From Escherichia phage SD2: a stretch of 64,000 nucleotides of DNA. A model generated the notes under the pieces. It made no database searches. It saw only the letters and a list, made by a program, of their open reading frames with translations, and had not been told where the DNA came from. The translations under genes and the position numbers were made by a program. The stretch lies in the sequence record PQ821640. The stretch is one strand, 5' to 3'. Shown piece by piece: positions 1 through 64,000 of the stretch (position 1 is the first letter of the stretch; each line of letters opens with the position of its first letter).

Positions 1-835
1 CTTTTAAAGATGCAAACGGAACTATTTCAAGGATCTTTTGTGCAAAACTCAATGCTTCACGATAAGAGTTGAAATATTTACGTACACGGTAACGACCTTC
101 CAATTTAGCAACACTCACGCTTACACCTGCTTCAATGAGTGAAGCATAGATTGGCATTTCACTTTCTGTCCACTCAAAGCTAACTTGTGTTCCTTTACAA
201 CTTTGTGCTCGCAAAGTCACTGTTAACATTTTTCTTTCATCTACTGCACAATTGATGCTGTGCCAGTGTGGATAAGCAAAATGATAATCTTTATCCTCTA
301 AAAGTTTAAAACCATTTTGTCCGAATTGTTCAAAGATGTTGTTGATTCTTTCTTGATTAATACCGCGTGAACTTGCTTCAAATACACAAGTAGGAATGCC
401 ATATTGTAAACTGTATGCCATTTCTTTTTCCATAGCAGCTTCACGGTTTTCAACAATATCCAACACCCATAACTTCTGTGCTTTTTCAGAACGTGTACGT
501 TGCCCCAGTTTAGAAAAACCTTCTTTATCATCGAATTTGTTAGTGATCCCTACTCGGAAGCCTAAATCTTTTCTCCACATTAGGTATACCACCATCTGAT
601 CATCTTTCAGAACATAAGGTGAAGCCCAAATACGATGGTTATGTGTCATATCTAAAGTCTTACCTTTAGCAGTAATAACATTCCTACCTTTTGTACGTGT
701 AGATAAAGTCTTATTTGTTACTTTTCTAAATGTAACTTTACCGTTAGAATAAGACTCTACCTTATCACCTATTTGCAGGTCTTTCATTGTAACCTGACCA
801 TTTTCGGTATTAAGTACCGTGTTTTCTGACACACA
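1..835 (-). mobile_element. putative intein (Hint domain, partial) inserted in helicase motif III
   Basis: Insert starts CVSENTVLNTENGQVTMKDLQIGDKV (block A-like, Cys1); TxxH block-B-like KGKTLDMTHNHRIW about 64 aa later; remainder of helicase motif III not seen before window edge. Confidence 0.5.
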
Positions 836-1597
836 TTGGAATTCATCACCAACTACCACAATTTGTTTTGCAGATTTAGCATTTCGCAGAATAGACAAGA
901 ATGCAGGGTTAACATCCTGGAATTCATCCCCAAAAATAATGTCATAACCAAGATCAGCACCAGACAATTCAAACAATTTTACATAGGTGTCGTGCGTCAT
1001 CAAAGTATCTGTGTTAGGGTCAATGCGCTCTCGCCACAATTGTTTTGCATACTTAACTACTTCTGTAATTAGTTTGTGTTCGTTAATACCTTTTCTTTTA
1101 ATATCTGCAAGATGTACACTAGGAAAATGTTTACGGCTGATAAAAGGATCATCCGAAAATTCAAACTTACCTACGGTTTGCTTGATCATTAAACCAATCA
1201 TAGCACGAGTTAAAAGTGTTTTCCCTCGTTTATCAATAAGATTATTAATCTTAAATTTCTTTGCTATCTCACTACCTGTACCTGCAACGTTAACATACTG
1301 TCCTTCTGGTCGGGACAGTTTTGCACGTAAACGATGATCCAGGAATTGATAGCAAATGGAATGCAATGTACGGCATTCTACATTTGGTGGCATCTTACGC
1401 CGTGCTTCTTCTGCCATGCTTTTATTGAAAGCTAAGTAAAGAATGCGATCTTCTGTACTGTTAGCCAGCAAATAAAGTGTTGACGTTTTTCCTGATCCAG
1501 ATTTAGCTTGGATAGTTAAAAACCGATGATCTGGAAAAGCCTCCTTAATAGCTGTTTGCTCTTCTGTTGGAGTAAAACTCAACTCTTTCTTAGCCAT
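1..1597 (-). CDS. UvrD/PcrA-like SF1 helicase, N-terminal part, interrupted by an intein; ORF runs off the window start
   Basis: Hand translation from ATG at 1597 stays open to position 1. Walker A AKSGSGKTST, motif Ia LAFNKSMAEEAR, motif II FGDEFQDVN, motif III VVVGDEFQ followed by Cys255 starting a Hint-like insert. Not in ORF track because no stop in window. Confidence 0.75.
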   Translation of the reverse strand, partial: MAKKELSFTPTEEQTAIKEAFPDHRFLTIQAKSGSGKTSTLYLLANSTEDRILYLAFNKSMAEEARRKMPPNVECRTLHSICYQFLDHRLRAKLSRPEGQYVNVAGTGSEIAKKFKINNLIDKRGKTLLTRAMIGLMIKQTVGKFEFSDDPFISRKHFPSVHLADIKRKGINEHKLITEVVKYAKQLWRERIDPNTDTLMTHDTYVKLFELSGADLGYDIIFGDEFQDVNPAFLSILRNAKSAKQIVVVGDEFQCVSENTVLNTENGQVTMKDLQIGDKVESYSNGKVTFRKVTNKTLSTRTKGRNVITAKGKTLDMTHNHRIWASPYVLKDDQMVVYLMWRKDLGFRVGITNKFDDKEGFSKLGQRTRSEKAQKLWVLDIVENREAAMEKEMAYSLQYGIPTCVFEASSRGINQERINNIFEQFGQNGFKLLEDKDYHFAYPHWHSINCAVDERKMLTVTLRAQSCKGTQVSFEWTESEMPIYASLIEAGVSVSVAKLEGRYRVRKYFNSYREALSFAQKILEIVPFASLK

Positions 1598-1598
1598 T

Positions 1599-2075
1599 TC
1601 AACCTCTCTTAATTTGTTTAACAAGCATAGGAACAAAATCTCGTTTTAAAATTTGTTCAATAATATGATCAGGTAGCTGTTGGAAATTATAATTAAACGC
1701 TACTGTCTCACCTTTAGGTGTTTCTACCCGCACATATAGCATGTTACGAAGTTTATCCACTTGTGCTGTATATTCTAAACCATGTAATTGATGCATTGCA
1801 AACATCAAATCATCAGTTTCAGTTTGGAATCTATCCCTTGTTTGCATCAAGGATAAGGTAAAAGGTAGATTTTCCCTAAGAGCCACCTTCTTAGGAATTA
1901 GTGAAGGGAAATACTCCCCAATAACTTCCTGTGTAAGCTGAATACACTCTTTTTCAAGTTGGTTTTGTTCCTTAAGTTCACAAACACTTTTTTGTAAAGT
2001 GTTAACCTCTTTTTGCAAAGCTGCTAGTTGAGCACTTAACTTTCTTTTTTGATTACGACCAAAACGTTTAGACAT
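1599..2075 (-). CDS. hypothetical protein (coiled-coil N-terminus)
   Basis: 158-aa ORF; SD AGGGGGA upstream of ATG at 2075; tightly packed with neighbours. Confidence 0.7.
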   Translation of the reverse strand: MSKRFGRNQKRKLSAQLAALQKEVNTLQKSVCELKEQNQLEKECIQLTQEVIGEYFPSLIPKKVALRENLPFTLSLMQTRDRFQTETDDLMFAMHQLHGLEYTAQVDKLRNMLYVRVETPKGETVAFNYNFQQLPDHIIEQILKRDFVPMLVKQIKRG

Positions 2076-2083
2076 ATTTCCCC

Positions 2084-2599
2084 CTAGTAAAACCCCTTAA
2101 CAATTTGTATTAACTCGGCACAACGGTTGACCAACTTTTCATCGTACAATACACGTTGTGGCATATGTTGTATAATATACTCCATTTGCTCATGCCATGT
2201 CCACTTTTCTTTTTTGTCCGGGATAACATCACTAGCACGAGAATTATCTTTTAATGTTTGTATAATCCAATTGCTTGGAAAGTGCTCTCCACCTTTTTTA
2301 AATGGTTTATAGTGGCCTAGAGTGAATTGAGAATCCCCTGTTAGAGCACCCAATTTATTTAGATGGATAATCAAACTACGAAACACGTAGTATTCATAGA
2401 TGTTATCCACCGTATAGCAAGCATAATATTTCAAGATGCCCTTATCTCGCGGATACTTACCAACATCCAGATTACACCAGTTGACATTTTCTGGATCATA
2501 GTTGTGTTCCTTAAGCCATATTTCTCTTTCATCAAAGTCTGGGTATATTACCGCCCTGCTTACAGAGTCAACAAGTGGAGATTGAGCATCAAAAAACAT
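2084..2599 (-). CDS. hypothetical protein
   Basis: 171-aa ORF; SD AAGGAA upstream of ATG at 2599. Confidence 0.7.
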   Translation of the reverse strand: MFFDAQSPLVDSVSRAVIYPDFDEREIWLKEHNYDPENVNWCNLDVGKYPRDKGILKYYACYTVDNIYEYYVFRSLIIHLNKLGALTGDSQFTLGHYKPFKKGGEHFPSNWIIQTLKDNSRASDVIPDKKEKWTWHEQMEYIIQHMPQRVLYDEKLVNRCAELIQIVKGFY

Positions 2600-2620
2600 T
2601 ATATTTTCCTTATTGGTTTA

Positions 2621-2986
2621 TTAAACGTTTTCTAAATCTTTTAAGGCATTACCCAACGTTAGAACAATAACATCGTTTGCTGCCTCTTCCCCATTGATAT
2701 TGGTGAAATTTGGTGTGACAAAAGTAACCATATAAAACTCGTCCACCTGGAAGACAGCAATAACACCGTCCATCTTAACATCTTGACGAAAGGAAAAACC
2801 AATCATCTTCTCTTGCAAAGGCATATCCCCTTCCTTCATTACTGCCAGGGAGTTTTCAGGAATGTTATATTTATCTGCTCCGATGTAGATGTACGTAATG
2901 TTATCTTTATCGTGATGATACAGGGTTGCTTTTTCCATATCTAAACCTGACAGATCAAATACGTTAATTTCTTGTGTAGTCTTCAT
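2621..2986 (-). CDS. hypothetical protein
   Basis: Track ORF 2621..3061 trimmed to ATG at 2986, which has GGGAGGA SD. Confidence 0.6.
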   Translation of the reverse strand: MKTTQEINVFDLSGLDMEKATLYHHDKDNITYIYIGADKYNIPENSLAVMKEGDMPLQEKMIGFSFRQDVKMDGVIAVFQVDEFYMVTFVTPNFTNINGEEAANDVIVLTLGNALKDLENV

Positions 2987-3350
2987 AAATATCCTCCCAA
3001 ATCCAATAATCATCTGTGTAAGTAGGATGCCTTTTATCCCACTCTGTTCTAGCCCAAGCAACCGCTGCTACCAATACATCACCATGACAAGGTTGAGGTG
3101 AGCAGAAGCAAACTAAGTCTTTCCCTTCTAATTCTAACAAATCCTCAAGAGTGATTTTACCACAACGAATTTGTTCCCACAACCACTCTTTATATCTTTG
3201 TATAGTTGATCCTCGTGGTTCATCATCCTTTAACTTAAAAGGATTTGCAAACTTTGAGGCTTTTAACCCCATATGAGGCATAGCTCTGCCAATGTACACT
3301 GCACCTTCAGGTATTACTTTACCTAAATGGTAGAAATTTAATACTTTCAT
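2964..3350 (-). CDS. DUF4326-like protein
   Basis: Track start 3374 is TTG; first ATG at 3350. Motifs VYIGR, NPF, LVCFCSPQPCHGDVL recalled as DUF4326 family. Confidence 0.55.
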   Translation of the reverse strand: MKVLNFYHLGKVIPEGAVYIGRAMPHMGLKASKFANPFKLKDDEPRGSTIQRYKEWLWEQIRCGKITLEDLLELEGKDLVCFCSPQPCHGDVLVAAVAWARTEWDKRHPTYTDDYWIWEDIYEDYTRN

Positions 3351-3351
3351 A

Positions 3352-3702
3352 TTAACCCAAACACATCTGTGCAATCAAGCCCTGTATAAATTTATTAGCT
3401 TCTTTACTGTCGTAATCAGTTTCTTCTGGATATCCATCTCCATCGTACACAACTGTACCTTCAATATACCCTGCCTCAATTAAGGCACGGATCATATCAA
3501 ATTGCCAGCATGAGTTACCAAATGGACGTTTACCATTAAAACACTCTTCTTCTCTCCATAACGTAGAGAGTAGTTGTCGGAAATATTCCCGTACAGTGAC
3601 AGTACCAAGATCTGAATCCTCAAACATAACATCCAGGGCATCAGGATTGCTTTTCTCTACATAAGGAATATATTTAACACCATTAATAGTTACATCAAGC
3701 AT
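3352..3702 (-). CDS. hypothetical protein
   Basis: 116-aa ORF; AAGGAGA SD; stop of upstream gene overlaps start (TAAATG). Confidence 0.7.
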   Translation of the reverse strand: MLDVTINGVKYIPYVEKSNPDALDVMFEDSDLGTVTVREYFRQLLSTLWREEECFNGKRPFGNSCWQFDMIRALIEAGYIEGTVVYDGDGYPEETDYDSKEANKFIQGLIAQMCLG

Positions 3703-4065
3703 TTATTTCTCCTTATCATCATATTCTAGGAACATATCTGCACGATATGCTTTACGCTCTTCAAACTTAGCAGGATCTACAACAATAAGCAATACAAGGT
3801 TAACATCTAAATACTTCTTAACAAATAGAAATAAATCTTTTCCACAGTTAAAACCTACACCAGTATAGGCATCCCCATATTGATCTACTGATTTAATCTT
3901 CTTACTAACCGTACACTCTATGCTATTCTTTTCTTCTTGGTATAAGGCTTTCCCACCCCAATATGTAAAGAATTTAGTACCGTCAGCACCAAGTTTAAAA
4001 CCTTCTGTTGCATGTCCAGCAAATGAAAGTAAACATAACCAAGTGATCATCAGGTACTTTAGCAT
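3703..4065 (-). CDS. hypothetical secreted protein (signal peptide)
   Basis: Start moved to Met19 (MLKYLMITWLCLLSFAGHA signal-like); overlaps stop of upstream gene. Confidence 0.6.
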   Translation of the reverse strand: MLKYLMITWLCLLSFAGHATEGFKLGADGTKFFTYWGGKALYQEEKNSIECTVSKKIKSVDQYGDAYTGVGFNCGKDLFLFVKKYLDVNLVLLIVVDPAKFEERKAYRADMFLEYDDKEK

Positions 4066-4066
4066 T

Positions 4067-4549
4067 TTAACCACCCAATTGCAAATGTTTAGAAAGAACA
4101 ATATCCCACTGATCACCACAACCGTTATCTATGCGGAACATAATGTACGTATCATCTTCTTCTACAACATATAACACCTCATAGGAATTACAACAGCCTT
4201 CCCAATTTTTAACAGCCTCTGGTGTATCATGTGTAAAAATTTCATTACCATCATACGACCAAAACAAAGGGGTGAGGTTTTCGAACGTCAGTAAAGTAGG
4301 GTTTACTTCATCTTTAACTGCTTCCTCATATTCTTTATGTGTTTGTACTGCTTTAGTTAGTGTACTCATGTCTATCTCCTTTTCTCCTTCTTGACTATGA
4401 AGGATAGCGAACTCTCTAAACTCCACCTCACGCCATGTTTTCAGGTAGTGCTTTATAATTTGATCAACATCTGCCTGTTCAACGTTACTTTTCAAGCAAT
4501 AGTAGTCATGGTCTTCACCCATTCTACCCCATATGCTATACATTGTCAT
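4067..4549 (-). CDS. hypothetical protein
   Basis: 160-aa ORF in operon-like array. Confidence 0.7.
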   Translation of the reverse strand: MTMYSIWGRMGEDHDYYCLKSNVEQADVDQIIKHYLKTWREVEFREFAILHSQEGEKEIDMSTLTKAVQTHKEYEEAVKDEVNPTLLTFENLTPLFWSYDGNEIFTHDTPEAVKNWEGCCNSYEVLYVVEEDDTYIMFRIDNGCGDQWDIVLSKHLQLGG

Positions 4550-4817
4550 CTGATTGATCCTTCACATTGTTCTTGGCATACACAGGAATAACATCATGGT
4601 GATCTTTATTACTTTCGTCTGTTAAAGCCCAAAACAACTTACCTGCCGGATGTTTAAAGATGTAAGCAATAGGTTCCTCTTCCTGTGCTTCTTTGCTACG
4701 GATGCCATCCCGCCAGGCAAGCCAAGTGTAGATCATCATCTCTTGACGTTCTTCTTCATTAGGCCACAGATGGGGTAGAAAGTTTTTATCAAACCATTGC
4801 TTAAATTCTTCAGTCAT
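4536..4817 (-). CDS. hypothetical protein
   Basis: 93-aa ORF; GGAG SD upstream of ATG at 4817. Confidence 0.7.
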   Translation of the reverse strand: MTEEFKQWFDKNFLPHLWPNEEERQEMMIYTWLAWRDGIRSKEAQEEEPIAYIFKHPAGKLFWALTDESNKDHHDVIPVYAKNNVKDQSDDNV

Positions 4818-4827
4818 AGTCTACTCC

Positions 4828-4992
4828 TTAGCGTACAAAGTTAACTTCTGCTTCTTTCAACTTTGACACTTCTACATAACCACCATGATCATCTTTAATC
4901 CATTCTTTTCCTTTACGGATGATAACAGGGTAGGTAGAGTGAGTAAGTTTAGGTACAGATCTTTTTGTTTTAGTGATAGAAATGTTTTGCAT
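4828..4992 (-). CDS. small hypothetical protein (54 aa)
   Basis: Hand-translated MQNISITKTKRSVPKLTHSTYPVIIRKGKEW...; GGAG SD; below track cutoff. Confidence 0.4.
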   Translation of the reverse strand: MQNISITKTKRSVPKLTHSTYPVIIRKGKEWIKDDHGGYVEVSKLKEAEVNFVR

Positions 4993-5052
4993 AGTAGTCT
5001 CCTTAGTAAATTTTACATAGAGTCTAGATTATTTAGTAGGTAGAGTCAATAA

Positions 5053-5319
5053 CTAATTACTGTTAGATCTGTACTCTGTCTTCCATTCACAATGGTAAAC
5101 TTCAACAGGTTCTAACTTCCAGTGTTCAGGAACTAGTTCAGGACAATATCTACAAAAGAGAAATAGATAGATAACTAAGACAGGTATTAAATAGTAAAAT
5201 GGTATACGATCATAACCATACTTACGAGATAACATGTAGACATATAGATAGGGTATAACAATTAATCCTATAACTATAAGTAAGAAGAGAAGTATAAACC
5301 TTAGTGTAGTAACATCCAT
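5053..5319 (-). CDS. hypothetical membrane protein
   Basis: 88 aa with long hydrophobic stretch; AGGAGA SD. Confidence 0.6.
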   Translation of the reverse strand: MDVTTLRFILLFLLIVIGLIVIPYLYVYMLSRKYGYDRIPFYYLIPVLVIYLFLFCRYCPELVPEHWKLEPVEVYHCEWKTEYRSNSN

Positions 5320-5397
5320 AGTATTCTCCTATACAGTAATATACTCTGTTCCTGCCCCTCCATGAGTGACAGGAACAATATCTATAGAGAATACTAA

Positions 5398-5458
5398 CTC
5401 GCTTCGCTCGTCACCTTTCAGGTTTAGGGTAGCATGTTTTTCTGAAAAAGTCAATACT
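5398..5458 (+). repeat. about 60-bp element, first copy (see 30747..30805)
   Basis: Same orientation on the plus strand although flanking genes are on the minus strand. Confidence 0.6.
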
Positions 5459-5483
5459 CTCCACAAAACTTTACAAAATACTT

Positions 5484-5756
5484 TTACATAGGTACAACAG
5501 AGTCTGTTTTGAAGTCGTACATATGATTTACACCTGTGATTTTTGACATAGAGATTGCACGTTTAGCACCTGCAATTACCTGGTCTGTCTTCTTAATCTC
5601 TTCACGGAACTTACGTACAGTTAGAGAGAAGAAACGATGATCCATCCATTGACGATTCACACGATCACGCTTGAAGTGACGGAAATCTTCAATCTGTTTA
5701 TTGCGCAATCGGCGCAGTACATGCAATAATTTATAGTAAGGGTGTTTATTTTTCAT
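5484..5756 (-). CDS. hypothetical basic protein
   Basis: 90-aa ORF; GGAGAA SD. Confidence 0.6.
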   Translation of the reverse strand: MKNKHPYYKLLHVLRRLRNKQIEDFRHFKRDRVNRQWMDHRFFSLTVRKFREEIKKTDQVIAGAKRAISMSKITGVNHMYDFKTDSVVPM

Positions 5757-5759
5757 AAT

Positions 5760-6188
5760 TTATTCTCCAAATCGAAAATCGTCAATATCATCAAACCATA
5801 CACAATGGCGAGTCCTTTCTTTTTCTGTTGCAGACATTGTTTCAACAGCTTTAGGACTAAGCACAACAGGAATGTAACGAACAGGTCGTTCATAATAGTA
5901 GCCATACTTTTCTGTATTAGCTGCCTCAAAGACTTTACGGCGTTCTTCAAGATCTTCTATGGTGAATCCTACCATATAACCATCATGTTTGCTACCCCAT
6001 CCTTCCTCACTTTCAACAATCGGGATATAAAAGCCGTTACGCGTCCCTGACGCTGGTTCCTCTTGAGCCTGAAGGCAAGCCTCCCATCCTGCTTTAAAGA
6101 CGTTATAGAGCGATTTACGCACGTTATGAGTGCCGCTTTCGCTTGCTGGATAGAGTTCATTAAACTTGTCTTGGATTTGTTGTGTCAT
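5760..6188 (-). CDS. hypothetical protein
   Basis: 142-aa ORF; AAGGGG SD. Confidence 0.7.
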   Translation of the reverse strand: MTQQIQDKFNELYPASESGTHNVRKSLYNVFKAGWEACLQAQEEPASGTRNGFYIPIVESEEGWGSKHDGYMVGFTIEDLEERRKVFEAANTEKYGYYYERPVRYIPVVLSPKAVETMSATEKERTRHCVWFDDIDDFRFGE

Positions 6189-6331
6189 ACTCGCCCCTTA
6201 GTGATTATTTGACCAGCTAAACAAATAGCTTGTAGTACAATAAAGAAGTAGCCTAATTTTACACTACCCAATACCCAGAATGCAATGTTTGCAAACAAAC
6301 AAAAAGTAATATTAAGTCTAAAGAATAACAT
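6185..6331 (-). CDS. small hydrophobic protein (48 aa)
   Basis: Hand translation MLFFRLNITFCLFANIAFWVLG...; start abuts upstream stop; stop overlaps next start (ATGA). Confidence 0.35.
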   Translation of the reverse strand: MLFFRLNITFCLFANIAFWVLGSVKLGYFFIVLQAICLAGQIITKGRV

Positions 6332-6532
6332 TTAATCCCCTTCATATTTAGGTAAAGGCATATATGCCACAATGGGAGGGTAATCAAAGTGAAAATGATG
6401 GTTCACCACAATAATCTTACCAGACATACTTTTATGCACTTCACAATACCCTTTTCCACCATCTTCCATTACCACCACATACTCACCTAGTGGGATATCG
6501 TATGGATCTTCTACTTTTACCCATTCTGTCAT
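6332..6532 (-). CDS. hypothetical protein
   Basis: Track ORF 6332..6598 starts at GTG with no SD; internal ATG at 6532 has GAGGAG SD and ATGA overlap with upstream small ORF. Confidence 0.55.
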   Translation of the reverse strand: MTEWVKVEDPYDIPLGEYVVVMEDGGKGYCEVHKSMSGKIIVVNHHFHFDYPPIVAYMPLPKYEGD

Positions 6533-6684
6533 TTTGTAGACTCCTCGTAGTAAGGTAAAGCCCTGATCAGTTGTTCTGAAGTGCCATTTTGCACCCACGT
6601 AACACCATTGTCAACAGAAACATACCCTTTTTTGTCAATAAATTTACGCAGACAGCCAGTGAACTTATTTTTGTAGATAACCAT
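6529..6684 (-). CDS. small hypothetical protein (51 aa)
   Basis: Hand translation MVIYKNKFTGCLRKFIDKKGYVSVDNG...; AAGGAG SD. Confidence 0.4.
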   Translation of the reverse strand: MVIYKNKFTGCLRKFIDKKGYVSVDNGVTWVQNGTSEQLIRALPYYEESTK

Positions 6685-6696
6685 CTTTACTCCTTG

Positions 6697-7050
6697 TTAC
6701 ATCCACAGGTTATGAAAATACTTAGCAAACAAAATACGACCTTCTAAACGATCTTGCCGTTGTTTTTCATTAACTTCTTCTGGTGGAGTTGAGTCCTTAA
6801 AAGAAGACTCCATTTTTTCAAGAATTTCTAACCAGTGTTCTGCTGCTCGTTCTTCCATATAAGGTAGATAGTCACCTTTAGCGTGTGGGTACATCCGACG
6901 AAGTAACCCACTAGGAATTTTAACATTGTTTGTGGCTATCACTTTTGCACGATACGCAGAAAGTGCATTGTAGATCAGTTTACTTAGTGTCACATCCAGA
7001 TCAAGAAGATCACTCTCTTCAAATTGAATTTCATCGTGTACAATTTTCAT
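6697..7050 (-). CDS. hypothetical protein
   Basis: 117-aa ORF. Confidence 0.65.
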   Translation of the reverse strand: MKIVHDEIQFEESDLLDLDVTLSKLIYNALSAYRAKVIATNNVKIPSGLLRRMYPHAKGDYLPYMEERAAEHWLEILEKMESSFKDSTPPEEVNEKQRQDRLEGRILFAKYFHNLWM

Positions 7051-7334
7051 CGTGCCTTCTCCCGATCTGCATCTAATTTCAACAAGAAATCTGTATACTC
7101 TTCCGAACCTTGGTGTAAAAACATGTGATAAGAGCTTACCAGTTTCTTCGTTGTCGTATAACGTTCCATTTCCCCAACAACACCTCCACCTAGTGTGTAG
7201 AGCACAATACCTTCAACTCCAACATAGGTTACTACTTCAACCAAGTCTGTGTTATCCCAATAGTAGTTAGGTGACACAATAAGATCGCCCACTGCCAGTT
7301 TAATGTTTGCTACTTCGTCTTGTGAATAATACAT
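7047..7334 (-). CDS. hypothetical protein
   Basis: 95-aa ORF; 4-nt overlap with neighbour. Confidence 0.65.
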   Translation of the reverse strand: MYYSQDEVANIKLAVGDLIVSPNYYWDNTDLVEVVTYVGVEGIVLYTLGGGVVGEMERYTTTKKLVSSYHMFLHQGSEEYTDFLLKLDADREKAR

Positions 7335-7346
7335 TTGGTTCTCCTC

Positions 7347-7640
7347 TCACATTAAGACACGTTTTGTGTTGATGGGAGCATCATCAAACATGTTAAGAAC
7401 ATTGTCAAGCAGTTTTACTAATTCATTTGTAATTTGTTCCCTTGAACGGGAGGAAGTGAGCACTTTGCTTTCACCAACAATATGCATAACTTTTATAGGA
7501 GCATCTAAAATGATGTTGTGCTGACGATCCTCTTCAAAAGAAGCCAACCATTTCTCATTGTTACCGTGCAAGGCTACAATCACACCAAAACCGTTAATTG
7601 TTTCAGAAATATTCTTAGTTGCTAAAGTAATGTTCATCAT
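7347..7640 (-). CDS. hypothetical protein
   Basis: 97-aa ORF; first gene of the leftward block next to the divergent region. Confidence 0.65.
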   Translation of the reverse strand: MMNITLATKNISETINGFGVIVALHGNNEKWLASFEEDRQHNIILDAPIKVMHIVGESKVLTSSRSREQITNELVKLLDNVLNMFDDAPINTKRVLM

Positions 7641-7696
7641 CTACCTCTTTTGTTACGATACACACAGAGTACCAGAAACTAATTTCAGATCAAGTA

Positions 7697-7724
7697 TTGA
7701 CATACTGTTTTATTGTGCTAATCT
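7697..7724 (+). promoter_or_regulatory. sigma70-like promoter (TTGACA-16-TAATCT)
   Basis: TTGACA at 7697-7702, -10-like 7719-7724, upstream of ORF starting 7757. Confidence 0.5.
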
Positions 7725-7756
7725 TAATGCATACACAAATGAGAGGAGATAAACGA

Positions 7757-8308
7757 ATGCAAAACACCGATCTGACTTGGGTAGAAGCCAAAGAAGCAAT
7801 GTTAAAAGGCAAACGTGTTAAACATAAATACTTTTGCGAAGGGGAATGGTTTGAAATGCGTAACCAATCCCTTGTAGACGAAAAAGGAAATAACATGGAA
7901 CAATGGTTCAAAAATGAAATTTGGCAGGGAACAGGTTGGTCTATAGTTGAAGATCAGCCTAACTCAAGCGCACTGTTTAGCCCTATTATGTATCGCGTCA
8001 TCGGTGCTTTAGTTGTTGATCACGGGATTGCAGTGGAAAAAGAATGCTGGGAAGAGGTATCTTTTTTCAACCTGGCTTCTTATGCAAAAAGCCATATGCA
8101 CTTGTTTGAAGAAGGGGGTGAATTTGTTCTTCGTATGCGCTATGGCAAAGAATTCAGATTACCACTTGATAATGATGTAGACACTGTTGTAAAATGGTTA
8201 GCAGAGCATTATGCTTACGATGCAATTTGTGGTCGCAGCTTCGGTAACGAACGCTGGGACATGATTTGTGAAAAATATGATTTTGAGCCGGAATACGGAG
8301 TTTTATAA
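7757..8308 (+). CDS. hypothetical protein with DUF2829-like N-terminus
   Basis: Track ORF began at TTG inside the promoter; ATG at 7757 has GAGAGGAG SD. N-terminus TWVEAKEAMLKGKRVKHKYFCEGEWFEM. Confidence 0.6.
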   Translation: MQNTDLTWVEAKEAMLKGKRVKHKYFCEGEWFEMRNQSLVDEKGNNMEQWFKNEIWQGTGWSIVEDQPNSSALFSPIMYRVIGALVVDHGIAVEKECWEEVSFFNLASYAKSHMHLFEEGGEFVLRMRYGKEFRLPLDNDVDTVVKWLAEHYAYDAICGRSFGNERWDMICEKYDFEPEYGVL

Positions 8309-8559
8309 TGTTAAGTATCAAACCTAAAATGATAACAGCAGATGAAGCAGACTTTATTTTCAAATGTGGACGTGTATGGAGAGAATTCACAAAAGGGAAT
8401 GAAGTGGTTGTTGTTGTCGAACACAAGATATCTATCCAGGATCTGTTTGGACAATATGTTGATGTTATTAAATTAGGTATTGACAAGGGTTTAGTTGAGG
8501 TGTTAACATTAGATCAAGTTGAAGCAGAGCACCTCGATAAAGTGGTGGTTGAATTTTAA
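8308..8559 (+). CDS. hypothetical protein
   Basis: 83-aa ORF; start overlaps upstream stop. Confidence 0.6.
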   Translation: MLSIKPKMITADEADFIFKCGRVWREFTKGNEVVVVVEHKISIQDLFGQYVDVIKLGIDKGLVEVLTLDQVEAEHLDKVVVEF

Positions 8560-8579
8560 AATACAGACGGGAGAAAGGT

Positions 8580-8753
8580 ATGAGTTTCTTTGTTACAGTA
8601 TTTATGGCTATCTGGATTGTAGTCTCACTCGTTCTTTTCCTGGTGGGTTGTCTGGAAGAGATTAAGAAAGCAGTTATTTGCGGTTTCTTTGGCTTTATTA
8701 TCTCTCCTGCCTGGATGTGGTTCTTCATTATGATTGGTTTCCTTAAAAGGTAA
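8580..8753 (+). CDS. small membrane protein (57 aa)
   Basis: Hand translation MSFFVTVFMAIWIVVSLVLFLVGCLEE...; GGGAGAAAGG SD. Confidence 0.5.
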   Translation: MSFFVTVFMAIWIVVSLVLFLVGCLEEIKKAVICGFFGFIISPAWMWFFIMIGFLKR

Positions 8754-8767
8754 GTGAGGAATAAAGA

Positions 8768-9205
8768 ATGAGTAAAACAAACGCAATCGCAGATAAAGCA
8801 ACGGATGTACTTCTGAACATGGTTAACGTCACTATTCAAACAATGAGTGATGTTGTGGAGTTTGGAAAACAACAAATTCCAGAAGTAATCCATCAATTAC
8901 TAGTGTGGAAAGCAGTATCCGCAGGTTTATGGCAACTTTTTAGTATTTGCTTTATGTTTATTACTTTTATTGCTGTGCGGAACCTCGTAAAAGCAATTAA
9001 AGATAAAGAATGCCTGTGGTCACGAGATCGCTATGGTGAAGTATCTGCTTTACCTATTGTTGGTCTTGTTGTCTGTGCTTTCTTTTTCTTTTTAGGATTT
9101 GTTATTTTCTTTTCGAATTTTGATTGGCTAAAAATCATTATTGCACCAAAAGTGTATCTGATTGAATTTGCTGCTGATTTAATTCGTTCATCTCAACAAA
9201 AATAA
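8768..9205 (+). CDS. hypothetical membrane protein
   Basis: 145 aa with several hydrophobic segments. Confidence 0.7.
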   Translation: MSKTNAIADKATDVLLNMVNVTIQTMSDVVEFGKQQIPEVIHQLLVWKAVSAGLWQLFSICFMFITFIAVRNLVKAIKDKECLWSRDRYGEVSALPIVGLVVCAFFFFLGFVIFFSNFDWLKIIIAPKVYLIEFAADLIRSSQQK

Positions 9206-9216
9206 AAGGGGTTAAA

Positions 9217-10344
9217 ATGAAATACACGATTTATGGTGATATTGTAAGTGTAAATAAAGATATGGGTGTGGAATCTAATTATCTTCCACCTGGATTCTAT
9301 ACTGTTAGTCGTGATCCCCTTGGCAATTATTTTTTAAGCCGTGGTAATCTAACAGGTGTACCGGATGTTCTGTATGGTGAAACAGAAAAACGAGCAAATC
9401 ACGTTATCCGTACATTCCATCGCCGGAGTGCACAAGGTAAAAATACAGGTTTGCTTCTGACAGGAACTAAGGGCAGTGGTAAAACTATGTTAGCCAAGCT
9501 CATTAGTCGTGACCTTGTAGAAGAAGGTATTCCAACTATTATGGTTACTCAAGCCTACAGTGATGCTAATTTCATTGAACTTATTAGCAAGATCACCGAC
9601 AAAGCAGTGATTATTTTTGACGAGTTTGATAAAGTGTATGAGAAGAAACAAGATCAAGAAGCACTTCTCACTTTGTTAGATGGTACTGGCAGTGGTAATA
9701 AACTGTTTATTCTAACTAAAAACAGTGGCTTTATCTCTGAATTCTTTCTAAATCGTCCTAGTCGTGTGTTTTATAATTTTAATTATGATAAAATCTCACT
9801 AGAAACTATGATTGACTATTTAGATAAAAACCTGGATAACAAAGCACACTTTGATAATTTCCAAAGACTTTGGGATGTAAGTTTAGAGTTGTCCTTTGAT
9901 GTGATCCAAGGTATAGTAGAAGAACTTAATTTCTACCCTGATTTATCCTTTAAAGAATGCATCTCTATGATGGGCGTTTCTTTGGGTGGTGGTAATAAAT
10001 GGGATATCAGCAGCGTTGTTATTAATGGAAAACTTCAGAAAGTTAGCTGGGTATCTAGTTGGCATAACTTCACACCTGCAATCTTTTTAGGTGGTTCGTG
10101 CACACTAGACGTGTACTTGTCATCTCCAAGTGATGCAGACTCTAAAGAAGCCCTTGCTAATAGCTCTTACGTGGTTTTTGATGATGAAGGCGATGCTCGA
10201 ATTCCATTGAATGCGACAAAAATGAAAGCAGATCTTATTACAGGCGGTAAAATCGTTGTGTTTAGTGATGATCCAGAAGATTCTTTCCGTATTGTTCTGG
10301 AACCAACTATCACCAATGGTGCAACTTTGGCAAGTGTGTTTTAA
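9217..10344 (+). CDS. AAA+ family ATPase
   Basis: Walker A GTKGSGKTMLAK; Walker B VIIFDEFD. Confidence 0.75.
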   Translation: MKYTIYGDIVSVNKDMGVESNYLPPGFYTVSRDPLGNYFLSRGNLTGVPDVLYGETEKRANHVIRTFHRRSAQGKNTGLLLTGTKGSGKTMLAKLISRDLVEEGIPTIMVTQAYSDANFIELISKITDKAVIIFDEFDKVYEKKQDQEALLTLLDGTGSGNKLFILTKNSGFISEFFLNRPSRVFYNFNYDKISLETMIDYLDKNLDNKAHFDNFQRLWDVSLELSFDVIQGIVEELNFYPDLSFKECISMMGVSLGGGNKWDISSVVINGKLQKVSWVSSWHNFTPAIFLGGSCTLDVYLSSPSDADSKEALANSSYVVFDDEGDARIPLNATKMKADLITGGKIVVFSDDPEDSFRIVLEPTITNGATLASVF

Positions 10345-10360
10345 GTAAGCCAGCAAATAA

Positions 10361-10385
10361 AAACCCGCTTCGGCGGGTTTTCTTG
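10361..10385 (+). terminator. rho-independent terminator
   Basis: CCCGCTTCGGCGGG hairpin followed by TTTTCTT. Confidence 0.75.
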
Positions 10386-10418
10386 CATTAATGCCAGATT
10401 TAATAAGAGGAGTAGTAG

Positions 10419-11408
10419 ATGGCAGCACCAAAATCATGGGAACAATATAAAGAAGAGTGTATACCAATAGCAGAGAGTAAGCAAATCCAAATCTTAGGAT
10501 GGACGGGACAATGGAAAGGGGTCCACACAAAACTTGATTTGTTGTGCCATTGTGGTTATAAATGGGATACTACAAGTATTAACAGTTTTAAATGTGGTAG
10601 CGGTTGTCCACAATGTAGGAGGAAGAATATAAGGAAGTCACAAACAATGTCCGACGATCAACATATTGCAGATTTCTTTTCTACAGGGGAATTTAAGGAA
10701 GGCACTATCTTCACTAACACAGGAACACGGGGTAAAGGATGTAGGAATATTATCTGGATGGTTGAATGTCCTGTTTGCTCTCATGATGAATATGTTCAAG
10801 CAGGTGTTTGTGATGGTAAATTTTACTCTGAAGGAGATAACCTTAAACGAGGGTATATTCCGTGTCGTTGTGGGAACTATCGGTATACAGAAGACCAGAT
10901 CACCTATAGGGTAAAAAAGGAAGTAGAAGGGAAAGGGTATGTCTGGGTAGATTGGATTACCAAACCCTCTTCTATAGGTAAGTTTAAATATCTTTGTCTT
11001 GTGCATGGTGAGCAGATAGGGAGTGCTAATAATTTATTAAGCCTCGGTCGAGGTTGTCCTATGTGTGCTGGTCATAGTCAGCAGCAGTTATATATTAATA
11101 TTGTTAAGGATGATAATATTATAGTTGCTCTTAAGTTTGGTATAGCTAAAGATAGTGATAGGCGATTAAACATTCAAAATAGCCGTAATCTGTTTTTTAT
11201 GGAACGTATTTGTTTATATGATTTTAGCACAGTGAAACAGTGTAAGGCTGCTGAAAGAGCTATAAAGAAAAAATTAAAAACTGGTATTTTAACAGCAAGA
11301 GAGTTGAAAGACGGTCATACAGAAACAGTAAGTGTTTCTGATTTGGAAAATCTTCAAAAAATTATTACACAATATGGTGGCAAGTTAGTATACAATAAGG
11401 AGGTGTAA
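10419..11408 (+). CDS. Cys-rich zinc-ribbon repeat protein, C-terminal T5orf172/GIY-YIG-like region
   Basis: Repeated CxxC pairs (CHCGYKW, GCPQC, CPVCSHDEY, CRCG, GCPMCAGH); AGAGGAG SD. Confidence 0.65.
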   Translation: MAAPKSWEQYKEECIPIAESKQIQILGWTGQWKGVHTKLDLLCHCGYKWDTTSINSFKCGSGCPQCRRKNIRKSQTMSDDQHIADFFSTGEFKEGTIFTNTGTRGKGCRNIIWMVECPVCSHDEYVQAGVCDGKFYSEGDNLKRGYIPCRCGNYRYTEDQITYRVKKEVEGKGYVWVDWITKPSSIGKFKYLCLVHGEQIGSANNLLSLGRGCPMCAGHSQQQLYINIVKDDNIIVALKFGIAKDSDRRLNIQNSRNLFFMERICLYDFSTVKQCKAAERAIKKKLKTGILTARELKDGHTETVSVSDLENLQKIITQYGGKLVYNKEV

Positions 11409-11960
11409 ATGCGGATTACTGATAAGTATGTGTTCTTCTTTTCAGCAAAAGATGAATTTAGCAACTGGTATCTATCATCTTTTATTGAACCTTTAGCACC
11501 CAAGTATAATAATTCTATTACAAGTTCTGTTGAATTTACTTGTGTGGAACAATATATGATGTGGAGAAAAGCATGTTTGTTTTATGATTACAGTATTGCA
11601 TCTTCTATTTTAACCGGAGATCTAAGATATACAGGAGAAAAAGAACAAGCATATTATAAGCGACTAGGCAGATTAGTTAAAGATTATGATGAAGATACCT
11701 GGACTTCTTTACGGGAGAAGATTGTCAAACGTGGTTTGTATCTTAAATACACACAAAATGAAGATCTCAAAAATAAACTTATAACCTACGCAGATAAGGA
11801 GTTCGTAGAGGCAAGCCCTTATGATTCTATTTATGGTATCAAAATGGGGATGTGGGATCGTGACGTGGAAAATAAGGACTGTTGGAAAGGACAAAATCTT
11901 TTAGGAAAATGGCATACAGACCTTGCTGTTTATCTAAAAGCACAATCTGATATTTCCTGA
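11409..11960 (+). CDS. NADAR (YbiA-like, DUF1768) domain protein
   Basis: FFFSAKDEFSNWYLSSF, EQYMMWRKA and GQNLLGKWHTDLAVYL align with my recollection of E. coli YbiA; AAGGAGG SD. Confidence 0.7.
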   Translation: MRITDKYVFFFSAKDEFSNWYLSSFIEPLAPKYNNSITSSVEFTCVEQYMMWRKACLFYDYSIASSILTGDLRYTGEKEQAYYKRLGRLVKDYDEDTWTSLREKIVKRGLYLKYTQNEDLKNKLITYADKEFVEASPYDSIYGIKMGMWDRDVENKDCWKGQNLLGKWHTDLAVYLKAQSDIS

Positions 11961-12020
11961 TATTTTGAAAATTTTTATTTTTATAAAAAGGGGTGTGGGT
12001 TTCATGTACGGAAATTCACC

Positions 12021-12041
12021 CTCTGAATAATATATTCAGAG
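12021..12041. repeat. perfect inverted repeat CTCTGAATA-ATA-TATTCAGAG
   Basis: 9-bp stem, 3-nt loop, read directly; overlaps a second palindrome CAGAGTA...TACTCTG (12037-12062). Confidence 0.6.
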
Positions 12042-12174
12042 TAAATATTATTTTGTACTCTGTTAATAAATTATTTAATTTGTTTGTTGGATTATGATAT
12101 CTGGTTTTTAAAAGGCATACTATCTCTTAACTACTACTTATAACAGAACAGTAAAATCATTTTTATAAAAAGGA

Positions 12175-12382
12175 CAAAATTATTTAAAGTTTTTACAGAT
12201 TTTTGGATACAAATTTTGAAAATGAAAAGTTCAAGTTTGGTCAAAATTATTTAAAGTTTTTGTATGTATTTCTATCCAGATTTTGAAAATGAAAACTTCA
12301 ATTTTTTAAAAATTCCCCAGTTTATTTAAAGTTTTTTTACCTTTTTCCGTAGAAAAATCAAAAATGAAAAGTTCAATTTCGT
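12175..12382. repeat. three tandem direct repeats of about 68 bp
   Basis: Each unit begins TTATTTAAAGTTTTT and ends TTTTGAAAATGAAAAGTTCAA; AT-rich, non-coding. Confidence 0.7.
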
Positions 12383-12400
12383 GTTTTTATGGGTATGCGT

Positions 12401-12515
12401 ATGATAATCATTCTCATTTGTAAATGAGAATCATTATCATTTAATTATGTAAATGATAAGCATTCTCACTAAGAGAATGAGAATCATTAGCAAATGAGAA
12501 TTTTTCTCATTTGCA
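12401..12515. promoter_or_regulatory. cluster of five or more Fur-box-like dyad motifs
   Basis: ATGATAATCATTCTCATT, AATGAGAATCATTATCATT, ATGATAAGCATTCTCA, GAGAATGAGAATCATTAGC, AATGAGAATTTTTCTCATT; compare E. coli Fur box GATAATGATAATCATTATC. Confidence 0.45.
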
Positions 12516-12772
12516 GAATAACGCGCAGGGGCGGTGTTTGTCTCGCGCTCCCGTGTCCCCTCGCCATACAATAAGAATAGCATAACCAACAACAAAAGCA
12601 AGCGATTATTTTTATCTTTACATTTCTTTACAAATTTATTTTAGACGAGCTACCGGCGATCAACCTTCCAACCAGTGCCCCTGGTATGTTAGCCCCGCCT
12701 TTACGCCGTGGGGGTGGCGCTTCCTCTTCTGTATGTAAAACAGTATAAGCCCGATCCCTGGGCTTGTCAAGA

Positions 12773-13039
12773 TTATTTTTTGTTTTCTTGCCAGGATAGG
12801 ACACCTAACCAAAAATACATGTCGCCCCGTGCCCCTGGCGGGATCTTGCTTTCCCCGCCGCCACTGCAAGCCCATAAATAACCATTTACGAACGTATCAA
12901 AGTGATCTATCTCTTCCACCTTATGATCGCCCAGGTTGAGAACGGTTTCAACCTTTAAGCCCGTTGCGCTTGCTACCTGGTGCACCGTGCCGCCTTGCCA
13001 GCCCAATGAGTGCATGAGATGTAAAGGAGTATTTGTCAT
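12773..13039 (-). CDS. hypothetical protein inside a GC-rich, compositionally atypical segment
   Basis: 88-aa ORF on the opposite strand to the surrounding plus block, within 12520-13130 which is visibly GC-richer; overlapping track ORFs in other frames judged spurious. Confidence 0.4.
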   Translation of the reverse strand: MTNTPLHLMHSLGWQGGTVHQVASATGLKVETVLNLGDHKVEEIDHFDTFVNGYLWACSGGGESKIPPGARGDMYFWLGVLSWQENKK

Positions 13040-13149
13040 GGTATCGCCCTTTCTTTGATGTGCGCCCTGGTTGGCGCGGTAGAAAGATAATAGCCGTTTC
13101 CTTTATAGATAGCAAGCAAAAAAGAAATGAAAAAAGATTAAAAAAATGG

Positions 13150-13209
13150 TTGACGTTCCTCACCTGGTAGCGTAGTATTCATCTTGTCGAGGGGCGGCAA
13201 TAGTGCCGC
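13150..13209 (+). promoter_or_regulatory. promoter (TTGACG-17-TAGTAT) plus 5' hairpin GCGGC-AATAGT-GCCGC
   Basis: Read directly; upstream of ORF 13234. Confidence 0.6.
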
Positions 13210-13233
13210 TCATAACAGAAGAGAGAAATAATC

Positions 13234-13506
13234 ATGGCATCATATAGCGCATCAATGATCGTAGCTGGCATCACTGGTAAACCTATGCGCGGTGGCGGAT
13301 CTTTCGCTAACATCAATATTGATGGACGTTTATCCCTGGACGCAGCGATCACAGTGGCACGGGAAACGTTTAAAAAAGAATGTAATTTCAATAAACAAGA
13401 TTATCTCGGTTTCGCTATTGAAAAAACCGCGCGATTTGTGGATTATAAAAGCCCGAAAATGATCGACACTACACTAAAAGCGCAAGATGTAGCGTTTTTG
13501 CTTTAA
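13234..13506 (+). CDS. hypothetical early protein
   Basis: 90 aa; preceded by promoter-hairpin cassette. Confidence 0.7.
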   Translation: MASYSASMIVAGITGKPMRGGGSFANINIDGRLSLDAAITVARETFKKECNFNKQDYLGFAIEKTARFVDYKSPKMIDTTLKAQDVAFLL

Positions 13507-13509
13507 GTC

Positions 13510-13569
13510 TTGACACTGAAAAATAATTTGGTAATATATACTCCATAAGGCGGGAAATGGTTTCCCGCC
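13510..13569 (+). promoter_or_regulatory. promoter (TTGACA-16-TAATAT) plus hairpin GGCGGGAAA-TGG-TTTCCCGCC
   Basis: Perfect 9-bp stem at 13549-13569, read directly. Confidence 0.65.
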
Positions 13570-13591
13570 AAAACAAAGAAAGGGTAACACA

Positions 13592-13954
13592 ATGAGCAAG
13601 CAAATCAATACTATCATGTTAAACCTGGTATCTTTCCGCGATGACGTGAAAAACCTTTCGCGTGATGCAGTGGATGCACGGATCGAAAGCTATCGCACAC
13701 AGATCGCAACGTTACCGCTGAAACGTGATCAACATGCCGCTAATATGATGCTTGATGCTATGATTAAAAAGATGATTCAATGTGATCTTACCCTGGCTTA
13801 TGAATATGCTGGCGATCTCTTTGTAACATATAGCAAGCCCGTTCCAGGTATGAGCACCACGGAAGAATTGCATGCCTTAAATCTGCGACAAGATGCATGG
13901 GATAACATGCGCCGTGTTATGGTATGGGTAGAAAGCGGTAAAATTTACGAATAA
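13592..13954 (+). CDS. hypothetical early protein
   Basis: 120 aa; AAGGG SD. Confidence 0.7.
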   Translation: MSKQINTIMLNLVSFRDDVKNLSRDAVDARIESYRTQIATLPLKRDQHAANMMLDAMIKKMIQCDLTLAYEYAGDLFVTYSKPVPGMSTTEELHALNLRQDAWDNMRRVMVWVESGKIYE

Positions 13955-13960
13955 AAACGG

Positions 13961-14014
13961 TTGACATTGCACTAAAACCTGATAAGCTATCTTAAAGCGG
14001 GAATTGTTCCCGCT
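13961..14014 (+). promoter_or_regulatory. promoter (TTGACA) plus hairpin AGCGGGAA-TTG-TTCCCGCT
   Basis: Read directly; -10 weak. Confidence 0.5.
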
Positions 14015-14032
14015 TACATAGGATAAAACTTT

Positions 14033-14179
14033 ATGAAACAATATGTAATGAGTATTCATACCAAAAACGGCGCTACTGTTACGACTCCGGCACGGTTTGC
14101 ACTTGTAAACCGTTGCAAGAGACTAAAACGAGAGTTAAAAAATAACCGTGCAACGGGCTTTAAACGCTGGGGAGGATAA
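14033..14179 (+). CDS. small basic protein (48 aa)
   Basis: Hand translation MKQYVMSIHTKNGATVTTPARFALVNRCKRLKRELKNNRATGFKRWGG. Confidence 0.5.
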   Translation: MKQYVMSIHTKNGATVTTPARFALVNRCKRLKRELKNNRATGFKRWGG

Positions 14180-14181
14180 TC

Positions 14182-14442
14182 TTGTTTTTTCTAAAAGTTT
14201 TTGATAATGTGATCGCTTTTGAACATGCTACAACGTTCGACCTGGCGAGATACGCTATCAGGTTTAAAGATAATGTTTATCCCCGTGCTGGCGGCGGTTA
14301 CACTATTTTTAATCATCGCAACGCGCAACTGACTGATGTAACTAATCCAGATCCTGGAGTGTATCGCATAGGCTGGCTACCGTCAAAAGACGCGGCAAGC
14401 ATGTTTAAGTTATGTAAACTACTAACAGAAGAGGCGAACTAA
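14182..14442 (+). CDS. hypothetical protein, TTG start
   Basis: GGGAGG 6 nt upstream of TTG; no in-frame ATG near the start. Confidence 0.45.
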   Translation: MFFLKVFDNVIAFEHATTFDLARYAIRFKDNVYPRAGGGYTIFNHRNAQLTDVTNPDPGVYRIGWLPSKDAASMFKLCKLLTEEAN

Positions 14443-14443
14443 C

Positions 14444-14998
14444 ATGGGGCGTGAATATGTGATCCAGTCCTGGGTAAAGCATGACGCAAATGATCCGCGC
14501 ATAATACCAGATGACATGATCGATCACATGGTGGGGTATAGCGGGGAGCAGATAGGAAATCGAGCGGCAAAGAGCAACGGCAACACCAGAACGAGATCCG
14601 TTCGCCCTGGATGGCTGGCAAATGGTAACGCTGACATTGCAAGCGCCGCAGATCCAAGCGATGACGCTAAAAATAATCCCTTGTATAACATTGATCCGGC
14701 TTTTAAGGTGTTGGAAGAGTATCCCGCTAAATTAGCCGCACTAGATAAAGCATACGAAGAAAAACGGGTGGCATGGACTGTATACAACACCGCTAAAATG
14801 GTGCTAGATGCAAAATTGATTAAAGCCCAGGAGAAGATCAATAAACTTGTTACCATAGCGCAAGAGGAAGACCAGGACGACCAGGAGGAAGAGGAAGAAA
14901 TCATGCCTATCCTGGAAGAGGAAGAGATCCAGCCATACATGCCGACGGAAGAGGAAAAAAGACAAGCCTTAAAAAATTATAAAAATTGTATTGTGTAA
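14444..14998 (+). CDS. hypothetical protein with acidic C-terminal tail
   Basis: 184 aa ending in an EDQDDQEEEEE-rich tail. Confidence 0.7.
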   Translation: MGREYVIQSWVKHDANDPRIIPDDMIDHMVGYSGEQIGNRAAKSNGNTRTRSVRPGWLANGNADIASAADPSDDAKNNPLYNIDPAFKVLEEYPAKLAALDKAYEEKRVAWTVYNTAKMVLDAKLIKAQEKINKLVTIAQEEDQDDQEEEEEIMPILEEEEIQPYMPTEEEKRQALKNYKNCIV

Positions 14999-15001
14999 GG
15001 C

Positions 15002-15057
15002 TTGACATATGCAAACAAGCCCCGTAATATGTACCACATAGAGCGGGGCAACGCCCC
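15002..15057 (+). promoter_or_regulatory. promoter (TTGACA-17-TAATAT) plus hairpin GGGGC-AAC-GCCCC, no ORF directly downstream
   Basis: Followed by a second promoter rather than an RBS. Confidence 0.55.
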
Positions 15058-15079
15058 ATAAGGTGAAATAAAAAATCAC

Positions 15080-15108
15080 TTGACACCTGAAATCAGTAAG
15101 CTATAATG
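15080..15108 (+). promoter_or_regulatory. sigma70 consensus promoter (TTGACA-17-TATAAT)
   Basis: Perfect -35 and -10 hexamers. Confidence 0.65.
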
Positions 15109-15144
15109 CTTATATAAATTAAAGCGTTACTAAGGAATAAAATC

Positions 15145-15510
15145 ATGGCTAAAAATATTAATGTTTCTGCTTATGCTACCCTGGCTAATACTGCTAAAAT
15201 TGAACTATCCAGCATTGAAGCGGTACATATTAGCGCCCGTCGCTGGTTTCAAAAGTCTTATGGTAATACTTATTTCTCTTTGATGGTTGACGTTGAGATC
15301 GGCGGTAAACTGATTGAAGTCGTTAACGTTCCGTTTCATTATGGTTATGGTGATCATTTTGATACCGTTGCCCTGGAAGAGTTTAGCAAGGTTATCAACC
15401 TGGAAGGTAAAGAGTTTTCAAATTATGCTTATCTTTCCCGTTTTTGCCGTGATAATGGGATCGCTGTATACAGTCATGCAAGCGATGTTAAACGTAAAAA
15501 AGATTTATAA
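15145..15510 (+). CDS. hypothetical early protein
   Basis: 121 aa. Confidence 0.7.
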   Translation: MAKNINVSAYATLANTAKIELSSIEAVHISARRWFQKSYGNTYFSLMVDVEIGGKLIEVVNVPFHYGYGDHFDTVALEEFSKVINLEGKEFSNYAYLSRFCRDNGIAVYSHASDVKRKKDL

Positions 15511-15516
15511 AAAGCA

Positions 15517-15576
15517 TTGACAGCACGAATAAAAAGAGTAAAATGTTTCATATCAGGACGGGGGAACGGTTTCCCC
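15517..15576 (+). promoter_or_regulatory. promoter (TTGACA-16-TAAAAT) plus hairpin GGGGGAA-CGG-TTTCCCC
   Basis: Read directly. Confidence 0.55.
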
Positions 15577-15599
15577 TCCTAACAAAGAGAGAAATAAAA

Positions 15600-15782
15600 A
15601 TGGCTAAATGCACTATTTGTAAGAAAGAAATAGTATTAGTTCCAAGCGCCCGTGAACGTGCCGCTAAGTTCGGTGGCAAACCGTCAGACTATACGAAAAT
15701 GTTTACTACCCATGCAGCTTGTCAAGTAGCAAAACGTTCACAAGAAAGCGTAGAATTAATGCGTAAACTTTCCAAAAAATAA
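15600..15782 (+). CDS. small Cys-containing protein (60 aa), possible zinc ribbon
   Basis: Track ORF started inside the promoter; ATG at 15600 follows GAGAGA; CTICKK...HAAC. Confidence 0.6.
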   Translation: MAKCTICKKEIVLVPSARERAAKFGGKPSDYTKMFTTHAACQVAKRSQESVELMRKLSKK

Positions 15783-15785
15783 GTA

Positions 15786-15844
15786 TTGACAAAGTATTTT
15801 ATTACTATATAATGGTTTACATCGAGAGCGGGAATAGTTCCCGC
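15786..15844 (+). promoter_or_regulatory. promoter (TTGACA-16-TATAAT) plus hairpin GCGGGAA-TAG-TTCCCGC
   Basis: Read directly. Confidence 0.65.
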
Positions 15845-15868
15845 CTCACTGAAAAAGAGATTAACATC

Positions 15869-16108
15869 ATGGCTAAATCTAAAATGTACAACGGTCACAA
15901 AAATAAAACTCATTGGAATGTAAGCCTTTGGATTAATAACGATCCAGGTTTTTATAATATGGCAAAAGAATTTATAGCCGTGAACAACAATAAAGATAAC
16001 GCCGCGCGTGAAATGATGTCATTACTTAACGAAATGGGCCAAAATACTACGCCAGATGGCTATAAATTCAGTAAAACCAGTATCCGCGCCGCTATGGTAG
16101 GAATGTAA
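15869..16108 (+). CDS. hypothetical early protein
   Basis: Start trimmed to ATG after the hairpin (MAKSKMYNG...). Confidence 0.65.
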   Translation: MAKSKMYNGHKNKTHWNVSLWINNDPGFYNMAKEFIAVNNNKDNAAREMMSLLNEMGQNTTPDGYKFSKTSIRAAMVGM

Positions 16109-16117
16109 TAAAAGCAG

Positions 16118-16177
16118 TTGACAACGTTTTTTAATCTGGTATAGTTTATCACATAGGGCGGGAAATGGTTTCCCGCC
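16118..16177 (+). promoter_or_regulatory. promoter (TTGACA-16-TATAGT) plus hairpin GGCGGGAAA-TGG-TTTCCCGCC
   Basis: Read directly. Confidence 0.65.
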
Positions 16178-16199
16178 AAATGAAAGAAAGGTTATCATT

Positions 16200-16427
16200 A
16201 TGGCTATCGTTATTGTTCGCGTATCCGGCACGGTTGGAATCTCCCAGGTAGTAGCAGTTATCACCGAGAAGAAAGGGGATGATCTTCACTCCTCCTTGAA
16301 TAGCTGGGCGGTCGCTAATTTCGGGCAATGGTCGAGCGTTGAGTATATCGAATCCTACCAGGTGCCAACGATTAGCCTAACCGATCTGAATGTTGATCGC
16401 TTATTGTGCCTGGATGGATTAAACTAA
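16200..16427 (+). CDS. hypothetical early protein
   Basis: 75 aa. Confidence 0.65.
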   Translation: MAIVIVRVSGTVGISQVVAVITEKKGDDLHSSLNSWAVANFGQWSSVEYIESYQVPTISLTDLNVDRLLCLDGLN

Positions 16428-16435
16428 AAATAATC

Positions 16436-16491
16436 TTGACAAGATAACTAAAATCAGTAAAATGTAATGCATAGGGCGGCAATAGTGCCGC
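16436..16491 (+). promoter_or_regulatory. promoter (TTGACA-16-TAAAAT) plus hairpin GCGGC-AATAGT-GCCGC
   Basis: Read directly. Confidence 0.65.
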
Positions 16492-16514
16492 TCATAGTAA
16501 GAGAGATTATCAAA

Positions 16515-16730
16515 ATGGCTAATATCCGCACACTGTTAAAAAATGCAAGTCAAGTTTTATTTTCAGATGACGAGTATTTCAACAAAGACATTACAGGCGT
16601 GAAAAATTTAAAAGACGTGAAGGATGTTATCGGTATCCGTGGATCTTTACGTAAAGGTGACATATACGGTAACAAGGTGCAATATAAACTATCAAAAGAT
16701 TATGATTTTACTTTGACAATTATTTCATAA
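16515..16730 (+). CDS. hypothetical early protein
   Basis: Start trimmed to ATG at 16515 (MANIRTLL...). Confidence 0.65.
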   Translation: MANIRTLLKNASQVLFSDDEYFNKDITGVKNLKDVKDVIGIRGSLRKGDIYGNKVQYKLSKDYDFTLTIIS

Positions 16731-16737
16731 AACTACT

Positions 16738-16797
16738 TGCAAACCTGGTAAAATAAAGTAAACTATATTCATTAAGGCGGTGGAATAGCCCACCGCC
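16738..16797 (+). promoter_or_regulatory. promoter-like region plus hairpin GGCGGTGG-AATAGC-CCACCGCC
   Basis: 8-bp perfect stem; promoter hexamers less clear (TTGCAA, TAAACT). Confidence 0.45.
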
Positions 16798-16820
16798 TAA
16801 CAAAGAGAAGAGGAAACATC

Positions 16821-16991
16821 ATGATCACTTTCGCTACCCGTGAAGCCGCTCGCAACGTTGCACGTAAAGTTAACGCCGCCAACCTGGGCGCTACGCTTAA
16901 AGCCCCGGTGAAAGATGAATCAGGAAAATGGATCTTTCCTGGTCTGCGTCACGCTGATAAGCTGGGGACATTAACGTTAAAAAATAAATAA
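16821..16991 (+). CDS. small hypothetical protein (56 aa)
   Basis: Hand translation MITFATREAARNVARKVNAANLG...; GAGGAAA SD. Confidence 0.55.
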   Translation: MITFATREAARNVARKVNAANLGATLKAPVKDESGKWIFPGLRHADKLGTLTLKNK

Positions 16992-16998
16992 TATCCGC

Positions 16999-17027
16999 TT
17001 GACAGTAGCATCATTTATAAGTAAAGT
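16999..17027 (+). promoter_or_regulatory. sigma70-like promoter (TTGACA-17-TAAAGT)
   Basis: Read directly; no hairpin of the usual type. Confidence 0.45.
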
Positions 17028-17121
17028 AACAACAACGGCGGGAAAATTATTGGTTATATATTGCAAGCATGATCATAACTTTGGCAAAATATCATAACGT
17101 AGCGTAATCGAGAGGAAAAAC

Positions 17122-17259
17122 ATGAACGCATCACAGCAGATCGAAAAATTCAACCGCAGCAAGGCGCGTAAAAATTGGAACGAAGAGATCACCAAGAAAG
17201 GCGATAAGCGGAACAAAACAAAAAGAGATCGCAGCACAAAAAGACACTGGAACGAATAA
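17122..17259 (+). CDS. small basic protein (45 aa)
   Basis: MNASQQIEKFNRSKARKNWNEEITKKGDKRNKTKRDRSTKRHWNE; GAGAGGAAA SD; terminator immediately downstream. Confidence 0.5.
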   Translation: MNASQQIEKFNRSKARKNWNEEITKKGDKRNKTKRDRSTKRHWNE

Positions 17260-17262
17260 CAA

Positions 17263-17287
17263 AAAGGGCGCAATAAGCGCCCTTTTA
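17263..17287 (+). terminator. rho-independent terminator
   Basis: GGGCGC-AATAA-GCGCCC then TTTT. Confidence 0.75.
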
Positions 17288-17377
17288 GCTTATATAGAGG
17301 CTTGTTACCCATAGGCAATGGTAACGCCAGGGCAAGCCTATAAATCAACGTTAGACGGCTTTACAGGAGCTTTAAAA

Positions 17378-17560
17378 ATGAGATTAGAAGAAATAAGCAA
17401 GGCACTAGCCCAGGGGCAAAGGTTATGCGCCCGATATCGTGATCAATATGGCTTTATAACTAGCGGCGTGATCCTGGGGATTGAAGGCAATAAAATTTTT
17501 ATTGACACGTTGAAAAACGTTGTATATAGTGACAATATAATCTCAATAAAACATATATGA
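17378..17560 (+). CDS. hypothetical protein (60 aa)
   Basis: Start at ATG after CAGGAG SD; track ORF begins earlier at 17318. Confidence 0.5.
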   Translation: MRLEEISKALAQGQRLCARYRDQYGFITSGVILGIEGNKIFIDTLKNVVYSDNIISIKHI

Positions 17561-17568
17561 GGCAAGAA

Positions 17569-17970
17569 ATGAAAAAATTATTGATCGCTGGTTTAATCTC
17601 TTTTGGCATGGTTGGAACATCTAGCGCGGCGATATCCTCCACAGTAGCAGAATTAAGCGCCGTTGATGCAATGGAAAACGTCATGATCATTAATAACGCG
17701 ATCCCCGATGAAATCATGGAGGATTCACACATGATCGCTTATGGTGCTGTTACACAATTAACGGCAAAAATAGATAAATCTATTGTTAATGGCTTAAATG
17801 AAGATGTACCATGTGAAATTATTACCAGTGTGCTAACGACTCAAAATTTTACGCCGTGGCTAAAAAGTATTCAAAAGGTACACAGCACCGCCGCAGATCG
17901 TAGCAATGAAAAACTAGTGTCAGCACTTGCAACGTATACCCTAGCAAAATGTACCGAGATAAAAGGTTGA
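17569..17970 (+). CDS. hypothetical secreted/periplasmic protein
   Basis: MKKLLIAGLISFGMVGTSSAA signal-peptide-like N-terminus; GAGG SD. Confidence 0.65.
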   Translation: MKKLLIAGLISFGMVGTSSAAISSTVAELSAVDAMENVMIINNAIPDEIMEDSHMIAYGAVTQLTAKIDKSIVNGLNEDVPCEIITSVLTTQNFTPWLKSIQKVHSTAADRSNEKLVSALATYTLAKCTEIKG

Positions 17971-17993
17971 CAATATAGAAAGCACGTTATAAG
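17967..17993 (+). promoter_or_regulatory. sigma70-like promoter (TTGACA-15-TATAAG)
   Basis: Read directly. Confidence 0.45.
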
Positions 17994-18015
17994 ATACACA
18001 ACAAAGGAGAACCAC

Positions 18016-18318
18016 ATGAACGGCATAGCTAAAACGTTTTTTCTTTTTTCTGGTGTAAATGATCCATCAATAAAAGTCGATAGTGTAAAAGAAAACAATA
18101 CTATCACCGCTAAATTGTTTCAAGATGAAACAAATAACGTGCTAATCATTAATCTTAAAGAAATAACGAAAGGTTATTATACTATTGCTTACCATGCGAT
18201 CTATCATGCGGGTACTAGTGAGGAAGTGCAAACAAGCAACAACGAAAGCGCGGCGCTACCTGGTGATCTGGTGCTGGGCGTTATCAGTTTAATTGTCAAT
18301 GATTTTTTTAAGGAGTAA
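18016..18318 (+). CDS. hypothetical protein
   Basis: 100 aa; AAGGAG SD. Confidence 0.65.
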   Translation: MNGIAKTFFLFSGVNDPSIKVDSVKENNTITAKLFQDETNNVLIINLKEITKGYYTIAYHAIYHAGTSEEVQTSNNESAALPGDLVLGVISLIVNDFFKE

Positions 18319-18322
18319 AACC

Positions 18323-18418
18323 ATGCCCTATTTACATTTATTTTTCGGTATCTTATTGACAGGATCTTTTTTCTTCTGTATGCTTGTTTCTATTGTAAAC
18401 CACGTTTTAAGACATTAA
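18323..18418 (+). CDS. tiny hydrophobic peptide (31 aa)
   Basis: MPYLHLFFGILLTGSFFFCMLVSIVNHVLRH; AAGGAG SD. Confidence 0.3.
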   Translation: MPYLHLFFGILLTGSFFFCMLVSIVNHVLRH

Positions 18419-18427
18419 GGAAACAGC

Positions 18428-18547
18428 ATGAAAATTATTCCCGTACAGTATAGCGTAATAAATCCAGCATATGAGGAAGGAAGGAAAACAAGCATGGCTT
18501 TATGTTGTATTACTACTATAGCCATGTTATTATATATTGTGTTTTAA
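18428..18547 (+). CDS. tiny membrane peptide (39 aa)
   Basis: MKIIPVQYSVINPAYEEGRKTSMALCCITTIAMLLYIVF; AAGGAAA SD. Confidence 0.3.
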   Translation: MKIIPVQYSVINPAYEEGRKTSMALCCITTIAMLLYIVF

Positions 18548-18576
18548 TAGGTTTTATAGTTGTACGCTTTAAAGGC

Positions 18577-18604
18577 TTGACAATTTTTTGTTATGCTTTA
18601 AAAT
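18577..18604 (+). promoter_or_regulatory. sigma70-like promoter (TTGACA-16-TAAAAT)
   Basis: Read directly. Confidence 0.45.
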
Positions 18605-18647
18605 ATATCTTGAAAACGGCAAAGGCCGCAAACAAAAGGGTAAAATT

Positions 18648-18971
18648 ATGAAATCTGTGATCGGTGTTTATTTGGATAACTCTGATTTTTTCTATCATCG
18701 TGCGCGTTTCCTTGATGCGATTGAAATGATAGAATCAGGCTTTAAAGAGTATCGCCTTGCACATGATGACCTGGAAGCATTACAGGGCAATAGTGTTTTT
18801 ACATTGCAAGCTAAAGCACTATGTAAAAGCCGGATCGACATTGCGAGCAAAAAGATAGAACGCGGCATGTCCTGGTTACGCACCGCAGAAATTAACATGG
18901 GGCAATGGTACGGCGAAAACTTAGAAAATAAACTCACTTTTGTAAATGTAGAAAATCTTAAAGATTATTGA
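18648..18971 (+). CDS. hypothetical protein
   Basis: Start trimmed to ATG at 18648. Confidence 0.6.
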   Translation: MKSVIGVYLDNSDFFYHRARFLDAIEMIESGFKEYRLAHDDLEALQGNSVFTLQAKALCKSRIDIASKKIERGMSWLRTAEINMGQWYGENLENKLTFVNVENLKDY

Positions 18972-19033
18972 TTGACAGCACGCCTGATAAGGAGTATATT
19001 GTATCTCATAGAGCGGGGAAATGGTTTCCCCGC
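18972..19033 (+). promoter_or_regulatory. promoter (TTGACA-17-TATATT) plus hairpin GCGGGGAAA-TGG-TTTCCCCGC
   Basis: Read directly. Confidence 0.65.
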
Positions 19034-19053
19034 CTTAACAGAAGAGATAAGAT

Positions 19054-19338
19054 ATGAAAATCACAAAAGCACTTTTCAACTATGCAGCACGTCGCGGATT
19101 ATGCTTATCCGTTGAAAATTTAGGAAAAGAAGATTTTTTGTGCTTTTGGGAGCTTGAGAATGATAATGAGTGGATCTTCTCTTATTCTATCTGCAAAGAT
19201 CAAAATGGTTGCTTGTTAACCTGGCACGGTAATATCTATTTGCCGGAAGAAATAAAACAAGAATTACCAGGCACGATCATGACTGAGAAACAGCTTAAGG
19301 AAGTGATCAATTTTGTAAGGCAAAACATTAAAAAATAA
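19054..19338 (+). CDS. hypothetical early protein
   Basis: 94 aa. Confidence 0.7.
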   Translation: MKITKALFNYAARRGLCLSVENLGKEDFLCFWELENDNEWIFSYSICKDQNGCLLTWHGNIYLPEEIKQELPGTIMTEKQLKEVINFVRQNIKK

Positions 19339-19339
19339 T

Positions 19340-19400
19340 TTGACAGTAGGCAAACAACGTAGTAAAGTTTACCACATAGGGCGGGAAATGGTTTCCCGCC
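19340..19400 (+). promoter_or_regulatory. promoter (TTGACA-17-TAAAGT) plus hairpin GGCGGGAAA-TGG-TTTCCCGCC
   Basis: Read directly. Confidence 0.6.
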
Positions 19401-19418
19401 AGAATAGAGAGAACTAAA

Positions 19419-19523
19419 ATGATTATTCTTACCATGATGTGCGCGGCGGTTATTATTCCTTTGATAACGCTTATTGTTTCTGAGATCGATGATCTTCTCT
19501 TTGAAAGAAGTTTAAAAAAGTAA
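19419..19523 (+). CDS. tiny membrane peptide (34 aa)
   Basis: MIILTMMCAAVIIPLITLIVSEIDDLLFERSLKK. Confidence 0.4.
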   Translation: MIILTMMCAAVIIPLITLIVSEIDDLLFERSLKK

Positions 19524-19585
19524 TTGACAACGGCTAATAAGCTGATAATATGTATCACATAGGGCGGGGCAATAAGGCAACGCCC
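19524..19585 (+). promoter_or_regulatory. promoter (TTGACA-17-TAATAT) plus weaker hairpin GGGCG...CGCCC
   Basis: 5-bp stem with long loop. Confidence 0.5.
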
Positions 19586-19603
19586 ACTAATGAGGGTAGC
19601 ATC

Positions 19604-19708
19604 ATGTTAGAGAAAATTTTCACGGTTGTAATAGTGGGCCTGGCGTTATCGGTTGGAGTGATTGCAACTATGGCTAACATGATCCTATCTTCCCACGGTA
19701 TCGGCTAA
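19604..19708 (+). CDS. tiny membrane peptide (34 aa)
   Basis: MLEKIFTVVIVGLALSVGVIATMANMILSSHGIG. Confidence 0.4.
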   Translation: MLEKIFTVVIVGLALSVGVIATMANMILSSHGIG

Positions 19709-19722
19709 AAGAGAAACACAAC

Positions 19723-20109
19723 ATGAAAACAGAAATCATTATTGAAATCATCAACGGTTATAAAGAAGCCTTTATTTTTGCTGAATCAGCAAGGGATCAT
19801 GAAGGTAATTTTATTGATAACTTAGACGATTATGATTTTTCAGATCAAGCCCATCAACGGATCATTAATGACGTAGCGGCTTATTGTGATGCCAATGATG
19901 CTGCTATCTCTGAGGCAATGAGCGACGGCGCAACAGCAAACCAGATCGGGAATGATTTACATTTTACCCGTAACGGTCACGGCGTAGGTTTTTGGGATCG
20001 CCCTGAAATATACACTACTAACACCGCCAACCGCCTAACAAATGCAGCTAGATTAATGCCATCGGTGCATGCTTACATTGGTGAAGATAATTTGATTTAT
20101 ATTGAATAA
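19723..20109 (+). CDS. hypothetical protein
   Basis: 128 aa. Confidence 0.7.
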   Translation: MKTEIIIEIINGYKEAFIFAESARDHEGNFIDNLDDYDFSDQAHQRIINDVAAYCDANDAAISEAMSDGATANQIGNDLHFTRNGHGVGFWDRPEIYTTNTANRLTNAARLMPSVHAYIGEDNLIYIE

Positions 20110-20115
20110 AAAGTG

Positions 20116-20174
20116 TTGACACCGATCCCCAATATGGTATTATTTACCACGTAGGCGGGAAATGGTTTCCCGCC
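20116..20174 (+). promoter_or_regulatory. promoter (TTGACA-16-TATTAT) plus hairpin GGCGGGAAA-TGG-TTTCCCGCC
   Basis: Read directly. Confidence 0.65.
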
Positions 20175-20198
20175 AGGTAATCAAAAAAGGTAAACATT

Positions 20199-20588
20199 AT
20201 GCGCAACCTGATTTCTGTTTCTAACGTTGAAAAATTTCAATCCTTGCAGGGTATCATTAACAACGTAGCGCCTTTTTTAGTCAATGGCTTGATTGCAAAG
20301 ATGAAAAATAAACATCATGCGGCATGGTCTGCTTATTGCTTTGATAATGATGAAAAAGCGGCTGAAATGATGTTAAATATGCTTTTGGATAGTGTAGAAT
20401 CATCTTTACCGGAAAACATCGCAGAAGAGATCACCTATCGTTATAATATGGCGATCACTTACCAGGAGGTTGCGCAATTCAACATGATGGATGATGACGA
20501 ACAACAGGATCAAGAAATGTTCTGGGAGTATGCAGATCGTCAATCGGCTTTTGATGAAAAGTTAGCGATGTATTATAACGAATATTAA
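20199..20588 (+). CDS. hypothetical acidic protein
   Basis: 129 aa. Confidence 0.7.
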   Translation: MRNLISVSNVEKFQSLQGIINNVAPFLVNGLIAKMKNKHHAAWSAYCFDNDEKAAEMMLNMLLDSVESSLPENIAEEITYRYNMAITYQEVAQFNMMDDDEQQDQEMFWEYADRQSAFDEKLAMYYNEY

Positions 20589-20602
20589 TACACGGTAAAA
20601 GA

Positions 20603-20630
20603 AAGGGGCGCACTAAGCGCCCTTTTTTGT
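20603..20630 (+). terminator. rho-independent terminator
   Basis: GGGCGC-ACTAA-GCGCCC then TTTTTT. Confidence 0.75.
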
Positions 20631-20973
20631 ATTCTTTTTTCACGATGGAAACAACACGTAAAGAATAGGCGTAAAGGTGGCGTAAAACAGCCTAAAACCG
20701 ATTATAACCGCTTAAACAAGGTAGGGATGATTAATCACCTTACCAGGATGAAAAAGCCGTTATAAAGCTATCTAGAGCGTTTAAAGCACATAGGAAATAA
20801 TTTGCTTTTTATCTTGCCTTTTATTCTGCTTTTGATTATTATTATGGAACGGGCGGCACCTGGGAGCAGGGGAAGATAATCACCGGACGATCTTATTATA
20901 TATTGATAGCTTCCACCTATCAAACAACAAAACATTAAAGAAATAAACTATCAAATCTTTACAATCTCACCTA

Positions 20974-21033
20974 TTGACACCGGATCGCCCTTATACTAAG
21001 ATGTATCACGTAGGCGGGAAGTGGTTTCCCGCT
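20974..21033 (+). promoter_or_regulatory. promoter (TTGACA-17-TAAGAT) plus hairpin GCGGGAAG-TGG-TTTCCCGC
   Basis: Read directly. Confidence 0.55.
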
Positions 21034-21051
21034 CAATATAGGAATCATATC

Positions 21052-21282
21052 ATGATCGAACAAATTAAACGCGCTGAGGCTATTAACGGCAATGTGATCT
21101 ACTCTGTCAGCAATAACGAAAAAGGCGTACCTTATGCAGCGGTGATAGTACAGCCTGACGGTGATTATTGGTTTACTGTATACGGATCTTATTCTTTTGG
21201 GCGTCCAGTACATGATAAAATTTTGAAAGTAGCTAATCCCACTGGGAAGAATATCACAGTAGAAAAATTCTTTGAAAAATAA
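21052..21282 (+). CDS. hypothetical early protein
   Basis: Start trimmed to ATG at 21052. Confidence 0.65.
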   Translation: MIEQIKRAEAINGNVIYSVSNNEKGVPYAAVIVQPDGDYWFTVYGSYSFGRPVHDKILKVANPTGKNITVEKFFEK

Positions 21283-21357
21283 CTTGCTTTATAGCCTCTG
21301 TTAATTTATAGTTATCGTGTAGGGCAAGCAATTTTAAACGGTAAACGAGGAATCTCC

Positions 21358-21741
21358 ATGAGCAATATCATCAACCTGGCGGCTACTGTAAACGGTAAAG
21401 ATTTTAACGGCGCTGTAGATCGTGATCCTATGTGGTACTTGTCAGTATTTAAAGGCGATCTGGTTGAAGTTAGAACAACCGAAGGGTATAGCGATGATTA
21501 TAAATGCGAGATCCATTTACATAACTGGTACACGGGGAAAACTTATGCGCTAAACCATGCGTTTATCGGGAAAATTGAATATCGCGAGATGATCGACGAA
21601 GAAACGGGGCAAGATTTTAGCGATTATGTTTATATTCGTTCAGAAACATTAGCCGAACGTTTGATCGAGAAAATGAAAGCAAAAAATAAAATTAATTTAG
21701 CTCATTGGCTTGATATAACAAACGATCCGGCTTATAAGTAA
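21358..21741 (+). CDS. hypothetical protein
   Basis: 127 aa; GAGGAA SD. Confidence 0.7.
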   Translation: MSNIINLAATVNGKDFNGAVDRDPMWYLSVFKGDLVEVRTTEGYSDDYKCEIHLHNWYTGKTYALNHAFIGKIEYREMIDEETGQDFSDYVYIRSETLAERLIEKMKAKNKINLAHWLDITNDPAYK

Positions 21742-21751
21742 ATAACATTTC

Positions 21752-21785
21752 ACACCAGGGCGCACAAAGCGCCCTTTCTTTTTTA
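21752..21785 (+). terminator. rho-independent terminator
   Basis: AGGGCGC-ACAAA-GCGCCCT then TTCTTTTTT. Confidence 0.75.
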
Positions 21786-21988
21786 CCTAAATAAAGATGA
21801 TAGCTTTTACCTATCAAAAACGTTCACCGAAAAAAGTGAATAGATCGCGGTATCGAGCTAATCAAGGAGCAGATGAACAACCATACCATGAAGATCATAA
21901 GGCGCTTACAACGTGTTTTAGACCGCTTATTTTTAATTTCTTCATGTAACTATCTGGCAAAAACAGCCTTTTTCTTGTCTTTCCTCTT

Positions 21989-22065
21989 AAATGATAATCA
22001 TTCTTATTTATAGCTGATTATTTATGCAATAAACTGAATAATGTAATAATGATAATCATTCTTAA
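21989..22065. promoter_or_regulatory. two direct copies of AATGATAATCATTCTTA (Fur-box-like)
   Basis: At about 21989 and 22047 inside an AT-rich non-coding region. Confidence 0.45.
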
Positions 22066-22890
22066 CTTAAGACCATCTAACCTATAAAATAATAAGTTAT
22101 CTAACTAAATTAAAACTAATTATCTCACCTTTATTTATAACTTACTGTTACTATCTCATTGATAACCTTATATTAAACAACAATAACTAATATAAATTAT
22201 TACTAAGCTAAATATAATCTATCTAACCTTTAAAACTATAATTATAATCTATCGAATTGTTGCACAAAGTAACTATTAAATTGTTAGTAACATTACTAAA
22301 TAATTAATATCCTATCTATTTATGATCTAATCTTTACCTTCCTATTTATTACCTAAATAATCATTTCATACCGTAATCATTTCATACAATAATTATAACA
22401 AGAAATATAATTAACAAGCGTATCATTAGCAGCCTATGCCGGACACATAGGCGGCTAATAATAACGCAACTACACACCCCACATAATAACCATCACCGAT
22501 AGTTATTATTTGTGCTTATGTAGCTTGCAACAACTGCAAGCGCAACAATATACATGGTATATTGTATTCCCTTACATTGTTGCGGTGCGTTATTATTAGC
22601 TAATGTTTGGAACATTGGCTATAATATAAGCTATCCAATAATAAACATAGTGAATAATAACCCTGATGATCATAATGCGCCACCTTCCAGGGGGCGCTAT
22701 GTGAACACAAAGAAATCTTTCTTGTCAAGAAAAATATTACCATTATTGCGCAAAATTATTTACATCTGAATAGATGGTTTTTCATACTATTGCCCCATAT
22801 AGCCTATCATTTGTTGAGCCTACTTTCTTAAAAGCGCAATAAATTAGAATTATCTTGATTTTTAGGGCGTTTTATAGTATAGAAAATATG

Positions 22891-22915
22891 CAAATGATAA
22901 TCATTATCAGTTATC
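22891..22915. promoter_or_regulatory. Fur-box-like site AATGATAATCATTATC
   Basis: 16 consecutive matches to the E. coli Fur consensus as I recall it. Confidence 0.5.
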
Positions 22916-23070
22916 TTCCACGGGTGGCACTATTTCACGCAGGATCATTTCATTTGGCAAGGTGTATATAGATGTTTAGACTTGCCAAGCCATTGATTTG
23001 CTTAGAATTTATCTGTTTTGTTGTGAGTAATGCCTTTCTTGCTCAGAAAATAATCAAAAGTCTTATAAGT

Positions 23071-23114
23071 CATTGAATGATAATGCAAATGATAATAATT
23101 CTCATTGATATTTG
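23071..23114. promoter_or_regulatory. degenerate tandem Fur-box-like motifs
   Basis: GAATGATAATGCAAATGATAATAATTCTCATTGATA. Confidence 0.4.
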
Positions 23115-23512
23115 AGGGGGACGGTCAGCAGAAATCGGGGGGCGCTGAAAATCGCGTTAAGCACCTCTCGCAAGCGAGCAGTATTTTGCGGCAAGTTATT
23201 GATATTATTGACTTTACGCTTATGAAAAGGGGGTGTGTCGAAATAAATCGGGTATACCGGAAAATTTTTGTGGCATAGATATTTATTTGTCTATATTATG
23301 TACAAAGGGGTGTGTTAAAAATATTAGGTATATATAGAATAATTGATAGGGAAATCCTATACTAAATCCTTCATTATTGCAGCGGGTGAAAGACAGAATC
23401 GAAGATGCAAATAATGCTTGCATTGGATAGAAATGTCTGTATAGTGGTTTGCATACCGCGCACGACGCGTTTCCATTTTCAATAAAATGTTAGCATTATG
23501 GGGAGGTAGAAA

Positions 23513-23980
23513 ATGAGCGAAAAACCAGTGAGAGCTTCCACAATATTGGAAGCATACCTGCAATGCGTTGTAGATTACGTCAAGAGAAACTCCAGCCTAC
23601 TGGACGTCTACCGTGCAGATGATGGCGATGTTGGTATTGTCTATGTGAAACACACTTTATCCGCGCGTAATGAGGTTTTCCGTGCAAGTATGTTAGGGTG
23701 TGATCGTGTTCGTGTGAACTATTTAGACCCGAACTATCGCCATGCTCTTGAAGATATTGAAGATTATCTTCCTCGCTGCCCGACAGGTAATGCAAAAGTG
23801 GCAGAAGAAGCCCCACAAGGTGTTGATTATCGTGTAGCCTTGTGGAAAAAGGCACGTCAACTACAAGTGCTGAATGAAATGAAAGAAGAGATTGAAAAAG
23901 AACTGAAAGAAGATTTTGGTATGCTTCCAAAAGACGCTTTGAAATGGTATGATGAACTAGGAGGAGAAAGTTATGAATAA
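23513..23980 (+). CDS. hypothetical protein
   Basis: 155 aa; GGGGAGG SD. Confidence 0.7.
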   Translation: MSEKPVRASTILEAYLQCVVDYVKRNSSLLDVYRADDGDVGIVYVKHTLSARNEVFRASMLGCDRVRVNYLDPNYRHALEDIEDYLPRCPTGNAKVAEEAPQGVDYRVALWKKARQLQVLNEMKEEIEKELKEDFGMLPKDALKWYDELGGESYE

Positions 23981-24149
23981 AGGAACTACTGTATATTTAG
24001 TGACTAAGAACACCCCAGGTTGGAATCAGTGCACAACAACTCCGTATAAGATTTGTGCAACATTGGAACTAGCACGACGTGCAGAAGCAGAAGTTGATGC
24101 TATGCGATACAGCTATGGTGAAATCATTCCTTTTACTCTTCAACAATAA
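23973..24149 (+). CDS. small hypothetical protein (58 aa)
   Basis: MNKGTTVYLVTKNTPGWNQCTTTPYKICATLELARR...; GGAGGAG SD; overlaps upstream stop. Confidence 0.45.
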   Translation: MNKGTTVYLVTKNTPGWNQCTTTPYKICATLELARRAEAEVDAMRYSYGEIIPFTLQQ

Positions 24150-24160
24150 GGATTTGTGTA

Positions 24161-24613
24161 ATGTTTGAAATTGGTAAAGTGTATCGTTTTAAGAACGCAT
24201 CTTATATCCGTAAGTTTGCTAATATGTCTGAGTGCAATAGCAGGATTGCTTCTTTCTTAGGTGATTCCTATTTTCGTGTATTAGATGTGGATGACTGGTA
24301 TGGTGTCACTGCTTTGCAATCCTTAGCAGGAGAACAAGAAATTATCGCTCAAAATGAAGGAGACTTTCTTCAGTGTTACACGTTGCTTGCAAAAAGTGAG
24401 TTTGAATACTTTGTAGAAGTATTAGAAGAAGCACCAAAAAGTAAACACGAAGAGAAATACCTGCTTGTAGTGGATGGAGTTCCGATCATGGAAACCATCT
24501 CCCGTGAGGAAGTTGAAAAAGAGGCAAAACGTTACAAACTGGATCGTACACAGAGTGTAGTCGAAGTCTATTCTCTTGTTGGTGTTGCAGATATTAATGT
24601 GACCATTGTATAA
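24161..24613 (+). CDS. hypothetical protein
   Basis: 150 aa. Confidence 0.7.
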   Translation: MFEIGKVYRFKNASYIRKFANMSECNSRIASFLGDSYFRVLDVDDWYGVTALQSLAGEQEIIAQNEGDFLQCYTLLAKSEFEYFVEVLEEAPKSKHEEKYLLVVDGVPIMETISREEVEKEAKRYKLDRTQSVVEVYSLVGVADINVTIV

Positions 24614-24825
24614 TATATATGTAATGACAGATACATTCTTCGTGTATCTGATAAGTCTCCTATGTTTGACTGGCGGGGCTGGTGGCTACTGGCTCCGATG
24701 CAAGGTCTGACTGACGTGGAAAAGGAGGCTTATGTGTATACAAAAGAAGAGATAGAAGATAGCCTTTATTTGACAGATAATATTAAGAATGGTATCTTTG
24801 AGTGTAAATTGAAAGGAGAGGAAGA

Positions 24826-25125
24826 ATGACTGTTACAGAAAAACTGCGCTGTATTGCAAAGCAAAGTGGGGAAGGCTTATGGTTTCCTATTGATGAAGTT
24901 ATTCAAGACTGTTATGATCAGGCAAAAACTGGCAAATACTCCAAGGCATTTAAACCATCTGTTTTCGGTTTGGATGACTACCCGACAAATGAACAAGCAA
25001 AGAAACGTCAAGTTGATTTGATTGATCTTGCTATGGAAGCACTACGAGAGCGTGGACTTAGTAAGGTGTATGCTTTAAACACCAAAGAAGGTTTTGTAGA
25101 TTCAGTGATCGTAGACTGGCATTAA
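24826..25125 (+). CDS. hypothetical protein
   Basis: 99 aa; AAGGAGAGGAAG SD. Confidence 0.7.
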   Translation: MTVTEKLRCIAKQSGEGLWFPIDEVIQDCYDQAKTGKYSKAFKPSVFGLDDYPTNEQAKKRQVDLIDLAMEALRERGLSKVYALNTKEGFVDSVIVDWH

Positions 25126-25134
25126 GGAGAAGCC

Positions 25135-25503
25135 ATGCAAGAGAATAATAAAGTGTGTAACATGAAAAGCAGCCCCTATTTGCTACAATTTTATGAGTGG
25201 TGGTTGGAACAAGAAGATACAAACTTTAGCAAAAAGCATTATGGTCTTTGCACGTGTCTTGTAGACTTCTTATACAACATTGCTTGGATAAAAGATGTTG
25301 AGAATGTAGCAAACCTTCAAGCCTCTGTACGAGAGGAAATGAAGGAACAGTTTAAGAAAGCAGGTTTGAACCATTTACATCCATTTAATACAGATTTCTC
25401 ACATTACTTTACAGAAACAGAGTTAGGCATTGCACACCTTAACAAAGAACGTGTACAATGGGTGATTGATCGTATTCGTGATATGGAGAAATACAATGGT
25501 TAA
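25135..25503 (+). CDS. hypothetical protein, paralog of 26127..26711
   Basis: Shares LLQFY, LHPFN and HLNKxRxxWV motifs with the 26127 ORF. Confidence 0.7.
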   Translation: MQENNKVCNMKSSPYLLQFYEWWLEQEDTNFSKKHYGLCTCLVDFLYNIAWIKDVENVANLQASVREEMKEQFKKAGLNHLHPFNTDFSHYFTETELGIAHLNKERVQWVIDRIRDMEKYNG

Positions 25504-25714
25504 GTTTAAAACTTTCTGTGCAATCTCTGTTTGTCTTATTCTTGCATACGTGTTATTCTCTGGTATCATTCGTTTAGGTGATCATATGGCAAGAGAAGCT
25601 CGTGAAAGTGAAGCTAAAAAAGAACAGTGTATTGTGTTCAAGCATCAAAGAAATGCTGAAAAGTTTCTCGCACTTGATTGCAATCGTTATGTATCTTATC
25701 AAATGTATGAGTAA
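25496..25714 (+). CDS. membrane-anchored small protein, paralog of 30205..30429
   Basis: N-terminal TM helix then C-x3-KH-x3-AE-x-FL; start trimmed to ATG at 25496. Confidence 0.6.
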   Translation: MVKFKTFCAISVCLILAYVLFSGIIRLGDHMAREARESEAKKEQCIVFKHQRNAEKFLALDCNRYVSYQMYE

Positions 25715-25723
25715 GGAGGATTT

Positions 25724-25948
25724 ATGGTAAAACGTCTGGAATGGGATGCGTGTACTGCTCACGCTTGTCACTGCGATATTGTGGAAGATCCTAATGGAGA
25801 AATGGTGTATTATGAGAACTACGAAGCATTGCACAATGCTGTGATTGCTTTGCTGGATGATATTAGCTCACGCTACCCAGGACAACAATTCACGTGTCCA
25901 CATATTCAACTGTTAGCCAAACTTACGGAGTATCCAAGTGTTCCATAA
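25724..25948 (+). CDS. hypothetical protein, paralog of 31078..31341
   Basis: Shares CDIVxDPxGxxV motif. Confidence 0.65.
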   Translation: MVKRLEWDACTAHACHCDIVEDPNGEMVYYENYEALHNAVIALLDDISSRYPGQQFTCPHIQLLAKLTEYPSVP

Positions 25949-26126
25949 TATGGGTGTCCCTGAACAACTACTCTTTATTGTAGGACTAGTAGGCTTATTG
26001 GCGGCTGGAGCTAAAGCCGCTTCTCACACGCGTCACATAATGTTAAGATTTCTATTCCTGCTCCCTTCTATCCTCGTACTACTAGTCATACTGATCGATA
26101 ACATTTTTCACAATTAAGGAGAGGTC

Positions 26127-26711
26127 ATGAGTAAAATTATACCAAGCAGTTATGAATTATTGCAGTTTTATGTATATTATATAGACTGGGTTACTAGATC
26201 GAATGTTAAAGACAATGCGATGTTTAGTAAAAGCATCTGTTTAACGGAAAGTATCTTCCGTTATTGGCACACAGGCAGAAAGTGTACACACAGTGAAGCT
26301 ATGCGCATTGTAGGTGAATACCTGGAGCAATTGCAAAAAGCAGAACTTCCTGTCCTTCACCCATTCAACGAATCTAAAGAAGAATTAGAACAAGAGTGTA
26401 GGGAAGGTAAGTGCCATTTGAATAAAAAACGTATTGAATGGGTAAGGCAACGTTTAGCCGATGCAGGAAAGACTCCTAGTGACTCTGACTATACGTGGTA
26501 CGATGTAGAGGGTTTAGTTCAAGGTTTTGAGGCTTGTGCTATAGATAATACCAACTTTGCCAAAATTTTATGCGAGGTTTATGATCTGGCAGATAAAATC
26601 CGAAATCAAGGATGGAAACAAGAGCATAAAGAATCATATGAACGTCTTGACAAGATTTTCAAACAGATCTATTCTAACCACAAAGAGATGTTCCAAATGG
26701 AGGATGTGTAA
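26127..26711 (+). CDS. hypothetical protein (paralog family)
   Basis: 194 aa; GGAGAGG SD. Confidence 0.7.
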   Translation: MSKIIPSSYELLQFYVYYIDWVTRSNVKDNAMFSKSICLTESIFRYWHTGRKCTHSEAMRIVGEYLEQLQKAELPVLHPFNESKEELEQECREGKCHLNKKRIEWVRQRLADAGKTPSDSDYTWYDVEGLVQGFEACAIDNTNFAKILCEVYDLADKIRNQGWKQEHKESYERLDKIFKQIYSNHKEMFQMEDV

Positions 26712-27394
26712 TGAAAGAGATTATGTTTGAAGGTCATCGTTACGAAGTCCCAGACAATGCAAATTTCATGGCTCGTGATATCACTGGAGATGTGTTCTGG
26801 TTTGAAGATGAACCTGTGTTTTCGAACAAACACTGGTTTTCACAACAATCTTCTTCTGAAAATATGACTTTTGGCTACGTAGAACCTAAAGTCTGTTGCA
26901 GAGCAGCTTCTTCTTTGGTAAAAATTTCCCAGGATGATCAAGAAAATACTCCAGATGTTGTTAGTGCACTACTGAAGTACATTGCAGAACTTGAGAAGAA
27001 AATTAAAGAAGCAGAAACTAAGGTGAAAGCACGATCAGCAATCATTGAAGCTATGTCTGAACGTATTTTAGAACTAGAAGATTTGTGTGGAGAGGCTTAT
27101 CAAGTGGTTGGTGCACTGGCTTGTGAAGCACAAATGTTTGAAACTTCAGAGCAAGTTTCACATATGTTAGATAATTTAAGTGAATGTAAAATGATTCATG
27201 ATGATGTATTGCCATTCTGTTGCAATGTTAACAAAACAGAGCAAACAGAAGATTCAGAAACAGTTTATGTTCCGCTAATGTGTGTTCCAGATCATCTAAA
27301 AGGTGTATTCTCTTGTAAATGGTCACTGTTGAGCGTTACTAATTGTGGTGAAAACTATTCTGCTAACATTGAATTGCTAAAACACGTTAAATAA
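26711..27394 (+). CDS. hypothetical protein with coiled-coil segment
   Basis: 227 aa. Confidence 0.7.
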   Translation: MKEIMFEGHRYEVPDNANFMARDITGDVFWFEDEPVFSNKHWFSQQSSSENMTFGYVEPKVCCRAASSLVKISQDDQENTPDVVSALLKYIAELEKKIKEAETKVKARSAIIEAMSERILELEDLCGEAYQVVGALACEAQMFETSEQVSHMLDNLSECKMIHDDVLPFCCNVNKTEQTEDSETVYVPLMCVPDHLKGVFSCKWSLLSVTNCGENYSANIELLKHVK

Positions 27395-27404
27395 GGAGAG
27401 TAAG

Positions 27405-27809
27405 ATGTGGTCTGTTAAAATCAAATATAATGCGCAGTATTATGGTGGAAAACCTTACGAAGTTGTTATTTGTGATTGTATCTCTAAAGACGTTGCACAG
27501 CTTTGTGGCGCTGGTGTTAGTGAAGCTATGAACAAAATGCATAATTCTACTGTGCGTTTCCTGGATCGGGATATTCCAGAAGATGTAAATGACTATGGTT
27601 ACGAAGTTATTTACAGTGAAGGTAAGAAGCTCTCTATTGAAGATGCACTTAAAGCACTACCTGCTATGTGCAACCCGACACCAGAAGCAGTTAAAGAGAT
27701 TTTACCAGAATCCAACCCCGATGAATATGCTTCTATGGTTGCTTCAGATATGTGGAATCTCTGTCGAGAAACTATGATTAAAAATCTTGTGGAGATGGCA
27801 CATGAGTAA
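27405..27809 (+). CDS. hypothetical protein
   Basis: 134 aa; AAGGAGAG SD. Confidence 0.7.
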   Translation: MWSVKIKYNAQYYGGKPYEVVICDCISKDVAQLCGAGVSEAMNKMHNSTVRFLDRDIPEDVNDYGYEVIYSEGKKLSIEDALKALPAMCNPTPEAVKEILPESNPDEYASMVASDMWNLCRETMIKNLVEMAHE

Positions 27810-28020
27810 AACGCACTTTATACATCCGTTTGATCCAAAGAACAAGGCGGTCATACACCGCCGTTGGACTGAAACGCGCATTACAAAATGTCCTGTGCCA
27901 GCAGCACAGGAATATAACAAAACATATAAAGCAGAATTCGTGGAGTACACCTTTGTGAATAACAAAGGGAAGGAGGTTTATGTTCCAGAATACTGCCTTT
28001 GGATAAAATGGGAGGAATAA
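27802..28020 (+). CDS. hypothetical protein
   Basis: Start trimmed to ATG at 27802; overlaps upstream stop. Confidence 0.6.
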   Translation: MSKTHFIHPFDPKNKAVIHRRWTETRITKCPVPAAQEYNKTYKAEFVEYTFVNNKGKEVYVPEYCLWIKWEE

Positions 28021-28187
28021 TGCAAACATTTTTTATCGACAAGTTCAACAAAAATATGAACACGTGGATGGCAACATTCACTATGCAATTTGCGTCATTT
28101 AAAGAGGCTCAAGAATGGTGCGATCAACACAAGGATTTTGATTTTTACTATCAAATTAATCCAAATCTCTCTCCAGAGGAGAAATAA
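28020..28187 (+). CDS. small hypothetical protein (55 aa)
   Basis: ATG at 28020 after GGGAGGA; TAATG overlap with upstream stop. Confidence 0.5.
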   Translation: MQTFFIDKFNKNMNTWMATFTMQFASFKEAQEWCDQHKDFDFYYQINPNLSPEEK

Positions 28188-28188
28188 T

Positions 28189-28533
28189 ATGTTGGCTGAT
28201 ATTGAAATCCTTATGTACCGACAAGGTATGATCAAGATGTGGCTGGATTCTTTTAGCAACATATACTGCACAGTGCGATCAGCAGAGGAGCGTAAAACGC
28301 TTATTTTATCTGCTATTATTGATAAACAACGTTTCTTCAAAGAAGTTTTGCAAACAGGATTCTCCGATGCAGGAGTAGAGATTGCAACTCTTAGTCTTGG
28401 GGTGCTGTCTTACTTGGAGTCCGTTGTTTTATATGTCTTCTCTTTAGAAGAAGACTTGCAATTGGAAGCATTAAAACTTATTCTAAATGCTGCAATTGAC
28501 ATAGAACAAAATCGAATTGATTCTTTTGAATAA
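28189..28533 (+). CDS. hypothetical protein
   Basis: Start trimmed to ATG at 28189 after GGAGAA. Confidence 0.65.
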   Translation: MLADIEILMYRQGMIKMWLDSFSNIYCTVRSAEERKTLILSAIIDKQRFFKEVLQTGFSDAGVEIATLSLGVLSYLESVVLYVFSLEEDLQLEALKLILNAAIDIEQNRIDSFE

Positions 28534-28549
28534 AAATAAGGAGAAAACT

Positions 28550-29008
28550 ATGCAAGAGGTTAAACATTATCCACATGGTCGTAGTTTTGTAGCTGTATGG
28601 CATGTTCCTGCTCGTAATGAACTGTTTTGTGCATCTTTTCATTATAAAGATGGACAATATTTCACCTATGACGAAACGATGGATGATTTTATCCCAGAGT
28701 GCGATCATGGGTATACACCAATGTTCTTTAAACGTATGAAAGCTCGTTTCTTCGTTACAGATGTTGATGGTGAACCTACTTGGCACATCGAAGAAGATTG
28801 GCAATATTCTGTGGATATTAAAGAAGCCCCAGAATGGGCTACACTGCTGGTACACGTCAAAACCCCTACCCTTGACGTTATGGCGTGGGTTAATCATGAT
28901 GATACCCATTTCCAATACATAAATAGTAGCACAGAAATTTCTGGTGAGATTATTGGTCGTTGGAAACCTACGAATCAGGTTGCTATTGTTGGATATAAGA
29001 CAGTATAA
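28550..29008 (+). CDS. hypothetical protein
   Basis: Start trimmed to ATG at 28550 after AAGGAGAA. Confidence 0.7.
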   Translation: MQEVKHYPHGRSFVAVWHVPARNELFCASFHYKDGQYFTYDETMDDFIPECDHGYTPMFFKRMKARFFVTDVDGEPTWHIEEDWQYSVDIKEAPEWATLLVHVKTPTLDVMAWVNHDDTHFQYINSSTEISGEIIGRWKPTNQVAIVGYKTV

Positions 29009-29009
29009 T

Positions 29010-29204
29010 ATGAAAAATAGCGTAGACTGGGATGATTTATCCGATTTTGAAAAATGGTTCTTAGGTAGTGGTTGTTATGCAGATGGGGATCTCGAAAGAG
29101 ATCCTTCTGGAAACTACACTATGCCATTAACCCAAGGTTTTTATGAGTGCTGGTGCGCAGCACAAGACAACGTACTGAATAAGGAGACAACACAATGCAA
29201 TTAA
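29010..29204 (+). CDS. hypothetical protein (64 aa)
   Basis: Start at first ATG after upstream stop. Confidence 0.5.
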   Translation: MKNSVDWDDLSDFEKWFLGSGCYADGDLERDPSGNYTMPLTQGFYECWCAAQDNVLNKETTQCN

Positions 29205-29434
29205 ACATCGGACAACCAATTTTTGATGCAGATACTGGTCAATATGCAGTAATTGTTGCTCGTATGAGCGGTGATGATTTTATTGTTTCAGAACTACTTG
29301 AATCAGATCCGCAACTGCGCGTAGTATGTGACCTATATCTTCGAGACGAAAGTGATCGCATTGCACTGAAAGAAGATGGTATGCTCTACTACACCTGGAC
29401 TAGAGATCCTGGGGTAACGGAGGTAGAGGTATAA
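29195..29434 (+). CDS. hypothetical protein
   Basis: 79 aa. Confidence 0.65.
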   Translation: MQLNIGQPIFDADTGQYAVIVARMSGDDFIVSELLESDPQLRVVCDLYLRDESDRIALKEDGMLYYTWTRDPGVTEVEV

Positions 29435-29733
29435 TGGTAAGGAACAGGGGTTTACATAAAAGAAGACACCTTACTTACTGGCATCGTAAAGTACATGAAC
29501 CTGTATCAAAGAAAGAATGGCAATACCTGCCTTATGGAAAGGAGCGAAGAAAGTATTTGTTAGCTCATTTAAGGGTACATGGTTCGCTTCCTGTTAACAG
29601 TAAGTGGCAATTGCAAACAGCTTATGACGAAGATATGAAATATTTGTTAAAGAGAGGCATTATTTGCCTTGTTAAGATAGGGCGATGGAAATCTCGTCAA
29701 TCCTATATCGTACTTAAACAGGAGAAACCATGA
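29434..29733 (+). CDS. hypothetical basic protein
   Basis: 99 aa. Confidence 0.65.
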   Translation: MVRNRGLHKRRHLTYWHRKVHEPVSKKEWQYLPYGKERRKYLLAHLRVHGSLPVNSKWQLQTAYDEDMKYLLKRGIICLVKIGRWKSRQSYIVLKQEKP

Positions 29734-29981
29734 ATATCAAAGATGTTGTAGCATACGTAGCAGATGAAGTTAAAAACCATACAAGTTTACTGAAAGTAAT
29801 GGTTGTGGTTAAAAATGGCATTGGACAAGTAAACGTACAACATGTCTTATCTGATACTGTATATAATGTGTTTGAATGTAAAGACACACCTCATGGAGTA
29901 CGTGTGGTGTATATTGATAACAATTTCAAAGAGTGTGTGAGACATACCTTAAAAAATGAGCTAAGGATCACAACCTTATGA
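29730..29981 (+). CDS. hypothetical protein
   Basis: 83 aa. Confidence 0.65.
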   Translation: MNIKDVVAYVADEVKNHTSLLKVMVVVKNGIGQVNVQHVLSDTVYNVFECKDTPHGVRVVYIDNNFKECVRHTLKNELRITTL

Positions 29982-30151
29982 GTTATTATGTTGTACCTTA
30001 TGCCAATAAGTGGAGAGTAAGAGAAACTTGTTTTCTATTCTCCTGGTGGGCTACATTCGGAGATGGTTGTGGAAATGATACAGGAAAGCCTGTAGAGTAT
30101 GACACAAAAGAAGAATGTGAACAGTGGATAAAATTAACACAAAGATGTTGA
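29978..30151 (+). CDS. small hypothetical protein (57 aa)
   Basis: MSYYVVPYANKWRVRETCFLFSWWATFGDGCGND... Confidence 0.45.
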   Translation: MSYYVVPYANKWRVRETCFLFSWWATFGDGCGNDTGKPVEYDTKEECEQWIKLTQRC

Positions 30152-30176
30152 CACGATCTTAACTTCTTGTTAGTAT
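30148..30176 (+). promoter_or_regulatory. sigma70-like promoter (TTGACA-17-TAGTAT)
   Basis: Read directly. Confidence 0.5.
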
Positions 30177-30204
30177 CAATGTGTACTAACGATAAGGAGG
30201 GTTT

Positions 30205-30429
30205 ATGAAGTCTGTAAACAAGTTGCAACAATTTTTGTTATCAACAGCAATCTTTTTGCTTTTGTTAATTGGTATTCTGTATGGTGCATCTAACTTATAC
30301 AATCTACACAACAATGTAGAACATAACATAGAGAAGTGCACCATTCTAAAACACAATAAACAAGCAGAAGATTTCTTAAAGAATAAATGTTACAACTACA
30401 TTGATTATGAGGAGACAAATAATGATTAA
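30205..30429 (+). CDS. membrane-anchored small protein (paralog of 25496..25714)
   Basis: AAGGAGGG SD; TM helix then CTILKHNKQAEDFL. Confidence 0.65.
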   Translation: MKSVNKLQQFLLSTAIFLLLLIGILYGASNLYNLHNNVEHNIEKCTILKHNKQAEDFLKNKCYNYIDYEETNND

Positions 30430-30664
30430 AGAATTAGGCATGCGAGTATACAGTGAGTGGACTCCAAGCAATGGCCCAGGAGTTGTTGCAGCTAAGTGTA
30501 TCAATGGTCGTATTGAGTACCTGGAAGGTTATGAAGATAATGAAGAGTTAGTAGATTATGCTAAATCTTTTATTGAAGATGATACAGACTTTATTGTATT
30601 ATATGATACAGGAGAGTTAGAGTATGGATATGATGGAGATGGGGATATCTTTGAACTTCAATAA
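30422..30664 (+). CDS. hypothetical acidic protein
   Basis: Start trimmed to ATG at 30422 after GAGGAGA. Confidence 0.6.
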   Translation: MIKELGMRVYSEWTPSNGPGVVAAKCINGRIEYLEGYEDNEELVDYAKSFIEDDTDFIVLYDTGELEYGYDGDGDIFELQ

Positions 30665-30746
30665 GAGTAGTAAGTAAGATATAAAGAGTGTATAGTTAGT
30701 AACATTACATATACTCTTTCCATGTATAACATGGAATATTCTCTAC

Positions 30747-30805
30747 CTCGCTATCGCTCGGTATATAAGATTAGGGTAGCATGTTTTTTACGAAAAGTAA
30801 AACTG
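30747..30805 (+). repeat. about 60-bp element, second copy of the one at 5398..5458
   Basis: CTCGCTATCGCTCG...TTAGGGTAGCATGTTTTTT...GAAAAGTAAAACTG versus CTCGCTTCGCTCG...TTAGGGTAGCATGTTTTTC...GAAAAAGTCAATACT. Confidence 0.6.
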
Positions 30806-30859
30806 TTTGTACCGATTGATAGCAGGTTTTTAATAGATTTTATCTATGAGGAGTAGAAA

Positions 30860-31078
30860 TTGTACAAATTATATAAAGCAAAAGATAAGTTTACGGGTAA
30901 TACATCTGGTTTCTATGTAACACCTCGTGGTGTTGCTGTGTTCGATTGGATCTCTGGTACTCCAGATCGTGAAATGATCTCTCTTGTAAAACTGTCGGAA
31001 CAAGAGTACACTTACGGTGACATTACAACATTCTATTCTCGTGCAGAAAATCCAAAACTGATCGCGGAGTGGGAATAA
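30860..31078 (+). CDS. hypothetical protein, TTG start
   Basis: GAGGAG 7 nt upstream of TTG. Confidence 0.5.
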   Translation: MYKLYKAKDKFTGNTSGFYVTPRGVAVFDWISGTPDREMISLVKLSEQEYTYGDITTFYSRAENPKLIAEWE

Positions 31079-31341
31079 TGGTTACACGATATGGCTTAGA
31101 GGTGTACAGCCAAGGTGCTGCTGGTCAGTGTGATATTGTACCAGATCCAGAAGGGGATTATGTTCTTCTTGCTGATTACAATAAGCTAGAAGAAAGACTT
31201 CTGGCTGTGTATGCTAAAGAAAACAAAACAATCTGCCCTTATTGCAGTGGAATGGGTTGGGTGGTTGCAGATGTTGGACAAATGTACGAATGTGTGCCTT
31301 GTAAAACCACAGGATTTATTGAAAAGGATACTGACAAATGA
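31078..31341 (+). CDS. hypothetical Cys-containing protein (paralog of 25724..25948)
   Basis: ATG at 31078 overlaps upstream stop (TAATG); CPYCSG...CVPC. Confidence 0.6.
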   Translation: MVTRYGLEVYSQGAAGQCDIVPDPEGDYVLLADYNKLEERLLAVYAKENKTICPYCSGMGWVVADVGQMYECVPCKTTGFIEKDTDK

Positions 31342-31586
31342 CTGTAGCAGATAAAATGAGAGAACTGGCAGAAAACGCAGAACTTAACAAAGCAAAGGAT
31401 AGTCTACAAAATATCTACTCGTATATTGAGAGAGCAGCTAAAGATGGAGACAGAGAAGTTGCTATATATACGCTTTATCCAACTTTTGTAAAAGTTAACT
31501 TGGATGCTGAAGGTTTTTCAACTTTTATTGATACAGAAACATCTCATTACGACGAAAACTTTACTCGAATAGTTATTCGATGGTAA
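31338..31586 (+). CDS. hypothetical protein
   Basis: 82 aa. Confidence 0.65.
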   Translation: MTVADKMRELAENAELNKAKDSLQNIYSYIERAAKDGDREVAIYTLYPTFVKVNLDAEGFSTFIDTETSHYDENFTRIVIRW

Positions 31587-31691
31587 ATTTCTGACATTTA
31601 TACGCCCTGGCTACCTGGGCGTAATAAATTCAGCTTATATTTGATCCGCGCCTTCGGCGCTTAGGCAAAGCCACGCCACACAGGAGGGTTT

Positions 31692-32102
31692 ATGTTCAAA
31701 TGGTTAAAAGGGTTTCTAACATCTTTGGCAGAACCTAAGCAAGATGTTATTAAAAGCTCTATCACAGGAAAACCGCTTGTTATAGTCACAGGCGGCTTTG
31801 GTCATGGGTTTTCTCTTAAACAAACAGATATAGGTTTACAGGGGTGTCTGATTAGCTTTAGAATCACTCAATTAGGAGATAATAGACAAACAATCTTAGA
31901 TCTTTTCAATGGGGAGTTTGATGATTATTTATCTAAGAGGGATAAAGAACGTCTGATCGAGCATATAAAACACCGCTATGAGCGTGGTGGTTACTATTTA
32001 GAGACAAAACGTAATTCACAAGGTGATCTTGACATAGTTAGCATAGCGTGGGATAATGAATTTAAAACTAAACTTGGTAAACTTCTGGAGGAGTTATGGT
32101 AA
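31692..32102 (+). CDS. hypothetical protein
   Basis: 136 aa; AGGAGGG SD. Confidence 0.7.
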   Translation: MFKWLKGFLTSLAEPKQDVIKSSITGKPLVIVTGGFGHGFSLKQTDIGLQGCLISFRITQLGDNRQTILDLFNGEFDDYLSKRDKERLIEHIKHRYERGGYYLETKRNSQGDLDIVSIAWDNEFKTKLGKLLEELW

Positions 32103-32278
32103 ATATTAAAACAGGTGATATTGTACGTCTTGCCAGCGAAGAAATGTTAATGACTGTAATGGTATCTACTTACGATACTTGCGAAGTGGTGTGGTTTGAT
32201 GTTAATGAGCAACTACAGAAAGCTACATTTGATAAACGTATGCTTCGTAAAGTTGAAGAAGTGAAGGAGGAAGAATAA
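32096..32278 (+). CDS. hypothetical protein (60 aa)
   Basis: Overlaps neighbours by a few nt. Confidence 0.55.
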   Translation: MVNIKTGDIVRLASEEMLMTVMVSTYDTCEVVWFDVNEQLQKATFDKRMLRKVEEVKEEE

Positions 32279-32279
32279 T

Positions 32280-32492
32280 ATGGGAATGTTGCTTCGTGTT
32301 TTTGTGTTTCTTATGTTCTGGATTATCGTTGGTAACGGTATTGTATTTTTGATTTTTCCTGAAGTGATGACAGGTAATGAAAATAAGGCAGTGCCTTACA
32401 TTATGCTTATCGGTTACGGTATTGGTACACTTGGACTACTGTTTGCTGATTGGTTAATCAATACTTTGTTCTCTAAGTACAGGAACAACTAA
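32280..32492 (+). CDS. small membrane protein
   Basis: 70 aa, two hydrophobic segments. Confidence 0.6.
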   Translation: MGMLLRVFVFLMFWIIVGNGIVFLIFPEVMTGNENKAVPYIMLIGYGIGTLGLLFADWLINTLFSKYRNN

Positions 32493-32493
32493 T

Positions 32494-32766
32494 ATGTCGG
32501 AAAACTTACCTAATGTTTTCTTTTGTTTTGTAGATGGTGTTACACAAGAAATTATAGTTGACGAAGAAGGTATGTTTACTTATTTTGCATCTGAAGAAGA
32601 GGCAAAACTATCAGCTATGAAATGTATAAGCCAAATGTCAGTACCTGCTGTCAACAGGTTCGGTATTGCCCAGGTGTATAAAACAGTAACAGAGTTTACA
32701 CCAGATCGAAAACTAACTTTTCTTAACGTTCACTTTGTTTGTAAGTTTAGTGAACTACGACATTAA
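32494..32766 (+). CDS. hypothetical protein
   Basis: 90 aa. Confidence 0.65.
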   Translation: MSENLPNVFFCFVDGVTQEIIVDEEGMFTYFASEEEAKLSAMKCISQMSVPAVNRFGIAQVYKTVTEFTPDRKLTFLNVHFVCKFSELRH

Positions 32767-32780
32767 AAGCAGGAGTAAAA

Positions 32781-33380
32781 ATGAAAGAATATTGGAGTGG
32801 TGAGAAGGGCTTGCTAAAGCCAGGGATGCTTTTGCGAGTAAAGAACATGTTGATCACACAAGATTACATAATGCCTAATCCTGGAGCATTAGTAGAATTC
32901 CTTACTGCGCGAGATCAACCTGGGGTTGGTGAAATGTGGATTGTAACGTGGATATCTCTCGATAGTAAATTGCGCGTTGCTCCTATTGACCCAAAACACT
33001 TGGAATCTCCTTACGCCAGCATTGATTCTCGGATCATAGATTTGGCTAGAGTTTATAAAGCTAGGACTGGTGTAGAATTAGATGTAGAAATTTTAAATCA
33101 ATGTATTGACTTCTTACCTGAAAAAGTGCATAATGCACAACAAGAAGATAGCAGTTTAGAAGTTATTCTTCTGAATGATGGGATGTTCTCTGGTTTAGCA
33201 TCTGTAGATTTTCCAATAACATTAAGATTGTTACCTGGAGAATACGTACTGGATGAAGATACTATTGCTATATCCTCTAAAATTTTAGAACTCATTCCAG
33301 GTGCAAGGTGTGTTGGTGATACATCTTCCTTGCTGTTTACTCTGAATGAAGAAGCCGTTATAGTTAAAAAGGAGAAGTAA
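32781..33380 (+). CDS. hypothetical protein
   Basis: 199 aa; AGGAG SD. Confidence 0.7.
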   Translation: MKEYWSGEKGLLKPGMLLRVKNMLITQDYIMPNPGALVEFLTARDQPGVGEMWIVTWISLDSKLRVAPIDPKHLESPYASIDSRIIDLARVYKARTGVELDVEILNQCIDFLPEKVHNAQQEDSSLEVILLNDGMFSGLASVDFPITLRLLPGEYVLDEDTIAISSKILELIPGARCVGDTSSLLFTLNEEAVIVKKEK

Positions 33381-33485
33381 ATGATGACGTTTATTGTTGG
33401 TGTTGTTGTTGGTTATTTTGGTCACAAGTATCAGGATGTTATCATCGCTAAAGTTGACGAAGTAATCGAAAAATTTAAACACTAA
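33381..33485 (+). CDS. tiny membrane peptide (34 aa)
   Basis: MMTFIVGVVVGYFGHKYQDVIIAKVDEVIEKFKH; GGAGAAG SD. Confidence 0.4.
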   Translation: MMTFIVGVVVGYFGHKYQDVIIAKVDEVIEKFKH

Positions 33486-33536
33486 TTTTCTAAAAGGCTG
33501 TACTATTGTGCAGCCTATCTTTCAAAGGAGAGTAAA

Positions 33537-33710
33537 ATGTTCAAAGATACCAATTATAAATGTGTACATTGTGGTAAATCTTTTGGTGATCACCAAGCTA
33601 AGACGTTCAATTGTCCACGAAAAGGGCGAGGTAGCTTTAAAGGTTTTAATCCATCCCACGTTTATTCTCCCAACTACGAGAAACCAGAAGAAGAAAAATT
33701 TGTAATCTGA
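33537..33710 (+). CDS. small zinc-ribbon-like protein (57 aa)
   Basis: MFKDTNYKCVHCGKSFGDHQAKTFNCPRKG...; AAGGAGAG SD; replaces overlapping track ORF 33508..33705. Confidence 0.5.
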   Translation: MFKDTNYKCVHCGKSFGDHQAKTFNCPRKGRGSFKGFNPSHVYSPNYEKPEEEKFVI

Positions 33711-33719
33711 GGAGGCAAT

Positions 33720-34007
33720 ATGGAACTAGTACAAGAAGTTTATGAAAAACTAAAAGAAGAGAGTCTTGATTGGCCTGAACATGCTCTTATTGTCGTCAAA
33801 GATACTAATGGTGAAATAAAATTCTCAAGTGTGAGTGAAGACGATGTTGTTTTAAGTCCTACAGGATATTATATGAGAGGTGTTACGTGTCTGTTCAACA
33901 CCAAAGTGTATCCTGAAGTTAAACTTAGTTACGGTGAACCTGATCATCCAGAAATCGTTACACGTAATGAATATGAAAATTATTATTTTGCTCGTGAAAG
34001 CAAATAA
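33720..34007 (+). CDS. hypothetical protein
   Basis: 95 aa; GAGGAGG SD. Confidence 0.7.
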   Translation: MELVQEVYEKLKEESLDWPEHALIVVKDTNGEIKFSSVSEDDVVLSPTGYYMRGVTCLFNTKVYPEVKLSYGEPDHPEIVTRNEYENYYFARESK

Positions 34008-34015
34008 GGAAAACT

Positions 34016-34339
34016 ATGCAAAAAATAAATACTGGTTCTCGTCCTAAACAGAAGCAAACAAAAGCAAGGGTATCTTATGTTGATAACTCTTGTTATAATT
34101 TCAAAAATGTTAAAGAAGTTATCATTGATGAAAAAGAAGGTTTGATTCACATTTCATCTGAACGTTTGAAAGGTAGTGTTACTCTTCGTGAGAATGTATC
34201 TATACCTATGAAAGTTGTGGTTACACTCTGTGTTGATAAGCCAGATGTTGTTAACTACTATGTGTTCCGTGATAGTTGTATTTCATCACATAATAAGATT
34301 TTTAAATCTTCGCACGTTAAAACAAAACACATTGTATAA
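34016..34339 (+). CDS. hypothetical protein
   Basis: 107 aa; AAGGAAA SD. Confidence 0.7.
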   Translation: MQKINTGSRPKQKQTKARVSYVDNSCYNFKNVKEVIIDEKEGLIHISSERLKGSVTLRENVSIPMKVVVTLCVDKPDVVNYYVFRDSCISSHNKIFKSSHVKTKHIV

Positions 34340-34344
34340 CACAT

Positions 34345-34370
34345 AAACCCGCTTCGGCGGGTTTTCTTGT
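34345..34370 (+). terminator. rho-independent terminator (same module as 10361)
   Basis: CCCGCTTCGGCGGG then TTTTCTT. Confidence 0.75.
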
Positions 34371-34424
34371 ATATACGCTCTTTATCTGTTATAAACACTT
34401 TTACCATAAACAATAGGAGGTATT

Positions 34425-34646
34425 ATGTCTGTAGTTGTAGAAGGTAGTATTGGTTTCTTAGTAGATAACCCTCACCCTTTCGTGGTTAAGGTTCATATTC
34501 AAGAAAAGGTAAGCAACAATACGTGGCTGTGCTTGTTAGATAGTAAGATACACTCTTATACAGAGGTTTATCTTCACACTTGGCAAATTGGTACAATAAC
34601 AGCAGAGGATGAATTGATAATTGAACTATATGAACGAGATCTATAG
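34425..34646 (+). CDS. hypothetical protein
   Basis: 73 aa; AGGAGG SD. Confidence 0.65.
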   Translation: MSVVVEGSIGFLVDNPHPFVVKVHIQEKVSNNTWLCLLDSKIHSYTEVYLHTWQIGTITAEDELIIELYERDL

Positions 34647-34727
34647 ATGACTTTATTAGAGAGTATAGTAGTGTTAATCATCTTTATCATTGTTGTCATA
34701 GGATATTTTACAGAAGACTAAAATAAA

Positions 34728-34759
34728 GCCCCTAGAATCGCTTCTAGGGGCTTTTGTTT
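34728..34759. terminator. bidirectional terminator at the convergence of plus and minus blocks
   Basis: GCCCCTAG-AATCGCT-TCTAGGGGC flanked by A-run upstream and T-run downstream. Confidence 0.7.
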
Positions 34760-34821
34760 GTATTAGGTAGGGAAACGTATTACTAAAATAAAAAGTGCGT
34801 TAGAATGCGTTACAGGAGGTT

Positions 34822-35079
34822 TTAGGAATGCATAAAATCTTCTTCAGGGCAGGTTGAGAGATAAGAGATGCACGTTGGGACAACAACAACATTGTCTTTA
34901 AGGTTTTCAACCAAGCCTTTTGTAATCCCAGCCACTGCCCCGTTAATATCTGCTTGACGGATACCAAAGCCTTGTTGTGCGGATAGATAACAAAATCCCT
35001 CACCTTTCTGTTGATTGTTATTGAAGTAATAAACGTAGTGCATCATAAAATGGTCTTTAACGATTTGTTCTGTGGTCAT
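34822..35079 (-). CDS. hypothetical protein
   Basis: 85 aa; AGGAGA SD. Confidence 0.55.
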   Translation of the reverse strand: MTTEQIVKDHFMMHYVYYFNNNQQKGEGFCYLSAQQGFGIRQADINGAVAGITKGLVENLKDNVVVVPTCISYLSTCPEEDFMHS

Positions 35080-35090
35080 AATATTCTCCT

Positions 35091-35114
35091 ATAAGAAAAG
35101 GGGCTTTCGCCCCC
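35091..35114 (-). terminator. rho-independent terminator
   Basis: GGGGC-TTTC-GCCCC with T-run on the minus strand. Confidence 0.6.
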
Positions 35115-35123
35115 TTGGTTAAG

Positions 35124-35936
35124 TTATTTAGTCAAATGATCTTCTATCATTTTTATGAAAGCAGGATTGCTAAAAGCATCTGCGGCCTTTTCTCGATAAA
35201 CAAAGACTCCTCTATCTTCGTAAAGAAGAGTTTCTTCGTAATTAATTCCTGGGTTAACAACAATCATTTTTGTACCCATATTAAGTGCAGGGAATAATTC
35301 CCAATTAAAATTGATAACTTGGTTTGAACATCCTACTACTACAACCAAATCTTGCATGGTCAAAGTATCAAACAAGTGAGCCATATCTGCATACAAAGGT
35401 GCAGCCTCACCAAAAAATACAACATTAGGCTTCACCCAGTTGTAATCATCTATGTTTATACTGTTGTAACCAATATCTACCAGTGTTTTGTAATCCCCAG
35501 GATGCATACGGTAAACTACTTCAGGAAGATATCCGTGCACGTGGATAACAGAATCCCTGTCTACACCTGCTCGCTCTAGTAGATCATCAACGTTTGTTGT
35601 CAAGTTTACTACTTGGTTAGGATATTCCTTAAACCACTTTGCTATTTGAATATGTGCAGCATTAGGTTGTACATCTTTAAGCTCAACACGTCTTTTGTTA
35701 TAAAATTCGTGTGTTTTGGCATACAAATCCATACCGTTTTCGTCTACACCACCAACCACTGGAAGATCTGGTGATGTTCTCACACGATAACCTGCTTGGA
35801 AAGCTCCAATATCGCAGATCTCTTCTAAATCCCATTCTTCCCATAAGGCACGACCACTATCTGTGTCTGTTCGGAATGTTCGAATCCCACTGTCTGCACT
35901 TAAACCAGCTCCACTAACAAAAATTACTCTTCGCAT
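35124..35936 (-). CDS. Sir2-family (sirtuin-like) NAD-binding protein, no Cys4 zinc module seen
   Basis: GAGLSADSGIRTFR, TTNVDDLLERAG, HVHG, PNVVFFGE, VVVGCS match sirtuin core motifs as I recall them. Confidence 0.75.
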   Translation of the reverse strand: MRRVIFVSGAGLSADSGIRTFRTDTDSGRALWEEWDLEEICDIGAFQAGYRVRTSPDLPVVGGVDENGMDLYAKTHEFYNKRRVELKDVQPNAAHIQIAKWFKEYPNQVVNLTTNVDDLLERAGVDRDSVIHVHGYLPEVVYRMHPGDYKTLVDIGYNSINIDDYNWVKPNVVFFGEAAPLYADMAHLFDTLTMQDLVVVVGCSNQVINFNWELFPALNMGTKMIVVNPGINYEETLLYEDRGVFVYREKAADAFSNPAFIKMIEDHLTK

Positions 35937-36493
35937 TCAATATCCTCTTCGTAATCATCATACCAAGAAGATGCGTCGTAACGCTCTTCCTCTTCAAAAT
36001 CCCAATTAATTTCTACTCCAAAATCTAAAAACAATTTAACAATGTTTTCTGTAGAATAGTATTTATCATAAGCGTTAGCTAGTTCCCAATACTTATCACT
36101 CAATTTTTTATAATTAGGATCATTATAATCATGAGCTACTTTATCACCATAATCATACATCTCTTGTTCAGCTTTAAGCATAGCTTCTGGTGTAAGAAGA
36201 TTAGGGAACGGACGATTTCTTTCTTTTAACTTAGAAGCAATCCAGTTTGCAACATTCGCCACTTCACCATCTCGATTATCACCTAAACAACTTGCATAAT
36301 CTCCATCTTCGTAAGTGCCTAAATCCCCACTGACTTCATGTACAATAGATGAATACGATCCACACGTTTCACAATCTGAAAAAGTGTCTACTGTTGTAAT
36401 ATCAATAGATAAAACTGGTAAAGCCATAGCTTCTTTCACACAAGCCTCCTCATATAATAACATATCATCAAAACCCATATATCCTCCAGACAA
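35924..36493 (-). CDS. hypothetical acidic protein
   Basis: 189 aa. Confidence 0.7.
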   Translation of the reverse strand: MSGGYMGFDDMLLYEEACVKEAMALPVLSIDITTVDTFSDCETCGSYSSIVHEVSGDLGTYEDGDYASCLGDNRDGEVANVANWIASKLKERNRPFPNLLTPEAMLKAEQEMYDYGDKVAHDYNDPNYKKLSDKYWELANAYDKYYSTENIVKLFLDFGVEINWDFEEEERYDASSWYDDYEEDIECEE

Positions 36494-36520
36494 ATAAAGC
36501 CCCTGGTTGGGGGCTTTGGT
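36493..36520 (-). terminator. rho-independent terminator
   Basis: AGCCCCCAACCAGGGGCT hairpin with T-run on the minus strand. Confidence 0.6.
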
Positions 36521-36533
36521 TAAGTTTTACGGA

Positions 36534-37145
36534 TTATACCAGACTTTTAAGGTAGTTGTCAAGTGCTTCTTGATCACCTTGACAAACATAGCAACGGAAG
36601 TCTTGAGCAGAAGGTTCTTTGTCCTCTTCCCAATCCCAATAGACAGTACCTTTGTAGCGTGAACCTGGGAACTCGAAGTACGCTACATGGGTAATATGGT
36701 GTGGGCCACCCCAAAACTCTGTAAAAGTAAATTGAGGATACGCTGCTTTAACTGTATTTTCAAACCAAGTTTTACGATCTAATGCTTCGTTTATAAAATA
36801 AGCATGGCGTTCCATTTCATCCCAATCTTTCCAAACGCATTTTTCATCCAAAGAAAAAACAAAATTCTCACTGTTAAAATCGTCTGTATCTGATTCCAAA
36901 ATATCATAATCATGTGCGCTAGGTATCCACCATCCAGCTTCTAATAGTGCTTTCGCAGGTACAAAACCTTTTTCAGCGTATTGATCAAATTCTTTTACTC
37001 TACGTACAGTGCAGTATTCATCTTCACCACCAATGTCCAGTATACAAGCGCCTTTGCGTCTTGCTGCAAGACCATGTGTATCAAAAACTACAACACTACC
37101 TTCACCATCTTCACGATCTACTTGATATGCAACTTTTTGAGTCAT
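36534..37145 (-). CDS. hypothetical protein
   Basis: 203 aa. Confidence 0.7.
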   Translation of the reverse strand: MTQKVAYQVDREDGEGSVVVFDTHGLAARRKGACILDIGGEDEYCTVRRVKEFDQYAEKGFVPAKALLEAGWWIPSAHDYDILESDTDDFNSENFVFSLDEKCVWKDWDEMERHAYFINEALDRKTWFENTVKAAYPQFTFTEFWGGPHHITHVAYFEFPGSRYKGTVYWDWEEDKEPSAQDFRCYVCQGDQEALDNYLKSLV

Positions 37146-37268
37146 ATTACCCCCAATGTATATGGGAAATTAACCAAAAGATAAATTCCCAAAAACACCA
37201 ACCAAGAAAAGTTAATGGAATTATAAAAGCTATCAAAGCAGTCTTCCAGCCTTTCCACAATGTTTCCA

Positions 37269-38258
37269 TCATTCCTCCATACACTTAAGAATATGTGCAA
37301 TGACAGGTATAGTCCAACCATTACCTAACATCTTATATGCTTGTGTGTTACTACTTACTTTAAAGTAATCATCTGGAACACCTTGTAAGCGGCAACACTC
37401 TTTAACCGTTAACTTTCTATAATGCACACCTTCACTCAATTTTTCAAAGGCATCCAGATATCTTCCAGGTGGAATGTAAGCTAATAGTACGTCTTTCGGC
37501 ACAGTCGTGAGGCAACGAGTTTTTTCACTGTCCTGAACTTCCAAGCAATGTACCAAACGATCAGTTTTAGATGTACTACGTTTGCCATTTTCATTAATTC
37601 TACGCCCATATATTGCCGCTGGATAAAAAACCAGTTGTCTGCGACTCTTTTCAAAATACTGTTCTATATTACCACCTTTGGCATAATTTGCATCTATGCA
37701 ATACGCCTTGTCCCTGTCTACAATACTATCATCTTCAATGATATCTTGCAACACTTCATTGGTAATATCCCAAGGCTTTATTTCCCAATTGCACCAGTAT
37801 AAACGTTGTCTATTCTGTGCCGTGAAATCTGCGGAGTTAATGAACACAGGATCAACACCTAAGTAACTTGTGATCACGTTTTCCCACTCCACCTTCATCT
37901 TAACGTTTTCAAGCATGAACTTAACATTAGGGTTAAACTTTTTAATATGTTCAAGGATTTCAACATATTCAAAGAACAGTTTAGATCGCGGATCTTGAAA
38001 GTTCAAACCCTTACCAGAAGAAGAGAAGCCTTGGCACGGACTACCACCTAGCAAAAGATCAATTTCTCCCCACGGGATATCCCATTCTCTCCATTTTGTA
38101 ACATCACCTAATTGAACAATATCTGGAAAATTGGCTTGGCTTTCAGCTATGGCAAATTTGTCCAACTCTGAAGCATAATACTTATCTACTTCAATACCTG
38201 CACTTTTTAGTGCAAGCATTCCTCCTGACATACCATCAAAAAGACTTAAAACTTTCAT
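37269..38258 (-). CDS. DNA (cytosine-5)-methyltransferase
   Basis: Motif I FDGMSGG, motif IV GGSPCQGFS, motif VI ENV. Confidence 0.9.
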   Translation of the reverse strand: MKVLSLFDGMSGGMLALKSAGIEVDKYYASELDKFAIAESQANFPDIVQLGDVTKWREWDIPWGEIDLLLGGSPCQGFSSSGKGLNFQDPRSKLFFEYVEILEHIKKFNPNVKFMLENVKMKVEWENVITSYLGVDPVFINSADFTAQNRQRLYWCNWEIKPWDITNEVLQDIIEDDSIVDRDKAYCIDANYAKGGNIEQYFEKSRRQLVFYPAAIYGRRINENGKRSTSKTDRLVHCLEVQDSEKTRCLTTVPKDVLLAYIPPGRYLDAFEKLSEGVHYRKLTVKECCRLQGVPDDYFKVSSNTQAYKMLGNGWTIPVIAHILKCMEE

Positions 38259-38671
38259 TATTGCTTCTTCTCCTTAACACTAGCTGGTAATTCTGCCTTA
38301 AGGCAGAAGTTTAAACGGTAAGCCTCATTTTCATTTAAAAGTACAGATTCACACGATAACCAGAACAAGAGATCCTCAATACTAGGACTGTGAAGCCAAC
38401 AGTGCAGAAGAGAATGTTGTTCTATATCAATGTAATTTAGCAACAAGCCTTGTAAGGCGTAACTAGTTCCTGTCGTTTTTGCTTTTTCAAGGATGATATT
38501 GTGTTTACTAACAACCTTCTTTCTAAGACCAAACCATTTATTAACAACAACAGTCTCTTCTTGTAGTTGTTTTCTTATTTTCTCACATTCTTTAACTACA
38601 ATCTGCATCTTATCCACTGCTGATTGAAGTTGTTCTTTTGTTGGGTTTACAAAATAGTCACTATAATACAT
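38258..38671 (-). CDS. hypothetical protein
   Basis: 137 aa; sigma70-like promoter immediately upstream on the minus strand. Confidence 0.65.
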   Translation of the reverse strand: MYYSDYFVNPTKEQLQSAVDKMQIVVKECEKIRKQLQEETVVVNKWFGLRKKVVSKHNIILEKAKTTGTSYALQGLLLNYIDIEQHSLLHCWLHSPSIEDLLFWLSCESVLLNENEAYRLNFCLKAELPASVKEKKQ

Positions 38672-38726
38672 ACTAATCTCCTCTTCTGTTTTTGTGTAGT
38701 TTATTCGAAAAAACTGGTGTTGTCAA

Positions 38727-38747
38727 CAAAAAACCCGCCGAAGCGGG
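38727..38747 (-). terminator. rho-independent terminator (reverse complement of the 10361/34345 module)
   Basis: Minus strand reads CCCGCTTCGGCGGG then TTTTTTG. Confidence 0.75.
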
Positions 38748-38753
38748 TTTATA

Positions 38754-39011
38754 TTATTCTACAGGAATTTCTTCACCAAGAGAAACTTCCAAACGGAATG
38801 CTTTACTTTCAATACATTCACTACCTTTTAAGAAATCGAATTGCACTATAGACTGACTTAATAGAATAGATAGAATCACATCGCAATCTTCACTAGGAGC
38901 CAGATGTTTGTATTCTTCCTTCAAGGTAACATCATAAAAACATAAATCCCCTACTCCTAGTTCATCCCATCCTTCCCACGCATCTACAAAGTTAAACTCT
39001 AAACCTTTCAT
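38754..39011 (-). CDS. hypothetical protein
   Basis: 85 aa. Confidence 0.6.
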   Translation of the reverse strand: MKGLEFNFVDAWEGWDELGVGDLCFYDVTLKEEYKHLAPSEDCDVILSILLSQSIVQFDFLKGSECIESKAFRLEVSLGEEIPVE

Positions 39012-39532
39012 ACAACCTCCTCGTAATTGTTATTGTGTTTTACTGTCTCAACATACAATAAAGATTCCATCTGTAAGACATTACCAGAAATAATAAATCC
39101 ATAAGCCATTTCAGATGTGTCTATATCATACGCCCCGTCTTCCGGTTTAGCAAAGTGTAAAACTATTTCATCTGGGTTTTCTTCATCCCATATTTTAGAA
39201 ATTTTCCGAACCAGAATATTAGCTAAAATAGTTGACATTCGGGATAAAGCTGTATCCTCGTATCTTTTAAAACCTAACCAATAGAGGTTAAGAATTTCTA
39301 CTTCTTCTTGTGTTAAGTTTTTGTCTAAAGTAATCAGATCTGTAGGATACATCGTTTTTGTTGAATCTACTATTACAAAACCTGGAGTGTTATGAAAAAC
39401 AATCTTAACTTTATCACGTATGAAGTTTAAACCTTGTGCCTCAACTATATATTGTATTGTAGGTACAATATCGTTTGTTACATCAATAAAGCTATCTTTA
39501 ATGACGCTTATATTATTTCTGGACAAGACCAT
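39008..39532 (-). CDS. hypothetical protein
   Basis: 174 aa. Confidence 0.7.
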   Translation of the reverse strand: MVLSRNNISVIKDSFIDVTNDIVPTIQYIVEAQGLNFIRDKVKIVFHNTPGFVIVDSTKTMYPTDLITLDKNLTQEEVEILNLYWLGFKRYEDTALSRMSTILANILVRKISKIWDEENPDEIVLHFAKPEDGAYDIDTSEMAYGFIISGNVLQMESLLYVETVKHNNNYEEVV

Positions 39533-40091
39533 TCTCCTCTAAAATAGGTTTAATAAATTCGAAGATTTGTTTTTTACTTTTACCTCGAATATTAAAACAA
39601 GGAACATTAAACTTTTTAGCCAACATCCAAGCTGTTCTTGTACCACCTAAAGGATCTCCATTTTTATCTGTATTTGCACAAGCTAAAAGAAAACAAGATG
39701 GTTTTGGATTCTCAAGATCTCTGCCAAGAACTTGGTGGATATTCCTTTGATGTAATTTTTTAGCACCTTGAGATAATCTGTCCCAAGCAGGATGCAATTC
39801 TTTTGCATATTGCAAGGTTAGAGCATAGTTTACACTATCTGGTCTGTCAAGAACAATAACCTCTCCCTCTATCTCATTACCTTTAAACGAAGGCCAAGGA
39901 ATGTATATTTCTTTCTTTGTATTGTTTCCACTATCATATACCCCGCATTCAAATGCGGAATCTGCGCCTTCTGCTTTACCAGATCGTAAAATGAACCATG
40001 TAGATAACCATTTGGCAACAGCTACCATAGTGTCCCATTCTTCGTCTGTAATATCTCTGCTACCAACACCTGTGTAGAATAAATCGCTCAT
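39513..40091 (-). CDS. putative SLOG/DprA-like Rossmann-fold protein
   Basis: Track ORF trimmed to ATG at 40091 (AAGGAGAA SD); GVGSRD and SGKAEGADSAFECG resemble DprA/LOG-type motifs; tentative. Confidence 0.5.
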   Translation of the reverse strand: MSDLFYTGVGSRDITDEEWDTMVAVAKWLSTWFILRSGKAEGADSAFECGVYDSGNNTKKEIYIPWPSFKGNEIEGEVIVLDRPDSVNYALTLQYAKELHPAWDRLSQGAKKLHQRNIHQVLGRDLENPKPSCFLLACANTDKNGDPLGGTRTAWMLAKKFNVPCFNIRGKSKKQIFEFIKPILEENGLVQK

Positions 40092-40101
40092 GGTTTTCTC
40101 C

Positions 40102-40422
40102 TTAACAAGTAATATTGGGAATAATACTGGGAGTAACAATTGGAGTAATAGGGTACGTAAACCAAGGGCTTCCAATTTCCCAAGGACTATAAGGTGTACG
40201 AGGATCAAATGGAGGCGTTACTTGAGGCTTTTTCCAAATCTCCGCTAGTTGTTTCTTCCATTTATCCCTTGCTGTATCGTTATCTTCATCCAACTGTTCG
40301 TCATTATCTTTTATTTCTGATTTTGGAAATAAAAGCTCTTTGACTAACTCAACGTCTTCCGTTTCAATAGTAGTTTCTTTCGTAATATTCCCTACCGTCT
40401 CTTTAATTGTGACTTTATACAT
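40102..40422 (-). CDS. hypothetical protein
   Basis: 106 aa. Confidence 0.6.
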   Translation of the reverse strand: MYKVTIKETVGNITKETTIETEDVELVKELLFPKSEIKDNDEQLDEDNDTARDKWKKQLAEIWKKPQVTPPFDPRTPYSPWEIGSPWFTYPITPIVTPSIIPNITC

Positions 40423-41168
40423 TAGTCCTCCTCTAAAGTAGAATAAAATTGTAACGTATTTGAATCATCAAAATATGCAAAGGTTAAATTACCATTGAAC
40501 ACAGATCCAGTATCCATATATACCCTATTACTGCTAATTACAGGTTTAGGAACATAAGAATGCCCGTGAAATACATAATCTACTCCTGAAACTCTAGGAA
40601 GAAGAATCCCTTCAAGGGCGCAATCTATCATATCACGATCCCACATTAAAGATTCTGTGAATCGAGATACTTGTTCTTTATTCATATTCGAACAAAATGG
40701 CAAAACTTCCGTCACTGGTAGATGTTCCAAAACTGAAGGATATCCTCCGTGAATAAAGCCTAGTTTCATATTACGATAGTTGACAACAAGTACAACAGGT
40801 AAATCTTCTAGCATCAAAGCAAGAGCAGTTGCACCTTCTTCTCCACACTCATTTAGAACTGTATGGCCTCCGTTCTGAAACCAACATTCGTAATATCGCC
40901 TATCACCTTCTAGCAACCCTTTAATCATCATATCTTCGTGATTTCCACGAATAGCATAGCGATTTAGCTTTCTGGTGAATTCAACGGTACAACGAAAATT
41001 CTGCTTGCCGCGATCTGTAAGATCTCCTAAAGATACAACAACATCTTGATCTCGAATACCTAAAGTATTAACACCTTTCTGGTATAAATCAAAGCAACCA
41101 TGTAAATCACCAATAATAAACAGGTCTTGATCATCTTTTACACTAATTTCTTGATATACTAGCATCAA
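40422..41168 (-). CDS. Ser/Thr protein phosphatase (calcineurin-like metallophosphoesterase)
   Basis: GDLHGC, GDLTDRG, GNHE motifs. Confidence 0.8.
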   Translation of the reverse strand: MMLVYQEISVKDDQDLFIIGDLHGCFDLYQKGVNTLGIRDQDVVVSLGDLTDRGKQNFRCTVEFTRKLNRYAIRGNHEDMMIKGLLEGDRRYYECWFQNGGHTVLNECGEEGATALALMLEDLPVVLVVNYRNMKLGFIHGGYPSVLEHLPVTEVLPFCSNMNKEQVSRFTESLMWDRDMIDCALEGILLPRVSGVDYVFHGHSYVPKPVISSNRVYMDTGSVFNGNLTFAYFDDSNTLQFYSTLEED

Positions 41169-41491
41169 CTCTCCTCAAAATCCATAAGTATAAAGATATT
41201 AACTTTACCTTCTATATTATGTTCTACAACAAGATCTGCAAATTCTTTGTAGGCTTTTTCTTCTATTTGCTCAATGTGAGACGCTACATCTTTGTATATA
41301 GCGTCACCATCTACTTTAACAAGGAGGAATAGAGATCTTACCTCAATCTCTTTATTTTTACGGGGTAGAAAATCGACGGCTTCTTGTATACGCCAGCCGA
41401 GATACCCTGGAGTCCTTTGAATATCCTCCAAATGACTTTCTAAGATTTCCCTTCCTTTGTCTATTAAAGCCTGTTCTGTCGTTATTTTCAT
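41165..41491 (-). CDS. hypothetical protein
   Basis: 108 aa. Confidence 0.65.
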   Translation of the reverse strand: MKITTEQALIDKGREILESHLEDIQRTPGYLGWRIQEAVDFLPRKNKEIEVRSLFLLVKVDGDAIYKDVASHIEQIEEKAYKEFADLVVEHNIEGKVNIFILMDFEES

Positions 41492-41501
41492 CCCCTTCTC
41501 C

Positions 41502-42074
41502 TTAATGTGTTAATGAAACTGCGTAACTAAACACAGGTTCAGATATTACATCGGCTACAGTAATAAAAACGTCCTCATCTTGCGTTGTTTCTACACGACA
41601 TACAGTTACACCATTTACCACAAATTCAACGCAATGTGGAATATCTTCACAAACGAATGTAGTGTAAGTAACACCCAAAGCATCATACAAAGATTTAACA
41701 GTATTTGCAAGTGCCGCAGTTTCTTCTTTTTCTGAAACAATGAATGCTGTAACAACAAGATTGTTTGCATAGTTTAGACTGTCCTCTATAGCCAATGATT
41801 TACAAGGTAGTAATGCAAAATATTTACCTGGTTTAATCAGACCTGCTTCCCATTGATTCAAAATTGCCTGGGATGGTTTAGTAATATAAAACAGATTTTC
41901 ACTTGGGTTATCAATATTACTTCTGGCAATACAACGTGAAGGATTATTAATATCAAACACATGATCAAAATCTACACAAACTGGTAAACTGAAAGGTGTA
42001 AATTTTTTACCTAATAATCCTACTGCTGACAATATGTTTGCTGTGCTTATCTTCCCGTTAAAAGCTAAACGCAT
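41502..42074 (-). CDS. hypothetical protein
   Basis: 190 aa. Confidence 0.7.
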   Translation of the reverse strand: MRLAFNGKISTANILSAVGLLGKKFTPFSLPVCVDFDHVFDINNPSRCIARSNIDNPSENLFYITKPSQAILNQWEAGLIKPGKYFALLPCKSLAIEDSLNYANNLVVTAFIVSEKEETAALANTVKSLYDALGVTYTTFVCEDIPHCVEFVVNGVTVCRVETTQDEDVFITVADVISEPVFSYAVSLTH

Positions 42075-42085
42075 ATTTAACTCCT

Positions 42086-42289
42086 TTAACTAGCAACCGT
42101 AACTTCCGAACTTTCTTCTTTCGTACTATCTACGATATGCCTGGTGGCAATATACGAGACTTGCCAGTTACCATCTGGTGTAGTCTCAATAAGTACCCTA
42201 TCTACTTCGAGAAAATGCAAAAATTCAACCATCGCTCGCTTCGATAGGAATTGTTTTTTAACAGTCTCCTCAAAAGATTGAACTGCCAT
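42086..42289 (-). CDS. hypothetical protein
   Basis: 67 aa. Confidence 0.55.
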   Translation of the reverse strand: MAVQSFEETVKKQFLSKRAMVEFLHFLEVDRVLIETTPDGNWQVSYIATRHIVDSTKEESSEVTVAS

Positions 42290-42298
42290 GTTTCCTCC

Positions 42299-42961
42299 TT
42301 ATTTAATATCCAATTTTGCACAAAGACGTTGTACCGCTTTGGCATCGAACAAACTCCCACGAATAGTTCTCTTTCCTGATTCATTCAGATGCTTTGCAAT
42401 CGTCATATATGGCGTTTTACAAGCTCTGTATGCAACTAAAGAATCTTTTAAAGAAAGCGCAAACTCTTTTGAGCGTTTTGCTTCTTCTGTTTTCGTATAA
42501 TCTGTTCTTTTGTATTTAGGGTTTGCTGCACCAAGAAGCGTTCCCTTCGCTTTTGCTACCTTAAGGCTCTTCTTAACACGATCAGATATTGCACGAGCCT
42601 CTTCTTCTGCCAGAACTGCTAAAATATTTATTATCATATTTTCAGCGGAGGGCATAGTTGCTATCCGTACATTAATCATCTCTAACAAGGTTGCAACAGA
42701 AGCTGTGTTACGTCCCAGACGGTCAACCTTAGCAACAACAAGTGTAGCACCTGTTTCTTTGCAAAGATTAACAGCTTTTACAAGCTCTCTACGTTGCTTC
42801 CAATCGCCTTTACCAGAATAAAACTCTGCAAAGCTACCTACAATAGTATAATTTTCTTGTGAATCCAGGAAGCGTTGGATATCTGCTTCCTGTGATTCTA
42901 TACCATACTGGTTGCCTTGTTGTTTCTTCTTAGAAAGTCGATGATACAGTACAAACTTCAT
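42299..42961 (-). CDS. small serine recombinase (resolvase/invertase family)
   Basis: N-terminal YHRLSKKKQQ with catalytic Ser, VAKVDRLGRN motif, C-terminal HTH-like segment. Confidence 0.85.
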   Translation of the reverse strand: MKFVLYHRLSKKKQQGNQYGIESQEADIQRFLDSQENYTIVGSFAEFYSGKGDWKQRRELVKAVNLCKETGATLVVAKVDRLGRNTASVATLLEMINVRIATMPSAENMIINILAVLAEEEARAISDRVKKSLKVAKAKGTLLGAANPKYKRTDYTKTEEAKRSKEFALSLKDSLVAYRACKTPYMTIAKHLNESGKRTIRGSLFDAKAVQRLCAKLDIK

Positions 42962-43018
42962 AACACCCTCCTGTTCTGTTGCAGGAAGTATGCACTACCT
43001 TAATGTTAAAGTCAACAG

Positions 43019-43234
43019 TTAAGTAGTGGTAATATCATCCTCTTGAATATCAGGGTCAACTTCTGCAAAGATAGCCTCTACAGGAATTTCTTCACCTGCT
43101 ATTCTAGAAAGAAGCACTGAACCAATAGCTTTTGCGTGTTCTTCGGATTCCGCATAAACATTAGTTCCTGTGTCTTTTTTCTTAGTTTCGTTAAAATATA
43201 CCAGATAGTAATTGTATGCCATTATTCTTCCCAA
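43019..43234 (-). CDS. hypothetical protein
   Basis: 71 aa. Confidence 0.55.
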   Translation of the reverse strand: MGRIMAYNYYLVYFNETKKKDTGTNVYAESEEHAKAIGSVLLSRIAGEEIPVEAIFAEVDPDIQEDDITTT

Positions 43235-43473
43235 TCGTTGTTACGAGCACTTTCAAGAACCTTGACAACTTCTGCGTACTCTACAGCTAAACCAGCACAC
43301 ACTTCAGCTTGTTTTGCAATTGCTTGCTTAAAGAACATAGCGATTGCAACACTCTGTGTTGTGTGAATGTTATCTGCTTTAGTTGATACATGAAGATCAA
43401 AATCTTCTTCATCAAAGGTGAGTTCCATAGTAACAATAAATTTCTCGGTCATAAAAATGCTCCTCTTAAACAA
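43222..43473 (-). CDS. hypothetical protein
   Basis: 83 aa. Confidence 0.6.
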   Translation of the reverse strand: MFKRSIFMTEKFIVTMELTFDEEDFDLHVSTKADNIHTTQSVAIAMFFKQAIAKQAEVCAGLAVEYAEVVKVLESARNNDWEE

Positions 43474-43975
43474 AATAGAAAGGTTGAGTTAAACCCAGCC
43501 TGTTTTTTGGGTCGTAGACGTACCAAGCATATGCTGTCTTGTCAGTACCACCTGCAACAAAAGATGGTCGTTCAGAAAGAACAATCAAATTTGTTGGTGG
43601 ATTCTGTTTATGGAATTCCCTTCGTTTAATAGACTCTAGGAACCCAAGACGCAACAAGTATATGCAAACGTCTGCTTCTTTTAAGCTCTTTTGCAAGAAC
43701 TCAAGTGCAAGTCTGAATGGTGGATTTGTGATTATAATATCCGGCTTAGTATGCCATTCGTGGTTAAAATAATCCTTCCCTTCTTCTAACTCACAATATT
43801 CTGATCCTTCTGGAAAATATTGATAAATTGCAGCAGCAGCGCCTTTACATGGTTCTGCAAAAATAAAACCTTCTTCTTTAAGGTTATTAAAATCTATTAC
43901 ACTAAATAATGCATTTATACATTTTTGTGGAGTAGGATAGTAATCAGTTGGTGGACGATCATACTTATTTGCCAC
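43466..43975 (-). CDS. DNA N6-adenine methyltransferase (phage type)
   Basis: Catalytic NPPF in DIIITNPPF and an N-terminal Tyr/Pro-rich segment. Confidence 0.75.
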   Translation of the reverse strand: MANKYDRPPTDYYPTPQKCINALFSVIDFNNLKEEGFIFAEPCKGAAAAIYQYFPEGSEYCELEEGKDYFNHEWHTKPDIIITNPPFRLALEFLQKSLKEADVCIYLLRLGFLESIKRREFHKQNPPTNLIVLSERPSFVAGGTDKTAYAWYVYDPKNRLGLTQPFYFV

Positions 43976-44393
43976 TACTTAAAATCTCCTCTTTTGTGAT
44001 TTCAGGGTTTTCTTCAAAAACCATAATATCTCTTAAGAACGTTAATTCTTCCATAGATACTGGTATTGTATCTTCTTCTGTTTTTCGTTTACATAAGTCG
44101 TCAAGAAAGTTTTTAACGCTTTCTGACACATCATAAAATTTCAACAGTTGATAATCACAGGAGGAGATCCTATCTAGTTCTAACATTCTTTCTAAGATAT
44201 TTTCTGTGTTGCCGTACAACACACGAACTTCTCCGAAAGGGTTGACTAAATATTGTGAAGTTCTGAACCATCCCTTTTTAGATACAGTGTAACGCTGTTC
44301 TGCTAAACTTTCAATAAAATTTTTAGCCCTTTTACAGTTTTGTTCTAAAGAGTAGTAGGCTTTTTCTACAAAGATTACAGGTACTGGTAACAT
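43965..44393 (-). CDS. hypothetical protein
   Basis: 142 aa; AGGAGGA SD. Confidence 0.65.
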   Translation of the reverse strand: MLPVPVIFVEKAYYSLEQNCKRAKNFIESLAEQRYTVSKKGWFRTSQYLVNPFGEVRVLYGNTENILERMLELDRISSCDYQLLKFYDVSESVKNFLDDLCKRKTEEDTIPVSMEELTFLRDIMVFEENPEITKEEILSSGK

Positions 44394-44407
44394 ATCTCCT
44401 CCTAATA

Positions 44408-44424
44408 ACCCCCGTGAGGGGGTT
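44408..44424 (-). terminator. intergenic hairpin (possible attenuator or processing site)
   Basis: AACCCCC-GTGA-GGGGGTT; no clear T-run. Confidence 0.35.
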
Positions 44425-44433
44425 TATGTTAGA

Positions 44434-45087
44434 TTAATTATCAGAGGATACTTTATCAAGTTTTTCAGAGACTGTCAATACTTTTTCTTGTGATTCTTTC
44501 ATTTCTGCTAAAATACTTTCAGCTTCATCACTATCAGGATCACCAGTCAACAGCATACTAATTAGTTGCTCCTTGCTGAAGTTCAGAATATCTTCCGCTG
44601 TTAGCTCCAGTTGTTCTTCAATCTCTTCGACAAAAGTTTCACCGCCTGAAAAAGCATCTCGTAGTTTTGCAACTTCCATCGCTTCTTCTGGGGTTGCCCC
44701 AGCGTCTAAAGCTGCTAAAGCAAAATCTGCCCCACTACCAACAGCATAGTAATCTTCAGTTAAAGGATATGCTCGCGTTGGATTATTACCCTCGTGCATA
44801 TAAATTTTACCGTCTGGGTGAACAACCAATGCCACAAACTCTTCATCTTCTTTATCAGGATCTGACTGGATCACCAAGCCTGGGATTGTCTCTTGTGCTG
44901 CCTGGCACTGTAAGTTTTGTTCGAACCAAGAAAAGAAAGTCAGGATAGAAGACAGACGTCCTGCACCACCAACAAGGTAATCCCCAATTTTACGCACTTT
45001 CTTGAAATTTAAAGTGTCTACTCGATTACCTACTGTTACTTTACCGTCAGATAGAATTTTGTTATGTGTTGCAATAATTGTTGTCAT
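44434..45087 (-). CDS. HslV-like N-terminal-nucleophile peptidase with acidic C-terminal extension
   Basis: MTTIIATHNKILSDGKVTVGN, FxxVRKIGDYLVGGAG and AVGSGADFALAAL resemble E. coli HslV as I recall it; Thr2 as putative nucleophile. Confidence 0.7.
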   Translation of the reverse strand: MTTIIATHNKILSDGKVTVGNRVDTLNFKKVRKIGDYLVGGAGRLSSILTFFSWFEQNLQCQAAQETIPGLVIQSDPDKEDEEFVALVVHPDGKIYMHEGNNPTRAYPLTEDYYAVGSGADFALAALDAGATPEEAMEVAKLRDAFSGGETFVEEIEEQLELTAEDILNFSKEQLISMLLTGDPDSDEAESILAEMKESQEKVLTVSEKLDKVSSDN

Positions 45088-45578
45088 TGTACTTCCTCCT
45101 GTAGTGTTTTAAGGACTGCTTTACCACCGCTTACATACTTACGTAGGTAATCAATAGCTCTTAGTGTTTCTTTATCCACAAGAATTTTATTGGTTCTTGT
45201 TAGTGGATGATTTAGTAAATCACTGCAATTTCTTACTAACATAGATTTCTTGTGAAAGATACTGCTAAGAAAAAGAAGTTTAGAATCTTCTTCATCAATC
45301 AGGAGTAATTCTGAATTAGACCCAGCTACATTTATTATACACTCAAACAAGCCTTCTTGACTATCAGATAATTCCTGGTAATATTTAGTTAGCCAATCCT
45401 CTCCTTTTAACCAACTAAAAAACATCTGAACTTTTTGCAAAGTTGTCATGTTCTCTAAACGAAGAGATATTTCTTTTTCAATCTTGTCAATATAAATCTG
45501 TCTAAACTCATTCGGCTTAACTAAGCCAGCTTGATAGCATTCATCAATACCATTGCGATCAATCTCAATTAGCGTCAT
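45084..45578 (-). CDS. hypothetical protein
   Basis: 164 aa. Confidence 0.65.
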   Translation of the reverse strand: MTLIEIDRNGIDECYQAGLVKPNEFRQIYIDKIEKEISLRLENMTTLQKVQMFFSWLKGEDWLTKYYQELSDSQEGLFECIINVAGSNSELLLIDEEDSKLLFLSSIFHKKSMLVRNCSDLLNHPLTRTNKILVDKETLRAIDYLRKYVSGGKAVLKTLQEEVQ

Positions 45579-45614
45579 TTAACCTCCATAATAGGCATCC
45601 TTGCCTTGTAATTA

Positions 45615-46367
45615 TTAATATACTTCCGTGATGAACTGAGACAAACGGGAACGTTGGTTATCAGCAGTTGTCATTTCAACATAACCAATAAAATCTACAA
45701 TAGCTTCCCTTTCTCCTTCTTCGTTAATAGGAACAACACGATCTAACAAATCACCTAACCCGTTAGCTCTTCGTTTAATTGCATATGTTTGATTAACATC
45801 GCCCATAATGACAATACGTGTATTAAGACCTGCTCGCTCAAGGAGAAGTTTTACTGTGTTTGGTGACATAAGTTGAACTTCATCAATAAGAATAATGCTG
45901 TTATCCCACGTAGCACCTAGTGCATAGTTCGGAATATTAAGTTCAATTTTGCCACTTGCAATATCGTTTTCCAATTTATTTGCAGTCATAAACTGTTGGA
46001 AAATTCTTTTAGTTGACTCGTAGTGTGCTGCTAGTTTATCAGTCTTATCTCCAGATAAGAAACCGATTTGGTCATCACCTACTTCTGTCGGGTTTTTAAG
46101 GAAAATCAACTTTCTGAAGTCACCAGCTTTAAGCATTTGCAATGCTTTCCATAGTGCTGTTGTCGTTTTTCCTGTTCCTGCTGGGGCATTCACAATGGTT
46201 AAATCATTCCAAACCATGCTTCTTACAATAGCTTCTTGATTCCCAACAGGGGTAAATTCATCAAGACGGTAATCATCATTTCCTACTGCTTTAGCCGCAT
46301 AACGACTGGCACGTTTGTCATCATTGGCTGCTGATTGACGACGAGCCTTTGCGGTTTTATTTCCCAT
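45615..46367 (-). CDS. phoH: PhoH-like ATPase
   Basis: Walker A APAGTGKTTTA, Walker B ILIDEVQ. Confidence 0.85.
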   Translation of the reverse strand: MGNKTAKARRQSAANDDKRASRYAAKAVGNDDYRLDEFTPVGNQEAIVRSMVWNDLTIVNAPAGTGKTTTALWKALQMLKAGDFRKLIFLKNPTEVGDDQIGFLSGDKTDKLAAHYESTKRIFQQFMTANKLENDIASGKIELNIPNYALGATWDNSIILIDEVQLMSPNTVKLLLERAGLNTRIVIMGDVNQTYAIKRRANGLGDLLDRVVPINEEGEREAIVDFIGYVEMTTADNQRSRLSQFITEVY

Positions 46368-46379
46368 GTTTGCACTCCT

Positions 46380-46405
46380 TATAAAAGGGGCTTTCGCCCC
46401 TTTGT
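46380..46405 (-). terminator. rho-independent terminator
   Basis: GGGGC-TTTC-GCCCC then T-run on the minus strand. Confidence 0.7.
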
Positions 46406-46906
46406 TTAGTTATAAGCGTCTAATGTTCCAGTTTTAAGCACCTGAATTACACGCTCTGCGCGATTAGGCGTTTGGCGATACCATTTACTTTTACGTAAAT
46501 TTATAGAGGCTTGAGTATAATATGAATTACTCACTAAAGTCAAGCTATTTTTGAAAGATTCTGCACCTTTCAATCCCATTTGAAATACCATATTAATAAT
46601 AGCCATTTTACGATTAGGACTTACTTTATCGTAAATAGGAGATAATATGGTGCTTGAATGGATTTGTTGTATCGCTTTCTTTACGTCACTCTCAAAGATT
46701 CTTCTAGCTTCCGCTTCAGTAATAACTCCATTGGTTTTTCTACCTACTAAGTTATCAAGAATGCGTATAGCTTCTGCTTTATCTTTGAGTTTTGTCAGAA
46801 GGTGTCCAATACCAACTGTCCAATACCCTTCGGTATCAGGATATACAGTTAGCTTTAGTCCTTCATCAAAACGTAACATATCAAACACATCAACTACTTT
46901 AGCCAT
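46406..46906 (-). CDS. T4-type lysozyme (GH24 endolysin)
   Basis: DEGLKLTVYPDTEGYWTVGIGHLL closely matches the T4 lysozyme N-terminus as I recall it. Confidence 0.9.
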   Translation of the reverse strand: MAKVVDVFDMLRFDEGLKLTVYPDTEGYWTVGIGHLLTKLKDKAEAIRILDNLVGRKTNGVITEAEARRIFESDVKKAIQQIHSSTILSPIYDKVSPNRKMAIINMVFQMGLKGAESFKNSLTLVSNSYYTQASINLRKSKWYRQTPNRAERVIQVLKTGTLDAYN

Positions 46907-46918
46907 GTTTTCCTTATA

Positions 46919-47062
46919 TTAGTCGCCCTCCCCATGATCTAGCTCTTGAAACAGTAGGTGTTCAGGAGACATTTCACGTTTAGGCTTCGTCTTTTTAGTT
47001 TGGGACTTAAGCTCTGTTGCCAAAGCACGAGAAAAGATCTTACGTTTCTGTTTACCTTTCAT
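46919..47062 (-). CDS. small basic protein (47 aa)
   Basis: MKGKQKRKIFSRALATELKSQTKKTKPKREMSPEHLLFQ...; GGAG SD. Confidence 0.4.
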   Translation of the reverse strand: MKGKQKRKIFSRALATELKSQTKKTKPKREMSPEHLLFQELDHGEGD

Positions 47063-47066
47063 ATTG

Positions 47067-47333
47067 TTACTCCGCAATCTGAGCCATGAATTCACGTAGT
47101 TCAGAAAAACCTCCTACGTGGGTTAGCTGTTCACCATCTTCCACAAAAATCTGAGGAAATGTGCGTGGTAGAACACCTGTTTTCTCTAAAACCAGATTCT
47201 GAATCTGATCTAAAGAATAGTCTTCATCTAAGGTAAGATATTTAAAATCCTGTTCACGCTGTTCTAGTAGAATCTTAGCGTTAGTGCAGAAAGGACAATT
47301 TGGTTTACCGTAGATAATAAAATTCATTTTCAC
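47067..47333 (-). CDS. glutaredoxin-like protein
   Basis: CPFC active-site motif in IIYGKPNCPFCTNAK. Confidence 0.85.
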   Translation of the reverse strand: MKMNFIIYGKPNCPFCTNAKILLEQREQDFKYLTLDEDYSLDQIQNLVLEKTGVLPRTFPQIFVEDGEQLTHVGGFSELREFMAQIAE

Positions 47334-48160
47334 TCCTTGTTTAAAAGTATAGTTAAAGTTCTTACAATACCGCTATCAACACTTCGCGGATTTAAAGTAG
47401 GATCTGTTTTTAAATAAGATGTTGCTGGTCTGACTGCTTTGGAATTATAGGTTGAAGCAGATACAGGATTAACTGTAACAGATAAATCTATAACAAGAAA
47501 TATCTTTCGTGCAAAATCATACCAAGAAATATAATCTGCACCTGCATAGTGTACAATTTTACTATTTACACCATCTTTTACAAGTTTAAAAATTGTTTCT
47601 GCAAGATCAGGTGCATAAGTAGGACATGACAAATGATCACATACTACATTAAATTCTTTTTGACCACCGTTGTAGCGTTCCAACATAGTTTTCAAAAAGT
47701 TATGTCCAAATTCACTATAAACAGAAGCTGTTCTGATAATAAGTGCTGTAGGACAAACTGTTTGTACTAAAGTTTCACCTAATTGTTTACTGTAACCGTA
47801 GGTGTTCAAGGGGTTTGTTTTACTATCTTCTGTGCCAGCAACATGCCCATCAAAAACATAGTCTGTTGAAATATGTACAAACTGTATCAGTAAATCATTA
47901 CATGCTTTGGCAATGTTTGTTGCACCGTATGCATTAACATTTATACAGGTGTTAACATCTTCTTCAGCTTTATCTACTGCCGTGTAAGCCGCACAATTCA
48001 CAACAACATCAGGCACATGCTGTACAAGACTATTCATAACATCTTTAAAGTTGGTAATGTCTACATCACTTGCTTCAATCAAAATAACATCTTCGGGCGC
48101 AACTTTTGCCAAAGACTGTCCTAATTGACCTTTTGAACCAAAGATTAAAAATTTTGTCAA
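47330..48160 (-). CDS. rmlD: dTDP-4-dehydrorhamnose reductase
   Basis: N-terminal Rossmann FGSKGQLG; last gene of an rmlB-A-C-D array; overlaps rmlC by 4 nt. Confidence 0.8.
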   Translation of the reverse strand: MTKFLIFGSKGQLGQSLAKVAPEDVILIEASDVDITNFKDVMNSLVQHVPDVVVNCAAYTAVDKAEEDVNTCINVNAYGATNIAKACNDLLIQFVHISTDYVFDGHVAGTEDSKTNPLNTYGYSKQLGETLVQTVCPTALIIRTASVYSEFGHNFLKTMLERYNGGQKEFNVVCDHLSCPTYAPDLAETIFKLVKDGVNSKIVHYAGADYISWYDFARKIFLVIDLSVTVNPVSASTYNSKAVRPATSYLKTDPTLNPRSVDSGIVRTLTILLNKE

Positions 48161-48711
48161 AATATGATCTCCTTTAGTGTTTTGGCTTGCTGATCTTTTT
48201 GTGACAAGATAGGTTTAAAATTAATATCATTAAAGATTAAATCAAAACCCCAATCAATATTGATATCTGGATCATTCCACGCAAGACTACACTCTGAAGT
48301 CGGATCGTAATATTCTGTACATTTATATTCAAAATCAGCAATGTCACTAATCACAACAAAGCCATGAGCGAAACCAGGAGGAATCCAAAATTGTGTTTTA
48401 TTCTTTTCAGATAAGAGAACACCTACCCATTCTCCAAATGTTGGACTACCAACCCTAATATCTACAGCAACATCATAAACTTCACCACGAACACAACGTA
48501 CTAACTTCCCTTGTGGGTTTTTCTTTTGAAAATGAAGCCCACGTAGAACTCCTCGAATAGAACGTGAGTGGTTATCCTGGACAAAGTTTTGTTTACCTAT
48601 GTATTGATCATATAAAGCCTGATTAAAACTTTCTAAGAAAAAGCCACGTTCATCTCCGTAAACGTCAGGTTGAATGATCAACAAATCTTCGATTTTTGTT
48701 GCTTGAATCAT
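48157..48711 (-). CDS. rmlC: dTDP-4-dehydrorhamnose 3,5-epimerase
   Basis: Cupin-type RmlC sequence; operon context. Confidence 0.85.
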   Translation of the reverse strand: MIQATKIEDLLIIQPDVYGDERGFFLESFNQALYDQYIGKQNFVQDNHSRSIRGVLRGLHFQKKNPQGKLVRCVRGEVYDVAVDIRVGSPTFGEWVGVLLSEKNKTQFWIPPGFAHGFVVISDIADFEYKCTEYYDPTSECSLAWNDPDINIDWGFDLIFNDINFKPILSQKDQQAKTLKEIIF

Positions 48712-48723
48712 TTAATTCCCCCT

Positions 48724-49593
48724 TTATTTTAATTTAAGTAAATACTTACCGTAGTCTGTTTTACTTAAAACCTCTCCAGAATTTTTTACAGAATCTAAAG
48801 TAATCCATTCATTTTTAAAAGCAATCTCTTCCAGGCATGCAACCTTCATACCTTGTTGCTTTTCTATTGCATGAACAAATTGAGATGCCTCCATAAGACT
48901 TTCATGTGTTCCTGTATCCAGCCAAGTGAAACCTCTTCCTAGTTTACAGACACGTAAAGTTTTTTCTTTCCAGTACATCTCATTTATATCTGTAATCTCT
49001 AACTCCCCTCTAGCAGAAGGTTTAACGCTCTTAGCTTTCTGTATAACAGAATTATCGTAAAAGTACAAGCCTGTGATTGCGTAGTTGCTTTTTGGTGCTT
49101 TTGGTTTTTCTTCAATACTCACCACTGTACCTTCAGAATCAAACTCAACAACACCAAATCTTTCAGGATCATTTACGTGATACCCAAAAATATTAGCTCC
49201 ACCATTCTTTTCAATATGTTCTTTAGCAGAATCTAAAATGCTACCAAAACTCTGACCAAAGAATAAATTATCACCTAGCACAAGTGCTACAGAATCTTCA
49301 CCAATAAAGTTCTCACCAATAATAAAGGCTTCTGCTAAACCTTTTGGGCTGTTCTGTACTGCATACTGTAGGGAAATACCAAAAGAAGAACCATCACCTA
49401 AAAGATTTACAAAATTAATTTGATCTTCTGGTGTTGTAATTATTAGTATTTCCCTAATTCCAGAAAGCATTAGGACAGAGAGTGGATAATAAATCATAGG
49501 CTTATCGTAAATTGGTAATAGTTGTTTACTAAACCCTTTAGTAACTGGGTAAAGTCTTGTTCCGCTACCACCTGCTAAGATAATACCTTTCAT
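48724..49593 (-). CDS. rmlA: glucose-1-phosphate thymidylyltransferase
   Basis: [18 protein letters not shown] signature N-terminus. Confidence 0.9.
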
Positions 49594-49601
49594 ACTCCTC
49601 C

Positions 49602-50591
49602 TTAAACTTTATTTTCCCACCACTCTTTGTTATCTACATACCAATCAATGGTTGAATAAAGTTTTTCTTCAAATGTGCCTTTAGCTTTCCACCCTAATTC
49701 CTTTTCAATCTTATAAGGATTCACTTCATATCTTAGATCATGCCCAGGTCTATCTGTAACCATCTCAATTAGGCTACAAGCATCTGTTTCAGATGGATAC
49801 ACCGCATCCATATAATCACAAATCATATAGATTACATCAATATTAGTTCTAGGGTTTCTGCTCCCAATATTATATGTTTCTCCAGATTTGCCTTTAGTTA
49901 CTACTAGGTGTAATGCTTCTGCGTGATCGTCAACGTATAACCAGTCTCTTACTTGAAGACCATTGCCATAAACAGGGATTGGTTTATTCATCAAGATATT
50001 TGTTATCGTTTTAGGTATTAGTTTTTCTGGATGATGATATGCTCCAAAATTATTTGAACAATTTGTTATAACTGTCGGAATACCATAAGTACGATGCCAC
50101 GCTCTTACCAAATGATCGCTTGCTGCCTTAGATGCAGCATATGGACTACTTGGCTTATAAGGATTCTGTTCTGTAAACGGATAATCCCCTTCTTCCAGAT
50201 CACCATACACTTCATCTGTTGAAATATGATGGAACATTTTAAGATTTGATTTATCTCCCATTAAACGAACAGCTTCTAGAAGATTAAATGTCCCAACAAT
50301 ATTTGAATTTATAAAAACACTCGGTGATGCTATTGAATTATCTACGTGACTTTCTGCTGCAAGATGCATTATATAATCTGGATTAACATCTGCCACAATC
50401 TTAGCAGTTAACTGCGCATTTGTCAAGTCAACACGACAAAACTTTACATTGGGTGTTTCTGATAAATTTCTAGGGTCTGAAGCGTAACCCCATTTATCTA
50501 TAACGTAAATATCATTTTTAGTATTTTTAGCCAGGAAACGAACTACCGCACTTCCAATAAAGCCTAAACCACCTGTTACTAAGTATTTCAT
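49602..50591 (-). CDS. rmlB: dTDP-glucose 4,6-dehydratase
   Basis: GGLGFIGS Rossmann motif and YAASKAASD catalytic YxxxK. Confidence 0.9.
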
Positions 50592-50785
50592 TTAGTCTCC
50601 TTCCAATTATTCCCTTCAGTAAAAATAATACCTTCATAAAACAACCATCTGGAACCTTTTTCAACAGGAACAGGAAGCTCTTCTTCAGTAAAGTTATAAA
50701 CCTCTCTAGCATCTTCTAAAAGTGATGCAAATGTTTTTGGACTTACTGTTACGCGAGGAGCATTGATCAGTTGATCTAGCATCAT
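50588..50785 (-). CDS. hypothetical protein
   Basis: Track ORF 50588..50878 trimmed to internal ATG with AAGGAGG SD. Confidence 0.5.
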   Translation of the reverse strand: MMLDQLINAPRVTVSPKTFASLLEDAREVYNFTEEELPVPVEKGSRWLFYEGIIFTEGNNWKETK

Positions 50786-50798
50786 TCTACTATCCTCC

Positions 50799-51125
50799 TT
50801 ACCAAACGTGTTGAGAAATAATAGTTTCCGTTTCAATGTTATATTTTTCAAGAAGTTGTGCATAGGCTTCTTTTGCATTCTTATTTAGTTGCTCAAGATC
50901 TACAGCTACACTTCCTTCGCCACCTTCTAAATAAATCCCATATATGCAATAAGATGCATCAGCGTCATAGAAAGGTGAGATACGGCTTAAATCAAGACCT
51001 TCTTGTAAGAACCAATTAAAATCTCCATCAAATTCTTCTTCAATTCTAGGATCTTCTCCTACAGCCTCTTCCCATTTATTAAAAGGCGCACCCTGTAATA
51101 TACGCCATGCAATATCAATTCCCAT
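50799..51125 (-). CDS. hypothetical acidic protein
   Basis: 108 aa. Confidence 0.6.
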   Translation of the reverse strand: MGIDIAWRILQGAPFNKWEEAVGEDPRIEEEFDGDFNWFLQEGLDLSRISPFYDADASYCIYGIYLEGGEGSVAVDLEQLNKNAKEAYAQLLEKYNIETETIISQHVW

Positions 51126-51261
51126 TATCTTCCTCCTCTTCTTTTTCTTCCGTATGAACGAAACCTAAACCGTTACAATTCCAACAAGGAATAAATTGTT
51201 CCATACTAACAATAAAATTCCCAGTGCCACCACAGACAGGACAAATACTTACATCATCCAT
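51115..51261 (-). CDS. small zinc-ribbon protein (48 aa)
   Basis: MDDVSICPVCGGTGNFIVSMEQFIPCWNCNGLGF...; GGAG SD. Confidence 0.4.
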   Translation of the reverse strand: MDDVSICPVCGGTGNFIVSMEQFIPCWNCNGLGFVHTEEKEEEEDNGN

Positions 51262-51263
51262 TA

Positions 51264-51470
51264 TTAAAGCTCCTCAATCTTTTCTAACATCTGTTTTAAC
51301 TCATTCTCTGTTAACAGAATTTCTGTGATACCATCATAAGTTTCTACCATCAGAGTAAAACATTTTTCTCCATCTGAACACACAAAAGCGCCACCTTCAT
51401 CTTCTGTTAAGTCAGAATTAATATCTACATCAACAAAATCAATCATCTTTTTCTCCTTTGATAATTTCAA
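51264..51470 (-). CDS. hypothetical protein
   Basis: 68 aa. Confidence 0.6.
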   Translation of the reverse strand: MKLSKEKKMIDFVDVDINSDLTEDEGGAFVCSDGEKCFTLMVETYDGITEILLTENELKQMLEKIEEL

Positions 51471-51657
51471 ACTTGGCTACACCATTAACTATAATATGAC
51501 CGCATGACATAACTCCTAGCCAATGATCACCATTCTTTTTTAAACGTTTGCCGTAAACATCACAGAAACCATTCTGTAATTCGGAAGCCTCATAAGAGGC
51601 TCCCTTTTCGAAAACGTCTTTGAAGTCAGAAATTAATCCAACACAAAGTAGTTTCAT
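51439..51657 (-). CDS. hypothetical protein
   Basis: 72 aa; TAATG coupling with nrdB stop. Confidence 0.55.
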   Translation of the reverse strand: MKLLCVGLISDFKDVFEKGASYEASELQNGFCDVYGKRLKKNGDHWLGVMSCGHIIVNGVAKFEIIKGEKDD

Positions 51658-52742
51658 TAGAAGTCTAACTCCTCGTCATCACTTACATCTTTATTTGCTG
51701 AATTCAGTTTGTAAGCTGTAATTTGGATCTCCTGTGCTGCTGCTTGAATTTGATCTGGATTTAACCAAACATCCATCCAAGGCAGTGGACTTTTCTTCGG
51801 TGCACGGAATTTGTGTTTCATTTTCAGTCTGCGATAGATAGGTGCAGCATTGAAGTAAACCCAAAGTTTGAACAACTCTGCGTTACCACCAACGATAACC
51901 CTTCCTTCACTAAACAGATAGTCACACCAATCTTCCTCTTGTCCAACTACCGTGTCAAGAATTTCTGTCAGAACGTCGATATTATCTTCGTATACTTTTC
52001 TCCAAACAGGATCTTTCAGCAGTGCATCAATAATAGCATAATCCATTTTAACGTGCAATAGTTCATCCAACATAATTTTTTGAATGAGTTTAGCTGCACC
52101 TACAAACAGTTGCTGCTCTGCTAAAGCAAATGTTGCAGCAAAAGAGGATATGAATTGAATGCCTTCCAGACCGATAAGTGCAATCATTCCTTTCAGGATC
52201 AGTAGACGAAGGTTATCATCCTTCTCAATCAGACCTAGAGCATATTTATGTCCTGCTTCTGCCAGATCACTCATTACCTCTTCAACTATACCCATCCTTT
52301 GGAAGATTCTTTCATTCTCCATAATCTGATCGATAACTTCATTTGGATTAGGGATACACTGACGAATAATTTCAGAATATGTCAAAGCGTGTAAAACTTC
52401 CATTTCCGATTGCTTCATCATCATTGCACATGCTTCGTTGTTGCTTAAAAATGGTGCAAACAAAGTGATAATTGATTTAGCAAGTGAATCATTTTCCCAT
52501 TGGAAAGATAGGTTTTTGATCATAACATCATAGTTGCTTTTAGAACAAGCTACGAAATCTTTTCGTGTCTGATCTAAGTCTACTTCGTTTTCATCCCAAT
52601 CTTGCTGTTTTTGTAGTTTGTACAGACGATGCATTTCTGGGTATGTTACATTAATAGAATCAAAAATACCTAACTGTTCTCCCAAAAATACAGGATAGAA
52701 ACCTTCTTTGTAAGTGTCGTTGTATAAATTAATCGCTGCCAT
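51657..52742 (-). CDS. nrdB: ribonucleotide reductase class Ia beta subunit
   Basis: Di-iron ligand region (EVLHALTYSEII) and overall R2-like sequence; GGAGG SD. Confidence 0.9.
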   Translation of the reverse strand: MAAINLYNDTYKEGFYPVFLGEQLGIFDSINVTYPEMHRLYKLQKQQDWDENEVDLDQTRKDFVACSKSNYDVMIKNLSFQWENDSLAKSIITLFAPFLSNNEACAMMMKQSEMEVLHALTYSEIIRQCIPNPNEVIDQIMENERIFQRMGIVEEVMSDLAEAGHKYALGLIEKDDNLRLLILKGMIALIGLEGIQFISSFAATFALAEQQLFVGAAKLIQKIMLDELLHVKMDYAIIDALLKDPVWRKVYEDNIDVLTEILDTVVGQEEDWCDYLFSEGRVIVGGNAELFKLWVYFNAAPIYRRLKMKHKFRAPKKSPLPWMDVWLNPDQIQAAAQEIQITAYKLNSANKDVSDDEELDF

Positions 52743-53064
52743 TTAAATCCTCCACAATATCACACATTGCTTTTATTGTATCAATGTGTTTTCTCTCCAT
52801 ACCATTCTCTATGTAAGCCTTCTCTAATGCGTTCCATACACTCTTTGTGAGTAGTACAGTAACCTCTCCATCATATCTTGCCCTGGTTAAAGCATACCAG
52901 GTAGCTTCGGGATCATTGGAAGCCCATATTTCAACACTGGAAAATTGAAAACCTGCAATATAATGGCAACACCAATCGAATGTAAAATCTTTACTATCTA
53001 CCAGTGTATAATTTCCCCAACGTCTTTGTGGTGTTGCTCCAGGTAATACAACTAATGTAGGCAT
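52729..53064 (-). CDS. hypothetical protein
   Basis: Track ORF trimmed to ATG at 53064, which follows the nrdA terminator and an AAGGAGG SD. Confidence 0.55.
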   Translation of the reverse strand: MPTLVVLPGATPQRRWGNYTLVDSKDFTFDWCCHYIAGFQFSSVEIWASNDPEATWYALTRARYDGEVTVLLTKSVWNALEKAYIENGMERKHIDTIKAMCDIVEDLNGSD

Positions 53065-53074
53065 ATTCCTCCTT

Positions 53075-53096
53075 AAGAAAGGGGGACAAAGCCCCC
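53075..53096 (-). terminator. rho-independent terminator after nrdA
   Basis: GGGGGCTTTGTCCCCC then TTTCTT on the minus strand. Confidence 0.7.
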
Positions 53097-53104
53097 TAGT
53101 TTCA

Positions 53105-55366
53105 TTACATCTTACAAGCCTCACAACCAGATTCTTCATCTTCTTGAGCGAGTGAGGTTGCCGATTTTGTTCTACTATTTAGATAGTACAAAGATTTACC
53201 ACCAAGTTTTGCAAACTGAAGGATATATTGCATTTCTGATTTAATGGATAAACGACCACCTTCCATCTTAGAATAGTCAATCCACTTATCACATGATGCA
53301 CCTTGATCTAAGAATTTAGTCAATAATCCATATGCTTCAGCCATATCTTTATCTGGCGTATCCCAAGCCGATTGGTAAATATCTTTTAGTTTATCATAGT
53401 CTGGCACAATAAATAGGACATTACCTTTTTGGCTTTGTTTATAAACTATAGTATCACGTACAGGATACACAGAGTTAGTCGTATTACTTACGAGACTACT
53501 GGACTCATTCGGAGCAATAGCTGCTAATACACTATTTCGGATACCGCCTTGTGCAATGATATCTTGTCGTAAACCTTCCCAATCCATTTTAAGTTTAAAA
53601 TTGCCAATATCGTCTACAGCTTTAGCGTAGGTATCAATAGGCAACCATCCTTCAGGCCATTTGGTTTTATGCATCCATTCTGCATTACCCTTCTCTTTTG
53701 CCAAACGAAGAGAAGCTCTTGCTAACCAGTAATAATGCCTTTCTGCTAATTCGTGAATTAGTTTTTTGCCGTAAGGATCTGAATAAGTAACAAAATTACT
53801 TGCCAGATAATGTGCAAGGTTTGTAATACCTACACCGATAGACCTACGTGCTTTAGCAGTGATTTCGTTATGTTTAAACGGATACTGCATTGTTTCAATA
53901 ACATTATCAATAGTTAGAACTGTATAATATGCAACATCTTCATATTCTTCTGGTGTAACACGACCAGCTACAATAGAAGACAGGAAGCATAATGCCAATT
54001 CTTGATCTTCTGTATTCTCACCTGTGAAAAGATCAGTTATATTGTGAAATGCTTTCGTAGGTAAGAAAATTTCTTGGCACAAGTTTGACTGATAAATAAC
54101 ATCCTTAAACGGAGTATGCCTATTAGCATTATCCGCAAAGAACATATAAATACGTCCTGTCTCTGCTCTTTGTGTAATAATTTCTGCCAGAAGATCTCGT
54201 GCTTTTACAAACTTCTTCTTAATACGTTTGCGACTAACTTTTTCATATACTTCTTCAAACTCTTCCTCGCTTTTATAAAGCGCCTCATAGAGTTCTGGTG
54301 CTTCGTCATAACTAACTAGCATCCAATCTTTACCTTTTGCTGCACGGCGCAGGAAAGCATTGTTTACTACGATAGAGTAATCAAGTTTATCTACTCGTTT
54401 TTCACTAACAGTAGTTGGGTTTTTCAAACGTACCAGATCTTCAAAATCAGGTTCTAATATTGTAAACGTTACTGTTGCACTTCCACCACGACTTGCTTGT
54501 TTTGATGCTCCAACACTTGTCTCCATCCATTTCAGATATGGTAAAAGACCACCGTGAACAATACGGTTGTTCTTAACACCTTGTCCTGTAGCACGGGTTT
54601 GGAGGTTAACACCAATACCTGCATTATTCAATGTATATTCATGCGCAAGATAGTTAGCAATTGCTAAAGATTCTGCTGTATCATCTGCTCTAAACAGACA
54701 ACAAGAAGCACTACCTTTAATCTTAGTACGCAAAGTTGTTAAATAAGGCGATGGTAAATTAATCTTAAGATCACTTACGTAGGTATATAGACGTTTAATG
54801 TCTTCTACTCTGCGATCTTTTGGTTGAATTTCCATTACCTTCATTGCTACACCAATGAATAAAAACTGTGGTGATTCAAAAACAACATCATTGATCGCAT
54901 CTTTCACAAGATACTTATCAACCATCTGGCGCAGTACGGAATAACCATAAGTTAGGTTTTTATCGTGATTGACAATTTTACCAATCTCAATAATTTCTTC
55001 TTCTGTATAATCCATTTTTCCCCAATAGCCTTTACTTACAGACATATTGTAGAAATCCAGGAGGGAGGGGATATTGTGATATCCCCCATGAGCCTGTTTA
55101 TAAATCATACCAAGAAGTAACCGACCTGCCATATCACTATATGCCTGATCTTTCTTATCAATACATGCTGCTATCATAGCTTTATGTAAATCACGAGTAG
55201 GCACACCGTCGTAACAACGTTTAACAGCTTCAAGTTCAATTTCAGACCAATTTAATTTACCAGCAGCAAACTCTGACCATTTACGAAGTTTTTCTGGATT
55301 AAATTCTTCTTTCTTGCCGTTTGTTTTTGTTACATAACGGATAGATTTGCTTAGATACTGAGTCAC
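53105..55366 (-). CDS. nrdA: ribonucleotide reductase class Ia alpha subunit
   Basis: 753 aa aligning along its length with my recollection of E. coli NrdA; C-terminal CEAC pair; apparent GTG start with AGGAG SD. Confidence 0.95.
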   Translation of the reverse strand: MTQYLSKSIRYVTKTNGKKEEFNPEKLRKWSEFAAGKLNWSEIELEAVKRCYDGVPTRDLHKAMIAACIDKKDQAYSDMAGRLLLGMIYKQAHGGYHNIPSLLDFYNMSVSKGYWGKMDYTEEEIIEIGKIVNHDKNLTYGYSVLRQMVDKYLVKDAINDVVFESPQFLFIGVAMKVMEIQPKDRRVEDIKRLYTYVSDLKINLPSPYLTTLRTKIKGSASCCLFRADDTAESLAIANYLAHEYTLNNAGIGVNLQTRATGQGVKNNRIVHGGLLPYLKWMETSVGASKQASRGGSATVTFTILEPDFEDLVRLKNPTTVSEKRVDKLDYSIVVNNAFLRRAAKGKDWMLVSYDEAPELYEALYKSEEEFEEVYEKVSRKRIKKKFVKARDLLAEIITQRAETGRIYMFFADNANRHTPFKDVIYQSNLCQEIFLPTKAFHNITDLFTGENTEDQELALCFLSSIVAGRVTPEEYEDVAYYTVLTIDNVIETMQYPFKHNEITAKARRSIGVGITNLAHYLASNFVTYSDPYGKKLIHELAERHYYWLARASLRLAKEKGNAEWMHKTKWPEGWLPIDTYAKAVDDIGNFKLKMDWEGLRQDIIAQGGIRNSVLAAIAPNESSSLVSNTTNSVYPVRDTIVYKQSQKGNVLFIVPDYDKLKDIYQSAWDTPDKDMAEAYGLLTKFLDQGASCDKWIDYSKMEGGRLSIKSEMQYILQFAKLGGKSLYYLNSRTKSATSLAQEDEESGCEACKM

Positions 55367-55377
55367 TTCCTCTCCTA

Positions 55378-55638
55378 TTAATTGTGCATGTTTAGAACAT
55401 CTACATCATAACCGCCACGCATCTCATTATATAAGCCATTTGCGTATAGAAAACCTTCAAAATGATCTATACCTTCAAAACCTTTTGCCTTTGCTTTGCG
55501 GTCTGCTTCTTGTCTTTTTGGTGATAATCTTTTAGATGTATCAAGGATAACTGTTACATTGCAACCTAATGTTTCATCAAAATAGACTTCAATTTCACAG
55601 CCTTCATATTTATTACTTTCTGTCATTTGGCCTCTCAA
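55378..55638 (-). CDS. hypothetical protein
   Basis: 86 aa. Confidence 0.6.
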   Translation of the reverse strand: MRGQMTESNKYEGCEIEVYFDETLGCNVTVILDTSKRLSPKRQEADRKAKAKGFEGIDHFEGFLYANGLYNEMRGGYDVDVLNMHN

Positions 55639-56049
55639 TTAGAATTCAGAATCATCATCTCGTGATGGATCATGTTCATTTCCGAAGTCTTCCATTTTGA
55701 TATGAGAGCTACCCCAACCTGTAAAATCTTCTTCTCCAAAGTGCAAAATATCTACACCTTGATAGATTCGCTTATATTTATAGTCTTGTCGAACTGGGAA
55801 AGTATACAATGTAGTATTTGCAAACACCACACGTCGATTGTTGTTACTACGAATATTAACACCACGTTCTACTGTATAATGTCCATCGGTAGACATACCA
55901 AGCATTACTAATGCTGCTCGCAATGTGGTGTTATGATACTCGTGAGGAATTTTTCCTCCGTGCTTTTTAGCCATTTCTTTCCAGATCGGTGTAGCCTTAA
56001 TGGTAGACATACTTACGGTCGCCCAAATGGTTGTATTAATTAGTGACAT
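55639..56049 (-). CDS. hypothetical protein
   Basis: 136 aa. Confidence 0.6.
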   Translation of the reverse strand: MSLINTTIWATVSMSTIKATPIWKEMAKKHGGKIPHEYHNTTLRAALVMLGMSTDGHYTVERGVNIRSNNNRRVVFANTTLYTFPVRQDYKYKRIYQGVDILHFGEEDFTGWGSSHIKMEDFGNEHDPSRDDDSEF

Positions 56050-56146
56050 AAATTCTCCTTCTCTCTTTTAAGGAGAGCATAGCTCTCCTAACGTTAGCCT
56101 ATACTACACGAATCTCAATTAAAAGTCAACTATAATTTTAAGTTGA

Positions 56147-57118
56147 TCACCATTTTGTATGGTTCGTCAAAAGTTGACGATGTTGAATCCAACCACAGAA
56201 GTTTCCACTCCACAAACGATGTTTACGATCCATATGTGTAATACCTTCTTCCCAAGAGGAAGGGAACGGAGGAATATTAATACCACCTTTCTGTTGTTTT
56301 AATCCTGACAAATCCATTTCTTTCATTGGCGTTGCCTGGTGTTCAAACGGAGATGCATGTACCTTTTGTCCAGACAGCAAACGAGAATAGATATCCAATG
56401 CTTTATCTTTAGTATCATTCAACTTACGATAACTTACCTGAGCGCAACAAGAAGCTGAAATAGCTTTTGCTTCATCTTCTGTCAACATTTTCTCGTTGGA
56501 GAAGGTTTCACCCAAGAAATAACGGATCATACCAGTTTCTGGATCTCGATCACGATTAACGTAAGGTGTATGCCATTCCCCTGGGAAAAGAAGATATGGT
56601 TCAGAAGATTCATACAGTTTTTTAATTTCTTTAGCAAGAGCCTCAATAGTAGGATCTGCATCAGCATCTACGCGCAACCACAAGAAGTTTTCTAGCTCTG
56701 TAGTGGTTACTACAGTCTTCATACGCTGAAATGGTTCTAGTAGGCGGTTTGCAACCTGTTTATGATAACCAGCAAGGGCAAACTCTTCTGCAAAACGTGC
56801 AGCACTTAGCGCAGCCAAGTCCCACCATTCTTTTGCAGTGTAACCTGCATCAATCAGGGCATCGTGATCTGTGCCTTTATCTTGCATACCTGGTTGGTTA
56901 GCACCAAAACGATAAGGACGTGCTGGAGATTGCCGTACCATTTCAATCAGGGTTTTAACAGGGATAGCTCGACTTGATGCTGCATTACGAGAAAACAAAC
57001 GATGCGTCATCAATTCAGAGTGAATGATTCGAGGATATTCAAGTTCAAAGGTAACAATATCCTTACCTTCGGATGTTTGAGAGTGTGCAATAATTTTTGC
57101 TGAAATAGAATTTGTCAT
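56147..57118 (-). CDS. ThyX-family (flavin-dependent thymidylate synthase-like) protein with atypical THR motif
   Basis: VTFELEYPRIIHSELMTHRLFSRNAASSRA aligns with the ThyX FTF...RHRxxSxNxxSxR region, but the first Arg of RHR is Thr; 323 aa, longer than typical ThyX. Confidence 0.6.
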   Translation of the reverse strand: MTNSISAKIIAHSQTSEGKDIVTFELEYPRIIHSELMTHRLFSRNAASSRAIPVKTLIEMVRQSPARPYRFGANQPGMQDKGTDHDALIDAGYTAKEWWDLAALSAARFAEEFALAGYHKQVANRLLEPFQRMKTVVTTTELENFLWLRVDADADPTIEALAKEIKKLYESSEPYLLFPGEWHTPYVNRDRDPETGMIRYFLGETFSNEKMLTEDEAKAISASCCAQVSYRKLNDTKDKALDIYSRLLSGQKVHASPFEHQATPMKEMDLSGLKQQKGGINIPPFPSSWEEGITHMDRKHRLWSGNFCGWIQHRQLLTNHTKW

Positions 57119-57127
57119 TATTTCTCC

Positions 57128-57718
57128 TTAAGGTAGTAAAATACTTTCAATTTCTTCCCACTGATTATTTAAACCAGTGATAATTACATTAGGAAGTTTC
57201 TTTAACTCTTCCAAATATGGATCTTCGTAAATAGTGTTGAAATATATTTTCAACGTTTCATCTGGAAACAGGACAAGATTTTCAGCCCTATCGTCAATAG
57301 TTACATCGCAAGGTAATAAGTATTTTTCTTTTGTTGCGAAAAAACCATTACCAGATGTTCTACTAAAATCCACTTTATCTAAAGATCGTGTTACGTGTCT
57401 ATATTTAGAACTAAGGTGTCCACCCTTAGTGTGACTCGCTATAGATATATTAGCTCCATTTGCAATTATACGATGAACAACATCTGTACTATTAGGTACT
57501 ACTCCCATAGTATCATATAGATGTTGGTTATCCCAAAAAGAGTAAGGATCTACACCAAATTGCTTTTTAAAATCAGGGAAATATTTCGTAATATCATAGT
57601 GCACAGTTTTATGTGTCTTATCAAATTTGATATTAGATCTACTTACCGCATTTAACCAATTTAACCATTCTATATCCGCTGGAGCTATTACTAAATCCCA
57701 ATCACATACTAGACGCAT
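57128..57718 (-). CDS. putative HAD-type 5'(3')-deoxyribonucleotidase
   Basis: Track ORF trimmed to ATG at 57718 (AGGAG SD); DWD near the N-terminus (VCDWDLVIA) resembles HAD motif I; tentative. Confidence 0.45.
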   Translation of the reverse strand: MRLVCDWDLVIAPADIEWLNWLNAVSRSNIKFDKTHKTVHYDITKYFPDFKKQFGVDPYSFWDNQHLYDTMGVVPNSTDVVHRIIANGANISIASHTKGGHLSSKYRHVTRSLDKVDFSRTSGNGFFATKEKYLLPCDVTIDDRAENLVLFPDETLKIYFNTIYEDPYLEELKKLPNVIITGLNNQWEEIESILLP

Positions 57719-58265
57719 TATTTCTCCTGTTATAACATTTTCTACACATTGTTTCGTAAATGTCTTCTCCTCCAATAACAATCTGTTCTTTAGAGTCGAT
57801 AAGTCTAGCATTGAAAATAGCTTTTCTTCCACATTTACAAATGCTTTTCAATTCTGTAATTGAATCTGCTATGGCTAATAACCGTTCAGAACCTTCAAAC
57901 AATTCTGTAGCAAAATCTGTTTTAAGTCCATAGCAGAATACAGGAATATCGTAATTATCTACCACATCTCCAAGAATGTCAACCATATCTTTAGTTAGGA
58001 ATTGTGATTCATCCACAAATACTGCATCTACTGGATTTTCTTTAAGTTGTGTATAAATTTCCAGCATATCTTCTTTTGTTTTAACTGGTTTTGCTTCCTC
58101 TTTAATACCTATCCTGGAAGCAATAGCACCACCAGATCTGGTATCTAAAGCTGAAGTTAAAAGAAGAACTTTCATATTTCTTTCTTTATAGTTCCAAGCT
58201 GTTTGTAGAAGATGTGTGCTTTTACCACTGTTCATCGGACTATATCGGAAATAAAGTTTAGCCAT
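57702..58265 (-). CDS. tdk: thymidine kinase
   Basis: MAKLYFRYSPMNSGKSTHLLQTAWNYKERNM closely matches the E. coli Tdk N-terminus as I recall it; C-terminal CxxC pairs. Confidence 0.9.
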   Translation of the reverse strand: MAKLYFRYSPMNSGKSTHLLQTAWNYKERNMKVLLLTSALDTRSGGAIASRIGIKEEAKPVKTKEDMLEIYTQLKENPVDAVFVDESQFLTKDMVDILGDVVDNYDIPVFCYGLKTDFATELFEGSERLLAIADSITELKSICKCGRKAIFNARLIDSKEQIVIGGEDIYETMCRKCYNRRNNASSM

Positions 58266-58310
58266 ATTTTCTCCTCTAACGCTCCCGTTTGTGGGAGCGA
58301 TAATACTTTA

Positions 58311-58886
58311 TTATTTCTCTTCGTCAAGAAGAATTTTTACTATTTGTTTTCTTCGCTTACTTACTGTACTTTCTGGTGAAATTCCGCGCTTCGTTAGCCA
58401 ATTTTTATCCTTTTTAGACTGGCATAAAGCTATCGCTTCCTTCTCCGCTTTTGCTTCCCTGAATGTCATATCGTGCTTGTCAGCATAAGCTAGGATAGCG
58501 TTACACTGCTTACAAACTACACGCAGGTCGTCTTCTGTTACATACAATAGGCGTAAAACAAAACTTGGGATATCTTCATAACAGGTTAATGTACCTGCTG
58601 CATTAATATGGTCTACTTGAAAATCTTTCATACCTCCTGTATGTCCACACAATTCACATTGACAATTCCAAACCTGTTTCGGTTTGCCTGTTTTCTTATC
58701 TAAAACTACATTGCCATCTTTATCCAACCTATCGGCTTTAAATCGTACAGATTGGATCTTTTTTATCTTATTCGGGTGTCTCACCCATGCTTTCCTTAAG
58801 CAACCCCTTAAATATGTATAAAAGGCTGCTTGAGTTTTCCAAGGTGTTCCATCTCCCCAAATAACTTTAGGTTCTTTATTTTCCAA
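58311..58886 (-). CDS. HNH-family endonuclease
   Basis: CQCELCGH...FQVDHINAAG...CKQCN pattern. Confidence 0.6.
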   Translation of the reverse strand: MENKEPKVIWGDGTPWKTQAAFYTYLRGCLRKAWVRHPNKIKKIQSVRFKADRLDKDGNVVLDKKTGKPKQVWNCQCELCGHTGGMKDFQVDHINAAGTLTCYEDIPSFVLRLLYVTEDDLRVVCKQCNAILAYADKHDMTFREAKAEKEAIALCQSKKDKNWLTKRGISPESTVSKRRKQIVKILLDEEK

Positions 58887-59076
58887 TAGTGCTCACCTTT
58901 TTAGCTACATAATCTCCAGGTGGAATGTTATATTTAAAGAAAAGCATACGGTCTAAACCCGCCTTACACATGTTTTCTGGGATTGTGATTGTATATAGGA
59001 GTTTATCTCCACGTTTATTGTATATTTTATATACTTCACCCTCTCCGTATTGTTTACCGTGAGAAGCCATCCACAC
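58876..59076 (-). CDS. hypothetical protein
   Basis: 66 aa. Confidence 0.55.
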   Translation of the reverse strand: MWMASHGKQYGEGEVYKIYNKRGDKLLYTITIPENMCKAGLDRMLFFKYNIPPGDYVAKKVSTIGK

Positions 59077-59455
59077 TCTCCTTCAATTGTTCAATAGCAT
59101 CTGCTGCTTCAATATACTTACCTTTATACATTGCTTTTAAAGCCTTACGAACAAGATCATCGTCTGTGTATAAATCAATTAGCTGATTAGCTAACTCAAT
59201 TTTTACAGGATTTTTTAAGTTAGGGTAGGCTTCATACAACATATTGTAATATTTATCACTCAATTCTTTTTCAATATGAATAACGTGAATCGCTTTGTTT
59301 AGGTTGATCACACGATCACCTTTGTTTCGACAAGCATACTTAGCTAATTTAGTGAAACAAGGAGTTGCACCAATTAGATATGCAAGTTCCAAAGGTTGCA
59401 TACGCATACGTTTGTAGTGATCACCATCAATTTGAATATCCAGTGCTGTAGTCAT
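59054..59455 (-). CDS. hypothetical protein
   Basis: 133 aa. Confidence 0.65.
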   Translation of the reverse strand: MTTALDIQIDGDHYKRMRMQPLELAYLIGATPCFTKLAKYACRNKGDRVINLNKAIHVIHIEKELSDKYYNMLYEAYPNLKNPVKIELANQLIDLYTDDDLVRKALKAMYKGKYIEAADAIEQLKESVDGFSR

Positions 59456-59465
59456 AAATCCTCCA

Positions 59466-59490
59466 AAAATAAAGGGGCTTTCGCCCCTTT
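59466..59490 (-). terminator. rho-independent terminator
   Basis: GGGGC-TTTC-GCCCC then TTTATTTTT on the minus strand. Confidence 0.7.
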
Positions 59491-59493
59491 TTA

Positions 59494-60456
59494 TTAAATT
59501 CCAATAACAGTGTTTACACGCTTCTCTTTGCTACGCAAATTAACACGTCCACGAGACAGGCTATTACATGATGTGCATCTTAGCACTTGGAATGTACTAA
59601 CCGCTGTTGTGTAAACCTTACCAGGAACAACTTCAAGGTGCTCTTTACCGCAACGAGGACAACGAAGTTTTTCATCGTCATAGAATGCAGATACGTTAGG
59701 ATGTTGTGGAATCCACGCACGAAGTTTGATGTAAAGATCTCTAAGAGAAACAACATCACCATCATTGTATGTTTGCATACGGAAGAAGGCGTGTCTGTCT
59801 CCTTCACAACATGCTTTCCACAAAGGAAAACCTTCATTATCAAGTTTAAAGTTTTCTGTATCAAAATACAAACACATTTCTTTAAGCGCATTAGAAGGTA
59901 GTGCAAACTGCTTCTTAGCTGCCTTGAGTGTATCAATTACAACATAGTGTGATGGTGGCTCCATACCGTGAAAAGCAAAACGTTGGTTAATATAAGCCTT
60001 ATCAAACTTAATACCGTTGTGCGCGATCACAATATCTGCATCGTCAAGCAAGTGCCACAGATCTTGACATAATTCCCAATCATCTGTATGATCTATGTCA
60101 AACAGAGGGTAATTGCTAAGGTTCTTACCTTCTACTTCTCCTGTTTCTAAATCAGCAGATGAATAGGAAAGCAAGTAACCTCGACGAATAACTTGTTCAG
60201 GTGCAATAAAGGCTTTGAAACGTGAGAAGCTATACACAATCTCCGGTGCTGTCTCTACGTCAATAATTTTAATTACTGGCCCACCTTTATCTTGCGGAGC
60301 ACCGCGATGTGGTGAATTTACACGAGCTAAGTAATCATTTACTGTGCTCTTCTTAGTAGAACTTCCCAACACCTCTTGTGCAATCTTACGCGAAGAATAA
60401 CCTTGTGCTTTCATAGATACAATCAAGGCTTTCTGTTCGTCTGTTAATTTACTCAA
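59494..60456 (-). CDS. DEDDh-type 3'-5' exonuclease with N-terminal HTH and C-terminal zinc ribbon
   Basis: IIDVETAP (Exo I), VIAHNGIKFDKAYI (Exo II), TYNDGD (Exo III-like); CPRCG...CTSCN at the C-terminus. Confidence 0.65.
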   Translation of the reverse strand: MSKLTDEQKALIVSMKAQGYSSRKIAQEVLGSSTKKSTVNDYLARVNSPHRGAPQDKGGPVIKIIDVETAPEIVYSFSRFKAFIAPEQVIRRGYLLSYSSADLETGEVEGKNLSNYPLFDIDHTDDWELCQDLWHLLDDADIVIAHNGIKFDKAYINQRFAFHGMEPPSHYVVIDTLKAAKKQFALPSNALKEMCLYFDTENFKLDNEGFPLWKACCEGDRHAFFRMQTYNDGDVVSLRDLYIKLRAWIPQHPNVSAFYDDEKLRCPRCGKEHLEVVPGKVYTTAVSTFQVLRCTSCNSLSRGRVNLRSKEKRVNTVIGI

Positions 60457-61487
60457 TGTTCCTCCTGCTCTGAAATATATGCTTGTAGCATACTTTCAAA
60501 AGTTGTTTCATCATTCGCCCAACGTTTCATATATACCAACTGAAAAATTGTCTCTATCCATTCGTCAGTTGTCATCTCTACTTCTTCACCATCCCAAGAA
60601 GTAAATTTAACGCCATCTGGGAACCATTCATAATACTGATCTTTAACTGTCTGAAAAAGTTCAGCCTGTGTTTTACATTTGGAAATAAGATTAAAGCAAG
60701 TAATATCTCCAAACTTAACATCGAAATCTTGGTAAGGTCGAATACTATCTGTCTTATCGCCCATTAGCATTTGATAAGCTAACCAGTAACTACCCCAACC
60801 CTTAATTTCTTTTTTCTTACCTTTTTCTACGATCCAGATATCACCGATAGATTCATCAATCAGAATAATACAAGGATTTTTATAAACACCATCCTCTTTA
60901 TAAAAGTTAAAGAGTAAACTTGGTGTGTGCAAGCTATCTTTGTCGATAGATGCTACAATATGAGAAAACTTACCAGTTTCCTTGTAGGCTTTATACCCTG
61001 CATACCCATAGATTTCTAAAGCATCATCTGCCTCAATACCAGTAACAACGTCACCGTTATGTTTTTCAACTAGATAATCTTTAGTATCTGATAAATGGAT
61101 TGGTCTTAAATCTGATCGTTCTGATTTATATTCTTTTGGCATTTTGAAAGAATGCCGGAAGGTTTTTCCTACCCCGATGACACCGCAATACTTTTGAAGT
61201 TTTAGGTGATCCATCATCTGGGTTATTTTTGTCTTTGCAGCTTGAAACGTAAAAGAAATATTATCTGGGACTATTTGAACATCTTTTATTTCAAAATCTT
61301 CTCTAGAGAACAACTTTTTACCAGAAGCTTCGCGTTGCGCGTTAAGTGCTCCTAACCATCCTCCAATATTTTTTGAAGATTTACCCCAAAAATCTGTTCT
61401 TGTTTCAAACTCTTTTACATTACCGGAAGCCTTGTGTACAGCGTGGATTTTTCTTTGTTCTAAAGCTGAAGACGCTTGGAACGCCAC
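60453..61487 (-). CDS. putative 5'-3' exonuclease / flap endonuclease family protein
   Basis: MLMGDKTDSIRPY resembles the FEN GDxxDNIPG motif; tentative. Confidence 0.45.
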   Translation of the reverse strand: MAFQASSALEQRKIHAVHKASGNVKEFETRTDFWGKSSKNIGGWLGALNAQREASGKKLFSREDFEIKDVQIVPDNISFTFQAAKTKITQMMDHLKLQKYCGVIGVGKTFRHSFKMPKEYKSERSDLRPIHLSDTKDYLVEKHNGDVVTGIEADDALEIYGYAGYKAYKETGKFSHIVASIDKDSLHTPSLLFNFYKEDGVYKNPCIILIDESIGDIWIVEKGKKKEIKGWGSYWLAYQMLMGDKTDSIRPYQDFDVKFGDITCFNLISKCKTQAELFQTVKDQYYEWFPDGVKFTSWDGEEVEMTTDEWIETIFQLVYMKRWANDETTFESMLQAYISEQEEH

Positions 61488-61579
61488 TTGATCGTAGTCT
61501 ATTGCAAGAATTGTGTTCTCGTCAACATATTTGTGCAGGTCTTCCGGTTGGATTAAAATGTAACCGCTAATATTACCTC

Positions 61580-61795
61580 CTATTCATCATCATCTGAACT
61601 CTCTGTTGAGAATGTTCGTGTGTAGGGACACTGACGACTTGCAGAAACCTCTATAACCTTGTCGTACATACCGTTAGAGTAAAAACAGTATTTTGTACTT
61701 CCAGAAACTTGTTCTCCAGAATTAATTAAAGTTATTTGACCAGCATAAGAATAAGAACTGATTACTAAAAGTAAACCGACAAGAAGTTTTTTCAT
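61580..61795 (-). CDS. small secreted protein
   Basis: MKKLLVGLLLVISSYSYAGQ signal-peptide-like N-terminus; GGAG SD. Confidence 0.6.
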   Translation of the reverse strand: MKKLLVGLLLVISSYSYAGQITLINSGEQVSGSTKYCFYSNGMYDKVIEVSASRQCPYTRTFSTESSDDDE

Positions 61796-61869
61796 GGTGT
61801 GTCTCCTTAAAAGCCCACCTAACTAAGTAGGTAGGCATATTAACACATATTAAATTAGTAAGTCAAGTA

Positions 61870-62754
61870 TTATTTTTGAATAGTTGACTTGATAAGGTCT
61901 TGCATAATACCACGGATTTCGTTAAAGCACAGAAGGACAGATGCTTCAAAAGATCCTTCTTCATCATTAAAGTATTTAGGGAATTTAATACCACTCAACT
62001 TAAATTCTTTATCAACAATAAAGTTAACGAAACCGTCATATTCCAGGCCAATGGCAACAACGTGCTTACCATCTTCCATAAGTTCTACTGCACGAGATTC
62101 ATAAAGGGACTCTTTACTCCATACAACCACACCTTCCGAATCTTCAAGTTTAATATAATTACCCAGGGTCAGTCGTTCAGCCTCATGTTCTTCTAAGATG
62201 GTATCAAAACCTTTAATAATGGCTTCTTCGTGTACACTAAACGGCAGAACTGGGAAAGTACCCAACACCTCACGAAGAAATACAGCAATATCTTCACTAA
62301 TTTTCTTAGAACCATTAAGAACATAGGTAATACTGTTTTCAGTGTCTACAACAACATAGTTATAGAAATCATCTGCCTCTGTTTCTGGGAGCAGAGAAAA
62401 GACAATATCAGCCTCAATTGCTTTTTTGCTTTCTTTGTCCAAGAAGAACTCTTTAGTAGGATTTGCAGCAATAAACTCTTGTTCCATCTCCTGGAGTTTT
62501 TCATTAAGAATGCGTTTAACTTTCTTCTTGTTAACTTTCTTAACAGACTGCCCTACTTTAATAACCTCTAAACCAGAGAACACTTTTACATAGGAACCAT
62601 CATCTTCAAAACGAACAAGACCAATGGTATGTGCTTGTTGCCCCTGTGCCACAACAAAATCCAGCGGTTTGTCTGTTACTGTGTTCAGTGCTGAAATAGA
62701 CAGACCATCACCAGAAATCAGGGTTACGCAAGATTTGAAATTTTTAGCAAACAT
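61870..62754 (-). CDS. rdgC: RdgC-like recombination-associated protein
   Basis: Track start is TTG; ATG at 62754 has GAGGAG SD. SLLPETEADDFYNYVVVDTEN...LREVLGTFPVLPFS aligns with my recollection of E. coli RdgC. Confidence 0.6.
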   Translation of the reverse strand: MFAKNFKSCVTLISGDGLSISALNTVTDKPLDFVVAQGQQAHTIGLVRFEDDGSYVKVFSGLEVIKVGQSVKKVNKKKVKRILNEKLQEMEQEFIAANPTKEFFLDKESKKAIEADIVFSLLPETEADDFYNYVVVDTENSITYVLNGSKKISEDIAVFLREVLGTFPVLPFSVHEEAIIKGFDTILEEHEAERLTLGNYIKLEDSEGVVVWSKESLYESRAVELMEDGKHVVAIGLEYDGFVNFIVDKEFKLSGIKFPKYFNDEEGSFEASVLLCFNEIRGIMQDLIKSTIQK

Positions 62755-62764
62755 AGTTTTCTCC

Positions 62765-63043
62765 TCAAATAACAACTACAAAATATTTTACACCATCATA
62801 TTCGACAATATGATCAGGATATTTAAATCCTTTATAAGATTTACCAAACAGACTAACAGCTTCATTAGCTTTGTTTTGCGGATTACTCAACCACTGTTCT
62901 TCTGTGTAAAACTTAAATTCTGTTCTCTTACCTTCTTTTTCTAAACCAACAATTTCCTGTGTGATATCTTCAATACCTGCATTCTTCAAGGATTTAATTA
63001 CCTGACGCAAACCGTGTTTAAAGATATCTTCTGCTGTTAACAT
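62765..63043 (-). CDS. hypothetical protein
   Basis: 92 aa; GGAGG SD. Confidence 0.6.
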   Translation of the reverse strand: MLTAEDIFKHGLRQVIKSLKNAGIEDITQEIVGLEKEGKRTEFKFYTEEQWLSNPQNKANEAVSLFGKSYKGFKYPDHIVEYDGVKYFVVVI

Positions 63044-63056
63044 AATACCTCCAATA

Positions 63057-63072
63057 AGCCCCCGAAGGGGCT
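63057..63072. terminator. intergenic hairpin (possible terminator)
   Basis: AGCCCC-CGAA-GGGGCT; T-rich on the plus side only. Confidence 0.4.
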
Positions 63073-63079
63073 TTATTTC

Positions 63080-63802
63080 TTAAGCAATGATTGCTGCGAT
63101 ATTAGGTTTAACAAAGGTAGATGGCTTCATAATTTTACCTTTGTCATCAAAGAATACGTATACCTTTTGAACTTCGTTATATACAGCATGTACTCCAGTA
63201 TAAGAACCTTCTGCACGATCTTTGCTTCGCATCTCGATAGCATCACACTCTTTTTCAAGAGCTTCAACAATATCCTTAGTTTCCCAAATAGCCAGGAGTT
63301 GCTTCTTGGTAGGATACTTGGACTCATTGCTATTCAACACTTCACGCATAACCTTCTTCTCGTTATAAACAGAACGCACCAAAGTATCTCGTGCCATACG
63401 TGTAAGTGTAAGAGACATTAGGGCAAATTGCAAGTCATTTTCTACCATTTTATCAAATTCAATGATAACATCGTAAATGTTTTCTGCCAGAACATCTCCT
63501 GTCGGCATTTCCAGAGCTTTATCAACACCTTCTTTACCAAAGAACATAAACGCCAGGTAGGATGCTACCACAAAAATATCTGCTGCTGCATCAAGTAATT
63601 CAACGTGATCATTTTCCTGTGCTGCTGCTTGGAACTCTTTTAGTTCTTCTCGTACAAAAGAAAGTTGAGCTTCAAACATCTCTTGAGTAAACTCTGGAGT
63701 TACGCCACCACGTGCCTTAGCATTCCAAGCAACAATTTGATCGGCAGCTTTGATAAAGAAGCTATTGTCCACTTTTACTTGTTTGAAAAAATTCTCGATC
63801 AT
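63080..63802 (-). CDS. putative MazG-like nucleotide pyrophosphohydrolase
   Basis: EELKEFQAAAQENDHVELLDAAADIFVV resembles the MazG EExxE...D motif; tentative. Confidence 0.45.
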   Translation of the reverse strand: MIENFFKQVKVDNSFFIKAADQIVAWNAKARGGVTPEFTQEMFEAQLSFVREELKEFQAAAQENDHVELLDAAADIFVVASYLAFMFFGKEGVDKALEMPTGDVLAENIYDVIIEFDKMVENDLQFALMSLTLTRMARDTLVRSVYNEKKVMREVLNSNESKYPTKKQLLAIWETKDIVEALEKECDAIEMRSKDRAEGSYTGVHAVYNEVQKVYVFFDDKGKIMKPSTFVKPNIAAIIA

Positions 63803-63811
63803 TATTTCTCC

Positions 63812-63991
63812 TTATTTAAAATATTGTTCTAACAAAACACTAATGCGAACTACCGATTCGCCCATATACGCCCCAGCACAGAGGAAAACAACAAATCTAC
63901 AAAAATTGCAGTACCATTTGTTCACTGGAAACGAGGCTAACATTATAATTGCAATAGCAATTAACATCATAAGAAATGTTACTAATACCAT
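63812..63991 (-). CDS. small membrane protein (59 aa)
   Basis: MVLVTFLMMLIAIAIIMLASFPVNKWYCNFCRFVVFLCAG...; GAGG SD; below track cutoff. Confidence 0.35.
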   Translation of the reverse strand: MVLVTFLMMLIAIAIIMLASFPVNKWYCNFCRFVVFLCAGAYMGESVVRISVLLEQYFK

Positions 63992-64000
63992 ATTTACCTC

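Follow-up and report, generated by a model that had tools for sequence, protein, structure and literature searches.

The window analysed here, a 64,000-nucleotide stretch of Escherichia phage SD2 (PQ821640), stems from a phi92/phAPEC8-like virulent myovirus (Justusliebigvirus). A block of sigma-70 promoter cassettes extends from about 13150 to 21741. A 1.75-kb gap without genes, direct terminal repeat (DTR) included, harbours the Fur-like sites on the right-hand side; for local statistics its boundaries were set at 21742-23512. The gap has a G+C content of only 32% and contains many short repeats. The genes neighbouring the Fur-like sites are without known function, and a search of the gap and of the left non-coding region for known RNA families, at gathering and at relaxed thresholds, found none. 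This seemingly 'empty' region, so far without annotation, can now be resolved into a terminator, the Fur-like sites, a cluster of conserved hairpins, the DTR and its two cut sites, and the promoter of the first early gene. The intrinsic terminator (21757-21785, plus strand), which is annotated as such in phage Paula, ends the right-end early block and is the most conserved element of the gap, with an identity of 0.98 in distant relatives. The promoter of the first left-end early gene, recognized from its sequence (TTGCAT-16-TATAGT; 23418-23445, plus strand), lies about 260 bp to the right of the DTR and overlaps none of the Fur-like sites. Its architecture is like that of the cassette promoters of the phage, with a 5' hairpin following the promoter.

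The 343-bp DTR, located by homology to relatives at 22817-23159 (plus strand), most probably represents the physical ends of the virion DNA. It shares 97.1% identity with the annotated 343-bp DTR of Salmonella phage UAB_1, its boundaries are invariant in the alignment of relatives, and the contexts of both cut sites are conserved (left, ATGTTG|AGCC; right, CGCGTTA|AGCAC). Several database records furthermore terminate at or near window position 22816. Homology to the DTR of a relative and conserved boundaries, two properties expected of a DTR in Stephanstirmvirinae, are both present. Short DTRs were reported for UAB_1 (PMC11350853) and a DTR of 342 bp for BME3, where packaging was determined with PhageTerm (PMC12210895); members of the subfamily are stated to have DTR ends (PMC12695924).

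Four Fur-like sites, to which no strand is assigned, were found in the gap. Two of them are situated to the left of the DTR and share the 17-mer AATGATAATCATTCTTA, present in two identical copies at 21990-22006 and 22048-22064. Site R1 (AAATGATAATCATTCTTATTT, 21989-22009, with a 7-1-7 core at 21992-22006) lies about 215 bp past the terminator that follows the last right-end gene, at a distance of 817 bp to the left of the left DTR cut; it scored 27.4 bits with a weight matrix derived from nine phage sites alone. Site R2 (AATAATGATAATCATTCTTAACT, 22045-22067) matches the Fur 19-mer in 16 of 19 positions, and both R1 and R2 are 7-1-7 repeats with two mismatches each. The other two sites lie within the DTR. 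Site A (22890-22912) contains the 19-mer GCAAATGATAATCATTATC (22890-22908), identical to the Fur consensus GATAATGATAATCATTATC in 17 of 19 positions with 16 consecutive matches from position 4 to 19, and, at 22895-22909, TGATAATcATTATCA as a perfect 7-1-7 inverted repeat; the site is centred 86 bp from the left cut. Site B (23079-23115) is an array of hexamers in phase, reading GATAAT GCAAAT GATAAT A ATTCTC ATTGAT, with a 7-1-7 core carrying one mismatch at 23090-23104. The site is centred 62 bp from the right cut and adjoins an invariant TGATATTTG block.

A preliminary description of this region had listed the 17-mer twice (at about 21989 and 22047), a run of 16 consecutive consensus matches at 22891-22910 and a degenerate tandem at 23071-23114. 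The two copies and the run were recovered as given above, and the tandem proved to be the hexamer array of site B, 23079-23115. All four elements are present, with coordinates off by just 1-3 bases. The label 'Fur-box-like' given to them is well supported, since the consensus matches exceed chance and the matrix built from phage sites only recovers known E. coli Fur boxes, as detailed below.

Matches overlapping at 6-bp steps occur at 22890/22896 and 23079/23085/23091, and likewise at 12397/12403 and 12420/12426 in a second cluster on the left. Overlapping sites at 6-bp spacing, or arrays of at least three in-phase hexamers, are what was found in footprinted E. coli Fur clusters (PMC2189734). 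A match to the consensus or to a TGATAAT-N-ATTATCA inverted repeat, an in-phase hexamer array and reciprocal recognition with host sites, three properties expected of Fur boxes, were all observed.

The left cluster, also claimed previously, is real: five Fur-like sites, again without assigned strand, are found at 12397-12512 with a spacing of 17-29 bp and 1-3 mismatches per site. This array is positioned between three direct repeats of about 70 bp (12159-12379) and a conserved GC-rich non-coding element. In phAPEC8 it consists of four boxes at 29-bp spacing, and in Vequintavirinae of one to four boxes. The sites had been proposed to bracket the whole early block. This is literally true for the left array and the 21990/22048 pair, which flank the promoter cassettes at about 13150-21741, but the two strongest sites on the right lie inside the 343-bp DTR and not at the border of the gene block. 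The so-called right border is in fact the concatemer-junction region.

Given an AT-rich gap full of short repeats, the matches might be a chance product of such non-coding DNA. Over the whole window, however, six matches to the 19-mer with at most three mismatches were observed where 0.03 were expected, and 13 matches to the 13-mer core with at most one mismatch where 0.42 were expected. For the gap only (21742-23512), the null was a first-order Markov model of the gap's own AT-rich composition; five sites were observed for 0.065 expected, and none of 1000 composition-matched simulations reached five. The left array contained four matches at the same cut-off, for 0.014 expected. In the complete UAB_1 genome, sites were confined to the DTR, the DNA just left of it and the left array, with three scattered matches elsewhere for 1.6 expected. 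Together with the finding of sites at orthologous positions in divergent genera, the simulations already refute an origin by chance, to which we attribute a negligible probability.

Recognition also works in the opposite direction. When the phage matrix was applied to 26 kb of E. coli DNA, the top seven of seven matches fell into the fepA-fes, fepD-entS and fepB-entC intergenic regions, all Fur-regulated, which make up 2.8% of the DNA scanned; the best match in the ent/fep region was AAATGATAATCATTATTAAAG at entC. In another 45 kb, a single match stood out with 25.9 bits (12.2 bits for the next one). It is immediately upstream of ryhB and corresponds to the ryhB Fur box. The phage consensus, AAATGATAATCATTATCATTT, equals the Fur consensus, flanks included. 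Among the consensus sequences of other host regulators (ArgR, IHF, Zur, PurR and TyrR), none appears to fit the motif. Capture of DNA from a Fur-regulated host promoter was considered and rejected, as extended similarity to E. coli promoters is absent from the DTR. Its only host matches were to a satellite-like island, and the boxes were not included in them.

The palindromes could instead be operators of a dimeric DNA-binding protein encoded by the phage (for instance an initiator or accessory factor of replication, an early regulator, or a protein that binds the junction), in which case the resemblance to Fur would be coincidence or mimicry. A clean 7-1-7 palindrome, extending up to 10-1-10, is a typical target of many dimeric DNA-binding proteins, and the motif adjoins iteron-like repeats in an origin-like region. 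In distant relatives the favoured consensus drifts toward TGAGAAT-N-ATTCTCA; this half-site is also found in E. coli Fur boxes such as that of ryhB, and the drift would fit a phage protein with its own specificity as well. In addition, a gene on the minus strand (12773-13039), about 260 bp away from the left array, encodes a conserved all-helical protein of 88 amino acids whose highly conserved N-terminus resembles a helix-turn-helix on visual inspection. Neither this protein nor a neighbouring one of 155 amino acids, however, yielded a DNA-binding fold or a Pfam domain. The latter, named 'putative DNA-binding' in phage PaulScherrer, is not supported as the binder, having no Pfam match, a model pLDDT of 78 and no significant fold match. 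A Fur encoded by the phage itself is likewise unsupported: tblastn with an E. coli Fur query detected no homologue in the window or in the complete UAB_1 genome (best E = 1.8). By our own estimate, a half-site that evolved independently of Fur would match TGATAAT with at most one mismatch in only about 0.1-1% of cases, whereas the phage consensus is that of Fur and recovers host Fur boxes. Abundant host Fur would in any case be expected to compete at such near-consensus sites. We regard a phage-encoded binder as unlikely, though as the least unlikely of the rivals.

The preliminary description had proposed to check whether homologous phages keep the sites at both borders, and they do, at orthologous positions in divergent genera. 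In Justusliebigvirus and Phapecoctavirus, 84-86 bp separate the centre of site A from the left cut. The KP13-26 lineage has lost site A and has a weaker box about 26 bp further in, which looks like site turnover. The centre of site B is at a distance of 61-66 bp to the right cut in every relative examined, three IMG/VR contigs included. A search of IMG/VR by protein or by DNA pattern yielded only five and three true relatives, respectively, matches to the 16-nt pattern being mostly due to chance. Phapecoctavirus and Klebsiella phage KP13-26 have retained an orthologue of R1, whereas conservation of R2 is only partial in distant relatives. The gap as a whole is only about 50% identical to that of distant relatives, yet the box positions are conserved across genera. 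The sequences themselves are less exceptional: the 21-nt window of R1 is at the 89th percentile of conservation within the gap and the right-hand sites range from the 72nd to the 89th, several other blocks being more conserved.

The conserved distances of 86 and 62 bp, with one site near each DTR boundary, may suggest that the two DTR sites are elements by which the packaging machinery, terminase or its small subunit, positions the cuts, the more so as site B adjoins the invariant block TGATATTTG...CGCGTTA|AGCAC. This would leave R1, R2 and the five-box array 10 kb away unexplained, and site A is displaced by about 26 bp in the KP13-26 lineage. Moreover, the satellite-like E. coli island, 12 kb in size, contains a copy of the right-cut block (46 nt spanning the cut and TGATATTTG, 93% identical), yet no Fur-like site was found in the 8 kb of it that were scanned. 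Whatever function the island shares with the phage at this block would accordingly not need the box. We consider a packaging role of the motif very improbable.

Sites for host factors near phage ends are not without precedent: IHF binds in lambda cosB, and repeats and DnaA-box-like sequences are located near the injection stop signal of T5. The sites described here are similar in that they occupy fixed positions close to the ends of the genome and would be bound by an abundant DNA-binding protein of the host. They differ in the host protein concerned and in that the satellite-like island copies the cut site without the box. To our knowledge, no role of Fur in packaging or DNA entry has been described.

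The relation of the boxes to promoters differs between the two clusters. At least 17 cassette promoters have a near-consensus TTGACA-N16/17-TAnnnT sequence followed by a conserved 5' hairpin, and none of them carries the motif, so that the motif is not simply the promoter of the phage and an assignment as phage early promoter is ruled out. In the DTR, the best sigma-70-like candidate (TTGGCA-17-TAGACT, 22954-22982, plus strand) obtained a heuristic score of 12.0, compared with 12.8-14.6 for the cassette promoters. It points rightward and lies between sites A and B, flanked by them and overlapping neither. Justusliebigvirus has this candidate, but in KP13-26 it is degenerate and in Phapecoctavirus deleted; it is therefore not a conserved partner of the boxes. 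R2 overlaps the -35 hexamer of a candidate weak promoter (TTAACT-17-TAAAAT, 22062-22090, heuristic score 10.3). Promoter scoring and the alignment of relatives revealed no conserved sigma-70 promoter overlapping any of the four right-hand sites, and classical promoter occlusion is consequently no more than a possibility there.

The left array gives a clearer picture. In Vequintavirinae, its last box is placed between a -35-like TTGAAT and a -10-like (C/T)AGAAT hexamer, 18 bp apart; the -35-like hexamer is weaker in the SD2 window. In eight phages from two subfamilies, a left-array box is fixed at 4 nt before a conserved nAGAAT -10-like hexamer. Such a fixed distance between box and -10 element corresponds to the usual arrangement of a Fur operator. 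Judged from these alignments, a conserved promoter-like element surrounds the last box of the array.

Taken together, we favour the interpretation that the sites are operators for host Fur, kept by selection in the terminus control regions of phi92/phAPEC8-like virulent phages, and give it a probability of about one half. Each virion DNA carries about 11 sites: two per DTR copy, two just left of the right-hand DTR and five in the array 10 kb upstream. From the known behaviour of E. coli Fur we infer how they might work. In an iron-replete cell, Fur-Fe2+ dimers would occupy the boxes and spread along the in-phase arrays of GATAAT-type hexamers, and bound Fur would block RNA polymerase at weak host-type promoters overlapping the boxes or lying between them. 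The clearest case would be the left array, where the last box fills the spacer of the conserved promoter-like element, which precedes a conserved non-coding element of about 200 nt beside the iteron-like repeats. When iron is scarce, Fur would leave the DNA and those transcripts would be released, making some function of the terminal region dependent on iron. We suspect this function to be origin or primer transcription, or transcription across the junction. What a virulent phage would gain from repression when iron is plentiful is, admittedly, not obvious.

The boxes might also act in trans, binding Fur so that replicating phage DNA, with hundreds of copies of at least nine arrays, titrates the Fur pool. 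Host iron uptake and iron sparing by RyhB would then be de-repressed and feed the iron-dependent ribonucleotide reductases of the phage. All sequence evidence for Fur binding would serve this proposal as well as that of operators. Ribonucleotide reductases of classes Ia and III and a glutaredoxin are encoded in the phage family. The sites are numerous, and their number differs between lineages (the left array has one to five boxes), which would be expected of a dosage effect. A cell contains roughly 5,000-10,000 molecules of Fur, and by our estimate about 100-300 genomes with nine arrays each would be of the same order. In the FURTA assay, multicopy plasmids with Fur boxes de-repress a chromosomal fhuF::lacZ fusion; there, as here, many putative high-affinity Fur boxes reside on an amplifying replicon, and the assay provides a precedent for de-repression of the Fur regulon. 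It is, however, a laboratory artefact, unlike natural phage DNA, and we know of no natural phage shown to use Fur titration. A pure decoy, moreover, needs no fixed position, whereas the distances between A and B and the respective DTR cuts are conserved and the last left box stays in register with the promoter-like element across subfamilies. Some Vequintavirinae have a single box in the stretch examined, too few for much titration, and the benefit would have to come within one short lytic cycle. Titration as the main role of the boxes thus appears rather improbable to us.

A wider proposal would be that this widespread family of virulent coliphages, which also has relatives on Klebsiella and Salmonella, uses host Fur as an iron sensor at its termini and in its origin-like region, either to gate replication and early transcription by iron, or as a sponge inducing iron uptake for the ribonucleotide reductases. 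We put this forward tentatively and with some doubt. More generally, the conserved sites suggest that the family may read or manipulate the iron status of its host.

Compared with the boxes of the E. coli Fur regulon (for example entC, fepA-fes and ryhB, with the 19-bp GATAATGATAATCATTATC and described by 7-1-7 and hexamer-array models), the phage sites share the consensus, the 6-bp overlaps and the clustering. They differ in being located on the genome of a virulent phage, in a terminal repeat and in origin-like DNA instead of upstream of iron-uptake genes; those on the right are also without a conserved overlapping promoter, and binding of Fur to the phage sites is a prediction. Temperate phages are known to carry iron operators: in Stx1 prophages the stx1 promoter has a Fur box, and in corynephage beta the tox gene has a DtxR operator. 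As in these, a putative phage-borne cis element for an iron-dependent repressor of the host would be involved. The stx1 and tox operators are single and precede toxin cargo genes, whereas about 11 sites are found here in control regions of a virulent myovirus; no toxin gene was found beside them, which sets them apart from the toxin-gene operators. The phage family has been described as lytic and as lacking genes for lysogeny (PMC11350853). Fur boxes as such belong to textbook knowledge; conserved clusters of them in the terminus of a virulent phage are apparently unreported, as our search found no publication on conserved Fur-box clusters in a virulent phage or inside a terminal repeat.

If Fur does bind, these phages would behave differently under iron-poor and iron-rich conditions and would provide a specific example in which a lytic phage reads or rewires a global regulator of its host. 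Cocktails for therapy and biocontrol include phages of this group, UAB_1 for instance being part of the PhagoVet product. Iron is tightly controlled in infected tissue and in the gut, and the efficacy of the phages there could, on the same premise, depend on it.

The Fur-box-like sites at the right border lie in DNA (21000–24500) that is 90–95% identical to many Escherichia phages of Justusliebigvirus (Stephanstirmvirinae, the phi92/phAPEC8 group); over part of this stretch, identity to Phapecoctavirus and related Klebsiella phages is about 75%. They fall within a gene-free gap, approximately 1.5–2 kb long in annotated relatives, which in the window spans about 21742–23512. Its left neighbour is a Phi92 gp248 homologue (21358–21741, Pfam Phage_30_8), its right neighbours, from 23513 onwards, are the first small early genes, homologous to Phi92 gp002–gp003. 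The twin site claimed in the preliminary description was confirmed: AATGATAATCATTCTTA is present at 21990–22006 and 22048–22064, within the sites called here R1 (21989–22009) and R2 (22045–22067). The near-perfect match claimed for the next site, A (22890–22912), was found as GCAAATGATAATCATTATC at 22890–22908, with 17 of 19 positions identical to the Fur 19-mer, 16 of them in a row, and including a perfect TGATAATcATTATCA inverted repeat. The degenerate tandem, site B (23079–23115), proved to be an in-phase hexamer array, GATAAT GCAAAT GATAAT A ATTCTC ATTGAT, and the left cluster consists of five sites at 12397–12512 (the left array). With up to three mismatches, the Fur 19-mer matched six times in the 64 kb against 0.03 expected; its 13-mer core, with up to one mismatch, matched 13 times against 0.42. 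Since the gap is AT-rich (32% G+C), the enrichment was re-run against a first-order Markov null derived from the gap itself: the observed sites numbered five versus 0.065 expected, and none of 1000 simulations attained five. The same test gave four versus 0.014 for the left non-coding region (11961–13233). Chance is excluded as the source of these sites.

A 21-nt weight matrix made from nine phage sites alone was run on E. coli K-12 DNA. In the 26-kb ent/fep region, its best seven non-overlapping matches all fell in the Fur-regulated divergent promoter regions fepA-fes, fepD-entS and fepB-entC, which together make up 2.8% of that sequence; the best of all, at entC, was AAATGATAATCATTATTAAAG. 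A second scan, of a 45-kb region picked for containing ryhB, returned one outstanding match of 25.9 bits directly upstream of ryhB, the next best reaching 12.2. The consensus of the phage sites, AAATGATAATCATTATCATTT, equals that of Fur, usual flanks included. Within the phage sites, overlapping matches lie 6 bp apart, a pattern that footprinted Fur clusters of E. coli typically show (PMC2189734). On sequence grounds, the phage sites are Fur boxes, site A being a very close match to the consensus. A phage-encoded protein with a specificity resembling that of Fur is an alternative. tblastn with a Fur query sequence found no Fur homologue in the phage, and neither of two neighbouring proteins considered as dedicated binders gained support. 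The 155-aa product of 23513–23980, labelled 'putative DNA-binding' in one relative, gave no Pfam match and no significant fold match. Comparison with host DNA led us to reject the idea that the sites were copied from a host promoter.

The gap could be placed on the virion genome. The record of Salmonella phage UAB_1, of the same genus, carries an annotated 343-bp direct terminal repeat (DTR) at each end, which aligns to 22817–23159 with 97.1% identity. Short DTRs were reported for UAB_1 (PMC11350853), a 342-bp DTR for BME3, where packaging was determined with PhageTerm (PMC12210895), and Stephanstirmvirinae members are said to end in DTRs (PMC12695924). Several database records end exactly or nearly at 22816. 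From the DTR homology and these record ends, it follows that the gap is the concatemer-junction region: the right end of virion DNA is 1–22816, and the left end starts at 22817. The cut sequences, ATGTTG/AGCC on the left and CGCGTTA/AGCAC on the right, are invariant across genera. The two best Fur-like sites, A and B, are inside the DTR, so that each virion DNA carries two copies of each.

The position of the sites relative to the cuts is fixed. In Justusliebigvirus and Phapecoctavirus, the centre of site A lies 84–86 bp from the left cut; that of site B lies 61–66 bp from the right cut in all relatives examined, including three IMG/VR contigs. The lineage of Klebsiella phage KP13-26 shows a decayed site A and, about 26 bp further in, a weaker box, which looks like site turnover. 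Inspection of homologous phages, as the preliminary description had proposed, spoke in its favour: orthologous right-hand sites and the left array are retained, even though identity to the distant relatives across the gap is only about 50%. With column identities in the 72nd–89th percentile of the gap, the four right-hand sites are conserved, yet they are not its most conserved elements. The complete UAB_1 genome, put together from four fetched stretches, had sites only in the DTR (two per copy), at two positions about 770–830 bp left of the right DTR and in the equivalent of the 12397–12512 array; the remainder held three scattered matches versus 1.6 expected by chance.

The best-supported reading, to which we give about an even chance, is that the sites are operators for host Fur-Fe2+, bound functionally and acting in cis; they would have been selected in the terminal control regions of the phage genome. 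A Fur sponge would involve the same predicted binding, acting in trans, and is plausible given that the phage carries iron-dependent ribonucleotide reductases and many sites per genome; the fixed site positions, however, are hard to reconcile with it. Fur boxes as such are already known, and known phage-borne operators for host iron repressors stand before toxin genes (stx1, tox), whereas the SD2 sites are found in terminal control regions of a virulent phage. In searches of the literature, no report mentioning Fur boxes in these phages or in any other virulent phage came up.

The right-end early block (about 13150–21741) comprises at least 17 cassettes of one or two small ORFs of unknown function, each with a near-consensus sigma-70 promoter, TTGACA-N16/17-TAnnnT, followed by a conserved hairpin, CATAGGGCGGGAAATGGTTTCCCGCC, at the predicted transcript 5' end. 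The first left-end gene has a promoter of this type at 23418–23445, about 260 bp past the DTR. The Fur-like motif occurs in none of the cassette promoters, and an identity as phage early promoters was rejected. No conserved promoter overlapping any of the four right-hand sites was found, and classical promoter occlusion is therefore unsupported there; what is supported is that the sites stand at fixed distances from the DTR cuts. At 22062–22090 there is a weak candidate promoter, whose −35 overlaps R2. The best candidate in the DTR, TTGGCA-17-TAGACT (22954–22982), scores near the cassette promoters and lies between A and B, but is deleted in Phapecoctavirus.

The best clue to function is the left array. 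The architecture of the 1.27-kb left non-coding region is common to Phapecoctavirus and Vequintavirinae, a separate subfamily from that of this phage (W70, SSE121, KB57, PBES 02, ABPH49, an Av-05-like contig): three or four iteron-like direct repeats (12159–12379 in the window, adjoining the non-coding element), one to five Fur-like boxes spaced mostly 23–29 bp, a conserved GC-rich element and a minus-strand promoter. In Vequintavirinae, the last box sits exactly between TTGAAT and (C/T)AGAAT, 18 bp apart, e.g. TTGAATGAGAATCATTCTCATTTGCAGAAT; the distance from box to −10-like hexamer is 4 nt, invariant in eight of eight phages, and the −35 is weaker in the window. An operator within the core-promoter spacer is the usual Fur arrangement. 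The conserved non-coding element, roughly 200–250 bp (12513–12775), is common to Stephanstirmvirinae and Vequintavirinae, and W70 shares its GGTATGTTAGCCCCGCCTTTACGCCGTGGGG without a change. Downstream of the boxes, it extends from about 12521 as far as a conserved hairpin with a pyrimidine-rich tail at 12704–12730. Convergent conserved predicted promoters flank it: on the plus strand the Fur-boxed TTGAAT-18-nAGAAT, on the minus strand TTGACA-17-TATACT (12770–12742), aimed back into the GC-rich element. Its plus-strand consensus fold is partly covarying, with compensatory changes in a modest 5 of 21 pairs, and no Rfam family matched. The element is a candidate for a Fur-controlled non-coding transcript in an origin-like region; an origin, or a sense/antisense RNA pair, are further candidates.

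A packaging role was weighed against E. coli DNA that resembles the right cut. An exact 26-nt copy of 23134–23159 (ATCGGGGGGCGCTGAAAATCGCGTTA), which ends exactly at this cut, occurs in about 340 of 5,426 complete E. coli genomes, and a diverged version in roughly 140 more; in one genome, the match extends across the cut to 46 nt at 93% identity, and ahead of it stands the TGATATTTG block that, in the phage, abuts site B. The regions concerned are 23101–23179 in the phage and NZ_CP027577 1811000–1836000 and NZ_CP019560 1457541–1465588 in E. coli. The host copy sits in a 12-kb island, integrated at tRNA-Thr/proA, coding for an integrase, helix-turn-helix proteins, a Dit-like tail protein and its own Phage_cap_E major capsid protein, 23% identical to that of the phage over the full length. 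Further short stretches, in 2–3 kb of unannotated island DNA, also match the phage terminal region and are collinear with it. The island resembles a satellite, as yet undescribed, of these virulent phages, mimicking the packaging signal of its helper; a literature search gave no link between satellites and this phage group. Having the cut block without a Fur-like site (best matrix score 3.2 bits in 8 kb scanned), the island makes a packaging role for the Fur box seem unlikely: provided that the shared block signals cutting, this signal does not include the box.

Other elements were observed in these regions. A conserved hairpin cluster at 22420–22605, 212–397 bp left of the left cut, folded as single-stranded DNA at −42.1 kcal/mol versus −18.8 ± 3.0 in shuffles (z = −7.75). 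Its 15-bp outer stem, GCTAATAATAACGCA / TGCGTTATTATTAGC, is altered on both sides in ZCKP1 (..AAGCC / GGCTT..) and KP13-26 (..ACCGC / GCGGT..). In phage T7, a hairpin beside the concatemer junction is used in duplicating the terminal repeat. A second repeated palindrome, TGATAG-N7-CTATCA, is found as TGATAGCTTCCACCTATCA and TGATAGCTTTTACCTATCA at 20904–20922 and 21798–21816 (two matches versus 0.18 expected), the latter in a block that ranks among the gap's most conserved. A different protein may use this palindrome as its operator. Finally, both long non-coding regions contain AAAGGGGTGTG: one copy stands at the start of the left region (11987–11997), and two lie just right of the DTR (23227–23237 and 23304–23314). 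By number alone, the motif is barely above chance (four matches versus 0.85 expected); relatives retain the two copies beside the DTR.

Follow-up and report, generated by a model that had tools for sequence, protein, structure and literature searches.

Three pairs of homologous small genes near the left genome end of a phi92-like Justusliebigvirus probably belong to old multi-copy families

Six small genes of a phi92-like Justusliebigvirus (a phage of E. coli), encoded within 6 kb on one strand, are confirmed here to form three pairs of true homologues, and we consider it likely that they represent three old multi-copy families (A, B and C) in which each pair arose by a different route. The initial annotation of the window, i.e. 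the whole stretch of 64,000 nucleotides that was analysed (Escherichia phage SD2, PQ821640), had paired the same genes by short motifs and had proposed local duplication and divergence in a rapidly evolving accessory module. This reading is partly supported: duplication and divergence hold in the broad sense of true homology, but neither as a local nor as a recent event, since the partners lack DNA similarity and four of the six genes have closer relatives in Phapecoctavirus. As the copies are old and conserved, the usual organisation of phage early regions describes them better than a fast-evolving module does. Multigene families are a general feature of such regions in large virulent phages, and the block is one more example, not different in kind.

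Six genes in a packed block next to the left terminal repeat

The six ORFs are homologues of phi92 gp006, gp007, gp008, gp010, gp022 and gp025, which are annotated in the phi92 record, and they sit 2-8 kb inward from the left terminal repeat in a tightly packed same-strand block. Comparison by blastn with phi92 positions 1-343, labelled in its record as the left direct terminal repeat (DTR, 343 bp), located the homologous repeat at 22817..23159 (+ strand; 96% over 343 nt), which places the physical left genome end 2.0 kb upstream of gp006, the first paired gene. Starts and stops overlap in this block (the first 8 nt of gp007 lie within gp006, for example), and a Shine-Dalgarno sequence lies 6-9 nt 5' of the ATG in 6/6 ORFs (taaggag, 6 nt upstream, for gp006). 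Along the strand the pairs run in the order A-B-C and then A'-B'-C'. A consensus scan yielded a sigma-70-like candidate at 30148..30176 (+ strand; TTGACA-17-TAGTAT with an extended -10 TG, 10/12 matches), lying in the 53-nt gap directly 5' of gp022, one of only four gaps >50 nt between the listed block genes; it is a possible internal promoter, and the region shows no significant excess of promoter-like sites (64 versus 49.8 ± 6.9 in shuffles). The gp001/gp020, gp024-like, gp003-like and VOG6032 genes form further multi-copy families of this block and of the corresponding Phapecoctavirus region.

The partners are homologous in all three pairs

The motifs by which the genes had been paired are all present in the translations: LLQFY, LHPFN and HLNK.R..WV in 25135-25503 and 26127-26711 (pair 1, gp006/gp010), a TM helix followed by C-x3-KH-x3-AE-x-FL in 25496-25714 and 30205-30429 (pair 2, gp007/gp022), and CDIV.DP.G..V in 25724-25948 and 31078-31341 (pair 3, gp008/gp025). 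Alignments of the partners proved significant throughout, by BLASTP, shuffling and PHROG profiles for every pair and additionally by hhalign for pairs 2 and 3. Pairwise BLASTP gave E-values of 2e-12, 2e-7 and 2e-6 for pairs 1, 2 and 3, respectively. Smith-Waterman scores against 2000 shuffles, converted to Gumbel p-values, corresponded to z = 16.5, 11.6 and 8.7 (p = 3e-10, 2e-7 and 8e-6), and the pairs ranked 1st, 2nd and 4th among the 378 possible pairs of the 28 block genes, so that all three survive Bonferroni correction. Moreover, among 38,880 PHROG profiles the cross-hits were reciprocal in every pair, each gene matching its partner's family, and hhalign of profiles built from orthologs only returned a probability of 96% (E 2e-9) for pair 2 and of 91% (E 1e-6, 46 columns) for pair 3. 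Taken alone, pair 3 is the weakest (E ~1e-3 in an all-versus-all comparison of 320 raw ORFs), and an independent bridge for it comes from a protein of Shigella phage CWP003 that matches the PHROGs of both partners. HMM scans found exactly two members per family within the window.

Family A: a widespread phage domain in arrays and fusions

The gp006 homologue (25135..25503, + strand; 122 aa) consists of a single family-A domain matching PHROG 2510 (E 1.4e-25, residues 9-120) and 27059 (E 9e-9), and its AF2 model, predicted from a 112-sequence alignment, has six helices (pLDDT 88, pTM 0.80). The gp010 homologue (26127..26711, + strand; 194 aa; PHROG 27059 E 1.7e-138, 2510 E 1.2e-17) carries the family-A domain at about residues 1-118 and a second domain at about residues 120-194. 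In Phapecoctavirus this C-terminal domain is a separate gene: residues 7-112 of gp010 correspond to gp107 of phage ukendt and residues 120-193 to gp108, suggesting that gp010 was fused with, or never split from, the second domain. The two window copies share 31% identity over 117 aa by BLASTP, and both are recognized by a family HMM built from 112 sequences (gp006 E 6e-25, gp010 E 2e-26). Both contain the conserved core of this alignment, which comprises the invariant F19, L38, P83, F84, R106 and W109 and the near-invariant G37, C39, Q72 and N103, with gp010 having I in place of G37 (ICL versus GLC).

Family A numbers 1,966 clusters at 50% identity for E<=1e-3 (1,088 for E<=1e-10) and spans phages of many Proteobacteria, so far exclusively phages and phage-like contigs. 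HMM scans count 2 copies in this phage, against 5 in ukendt and 8 in dw-ec (5-8 in Phapecoctavirus); fusions with 2-3 domains exist, and tandem pairs occur on unrelated contigs. The tandem copies in dw-ec (a triplet), L012 and BcepSaruman indicate that in-situ duplication happens in this family, whose arrays and tandem-domain fusions may repeatedly expand and contract. Both gp006 and gp010 give strong profile matches to an uncharacterised phage family (PHROG 2510/27059/6418 and pVOG VOG7392), and the records of phages alia and ukendt tag both, or five, copies as VOG7392, so that the paralogy of pair 1 was already implicit in existing annotation. Family A has no Pfam model, and a PDB fold search returned no match; what is newly established here is the count of 1,966 clusters, the tandem-domain forms and this absence of a PDB fold match.

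Family B: small anchored proteins with a two-cysteine module

The gp007 homologue (25496..25714, + strand; 72 aa; PHROG 15662 E 5e-40, cross-hit 23204 E 1.6e-6) has an N-terminal TM anchor and a C-terminal module with two cysteines, and the gp022 homologue (30205..30429, + strand; 74 aa; PHROG 23204 E 6e-51, cross-hit 15662 E 3.6e-6) is its paralogue, the BLASTP alignment between them covering 27 residues. Members possess one hydrophobic segment of ~20 residues near the N-terminus (residues 8-25 in gp007), with Kyte-Doolittle maxima over 18 residues of 2.5 for gp007, 2.4 for gp022 and 3.3 for ukendt gp097. Basic residues (Lys) precede the helix and an acidic/neutral stretch follows it, C45 is invariant and C62 near-invariant (gp007 numbering), and gp022 bears a SignalP signal-peptide annotation in the phi92 record. 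These features are indirectly consistent with bitopic inner-membrane proteins whose N-terminus would be cytoplasmic and whose C-terminal module of ~30 residues would be periplasmic and stapled by one disulfide. Family B is seen only on Stephanstirmvirinae-like contigs of ~140-150 kb; gp007 divides into many 90%-identity clusters, and gp022 is restricted to Justusliebigvirus, with tblastn matches only in the 55 records of the genus and no Phapecoctavirus orthologue.

Family C: a shared N-terminal module

The gp008 homologue (25724..25948, + strand; 74 aa; PHROG 23083 E 5e-56, cross-hit 22955 E 5.8e-4) joins an N-terminal Cys/hairpin/helix module to a 'YPGQxFTCPHI' C-part, and the gp025 homologue (31078..31341, + strand; 87 aa; PHROG 22955 E 6e-63, cross-hit 23083 E 4.7e-4) joins the N-module (about residues 1-45) to a DnaJ-like CxxCxGxG half (about residues 50-87). 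BLASTP aligns them over residues 13-44 (38% over 32 aa). Since only the N-terminal module is common to them, pair 3 is not a whole-gene duplicate, which speaks against local or recent duplication in this case. Elsewhere the module is followed by other C-termini (P0211); in Shigella phage CWP003 it is found alone, and two copies of it stand in tandem within a 191-aa protein of that phage. The gp008 C-part by itself is present in a Kagunavirus ORF. A mobile N-module of ~45 residues may thus have been recombined onto a zinc finger (gp025) or a helical part (gp008).

Only in Justusliebigvirus is gp025 matched over its full architecture, matches elsewhere covering residues 53-87 only. Residues 53-79 (CPYCSGMG...CVPCKTTG) contain an exact CxxCxGxG and a CxxCxxxG; the latter fits in its CxxC, with the Gly spacing off, and the two might together bind one zinc ion. 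In turn, gp008 retains just the first 'CP' of this knuckle. The phi92 record remarks 'DnaJ-like zinc finger' on gp025, which resembles the central cysteine-rich domain of DnaJ and anti-TRAP (PF00684, PF15777) in this CxxCxGxG-type finger but differs in its phage-specific N-module, the lack of a J domain and the presence of only one finger. Its scores against Pfam DnaJ_CXXCXGXG (PF00684; 15.0 bits, E 0.031, gathering threshold 32.7 bits) and Anti-TRAP (PF15777; 15.8 versus 32 bits) are both below cutoff. The N-module also weakly matches PHROG 3592, Lar-like restriction alleviation (gp008 E 0.006, CWP003 E 5e-5), at profile positions 4-50 of 182 only. The 'Lar-like' label is not transferable to gp008 or gp025, as the match involves the N-module only and Pfam Lar_restr_allev (PF14354) is not matched.

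The pairs are old and their members are retained

At the nucleotide level the partners show no meaningful similarity, the best blastn match (word size 7), in pair 3, extending over 29 nt at 79%. Four of the genes have a closer relative in Phapecoctavirus than in their own genome: gp006 shares 36% identity with ukendt gp083 versus 31% with gp010, gp007 49% with gp097 versus 41% over 27 aa (28% full-length) with gp022, and gp008 57% with the N-half of gp102 versus 38% over 32 aa with gp025; the fourth is gp010. In a neighbour-joining tree gp006 and gp010 fall into different clades with Phapecoctavirus copies, at bootstrap values (57 and 51) that a short, saturated alignment keeps weak. Neither DNA similarity nor mutual closest relationship, as recent tandem or segmental duplicates would display, was found, and the events that produced the pairs of gp006, gp007, gp008 and gp010 thus probably predate the Justusliebigvirus/Phapecoctavirus split. 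As gp022 is without a Phapecoctavirus orthologue, it could have arisen by duplication within the genus and then diverged fast.

Within Justusliebigvirus the genes are hardly accessory, contrary to the initial annotation: gp008, gp010, gp022 and gp025 are each present in 55/55 records, gp006 has a second match place in every record listed, and gp006 and gp007 occur in 6/6 loci examined. Comparison of gene content with related phages does reveal turnover, of the neighbouring genes, which are gained and lost within the genus, but the six themselves are retained. Rapid evolution does not describe them either: genus-wide, the identity of the block is 96-98%, and pN/pS pooled against six relatives is low in 5/6 genes (gp006 0.09, gp010 0.13, gp008 0.06, gp022 0.14, gp025 0.03) and not above that of neighbours. 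The exception is gp007 (0.55, on few substitutions), in part owing to an indel junction at which its 3' end has been replaced. The copies have thus been kept under purifying selection since the two genera split, implying that each has its own function. A dynamic block is borne out over long time scales, by the family A copy numbers, the turnover of neighbours and natural deletion chimeras in the block; the latter are joined at 3-residue microhomologies, indicating that illegitimate recombination is active there.

Alternative origins of the pairs

These chimeras also speak for the possibility that the partners are xenologues, i.e. related genes or modules separately acquired from other phages by recombination. 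The spread of family A would be compatible with such an origin, as would the distances of gp006, which is nearer to the copy of a small, unrelated contig (0.65, as near as any Phapecoctavirus copy) than to gp010 (0.77), and the fact that a Wifcevirus and a Kagunavirus harbour the family C module and gp008 C-part separately. However, in-situ duplication is documented in family A by the tandems described above, and the confinement of family B to Stephanstirmvirinae-like genomes makes an outside donor unlikely for pair 2. We regard separate acquisition as an unlikely general account, and for pairs 1 and 3 the present data cannot separate it from in-genome duplication.

Recent local duplications with rapid divergence are considerably less probable and largely refuted for this genus. 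The proximity of the copies on one strand in the order A-B-C then A'-B'-C', the variable copy number of family A with its triplet in dw-ec, the coming and going of neighbours, the genus restriction of gp022 and the elevated pN/pS and many clusters of gp007 all lean towards such events, but the same gene order is expected by chance 1 in 6, and the dissimilar DNA of the partners, the nearer sister-genus orthologues of four genes, the fixation of four genes in the genus, the neighbour-like pN/pS (0.03-0.14) of five and the modular homology of pair 3 are all at odds with them. Lastly, convergence or chance similarity of short motifs in compositionally biased small proteins, which the short alignments of pairs 2 and 3 (27 and 32 residues) and the loss of significance of pair 3 upon correction for 320 queries might suggest, deserves hardly any credence given the z-scores (11.6 and 8.7), the ranks (2 and 4 of 378), the reciprocal PHROG cross-hits, the ortholog-only hhalign probabilities and the CWP003 bridge.

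Putative roles of the three families

The six genes may encode early host-takeover proteins acting by binding rather than catalysis; 'early' is a putative assignment drawn from gene position and gene style, and any role in host takeover, anti-defence or exclusion is a putative one drawn from position. Family B might act at the envelope, e.g. in superinfection exclusion or by blocking a host factor of the periplasm or membrane. T4 Spackle (Sp), Imm (superinfection exclusion) and the RI antiholin are small periplasm-facing early membrane proteins of phage, and family B resembles them in its small size, N-terminal signal/anchor, short periplasmic domain and location among early non-structural genes. 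It differs from this type in that comparison with Pfam, NCBIfam and PDB entries revealed no similarity by sequence or profile, and its own topology and disulfide are predictions.

Function searches of all six genes in Pfam, NCBIfam, PADLOC and PDB (sequence and fold) were negative, including PADLOC-DB, which gave no credible match. Atd1, the AntiDefenseFinder entry for this genus, is a MazG-like pyrophosphatase (10.1101/2022.06.09.495361); none of the six has a MazG match, and they were rejected as Atd1. Family A proteins may bind host or defence proteins in the cytoplasm, the paralogues being directed at different targets, and their near-invariant Cys, Gln, Asn and Arg could instead reflect catalysis. 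More speculatively, and in our estimation rather doubtfully, family A might constitute a major class of phage effectors that has gone unrecognised and whose paralogues neutralise different host or defence factors in an accordion-type arms race. This reading draws on the phage-restricted six-helix fold without a solved relative, the ~2,000 clusters, the tandem-domain proteins and the arrays of 2-8 copies.

Three pairs of homologous small genes near the left genome end

Over positions 24000-32500 the window is 96-98% identical to phi92-like E. coli myoviruses such as PHB05, UAB_1 and phi92, and this phage group belongs to the genus Justusliebigvirus, subfamily Stephanstirmvirinae. At 22817-23159 lies a homologue (96% identity) of the phi92 left direct terminal repeat of 343 bp, so that the six genes under study are 2.0-8.2 kb inside the physical left genome end. 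The window thus spans the joined physical genome ends, and what the initial annotation described as one plus block is the right end followed by the left end. The gene block consists of some 30 small genes on the same strand; they have Shine-Dalgarno sites, and their starts and stops mostly overlap or closely abut. Named by phi92 numbering, the six genes, all annotated as hypothetical, are gp006 (25135-25503) and gp010 (26127-26711), forming pair 1 (family A); gp007 (25496-25714) and gp022 (30205-30429), forming pair 2 (family B); and gp008 (25724-25948) and gp025 (31078-31341), forming pair 3 (family C). Because a promoter scan across the region showed no enrichment of promoter-like sites over shuffled sequence, we claim no operon map.

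The motifs quoted by the initial annotation in proposing three paralogous pairs were all found in the translations of the six genes, and pairwise alignments are significant for the three pairs, confirming the observation, which is correct and of ordinary phage biology. BLASTP aligned pair 1 at 31% identity over 117 aa (E 2e-12), pair 2 at 41% over 27 aa (E 2e-7) and pair 3 at 38% over 32 aa (E 2e-6). With Smith-Waterman alignment (2000 shuffles) the respective z-scores were 16.5, 11.6 and 8.7 and the Gumbel p-values 3e-10, 2e-7 and 8e-6, the pairs ranking 1, 2 and 4 among the 378 pairs of 28 block genes. They were also among the top matches in an all-versus-all comparison of 320 raw ORFs, where pair 3 (E 1e-3) would by itself not pass correction. 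Against the 38,880 PHROGs profiles every protein reciprocally matched its partner's family, and profile-profile comparison of ortholog-only alignments linked the partners of pair 2 (96% probability, E 2e-9, 54 columns) and of pair 3 (91% probability, E 1e-6, 46 columns). A scan with family HMMs found exactly two members of each family in the window. Word-indexed homologue searches were shallow (8, 39 and 8 matches for the three families), a locus search from the family B alignment returned only 3 loci, and no match above threshold came from the sequence profiles of Pfam, NCBIfam, PADLOC or the PDB.

Age and conservation of the paired genes

Partner genes share no meaningful nucleotide similarity, the best being 29 nt at 79% within the pair 3 motif, and gp006, gp007, gp008 and gp010 are each nearer to a relative in the sister genus Phapecoctavirus than to their in-genome partner. 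When family A was placed in a neighbour-joining tree, gp006 clustered with gp083 of the Phapecoctavirus phage ukendt and a triplet from phage dw-ec, gp010 clustered with ukendt gp116, and the two were never sisters, at low bootstrap values of 51-57%. Within Justusliebigvirus the block is 96-98% identical, gp008, gp010, gp022 and gp025 each occur in 55/55 records, gp006 takes second place in every record listed by the genus gene search, and both gp006 and gp007 are present in 6/6 loci examined. Nei-Gojobori pN/pS, pooled over phylogenetically non-independent comparisons with six relatives, was 0.09 for gp006, 0.13 for gp010, 0.06 for gp008, 0.03 for gp025 and 0.14 for gp022, not above neighbouring genes; the value of 0.55 for gp007 is based on few substitutions, and part of the variation in this gene is a swapped 3' end beside an inserted gene. 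These data leave the description of a recent, rapidly evolving, accessory module unsupported for this genus, while the duplication and divergence proposed alongside it, and the plasticity of the region over long time scales, are borne out.

A serious alternative to in-genome duplication in pairs 1 and 3 is that related genes were acquired separately. Segmental duplication of a three-gene cassette, as the orders A-B-C (gp006-gp007-gp008) and A'-B'-C' (gp010, gp022, gp025) might suggest, is unsupported: no additional pairs join the segments, a match in order by itself would arise by chance once in six, and neither B' nor C' lies next to A' in the window; the A-B adjacency itself is kept in ukendt, where gp097 directly follows the family A gene gp096 in the same arrangement as gp006-gp007.

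Family A is a large phage domain family

The region common to gp006 and gp010 is a domain of ~110 residues, present in 5 copies in ukendt, in 8 copies in dw-ec (including the tandem triplet) and as a tandem pair on an unrelated 59-kb phage contig. Ukendt gp107 resembles the N-domain of gp010 and the adjacent gp108 resembles gp010 residues 120-193, a relationship of fusion or fission. With the word-indexed search being shallow, only an exhaustive HMMER search over 1.84 billion cluster representatives revealed the size of the family, 1,966 proteins at E<=1e-3, of which 1,088 reach E<=1e-10. Most are single domains of ~105 aa; some are two- or three-domain tandems, among them a protein of 344 aa from the jumbo phages BcepSaruman and Sauron. 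The members tested had no Pfam, NCBIfam or PADLOC match, and gp006 gave only sub-threshold matches to Crl (E 0.04-0.08).

An AlphaFold model from a 112-sequence alignment has six helices (pLDDT 88, pTM 0.80), and Foldseek comparison with viral predicted structures returned solely proteins labelled uncharacterized, from phages of Escherichia, Pectobacterium, Rhizobium, Achromobacter, Delftia, Klebsiella, Pseudomonas and Burkholderia. Most positions that are invariant or nearly so hold aromatic or aliphatic residues; G37, C39, Q72, N103 and R106 add to these. Public annotation already implies the paralogy of pair 1: in the record of phage alia both copies carry the pVOG label VOG7392. The most useful outcome of this analysis is to delimit family A as an uncharacterised phage domain that is large, Pfam-less and without a structural match. 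Its high-confidence model and clear conserved residues make it a reasonable target for functional screens, for which anti-defence, toxicity or interaction assays are candidates.

Module organisation of families B and C

Both gp007 and gp022 begin with a hydrophobic segment, followed by a linker and the module E-(K/Q)-C-x3-K-H-x3-A-E-x-F-L-x3-C-x2-Y-(V/I)-x-Y, whose C45 never varies and whose C62 hardly does. The helix has lysines before it and a neutral or acidic stretch after it, and gp022 is annotated in the phi92 record with a signal peptide called by SignalP; we infer a putative N-in/C-out topology with a putative periplasmic disulfide. Family B occurs only on ~140-150-kb Stephanstirmvirinae-like contigs; ukendt gp097, the orthologue of gp007, is 49% identical to it, and gp022 is restricted to the 55 Justusliebigvirus records.

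Pair 3 is homologous at the level of a module, and a whole-gene duplicate is ruled out. The shared N-module runs from a Cys through D-P-x-G-x-x-V and D-Y-x-x-L to a helix and, by hhalign, reaches the first 'CP' of the gp025 zinc knuckle. It is followed in gp025 by CPYCSGMG...CVPCKTTG, a DnaJ-like zinc finger below Pfam thresholds, and in gp008 by a helical part with YPGQxFTCPHI. Matches to gp025 outside the genus cover the zinc-finger half only (for example ukendt gp126, which has no N-module), the C-part of gp008 stands by itself as a 69-aa Kagunavirus ORF, and the N-module is found by itself in other contexts. A 191-aa protein of Shigella phage CWP003 (Wifcevirus), in which two tandem N-modules lead into a coiled coil and a further domain, matches the PHROGs of gp008, gp025 and ukendt gp102, thereby bridging pair 3 and showing that the module is mobile. 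Elsewhere in the window, a 47-aa CxxC zinc-finger ORF (51115-51261, minus strand) resembles the C-terminal half of gp025 (E 5e-4) and has below-threshold Pfam matches to DUF5351 and DnaJ_CXXCXGXG.

Proposed function

The literature searched included no experimental work on the six genes, and papers on rV5, BASEL and Stephanstirmvirinae contained nothing on them. Judging by where they lie, by their size and packing, and by the purifying selection under which they have been kept, we tentatively propose that they could encode early host-takeover proteins acting by binding. Family A proteins might be cytoplasmic, family B proteins might act at the envelope, and family C might supply a small adaptor module on differing effector ends; different targets could perhaps account for the retention of paralogues in each family. 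Multi-copy families are characteristic of this early block in general, and in early regions of large virulent phages paralogous small genes without known function are the norm; for this reason, and with pair 1 implicit in pVOG labels, the three pairs as found matter little. The anti-TIR gene Atd1, described as specific to these genera (PMC11724313) and the one anti-defence gene reported for them, was rejected as a link to the six genes, being an unrelated MazG-like enzyme.

Remodelling of the early block

Variation within the genus falls elsewhere than on the six genes. The gp001 gene is replaced, with no match in 4/6 comparison loci; an extra 249-nt gene, annotated 'M20/M25/M40 metallo-hydrolase' yet encoding only ~82 aa, lies between the gp007 and gp008 homologues in two relatives (L006 2581-2829, L008 2581-2829); and gp011 is lost in alia, EC.P2 and W22, with gp011-gp013 lost in BME3. 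The site of the extra gene and the surroundings of gp011 (loci L005, L006, L007 and L008) are both indel hot spots. Two metagenomic proteins are natural deletion chimeras, joined in frame at three-residue microhomologies. P0001 fuses gp010(1-113) to the gp015 C-terminus at a common 'DAG' and maps to 26127-28533, with ~1.8 kb of the block deleted; P0210 fuses gp008(1-30) to gp023(38-80) at a common 'YED' and maps to 25724-30664, with ~4.7 kb deleted. The block offers clean examples of small phage gene remodelling: fusion or fission for gp010 versus gp107 and gp108, module shuffling in gp008, gp025 and CWP003, and microhomology deletion in P0001 and P0210. The host ranges of phi92-like phages are unusually broad, and these phages are used in phage therapy collections, so that distinguishing fixed from dispensable early genes is of some practical value.

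Further multi-copy families and repeats

A fourth pair, missed by the initial annotation, comprises the homologues of gp001 (23513-23980) and gp020 (29730-29981), at Smith-Waterman rank 3/378 and BLAST E 4e-4, both of which match ukendt gp087; a possible third, weaker member is gp016 (28550-29008). Another pair lies at 47330-48160 and 49602-50591 on the minus strand (28% over 162 aa, E 3e-7). Three families are represented twice in ukendt (locus L003) versus once in the window: gp024-like genes (gp124/gp125, L003 15255-15702; window 30860-31078), VOG6032 (gp085/gp099, L003 2159-2380 and 6485-6706) and gp003-like genes (gp089/gp090, L003 3270-4502; window 24161-24613).

A 71-nt cassette occurs at 13524-13594 and 16132-16202 in copies 79% identical, each with a -10 element similar to TGGTAATATA, followed in turn by a GGCGGGAAATGGTTTCCCGCC hairpin, a Shine-Dalgarno site and an ATG; the -10 element resembles the rV5 late-promoter motif (PMC3606486). 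The repetition of this regulatory cassette accounts for an antisense ORF 'pair' at 13-16 kb, a spurious match of the all-versus-all comparison; tRNA genes were ruled out as its cause, as the window has no tRNAs. At 12159-12379, where there are few long ORFs, an AT-rich repeat occurs three times in tandem; the copies, listed as 79 nt long and lying 67 and 75 nt apart, show 72-73% identity to the reference copy.

Four matching GenBank records (MG065645, MG065689, MG065656 and MG065650; hits H30, H84, H115 and H150) bear the name 'Campylobacter phage'. Over the block, A145 and A110a share ~97% identity with E. coli phi92-like phages, C3 carries gp022 at 94.6% identity, and the match of B15 is confined to the zinc-finger half of gp025, as in Phapecoctavirus; the Campylobacter host labels of these records look doubtful.

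What the first reader, a model, noticed from the sequence alone, without database searches (positions are those of the whole stretch)
35124..35936. Sir2-like protein without a zinc ribbon in a phage accessory cluster
Core sirtuin motifs are present but I see no Cys4 zinc module. Sir2 domains occur in NAD-depleting bacterial defence effectors, so a phage copy could instead be an anti-defence enzyme, a NAD-dependent modifier of host proteins, or an ADP-ribosyltransferase. It is followed by acidic proteins and a cytosine methyltransferase.
Basis: partly seen in the sequence, partly recalled or inferred. Interest (0 to 1): 0.6.

Follow-up and report, generated by a model that had tools for sequence, protein, structure and literature searches.

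The report
Known phage sirtuin lacking zinc cysteines
This gene is the already-annotated Sir2-like enzyme of phi92-type E. coli phages, one copy of a sirtuin family found in about a thousand phage genomes that keeps every catalytic residue but has lost its zinc-binding cysteines, and whose real substrate nobody has yet tested.

Summary
ORF 35124-35936 (-) encodes a 270-aa Sir2-domain protein with all NAD-binding and catalytic residues and only two cysteines, neither in the zinc-module region.

It is not new. The protein is 100% identical to Phi92_gp038 ("Sir2-like"), belongs to PHROG 2162 and has homologues in 982 phage records. The missing zinc ligands were noted for Vibrio phage relatives in 2016.

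The small module is still there. AlphaFold predicts a confident three-stranded ribbon at residues 135-172. More distant relatives carry CxxC...CxxC in a module of the same length.

Closest solved structures are the deacylases CobB, Sir2Af1 and SIRT5, not defence NADases. CobB's acyl-pocket positions are conserved and invariant here.

Best reading: an NAD-dependent protein-lysine deacylase, confidence about 0.45.

Main rival, about 0.25: the published prediction that this clade removes RNA 2'-phosphates. In 41 of 52 viral loci the sirtuin sits within about 3 kb of predicted RNA-end-repair genes. In this phage lineage the repair cluster lies about 29 kb away. Those cassettes also sit beside NARP1 NAD-salvage genes, so the context is ambiguous.

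I found no biochemical study. Interest is low to moderate.

The parts
35124..35936 (-). Sirtuin gene (270 aa), identical to Phi92_gp038 and a member of PHROG 2162
35871..35912 (-). Codons 9-22: NAD-binding motif GAGLSADSGIRTFR (G9 A10 G11 S13 S16 G17 F21 R22 invariant)
   Evidence: aligned to CobB GAGISAESGIRTFR
35691..35702 (-). Codons 79-82: Y-N-K-R, equivalent to CobB Y92/R95, the class III YxxR acyl-pocket motif
   Evidence: the 6rxs Y92A chain anchors the numbering
35586..35594 (-). Codons 115-117: N-V-D of TTNVD (canonical TQNID); N115 and D117 invariant
35535..35537 (-). Codon 134: catalytic histidine (HVHG), aligned with the HG histidine of CobB and Sir2Af2
35421..35534 (-). Codons 135-172: former zinc-ribbon module, three predicted beta-strands and no cysteine
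36533..36562 (-). Perfect sigma-70 consensus promoter (TTGACA-18-TATAAT with TG) upstream of gp039 and the sirtuin
   Evidence: 3 in the window against 0.12 expected
36496..36517 (-). GC-rich hairpin between that promoter and the gp039 start
35924..36478 (-). gp039, a 184-aa hyper-acidic protein restricted to this lineage; its stop overlaps the sirtuin start by 13 nt
35098..35116 (-). Hairpin with a T-rich tail a few bases after the sirtuin stop codon
34822..35079 (-). gp037, an 85-aa protein of unknown function and the last gene of the unit
34725..34754 (.). 13-bp-stem bidirectional terminator at the convergent junction ending the leftward gene array
36534..37145 (-). gp041, an acidic 203-aa protein (PHROG 8514), kept upstream of the sirtuin throughout Stephanstirmvirinae
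37269..38258 (-). Dcm-like C5 cytosine DNA methyltransferase (context only)
40422..41168 (-). Calcineurin-like phosphatase (gp049 homologue), the only phosphoesterase within 10 kb of the sirtuin in this lineage
63080..63802 (-). MazG-like protein, homologue of the gene just downstream of the sirtuin in rV5-like phages; it marks the edge of the displaced RNA-ligase/DNA-ligase cluster

Best explanation
The gene encodes a stand-alone, catalytically intact sirtuin of a phage-specific clade (phi92 gp038, T5.102, PHROG 2162). The clade descends from short CobB/SIRT5-like Cys4 sirtuins and has lost the four zinc ligands but kept the small beta-ribbon module. It most likely works as a CobB-type NAD+-dependent protein-lysine deacylase (deacetylase/desuccinylase). 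In that mechanism an acylated lysine enters the conserved pocket formed by C41, Y79, R82, V116, V172 and F175. Its carbonyl oxygen attacks C1' of NAD+, which is held by the GAGxS loop, F21/R22 and N115/D117. Nicotinamide leaves, H134 activates the ribose 2'-OH, and O-acyl-ADP-ribose and the free lysine are released. The gene has its own consensus sigma-70 promoter, which suggests host-polymerase (early) expression. It shares that unit with, and appears translationally coupled to, the acidic protein gp039. Shown here: fold, family, motif conservation, absence of Cys ligands, retention of the module, and transcription-unit anatomy. Inferred: the chemistry, by homology, and the substrate class. 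The actual targets, host or phage proteins, are unknown.
For: Pfam SIR2 E=2.8e-22. The best PDB sequence hit is E. coli CobB 1s5p at E=6e-18. The AF2 model has pLDDT 89.5 and pTM 0.87. The top 50 Foldseek PDB hits are all classical deacylase sirtuins, led by CobB (E=3e-17, target-normalised TM 0.84), then Sir2Af1/Af2, SIRT5, Sir2Tm and SIRT2. All NAD-binding and catalytic residues are invariant in 30 clade members and kept in nearly all of 141 representatives. The CobB acyl-pocket positions mutated in PDB entries 6rxm and 6rxs (A76, Y92, I131, V187), plus R95, align to C41, Y79, V116, V172 and R82, all invariant in the clade. The best NCBIfam hits are all 'NAD-dependent protein deacylase' models. 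No partner gene is conserved across phage families, so the enzyme acts alone. The protein is strongly acidic (pI 4.8, net -15), unlike the near-neutral RNA and DNA enzymes of the same phages.
Against: No biochemical data on any member were found. NCBIfam scores are far below the curated cut-offs (105 bits against 243), so this is not a CobB equivalog. Clade-specific invariant residues cluster in the loop after GxS (C203, N205, N209-W212, F215, P216). From my knowledge of sirtuin structures, this corresponds to the VxP peptide-binding loop of canonical sirtuins. Others form a five-residue insertion in the cofactor-binding loop. Both suggest altered substrate recognition. In 41 of 52 viral loci the gene lies within about 3 kb of predicted RNA-end-processing genes, with no link to acetylation genes.
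Confidence: 0.45

Rival explanations
1. RNA-repair enzyme, as proposed by Iyer et al. 2022. The sirtuin acts like KptA/Tpt1. An RNA 2'-phosphate attacks NAD+, nicotinamide leaves, and the His-activated ribose 2''-OH resolves the intermediate into ADP-ribose 1'',2''-cyclic phosphate and 2'-OH RNA. This would clean ends or junctions produced when cleaved tRNA or mRNA is healed.
For: PMC9503650 section 3.7.3. I reproduced the contexts. In rV5-like AlexBoehm and in Mydo the order is metallophosphoesterase, Rnl1, cREC, kinase, sirtuin, then DNA ligase or MazG. In 28 T5-like loci, including a 121,750-bp contig that I take from its length to be T5 itself, a HAD_SAK_2 gene lies 2-475 bp downstream. 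In 13 rV5/Mydo-like loci the sirtuin is embedded in the Rnl1/cREC/PNK cluster. The two-step sirtuin chemistry is formally analogous to that of Tpt1 (established mechanism). The remodelled substrate loop is compatible with a new substrate.
Against: In this window's lineage the sirtuin is about 29 kb from the Rnl1/PNK/phosphoesterase cluster. T5-like phages, which hold most copies, do not appear among the Rnl1 hits shown, and only 14 Salmonella-phage records carry Rnl1 against 289 with the sirtuin. The hydrophobic acyl-lysine pocket positions are invariant. The protein carries a net charge of -15. Sirtuin-less versions of the same cassette in the three lineages checked carry no KptA in its place. 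The 'RNA repair' labels of HAD_SAK_2 and cREC are themselves computational predictions. The 41 supporting loci represent only two lineages.
Confidence: 0.25
2. An enzyme of the NAD+/ADP-ribose metabolite economy or counter-defence. The sirtuin would act on a small ADPR-derived molecule, or run nicotinamide exchange, together with neighbouring phosphoesterases, feeding or complementing phage NAD+ reconstitution.
For: The Rnl1/kinase/phosphoesterase cassette that hosts the sirtuin in rV5/Mydo phages lies next to a Prs-like plus NAMPT-like pair, the NARP1 architecture (10.1101/2024.02.11.579819). This holds in Mydo, EmilieFrey, Brizo, PAK_P2 and REC1. A Macro-domain gene accompanies the pair in Brizo and PAK_P2, matching NARP1-AP (10.64898/2026.01.28.702374). 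NAMPT-like and Prs-like genes lie 1.6-6.6 kb from the sirtuin in 9 of 52 loci. The NARP1-AP paper shows that an enzyme type first linked to tRNA splicing (Poa1p-like) serves NAD+ reconstitution in phages.
Against: No sirtuin is known to act on such metabolites. The papers on NARP1, NARP1-AP and NARP3 that I checked do not mention a phage-encoded sirtuin as part of these pathways. In T5-like and phi92-like phages the sirtuin is not near NAD-salvage genes. The acyl-lysine pocket is conserved.
Confidence: 0.12
3. A protein mono-ADP-ribosyltransferase that modifies host proteins to take over the cell, like SirTM or the weak ART activity of some sirtuins.
For: The Sir2 fold and intact NAD+ site would allow it. 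Phages do use ADP-ribosylation for host takeover, as with T4 Alt and Mod (discussed in PMC9503650).
Against: No macrodomain gene is adjacent in this window. The catalytic His and the class III acyl pocket are retained. The closest structures are deacylases.
Confidence: 0.08
4. An NADase of the defence type, used for superinfection exclusion or host shut-off.
Against: No PADLOC defence family matches beyond a partial hit at E=0.0066. No sensor domain or partner is present. The classical small domain is present, and none of the top 50 structural hits is ThsA, DSR2, SIR2-HerA or SPARSA. The carriers are virulent phages that also carry NAD-rebuilding genes.
Confidence: 0.04

Closest known systems
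E. coli CobB (PDB 1s5p, 6rxj), class III sirtuin protein deacylase
   Same: Best sequence and structure match: E=6e-18, Foldseek E=3e-17, target-normalised TM 0.84, 28% identity. It shares GAGxSxxSGIRTFR, FYNxRR (Y92/R95 = Y79/R82), xNxD, HG, VVxFGE and a small module of similar length.
   Different: CobB binds a structural zinc through cysteines; the phage protein has none there. The phage protein carries a variable insertion of about 25 aa at residues 47-72, a five-residue insertion in the cofactor loop and a remodelled loop after GxS. It scores far below the NCBIfam CobB cut-offs.
SIRT5 (desuccinylase/demalonylase)
   Same: Class III fold. The YxxR motif reads FYNKRR here; from memory SIRT5 reads FYHYRR. 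The pocket position that is alanine in CobB (A76), and from memory in SIRT5 (A86), holds a small residue here (C41).
   Different: About 20% identity; SIRT5 has a Cys4 zinc site; C41 replaces the alanine.
Vibrio phage phiSt2, phi-Grn1 and KVP40 Sir2/CobB (Skliros et al. 2016, PMC5107563)
   Same: Same phage sirtuin family (39% identity to phi-Grn1). The absence of zinc ligands in the finger module was already described there, and T5 was listed as a family member.
   Different: A different phage group (Straboviridae jumbo phages) with a different neighbourhood, next to a topoisomerase subunit. That study reported only modelling and transcript data.
T5.102 and the rV5/Mydo sirtuins, the 'distinct viral sirtuin clade' of Iyer et al. 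2022
   Same: 47-61% identical, the same invariant residues and the same Cys-less module.
   Different: Those genes sit next to HAD_SAK_2 (T5-like) or inside the Rnl1/cREC/PNK/DNA-ligase cluster (rV5/Mydo). The phi92-type copy lies about 29 kb from that cluster, beside lineage-specific acidic proteins.
KptA/Tpt1 RNA 2'-phosphotransferase
   Same: A possible functional analogy only: NAD+-dependent transfer to an oxyanion followed by attack of the ribose 2''-OH (PMC9503650).
   Different: An unrelated fold (ART superfamily). No evidence here that the phage sirtuin binds RNA.
Defence-associated SIR2 NADases (ThsA, DSR1/2, SIR2-HerA, SPARSA)
   Same: Same superfamily, with a Rossmann NAD+ site and catalytic Asn and His.
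   Different: Those proteins are fused or paired with sensor modules. The phage protein is stand-alone, matches no PADLOC model and is structurally closest to deacylases.

Membership tests
Sir2/sirtuin superfamily (PF02146) | Significant match to the family profile above the curated cut-off | tested here: met
   80 bits against a cut-off of 24, E=2.8e-22
Sir2/sirtuin superfamily (PF02146) | NAD-binding GAGxS loop, F/R of the cofactor loop, catalytic Asn/Asp and His | tested here: met
   G9 A10 G11 S13 F21 R22 N115 D117 H134 are invariant in 30 clade members and shared with Cys4 relatives
Sir2/sirtuin superfamily (PF02146) | Two-domain fold: Rossmann domain plus small domain | tested here: met
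   AF2 pLDDT 89.5; Foldseek target-normalised TM 0.84 to CobB
Classical deacylase sirtuins | Structural Cys4 zinc site in the small domain | tested here: not met
   No Cys in residues 135-172 of the query or of any of its closest relatives (E<1e-30); 83 of 141 representatives have at least 4 Cys there
Class III sirtuins (CobB/SIRT5 type) | YxxR acyl-pocket motif | tested here: met
   Y79 and R82 are invariant and align to CobB Y92/R95
CobB equivalog (NCBIfam NF040867, NF001753) | Score above the curated cut-off | tested here: not met
   84.5 against 320 bits and 104.8 against 243 bits
Classical deacylase sirtuins | NAD-dependent deacylase activity | not testable with these tools
   No published assay of any clade member was found
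Phage sirtuin clade PHROG 2162 / Iyer et al. 2022 'viral sirtuin clade' | Full-length homology to the T5, rV5 and Mydo sirtuins | tested here: met
   PHROG 2162 E=3e-104 over residues 1-269; 47-61% identity to T5-like, Mydo and rV5-like copies
Phage sirtuin clade PHROG 2162 / Iyer et al. 2022 'viral sirtuin clade' | Neighbourhood of RNA-end-repair genes (Rnl1, cREC, PNK, HAD_SAK, 2H, Nudix) | tested here: not met
   None within 10 kb in the window or in five phi92/phAPEC8-like loci, only a calcineurin-like phosphatase at 4.5-6.6 kb. The repair cluster is about 29 kb away. The feature is met in the T5-like and rV5/Mydo-like members.
Defence-associated SIR2 NADases | Match to defence SIR2 profiles, or fusion or pairing with a sensor (SLOG, HerA, pAgo, DSR C-terminal domains) | tested here: not met
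   PADLOC gives only a partial hit at E=0.0066. The protein has a single domain, and the neighbours have no such domains.
SirTM (macrodomain-linked ADP-ribosylating sirtuins) | Adjacent macrodomain gene | tested here: not met
   No Macro hit among the neighbours scanned
KptA/Tpt1 | ART-fold 2'-phosphotransferase domain | tested here: not met
   The protein has a Sir2 Rossmann fold. Only a functional analogy is conceivable.

The most novel reading that the evidence does not exclude
This zinc-less phage clade is the first sirtuin whose physiological substrate is not a protein. The substrate would be either an RNA 2'-phosphate, making the enzyme a Tpt1 analogue in phage RNA repair, or an ADP-ribose-derived metabolite in the NAD+-centred arms race. 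The remodelled loop after GxS and the cofactor-loop insertion would be the adaptations.
Probability: 0.3. Interest if true: 0.75.

Novelty: already known. Interest (0 to 1): 0.3.

Why it matters
The family occurs in about a thousand sequenced virulent phages of Enterobacteria and Vibrio, including the model phage T5 and phages of the BASEL collection. It is always annotated 'Sir2-like deacetylase', yet I found no study in which it was assayed. A simple set of experiments could decide between three readings: a protein deacylase that resets host or phage acylation, an RNA 2'-phosphate remover, or an NAD/ADPR-metabolite enzyme. The second or third outcome would extend sirtuin chemistry beyond proteins. 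The clade is also a natural case of a sirtuin small domain that appears to fold without zinc, which is of some interest for sirtuin structure. For this particular window, however, nothing is new: the gene, its family and its missing zinc ligands are all on record.

Tried and rejected
1. A conserved partner gene. gp039, gp041 and gp037 are kept next to the sirtuin only within Stephanstirmvirinae (KKP 3954, KP13-26). None has a homologue next to the sirtuin in T5-like, rV5-like, Mydo or Vibrio phages.

2. gp039 as a tRNA-related protein, following the BASEL label 'putative aminoacyl-tRNA synthetase' on its homologue. Only three clusters exist in 5.8 billion proteins. Pfam gives only a sub-threshold PhetRS_B1 hit at E=0.036. 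The AF2 model is confident (pLDDT 82) but has no PDB fold match (best E=0.075, TM no higher than 0.25), and a profile search of PDB sequences found nothing. The label is unsupported.

3. Domain fusions of longer relatives as a clue to substrate. The partners are WG repeats, GIY-YIG, RHS repeats or nothing, which is uninformative.

4. Defence-type SIR2. PADLOC was negative.

5. Analogous displacement. Sirtuin-less Rnl1 cassettes in Brizo, PAK_P2 and REC1 contain no KptA. The extra gene there is a Macro-domain protein of the NARP1-AP type.

6. Hidden RNA-repair domains near the sirtuin in this window. Eight neighbouring ORFs gave no Pfam hit, apart from the calcineurin-like phosphatase.

7. Experimental literature. 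Seven completed searches found no assay of a phage sirtuin.

8. Charge as an argument against RNA binding. The sirtuins carry net -6 to -15, against -2 to -4 for the phage ligases and kinases. This is suggestive only.

Full report
**What is there.** ORF 35124-35936 on the minus strand encodes a 270-aa protein. It matches Pfam SIR2 (PF02146, E=2.8e-22, 80 bits against a cut-off of 24). It also matches PHROG 2162, 'Sir2 (NAD-dependent deacetylase)', over its whole length (E=3e-104).

The window comes from a phi92-like E. coli myophage (Justusliebigvirus, Stephanstirmvirinae). The 5 kb around the gene is 98.7% identical to phage ECGD1 and 97.1% identical to phi92. The protein is 100% identical to Phi92_gp038, annotated there as 'predicted NAD-dependent deacetylase (Sir2-like) fold'. 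So the gene is real and already annotated.

**The observation.** In an alignment of 30 clade members at 55-91% identity, the sirtuin hallmarks are invariant: G9-A10-G11-x-S13, S16-G17, F21-R22, N115/D117, H134-G135, F175-x-E177, G202-x-S204 and N228.

The protein has two cysteines, C41 and C203. Neither lies between H134 and the FGE motif, where sirtuins carry the CxxC...CxxC zinc site.

The module itself is not absent. AlphaFold2 (pLDDT 89.5, pTM 0.87) predicts three beta-strands at 135-143, 151-154 and 167-172, with pLDDT 94-96.

I searched 1.84 billion representative proteins and analysed 141 full-length relatives:
- 41 have no Cys in this module.
- 83 have four or more, arranged as CxxC...CxxC.
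- Module length is similar in both groups, and both share a central 'IGY' motif.
- All of the closest relatives (E<1e-30) lack cysteines there.

The simplest reading is that the clade lost its ligands but kept the ribbon. No conserved residue replaces the former cysteines.

This is not a new observation either. Skliros et al. 2016 (PMC5107563) reported the missing zinc ligands in the Sir2/CobB proteins of Vibrio phages phiSt2, phi-Grn1 and KVP40, and listed T5 as carrying a homologue.

**How widespread it is.** tblastn finds the protein in 982 of 50,697 phage records:
- phi92- and phAPEC8-like phages: 64-100% identity
- T5-like Demerecviridae: 51-61%
- Mydo-like: 56%
- rV5-like: 47-48%
- Vibrio, Erwinia and E. 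coli jumbo phages: 29-39%

**What it resembles.** The best solved relative by sequence is E. coli CobB (1s5p, E=6e-18). By structure the top 50 PDB matches are all classical deacylase sirtuins: CobB (E=3e-17, target-normalised TM 0.84, 28% identity), Sir2Af1/Af2, SIRT5, Sir2Tm and SIRT2. None is a defence NADase. PADLOC gives no defence-family match beyond a partial hit at E=0.0066. The NCBIfam hits are all 'NAD-dependent protein deacylase' models, but far below their cut-offs (104.8 against 243 bits). The protein is therefore not a CobB equivalog.

PDB chains of engineered CobB mutants served as numbering anchors. The Y92A chain 6rxs reads FANARR where wild type reads FYNARR. Using them, the CobB acyl-pocket positions map as follows:
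- A76 to C41
- Y92 to Y79
- R95 to R82
- I131 to V116
- V187 to V172

All five are invariant in the phage clade. The class III YxxR motif and the hydrophobic pocket positions are thus retained.

An evolutionary-trace comparison with the Cys4 relatives shows that the NAD and catalytic set is shared. Clade-specific invariant residues cluster in two places:
- A five-residue insertion in the flexible cofactor-binding loop (T23-D24-T25-x-S27-G28; pLDDT below 50).
- The loop after GxS (C203, N205, N209, F210, N211, W212, F215, P216). From my knowledge of sirtuin structures, this corresponds to the VxP peptide-binding loop of canonical sirtuins.

That pattern suggests conserved chemistry with modified substrate recognition.

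**Local anatomy.** The sirtuin is the second-to-last gene of a long leftward gene array.
- A perfect sigma-70 consensus promoter (TTGACA-18-TATAAT with an extended -10 TG) lies at 36562-36533. Only three such sites occur in the window, against 0.12 expected and none of 100 shuffles reaching three.
- A hairpin follows at 36517-36496.
- Next comes gp039. Its likely true start is the ATG at 36478, preceded by GGAGG. Its stop overlaps the sirtuin ATG by 13 nt.
- A second hairpin lies a few bases after the sirtuin stop (35116-35098).
- gp037 follows, then a strong bidirectional terminator at 34725-34754.

The upstream proteins are very acidic: gp039 has pI 4.05 and net charge -31, and gp041 has pI 4.58 and net charge -19. 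The Dcm-like methyltransferase is confirmed.

**Neighbourhood evidence for function.** Iyer et al. 2022 (PMC9503650) proposed that most viral sirtuins form a clade acting in RNA repair. They would remove 2'-phosphates in the manner of KptA/Tpt1. The proposal rests on gene neighbourhoods in rV5, Mydo, the T5-like phage SP15 and jumbo phages. I reproduced and extended those contexts.
- In rV5-like AlexBoehm and in Mydo, the sirtuin lies among a metallophosphoesterase, T4-type RNA ligase 1, a cREC domain protein, a small kinase, a MazG-like protein and an ATP-dependent DNA ligase.
- In T5-like TrudiGerster, a HAD_SAK_2 phosphatase lies three genes downstream.

Among 52 IMG/VR loci encoding the sirtuin:
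- 28 T5-like loci, including a 121,750-bp contig that I take from its length to be T5 itself, have HAD_SAK_2 2-475 bp downstream.
- 13 rV5/Mydo-like loci have the Rnl1/cREC/PNK/MPE cluster within about 3 kb and DNA ligase within 3 bp to 1.5 kb.
- The five phi92/phAPEC8-like loci have only a calcineurin-like phosphatase 4.5-6.6 kb away.
- Two jumbo-phage loci gave nothing at my sensitivity.

In EmilieFrey, a well-annotated phi92-like phage, the phosphoesterase, RNA ligase, PNK and DNA ligase cluster lies upstream in the same leftward array. It is about 29 kb from the sirtuin. By coordinate mapping, the ligase falls just beyond the right end of this window. The window's last complete gene, 63080-63802, is the MazG-like member of that cluster. 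So the association is strong in two lineages but broken in this one.

**Limits of the RNA-repair reading.**
- T5-like phages do not appear among the Rnl1 hits shown. Only 14 Salmonella-phage records carry Rnl1, against 289 with the sirtuin.
- The same Rnl1, kinase and phosphoesterase cassette occurs without any sirtuin in Vibrio Thalassavirus, Pseudomonas Pakpunavirus and Otagovirus. No KptA takes its place there.
- In all these lineages, and in Mydo and EmilieFrey, the cassette sits beside a Prs-like plus NAMPT-like pair. That is the architecture of the experimentally defined NARP1 pathway, Adps plus Namat (10.1101/2024.02.11.579819).
- In Brizo and PAK_P2 a Macro-domain gene accompanies the pair. 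This matches NARP1-AP, in which a Poa1p-like phosphatase once associated with tRNA splicing serves NAD+ reconstitution (10.64898/2026.01.28.702374).

'RNA-repair-like' phosphoesterase neighbours may therefore equally point to NAD/ADPR metabolite handling.

In addition, the sirtuins are markedly acidic (net -6 to -15), while the RNA and DNA enzymes of the same phages are near neutral. The narrow acyl-lysine pocket positions are conserved.

**Verdict on mechanism.** The fold, the intact NAD+ site and the nicotinamide-cleaving, His-assisted chemistry are well supported by homology. The substrate is not established. My weighting is:
- CobB-type protein-lysine deacylase: about 0.45
- Tpt1-like RNA 2'-phosphate removal: about 0.25
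- NAD/ADPR-metabolite role: about 0.12
- Protein ADP-ribosyltransferase: about 0.08
- Defence-type NADase: about 0.04

One untested way to reconcile the first two comes from the known role of CobB in reactivating acetyl-CoA synthetase, an adenylate-forming enzyme. A deacylase placed beside RNA and DNA ligases might keep their active-site lysines free of acylation. This is inference only.

**Dead ends.**
- No partner gene is conserved across phage families.
- gp039 is lineage-restricted and has four conserved cysteines. Its AF2 model is confident but matches no known fold, so the 'aminoacyl-tRNA synthetase' label on its homologue is unsupported.
- Fusion partners of distant relatives are uninformative.
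- Seven completed literature searches found no biochemical or genetic study of any phage sirtuin of this clade.

**Novelty and interest.** The gene, its family membership, its missing zinc ligands and two functional predictions are already in the public record, so I rate it 'already known'. It remains an uncharacterised enzyme family in about a thousand phages, including T5. A non-protein substrate would be a notable extension of sirtuin biology. That possibility justifies a modest interest score of 0.3, not a high one.

Noticed in passing
window 15080-15107 (+), 15786-15813 (+), 36533-36562 (-): Three perfect sigma-70 consensus promoters (TTGACA-N16-18-TATAAT) occur in the window, against 0.12 expected by chance. 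Two lie in the rightward array of small genes and one lies upstream of gp039 and the sirtuin.
   Followed up: partly
window 34345-34364 and 38731-38750; also 34725-34754, 36496-36517, 35098-35116: GC-rich hairpins recur between genes. An identical 20-nt palindromic hairpin, AAACCCGCTTCGGCGGGTTT, occurs twice 4.4 kb apart, and AAAGCCCC...GGGGCTTT-type hairpins occur three times. The scan found 9 terminator-like sites against 2.4 expected in 34300-38800.
   Followed up: no
window 35924-36478 (-): gp039 is hyper-acidic (pI 4.05, net -31) and is found in only three protein clusters among 5.8 billion. It has four conserved cysteines (C13, C36-x-x-C39, C64) and a confident AF2 model with no PDB fold match. 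It appears translationally coupled to the zinc-less sirtuin. The 'putative aminoacyl-tRNA synthetase' label on its BASEL homologue is unsupported.
   Followed up: yes
phage records MG065639, MG065645, MG065656, MG065689: Records named 'Campylobacter phage' A150, A145, C3 and A110a, with host given as C. jejuni, are 98% identical to this E. coli phi92-like DNA. rV5-like 'Campylobacter phage' records also appear. The host labels look doubtful.
   Followed up: no
L005 (Mydo), L006 (EmilieFrey), L062 (Brizo), L063 (PAK_P2), L064 (REC1): The RNA ligase 1, small kinase and metallophosphoesterase cassette sits next to a Prs-like plus NAMPT-like pair (NARP1 architecture) in at least five phage lineages. 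A Macro-domain gene accompanies the pair in Brizo and PAK_P2 (NARP1-AP type). This suggests a conserved super-cassette of RNA/DNA ligation and NAD salvage.
   Followed up: partly
L003 7090-8445 and 28 T5-like loci among L020-L057: In T5-like phages the sirtuin is followed by a HAD_SAK_2 phosphatase and DUF7415 genes. TrudiGerster has two tandem paralogues that are 34% identical to each other. The arrangement is conserved across the group.
   Followed up: partly
protein P0068: The sirtuin homologue of Pectobacterium phage DU_PP_V is named 'tail assembly protein' in NCBI and UniRef, an evident misannotation.
   Followed up: no
window 63080-63802 (-): This MazG-like (PRA-PH) protein is homologous to the gene immediately downstream of the sirtuin in rV5-like phages. 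In this lineage it stays with the DNA-ligase/RNA-ligase cluster, about 28 kb from the sirtuin. That suggests the sirtuin, not the cluster, was relocated.
   Followed up: partly
window 36534-37145 (-): gp041 (acidic, 203 aa, PHROG 8514) is the one neighbour kept directly upstream of the sirtuin throughout Stephanstirmvirinae, including KP13-26, which lacks gp039. Its function is unknown and it has no Pfam hit.
   Followed up: partly
window 1-64000: ARAGORN detects no tRNA genes in the window. In EmilieFrey, the related phage checked, the tRNA cluster lies beyond the window's right end, next to the NARP1-like genes.
   Followed up: no
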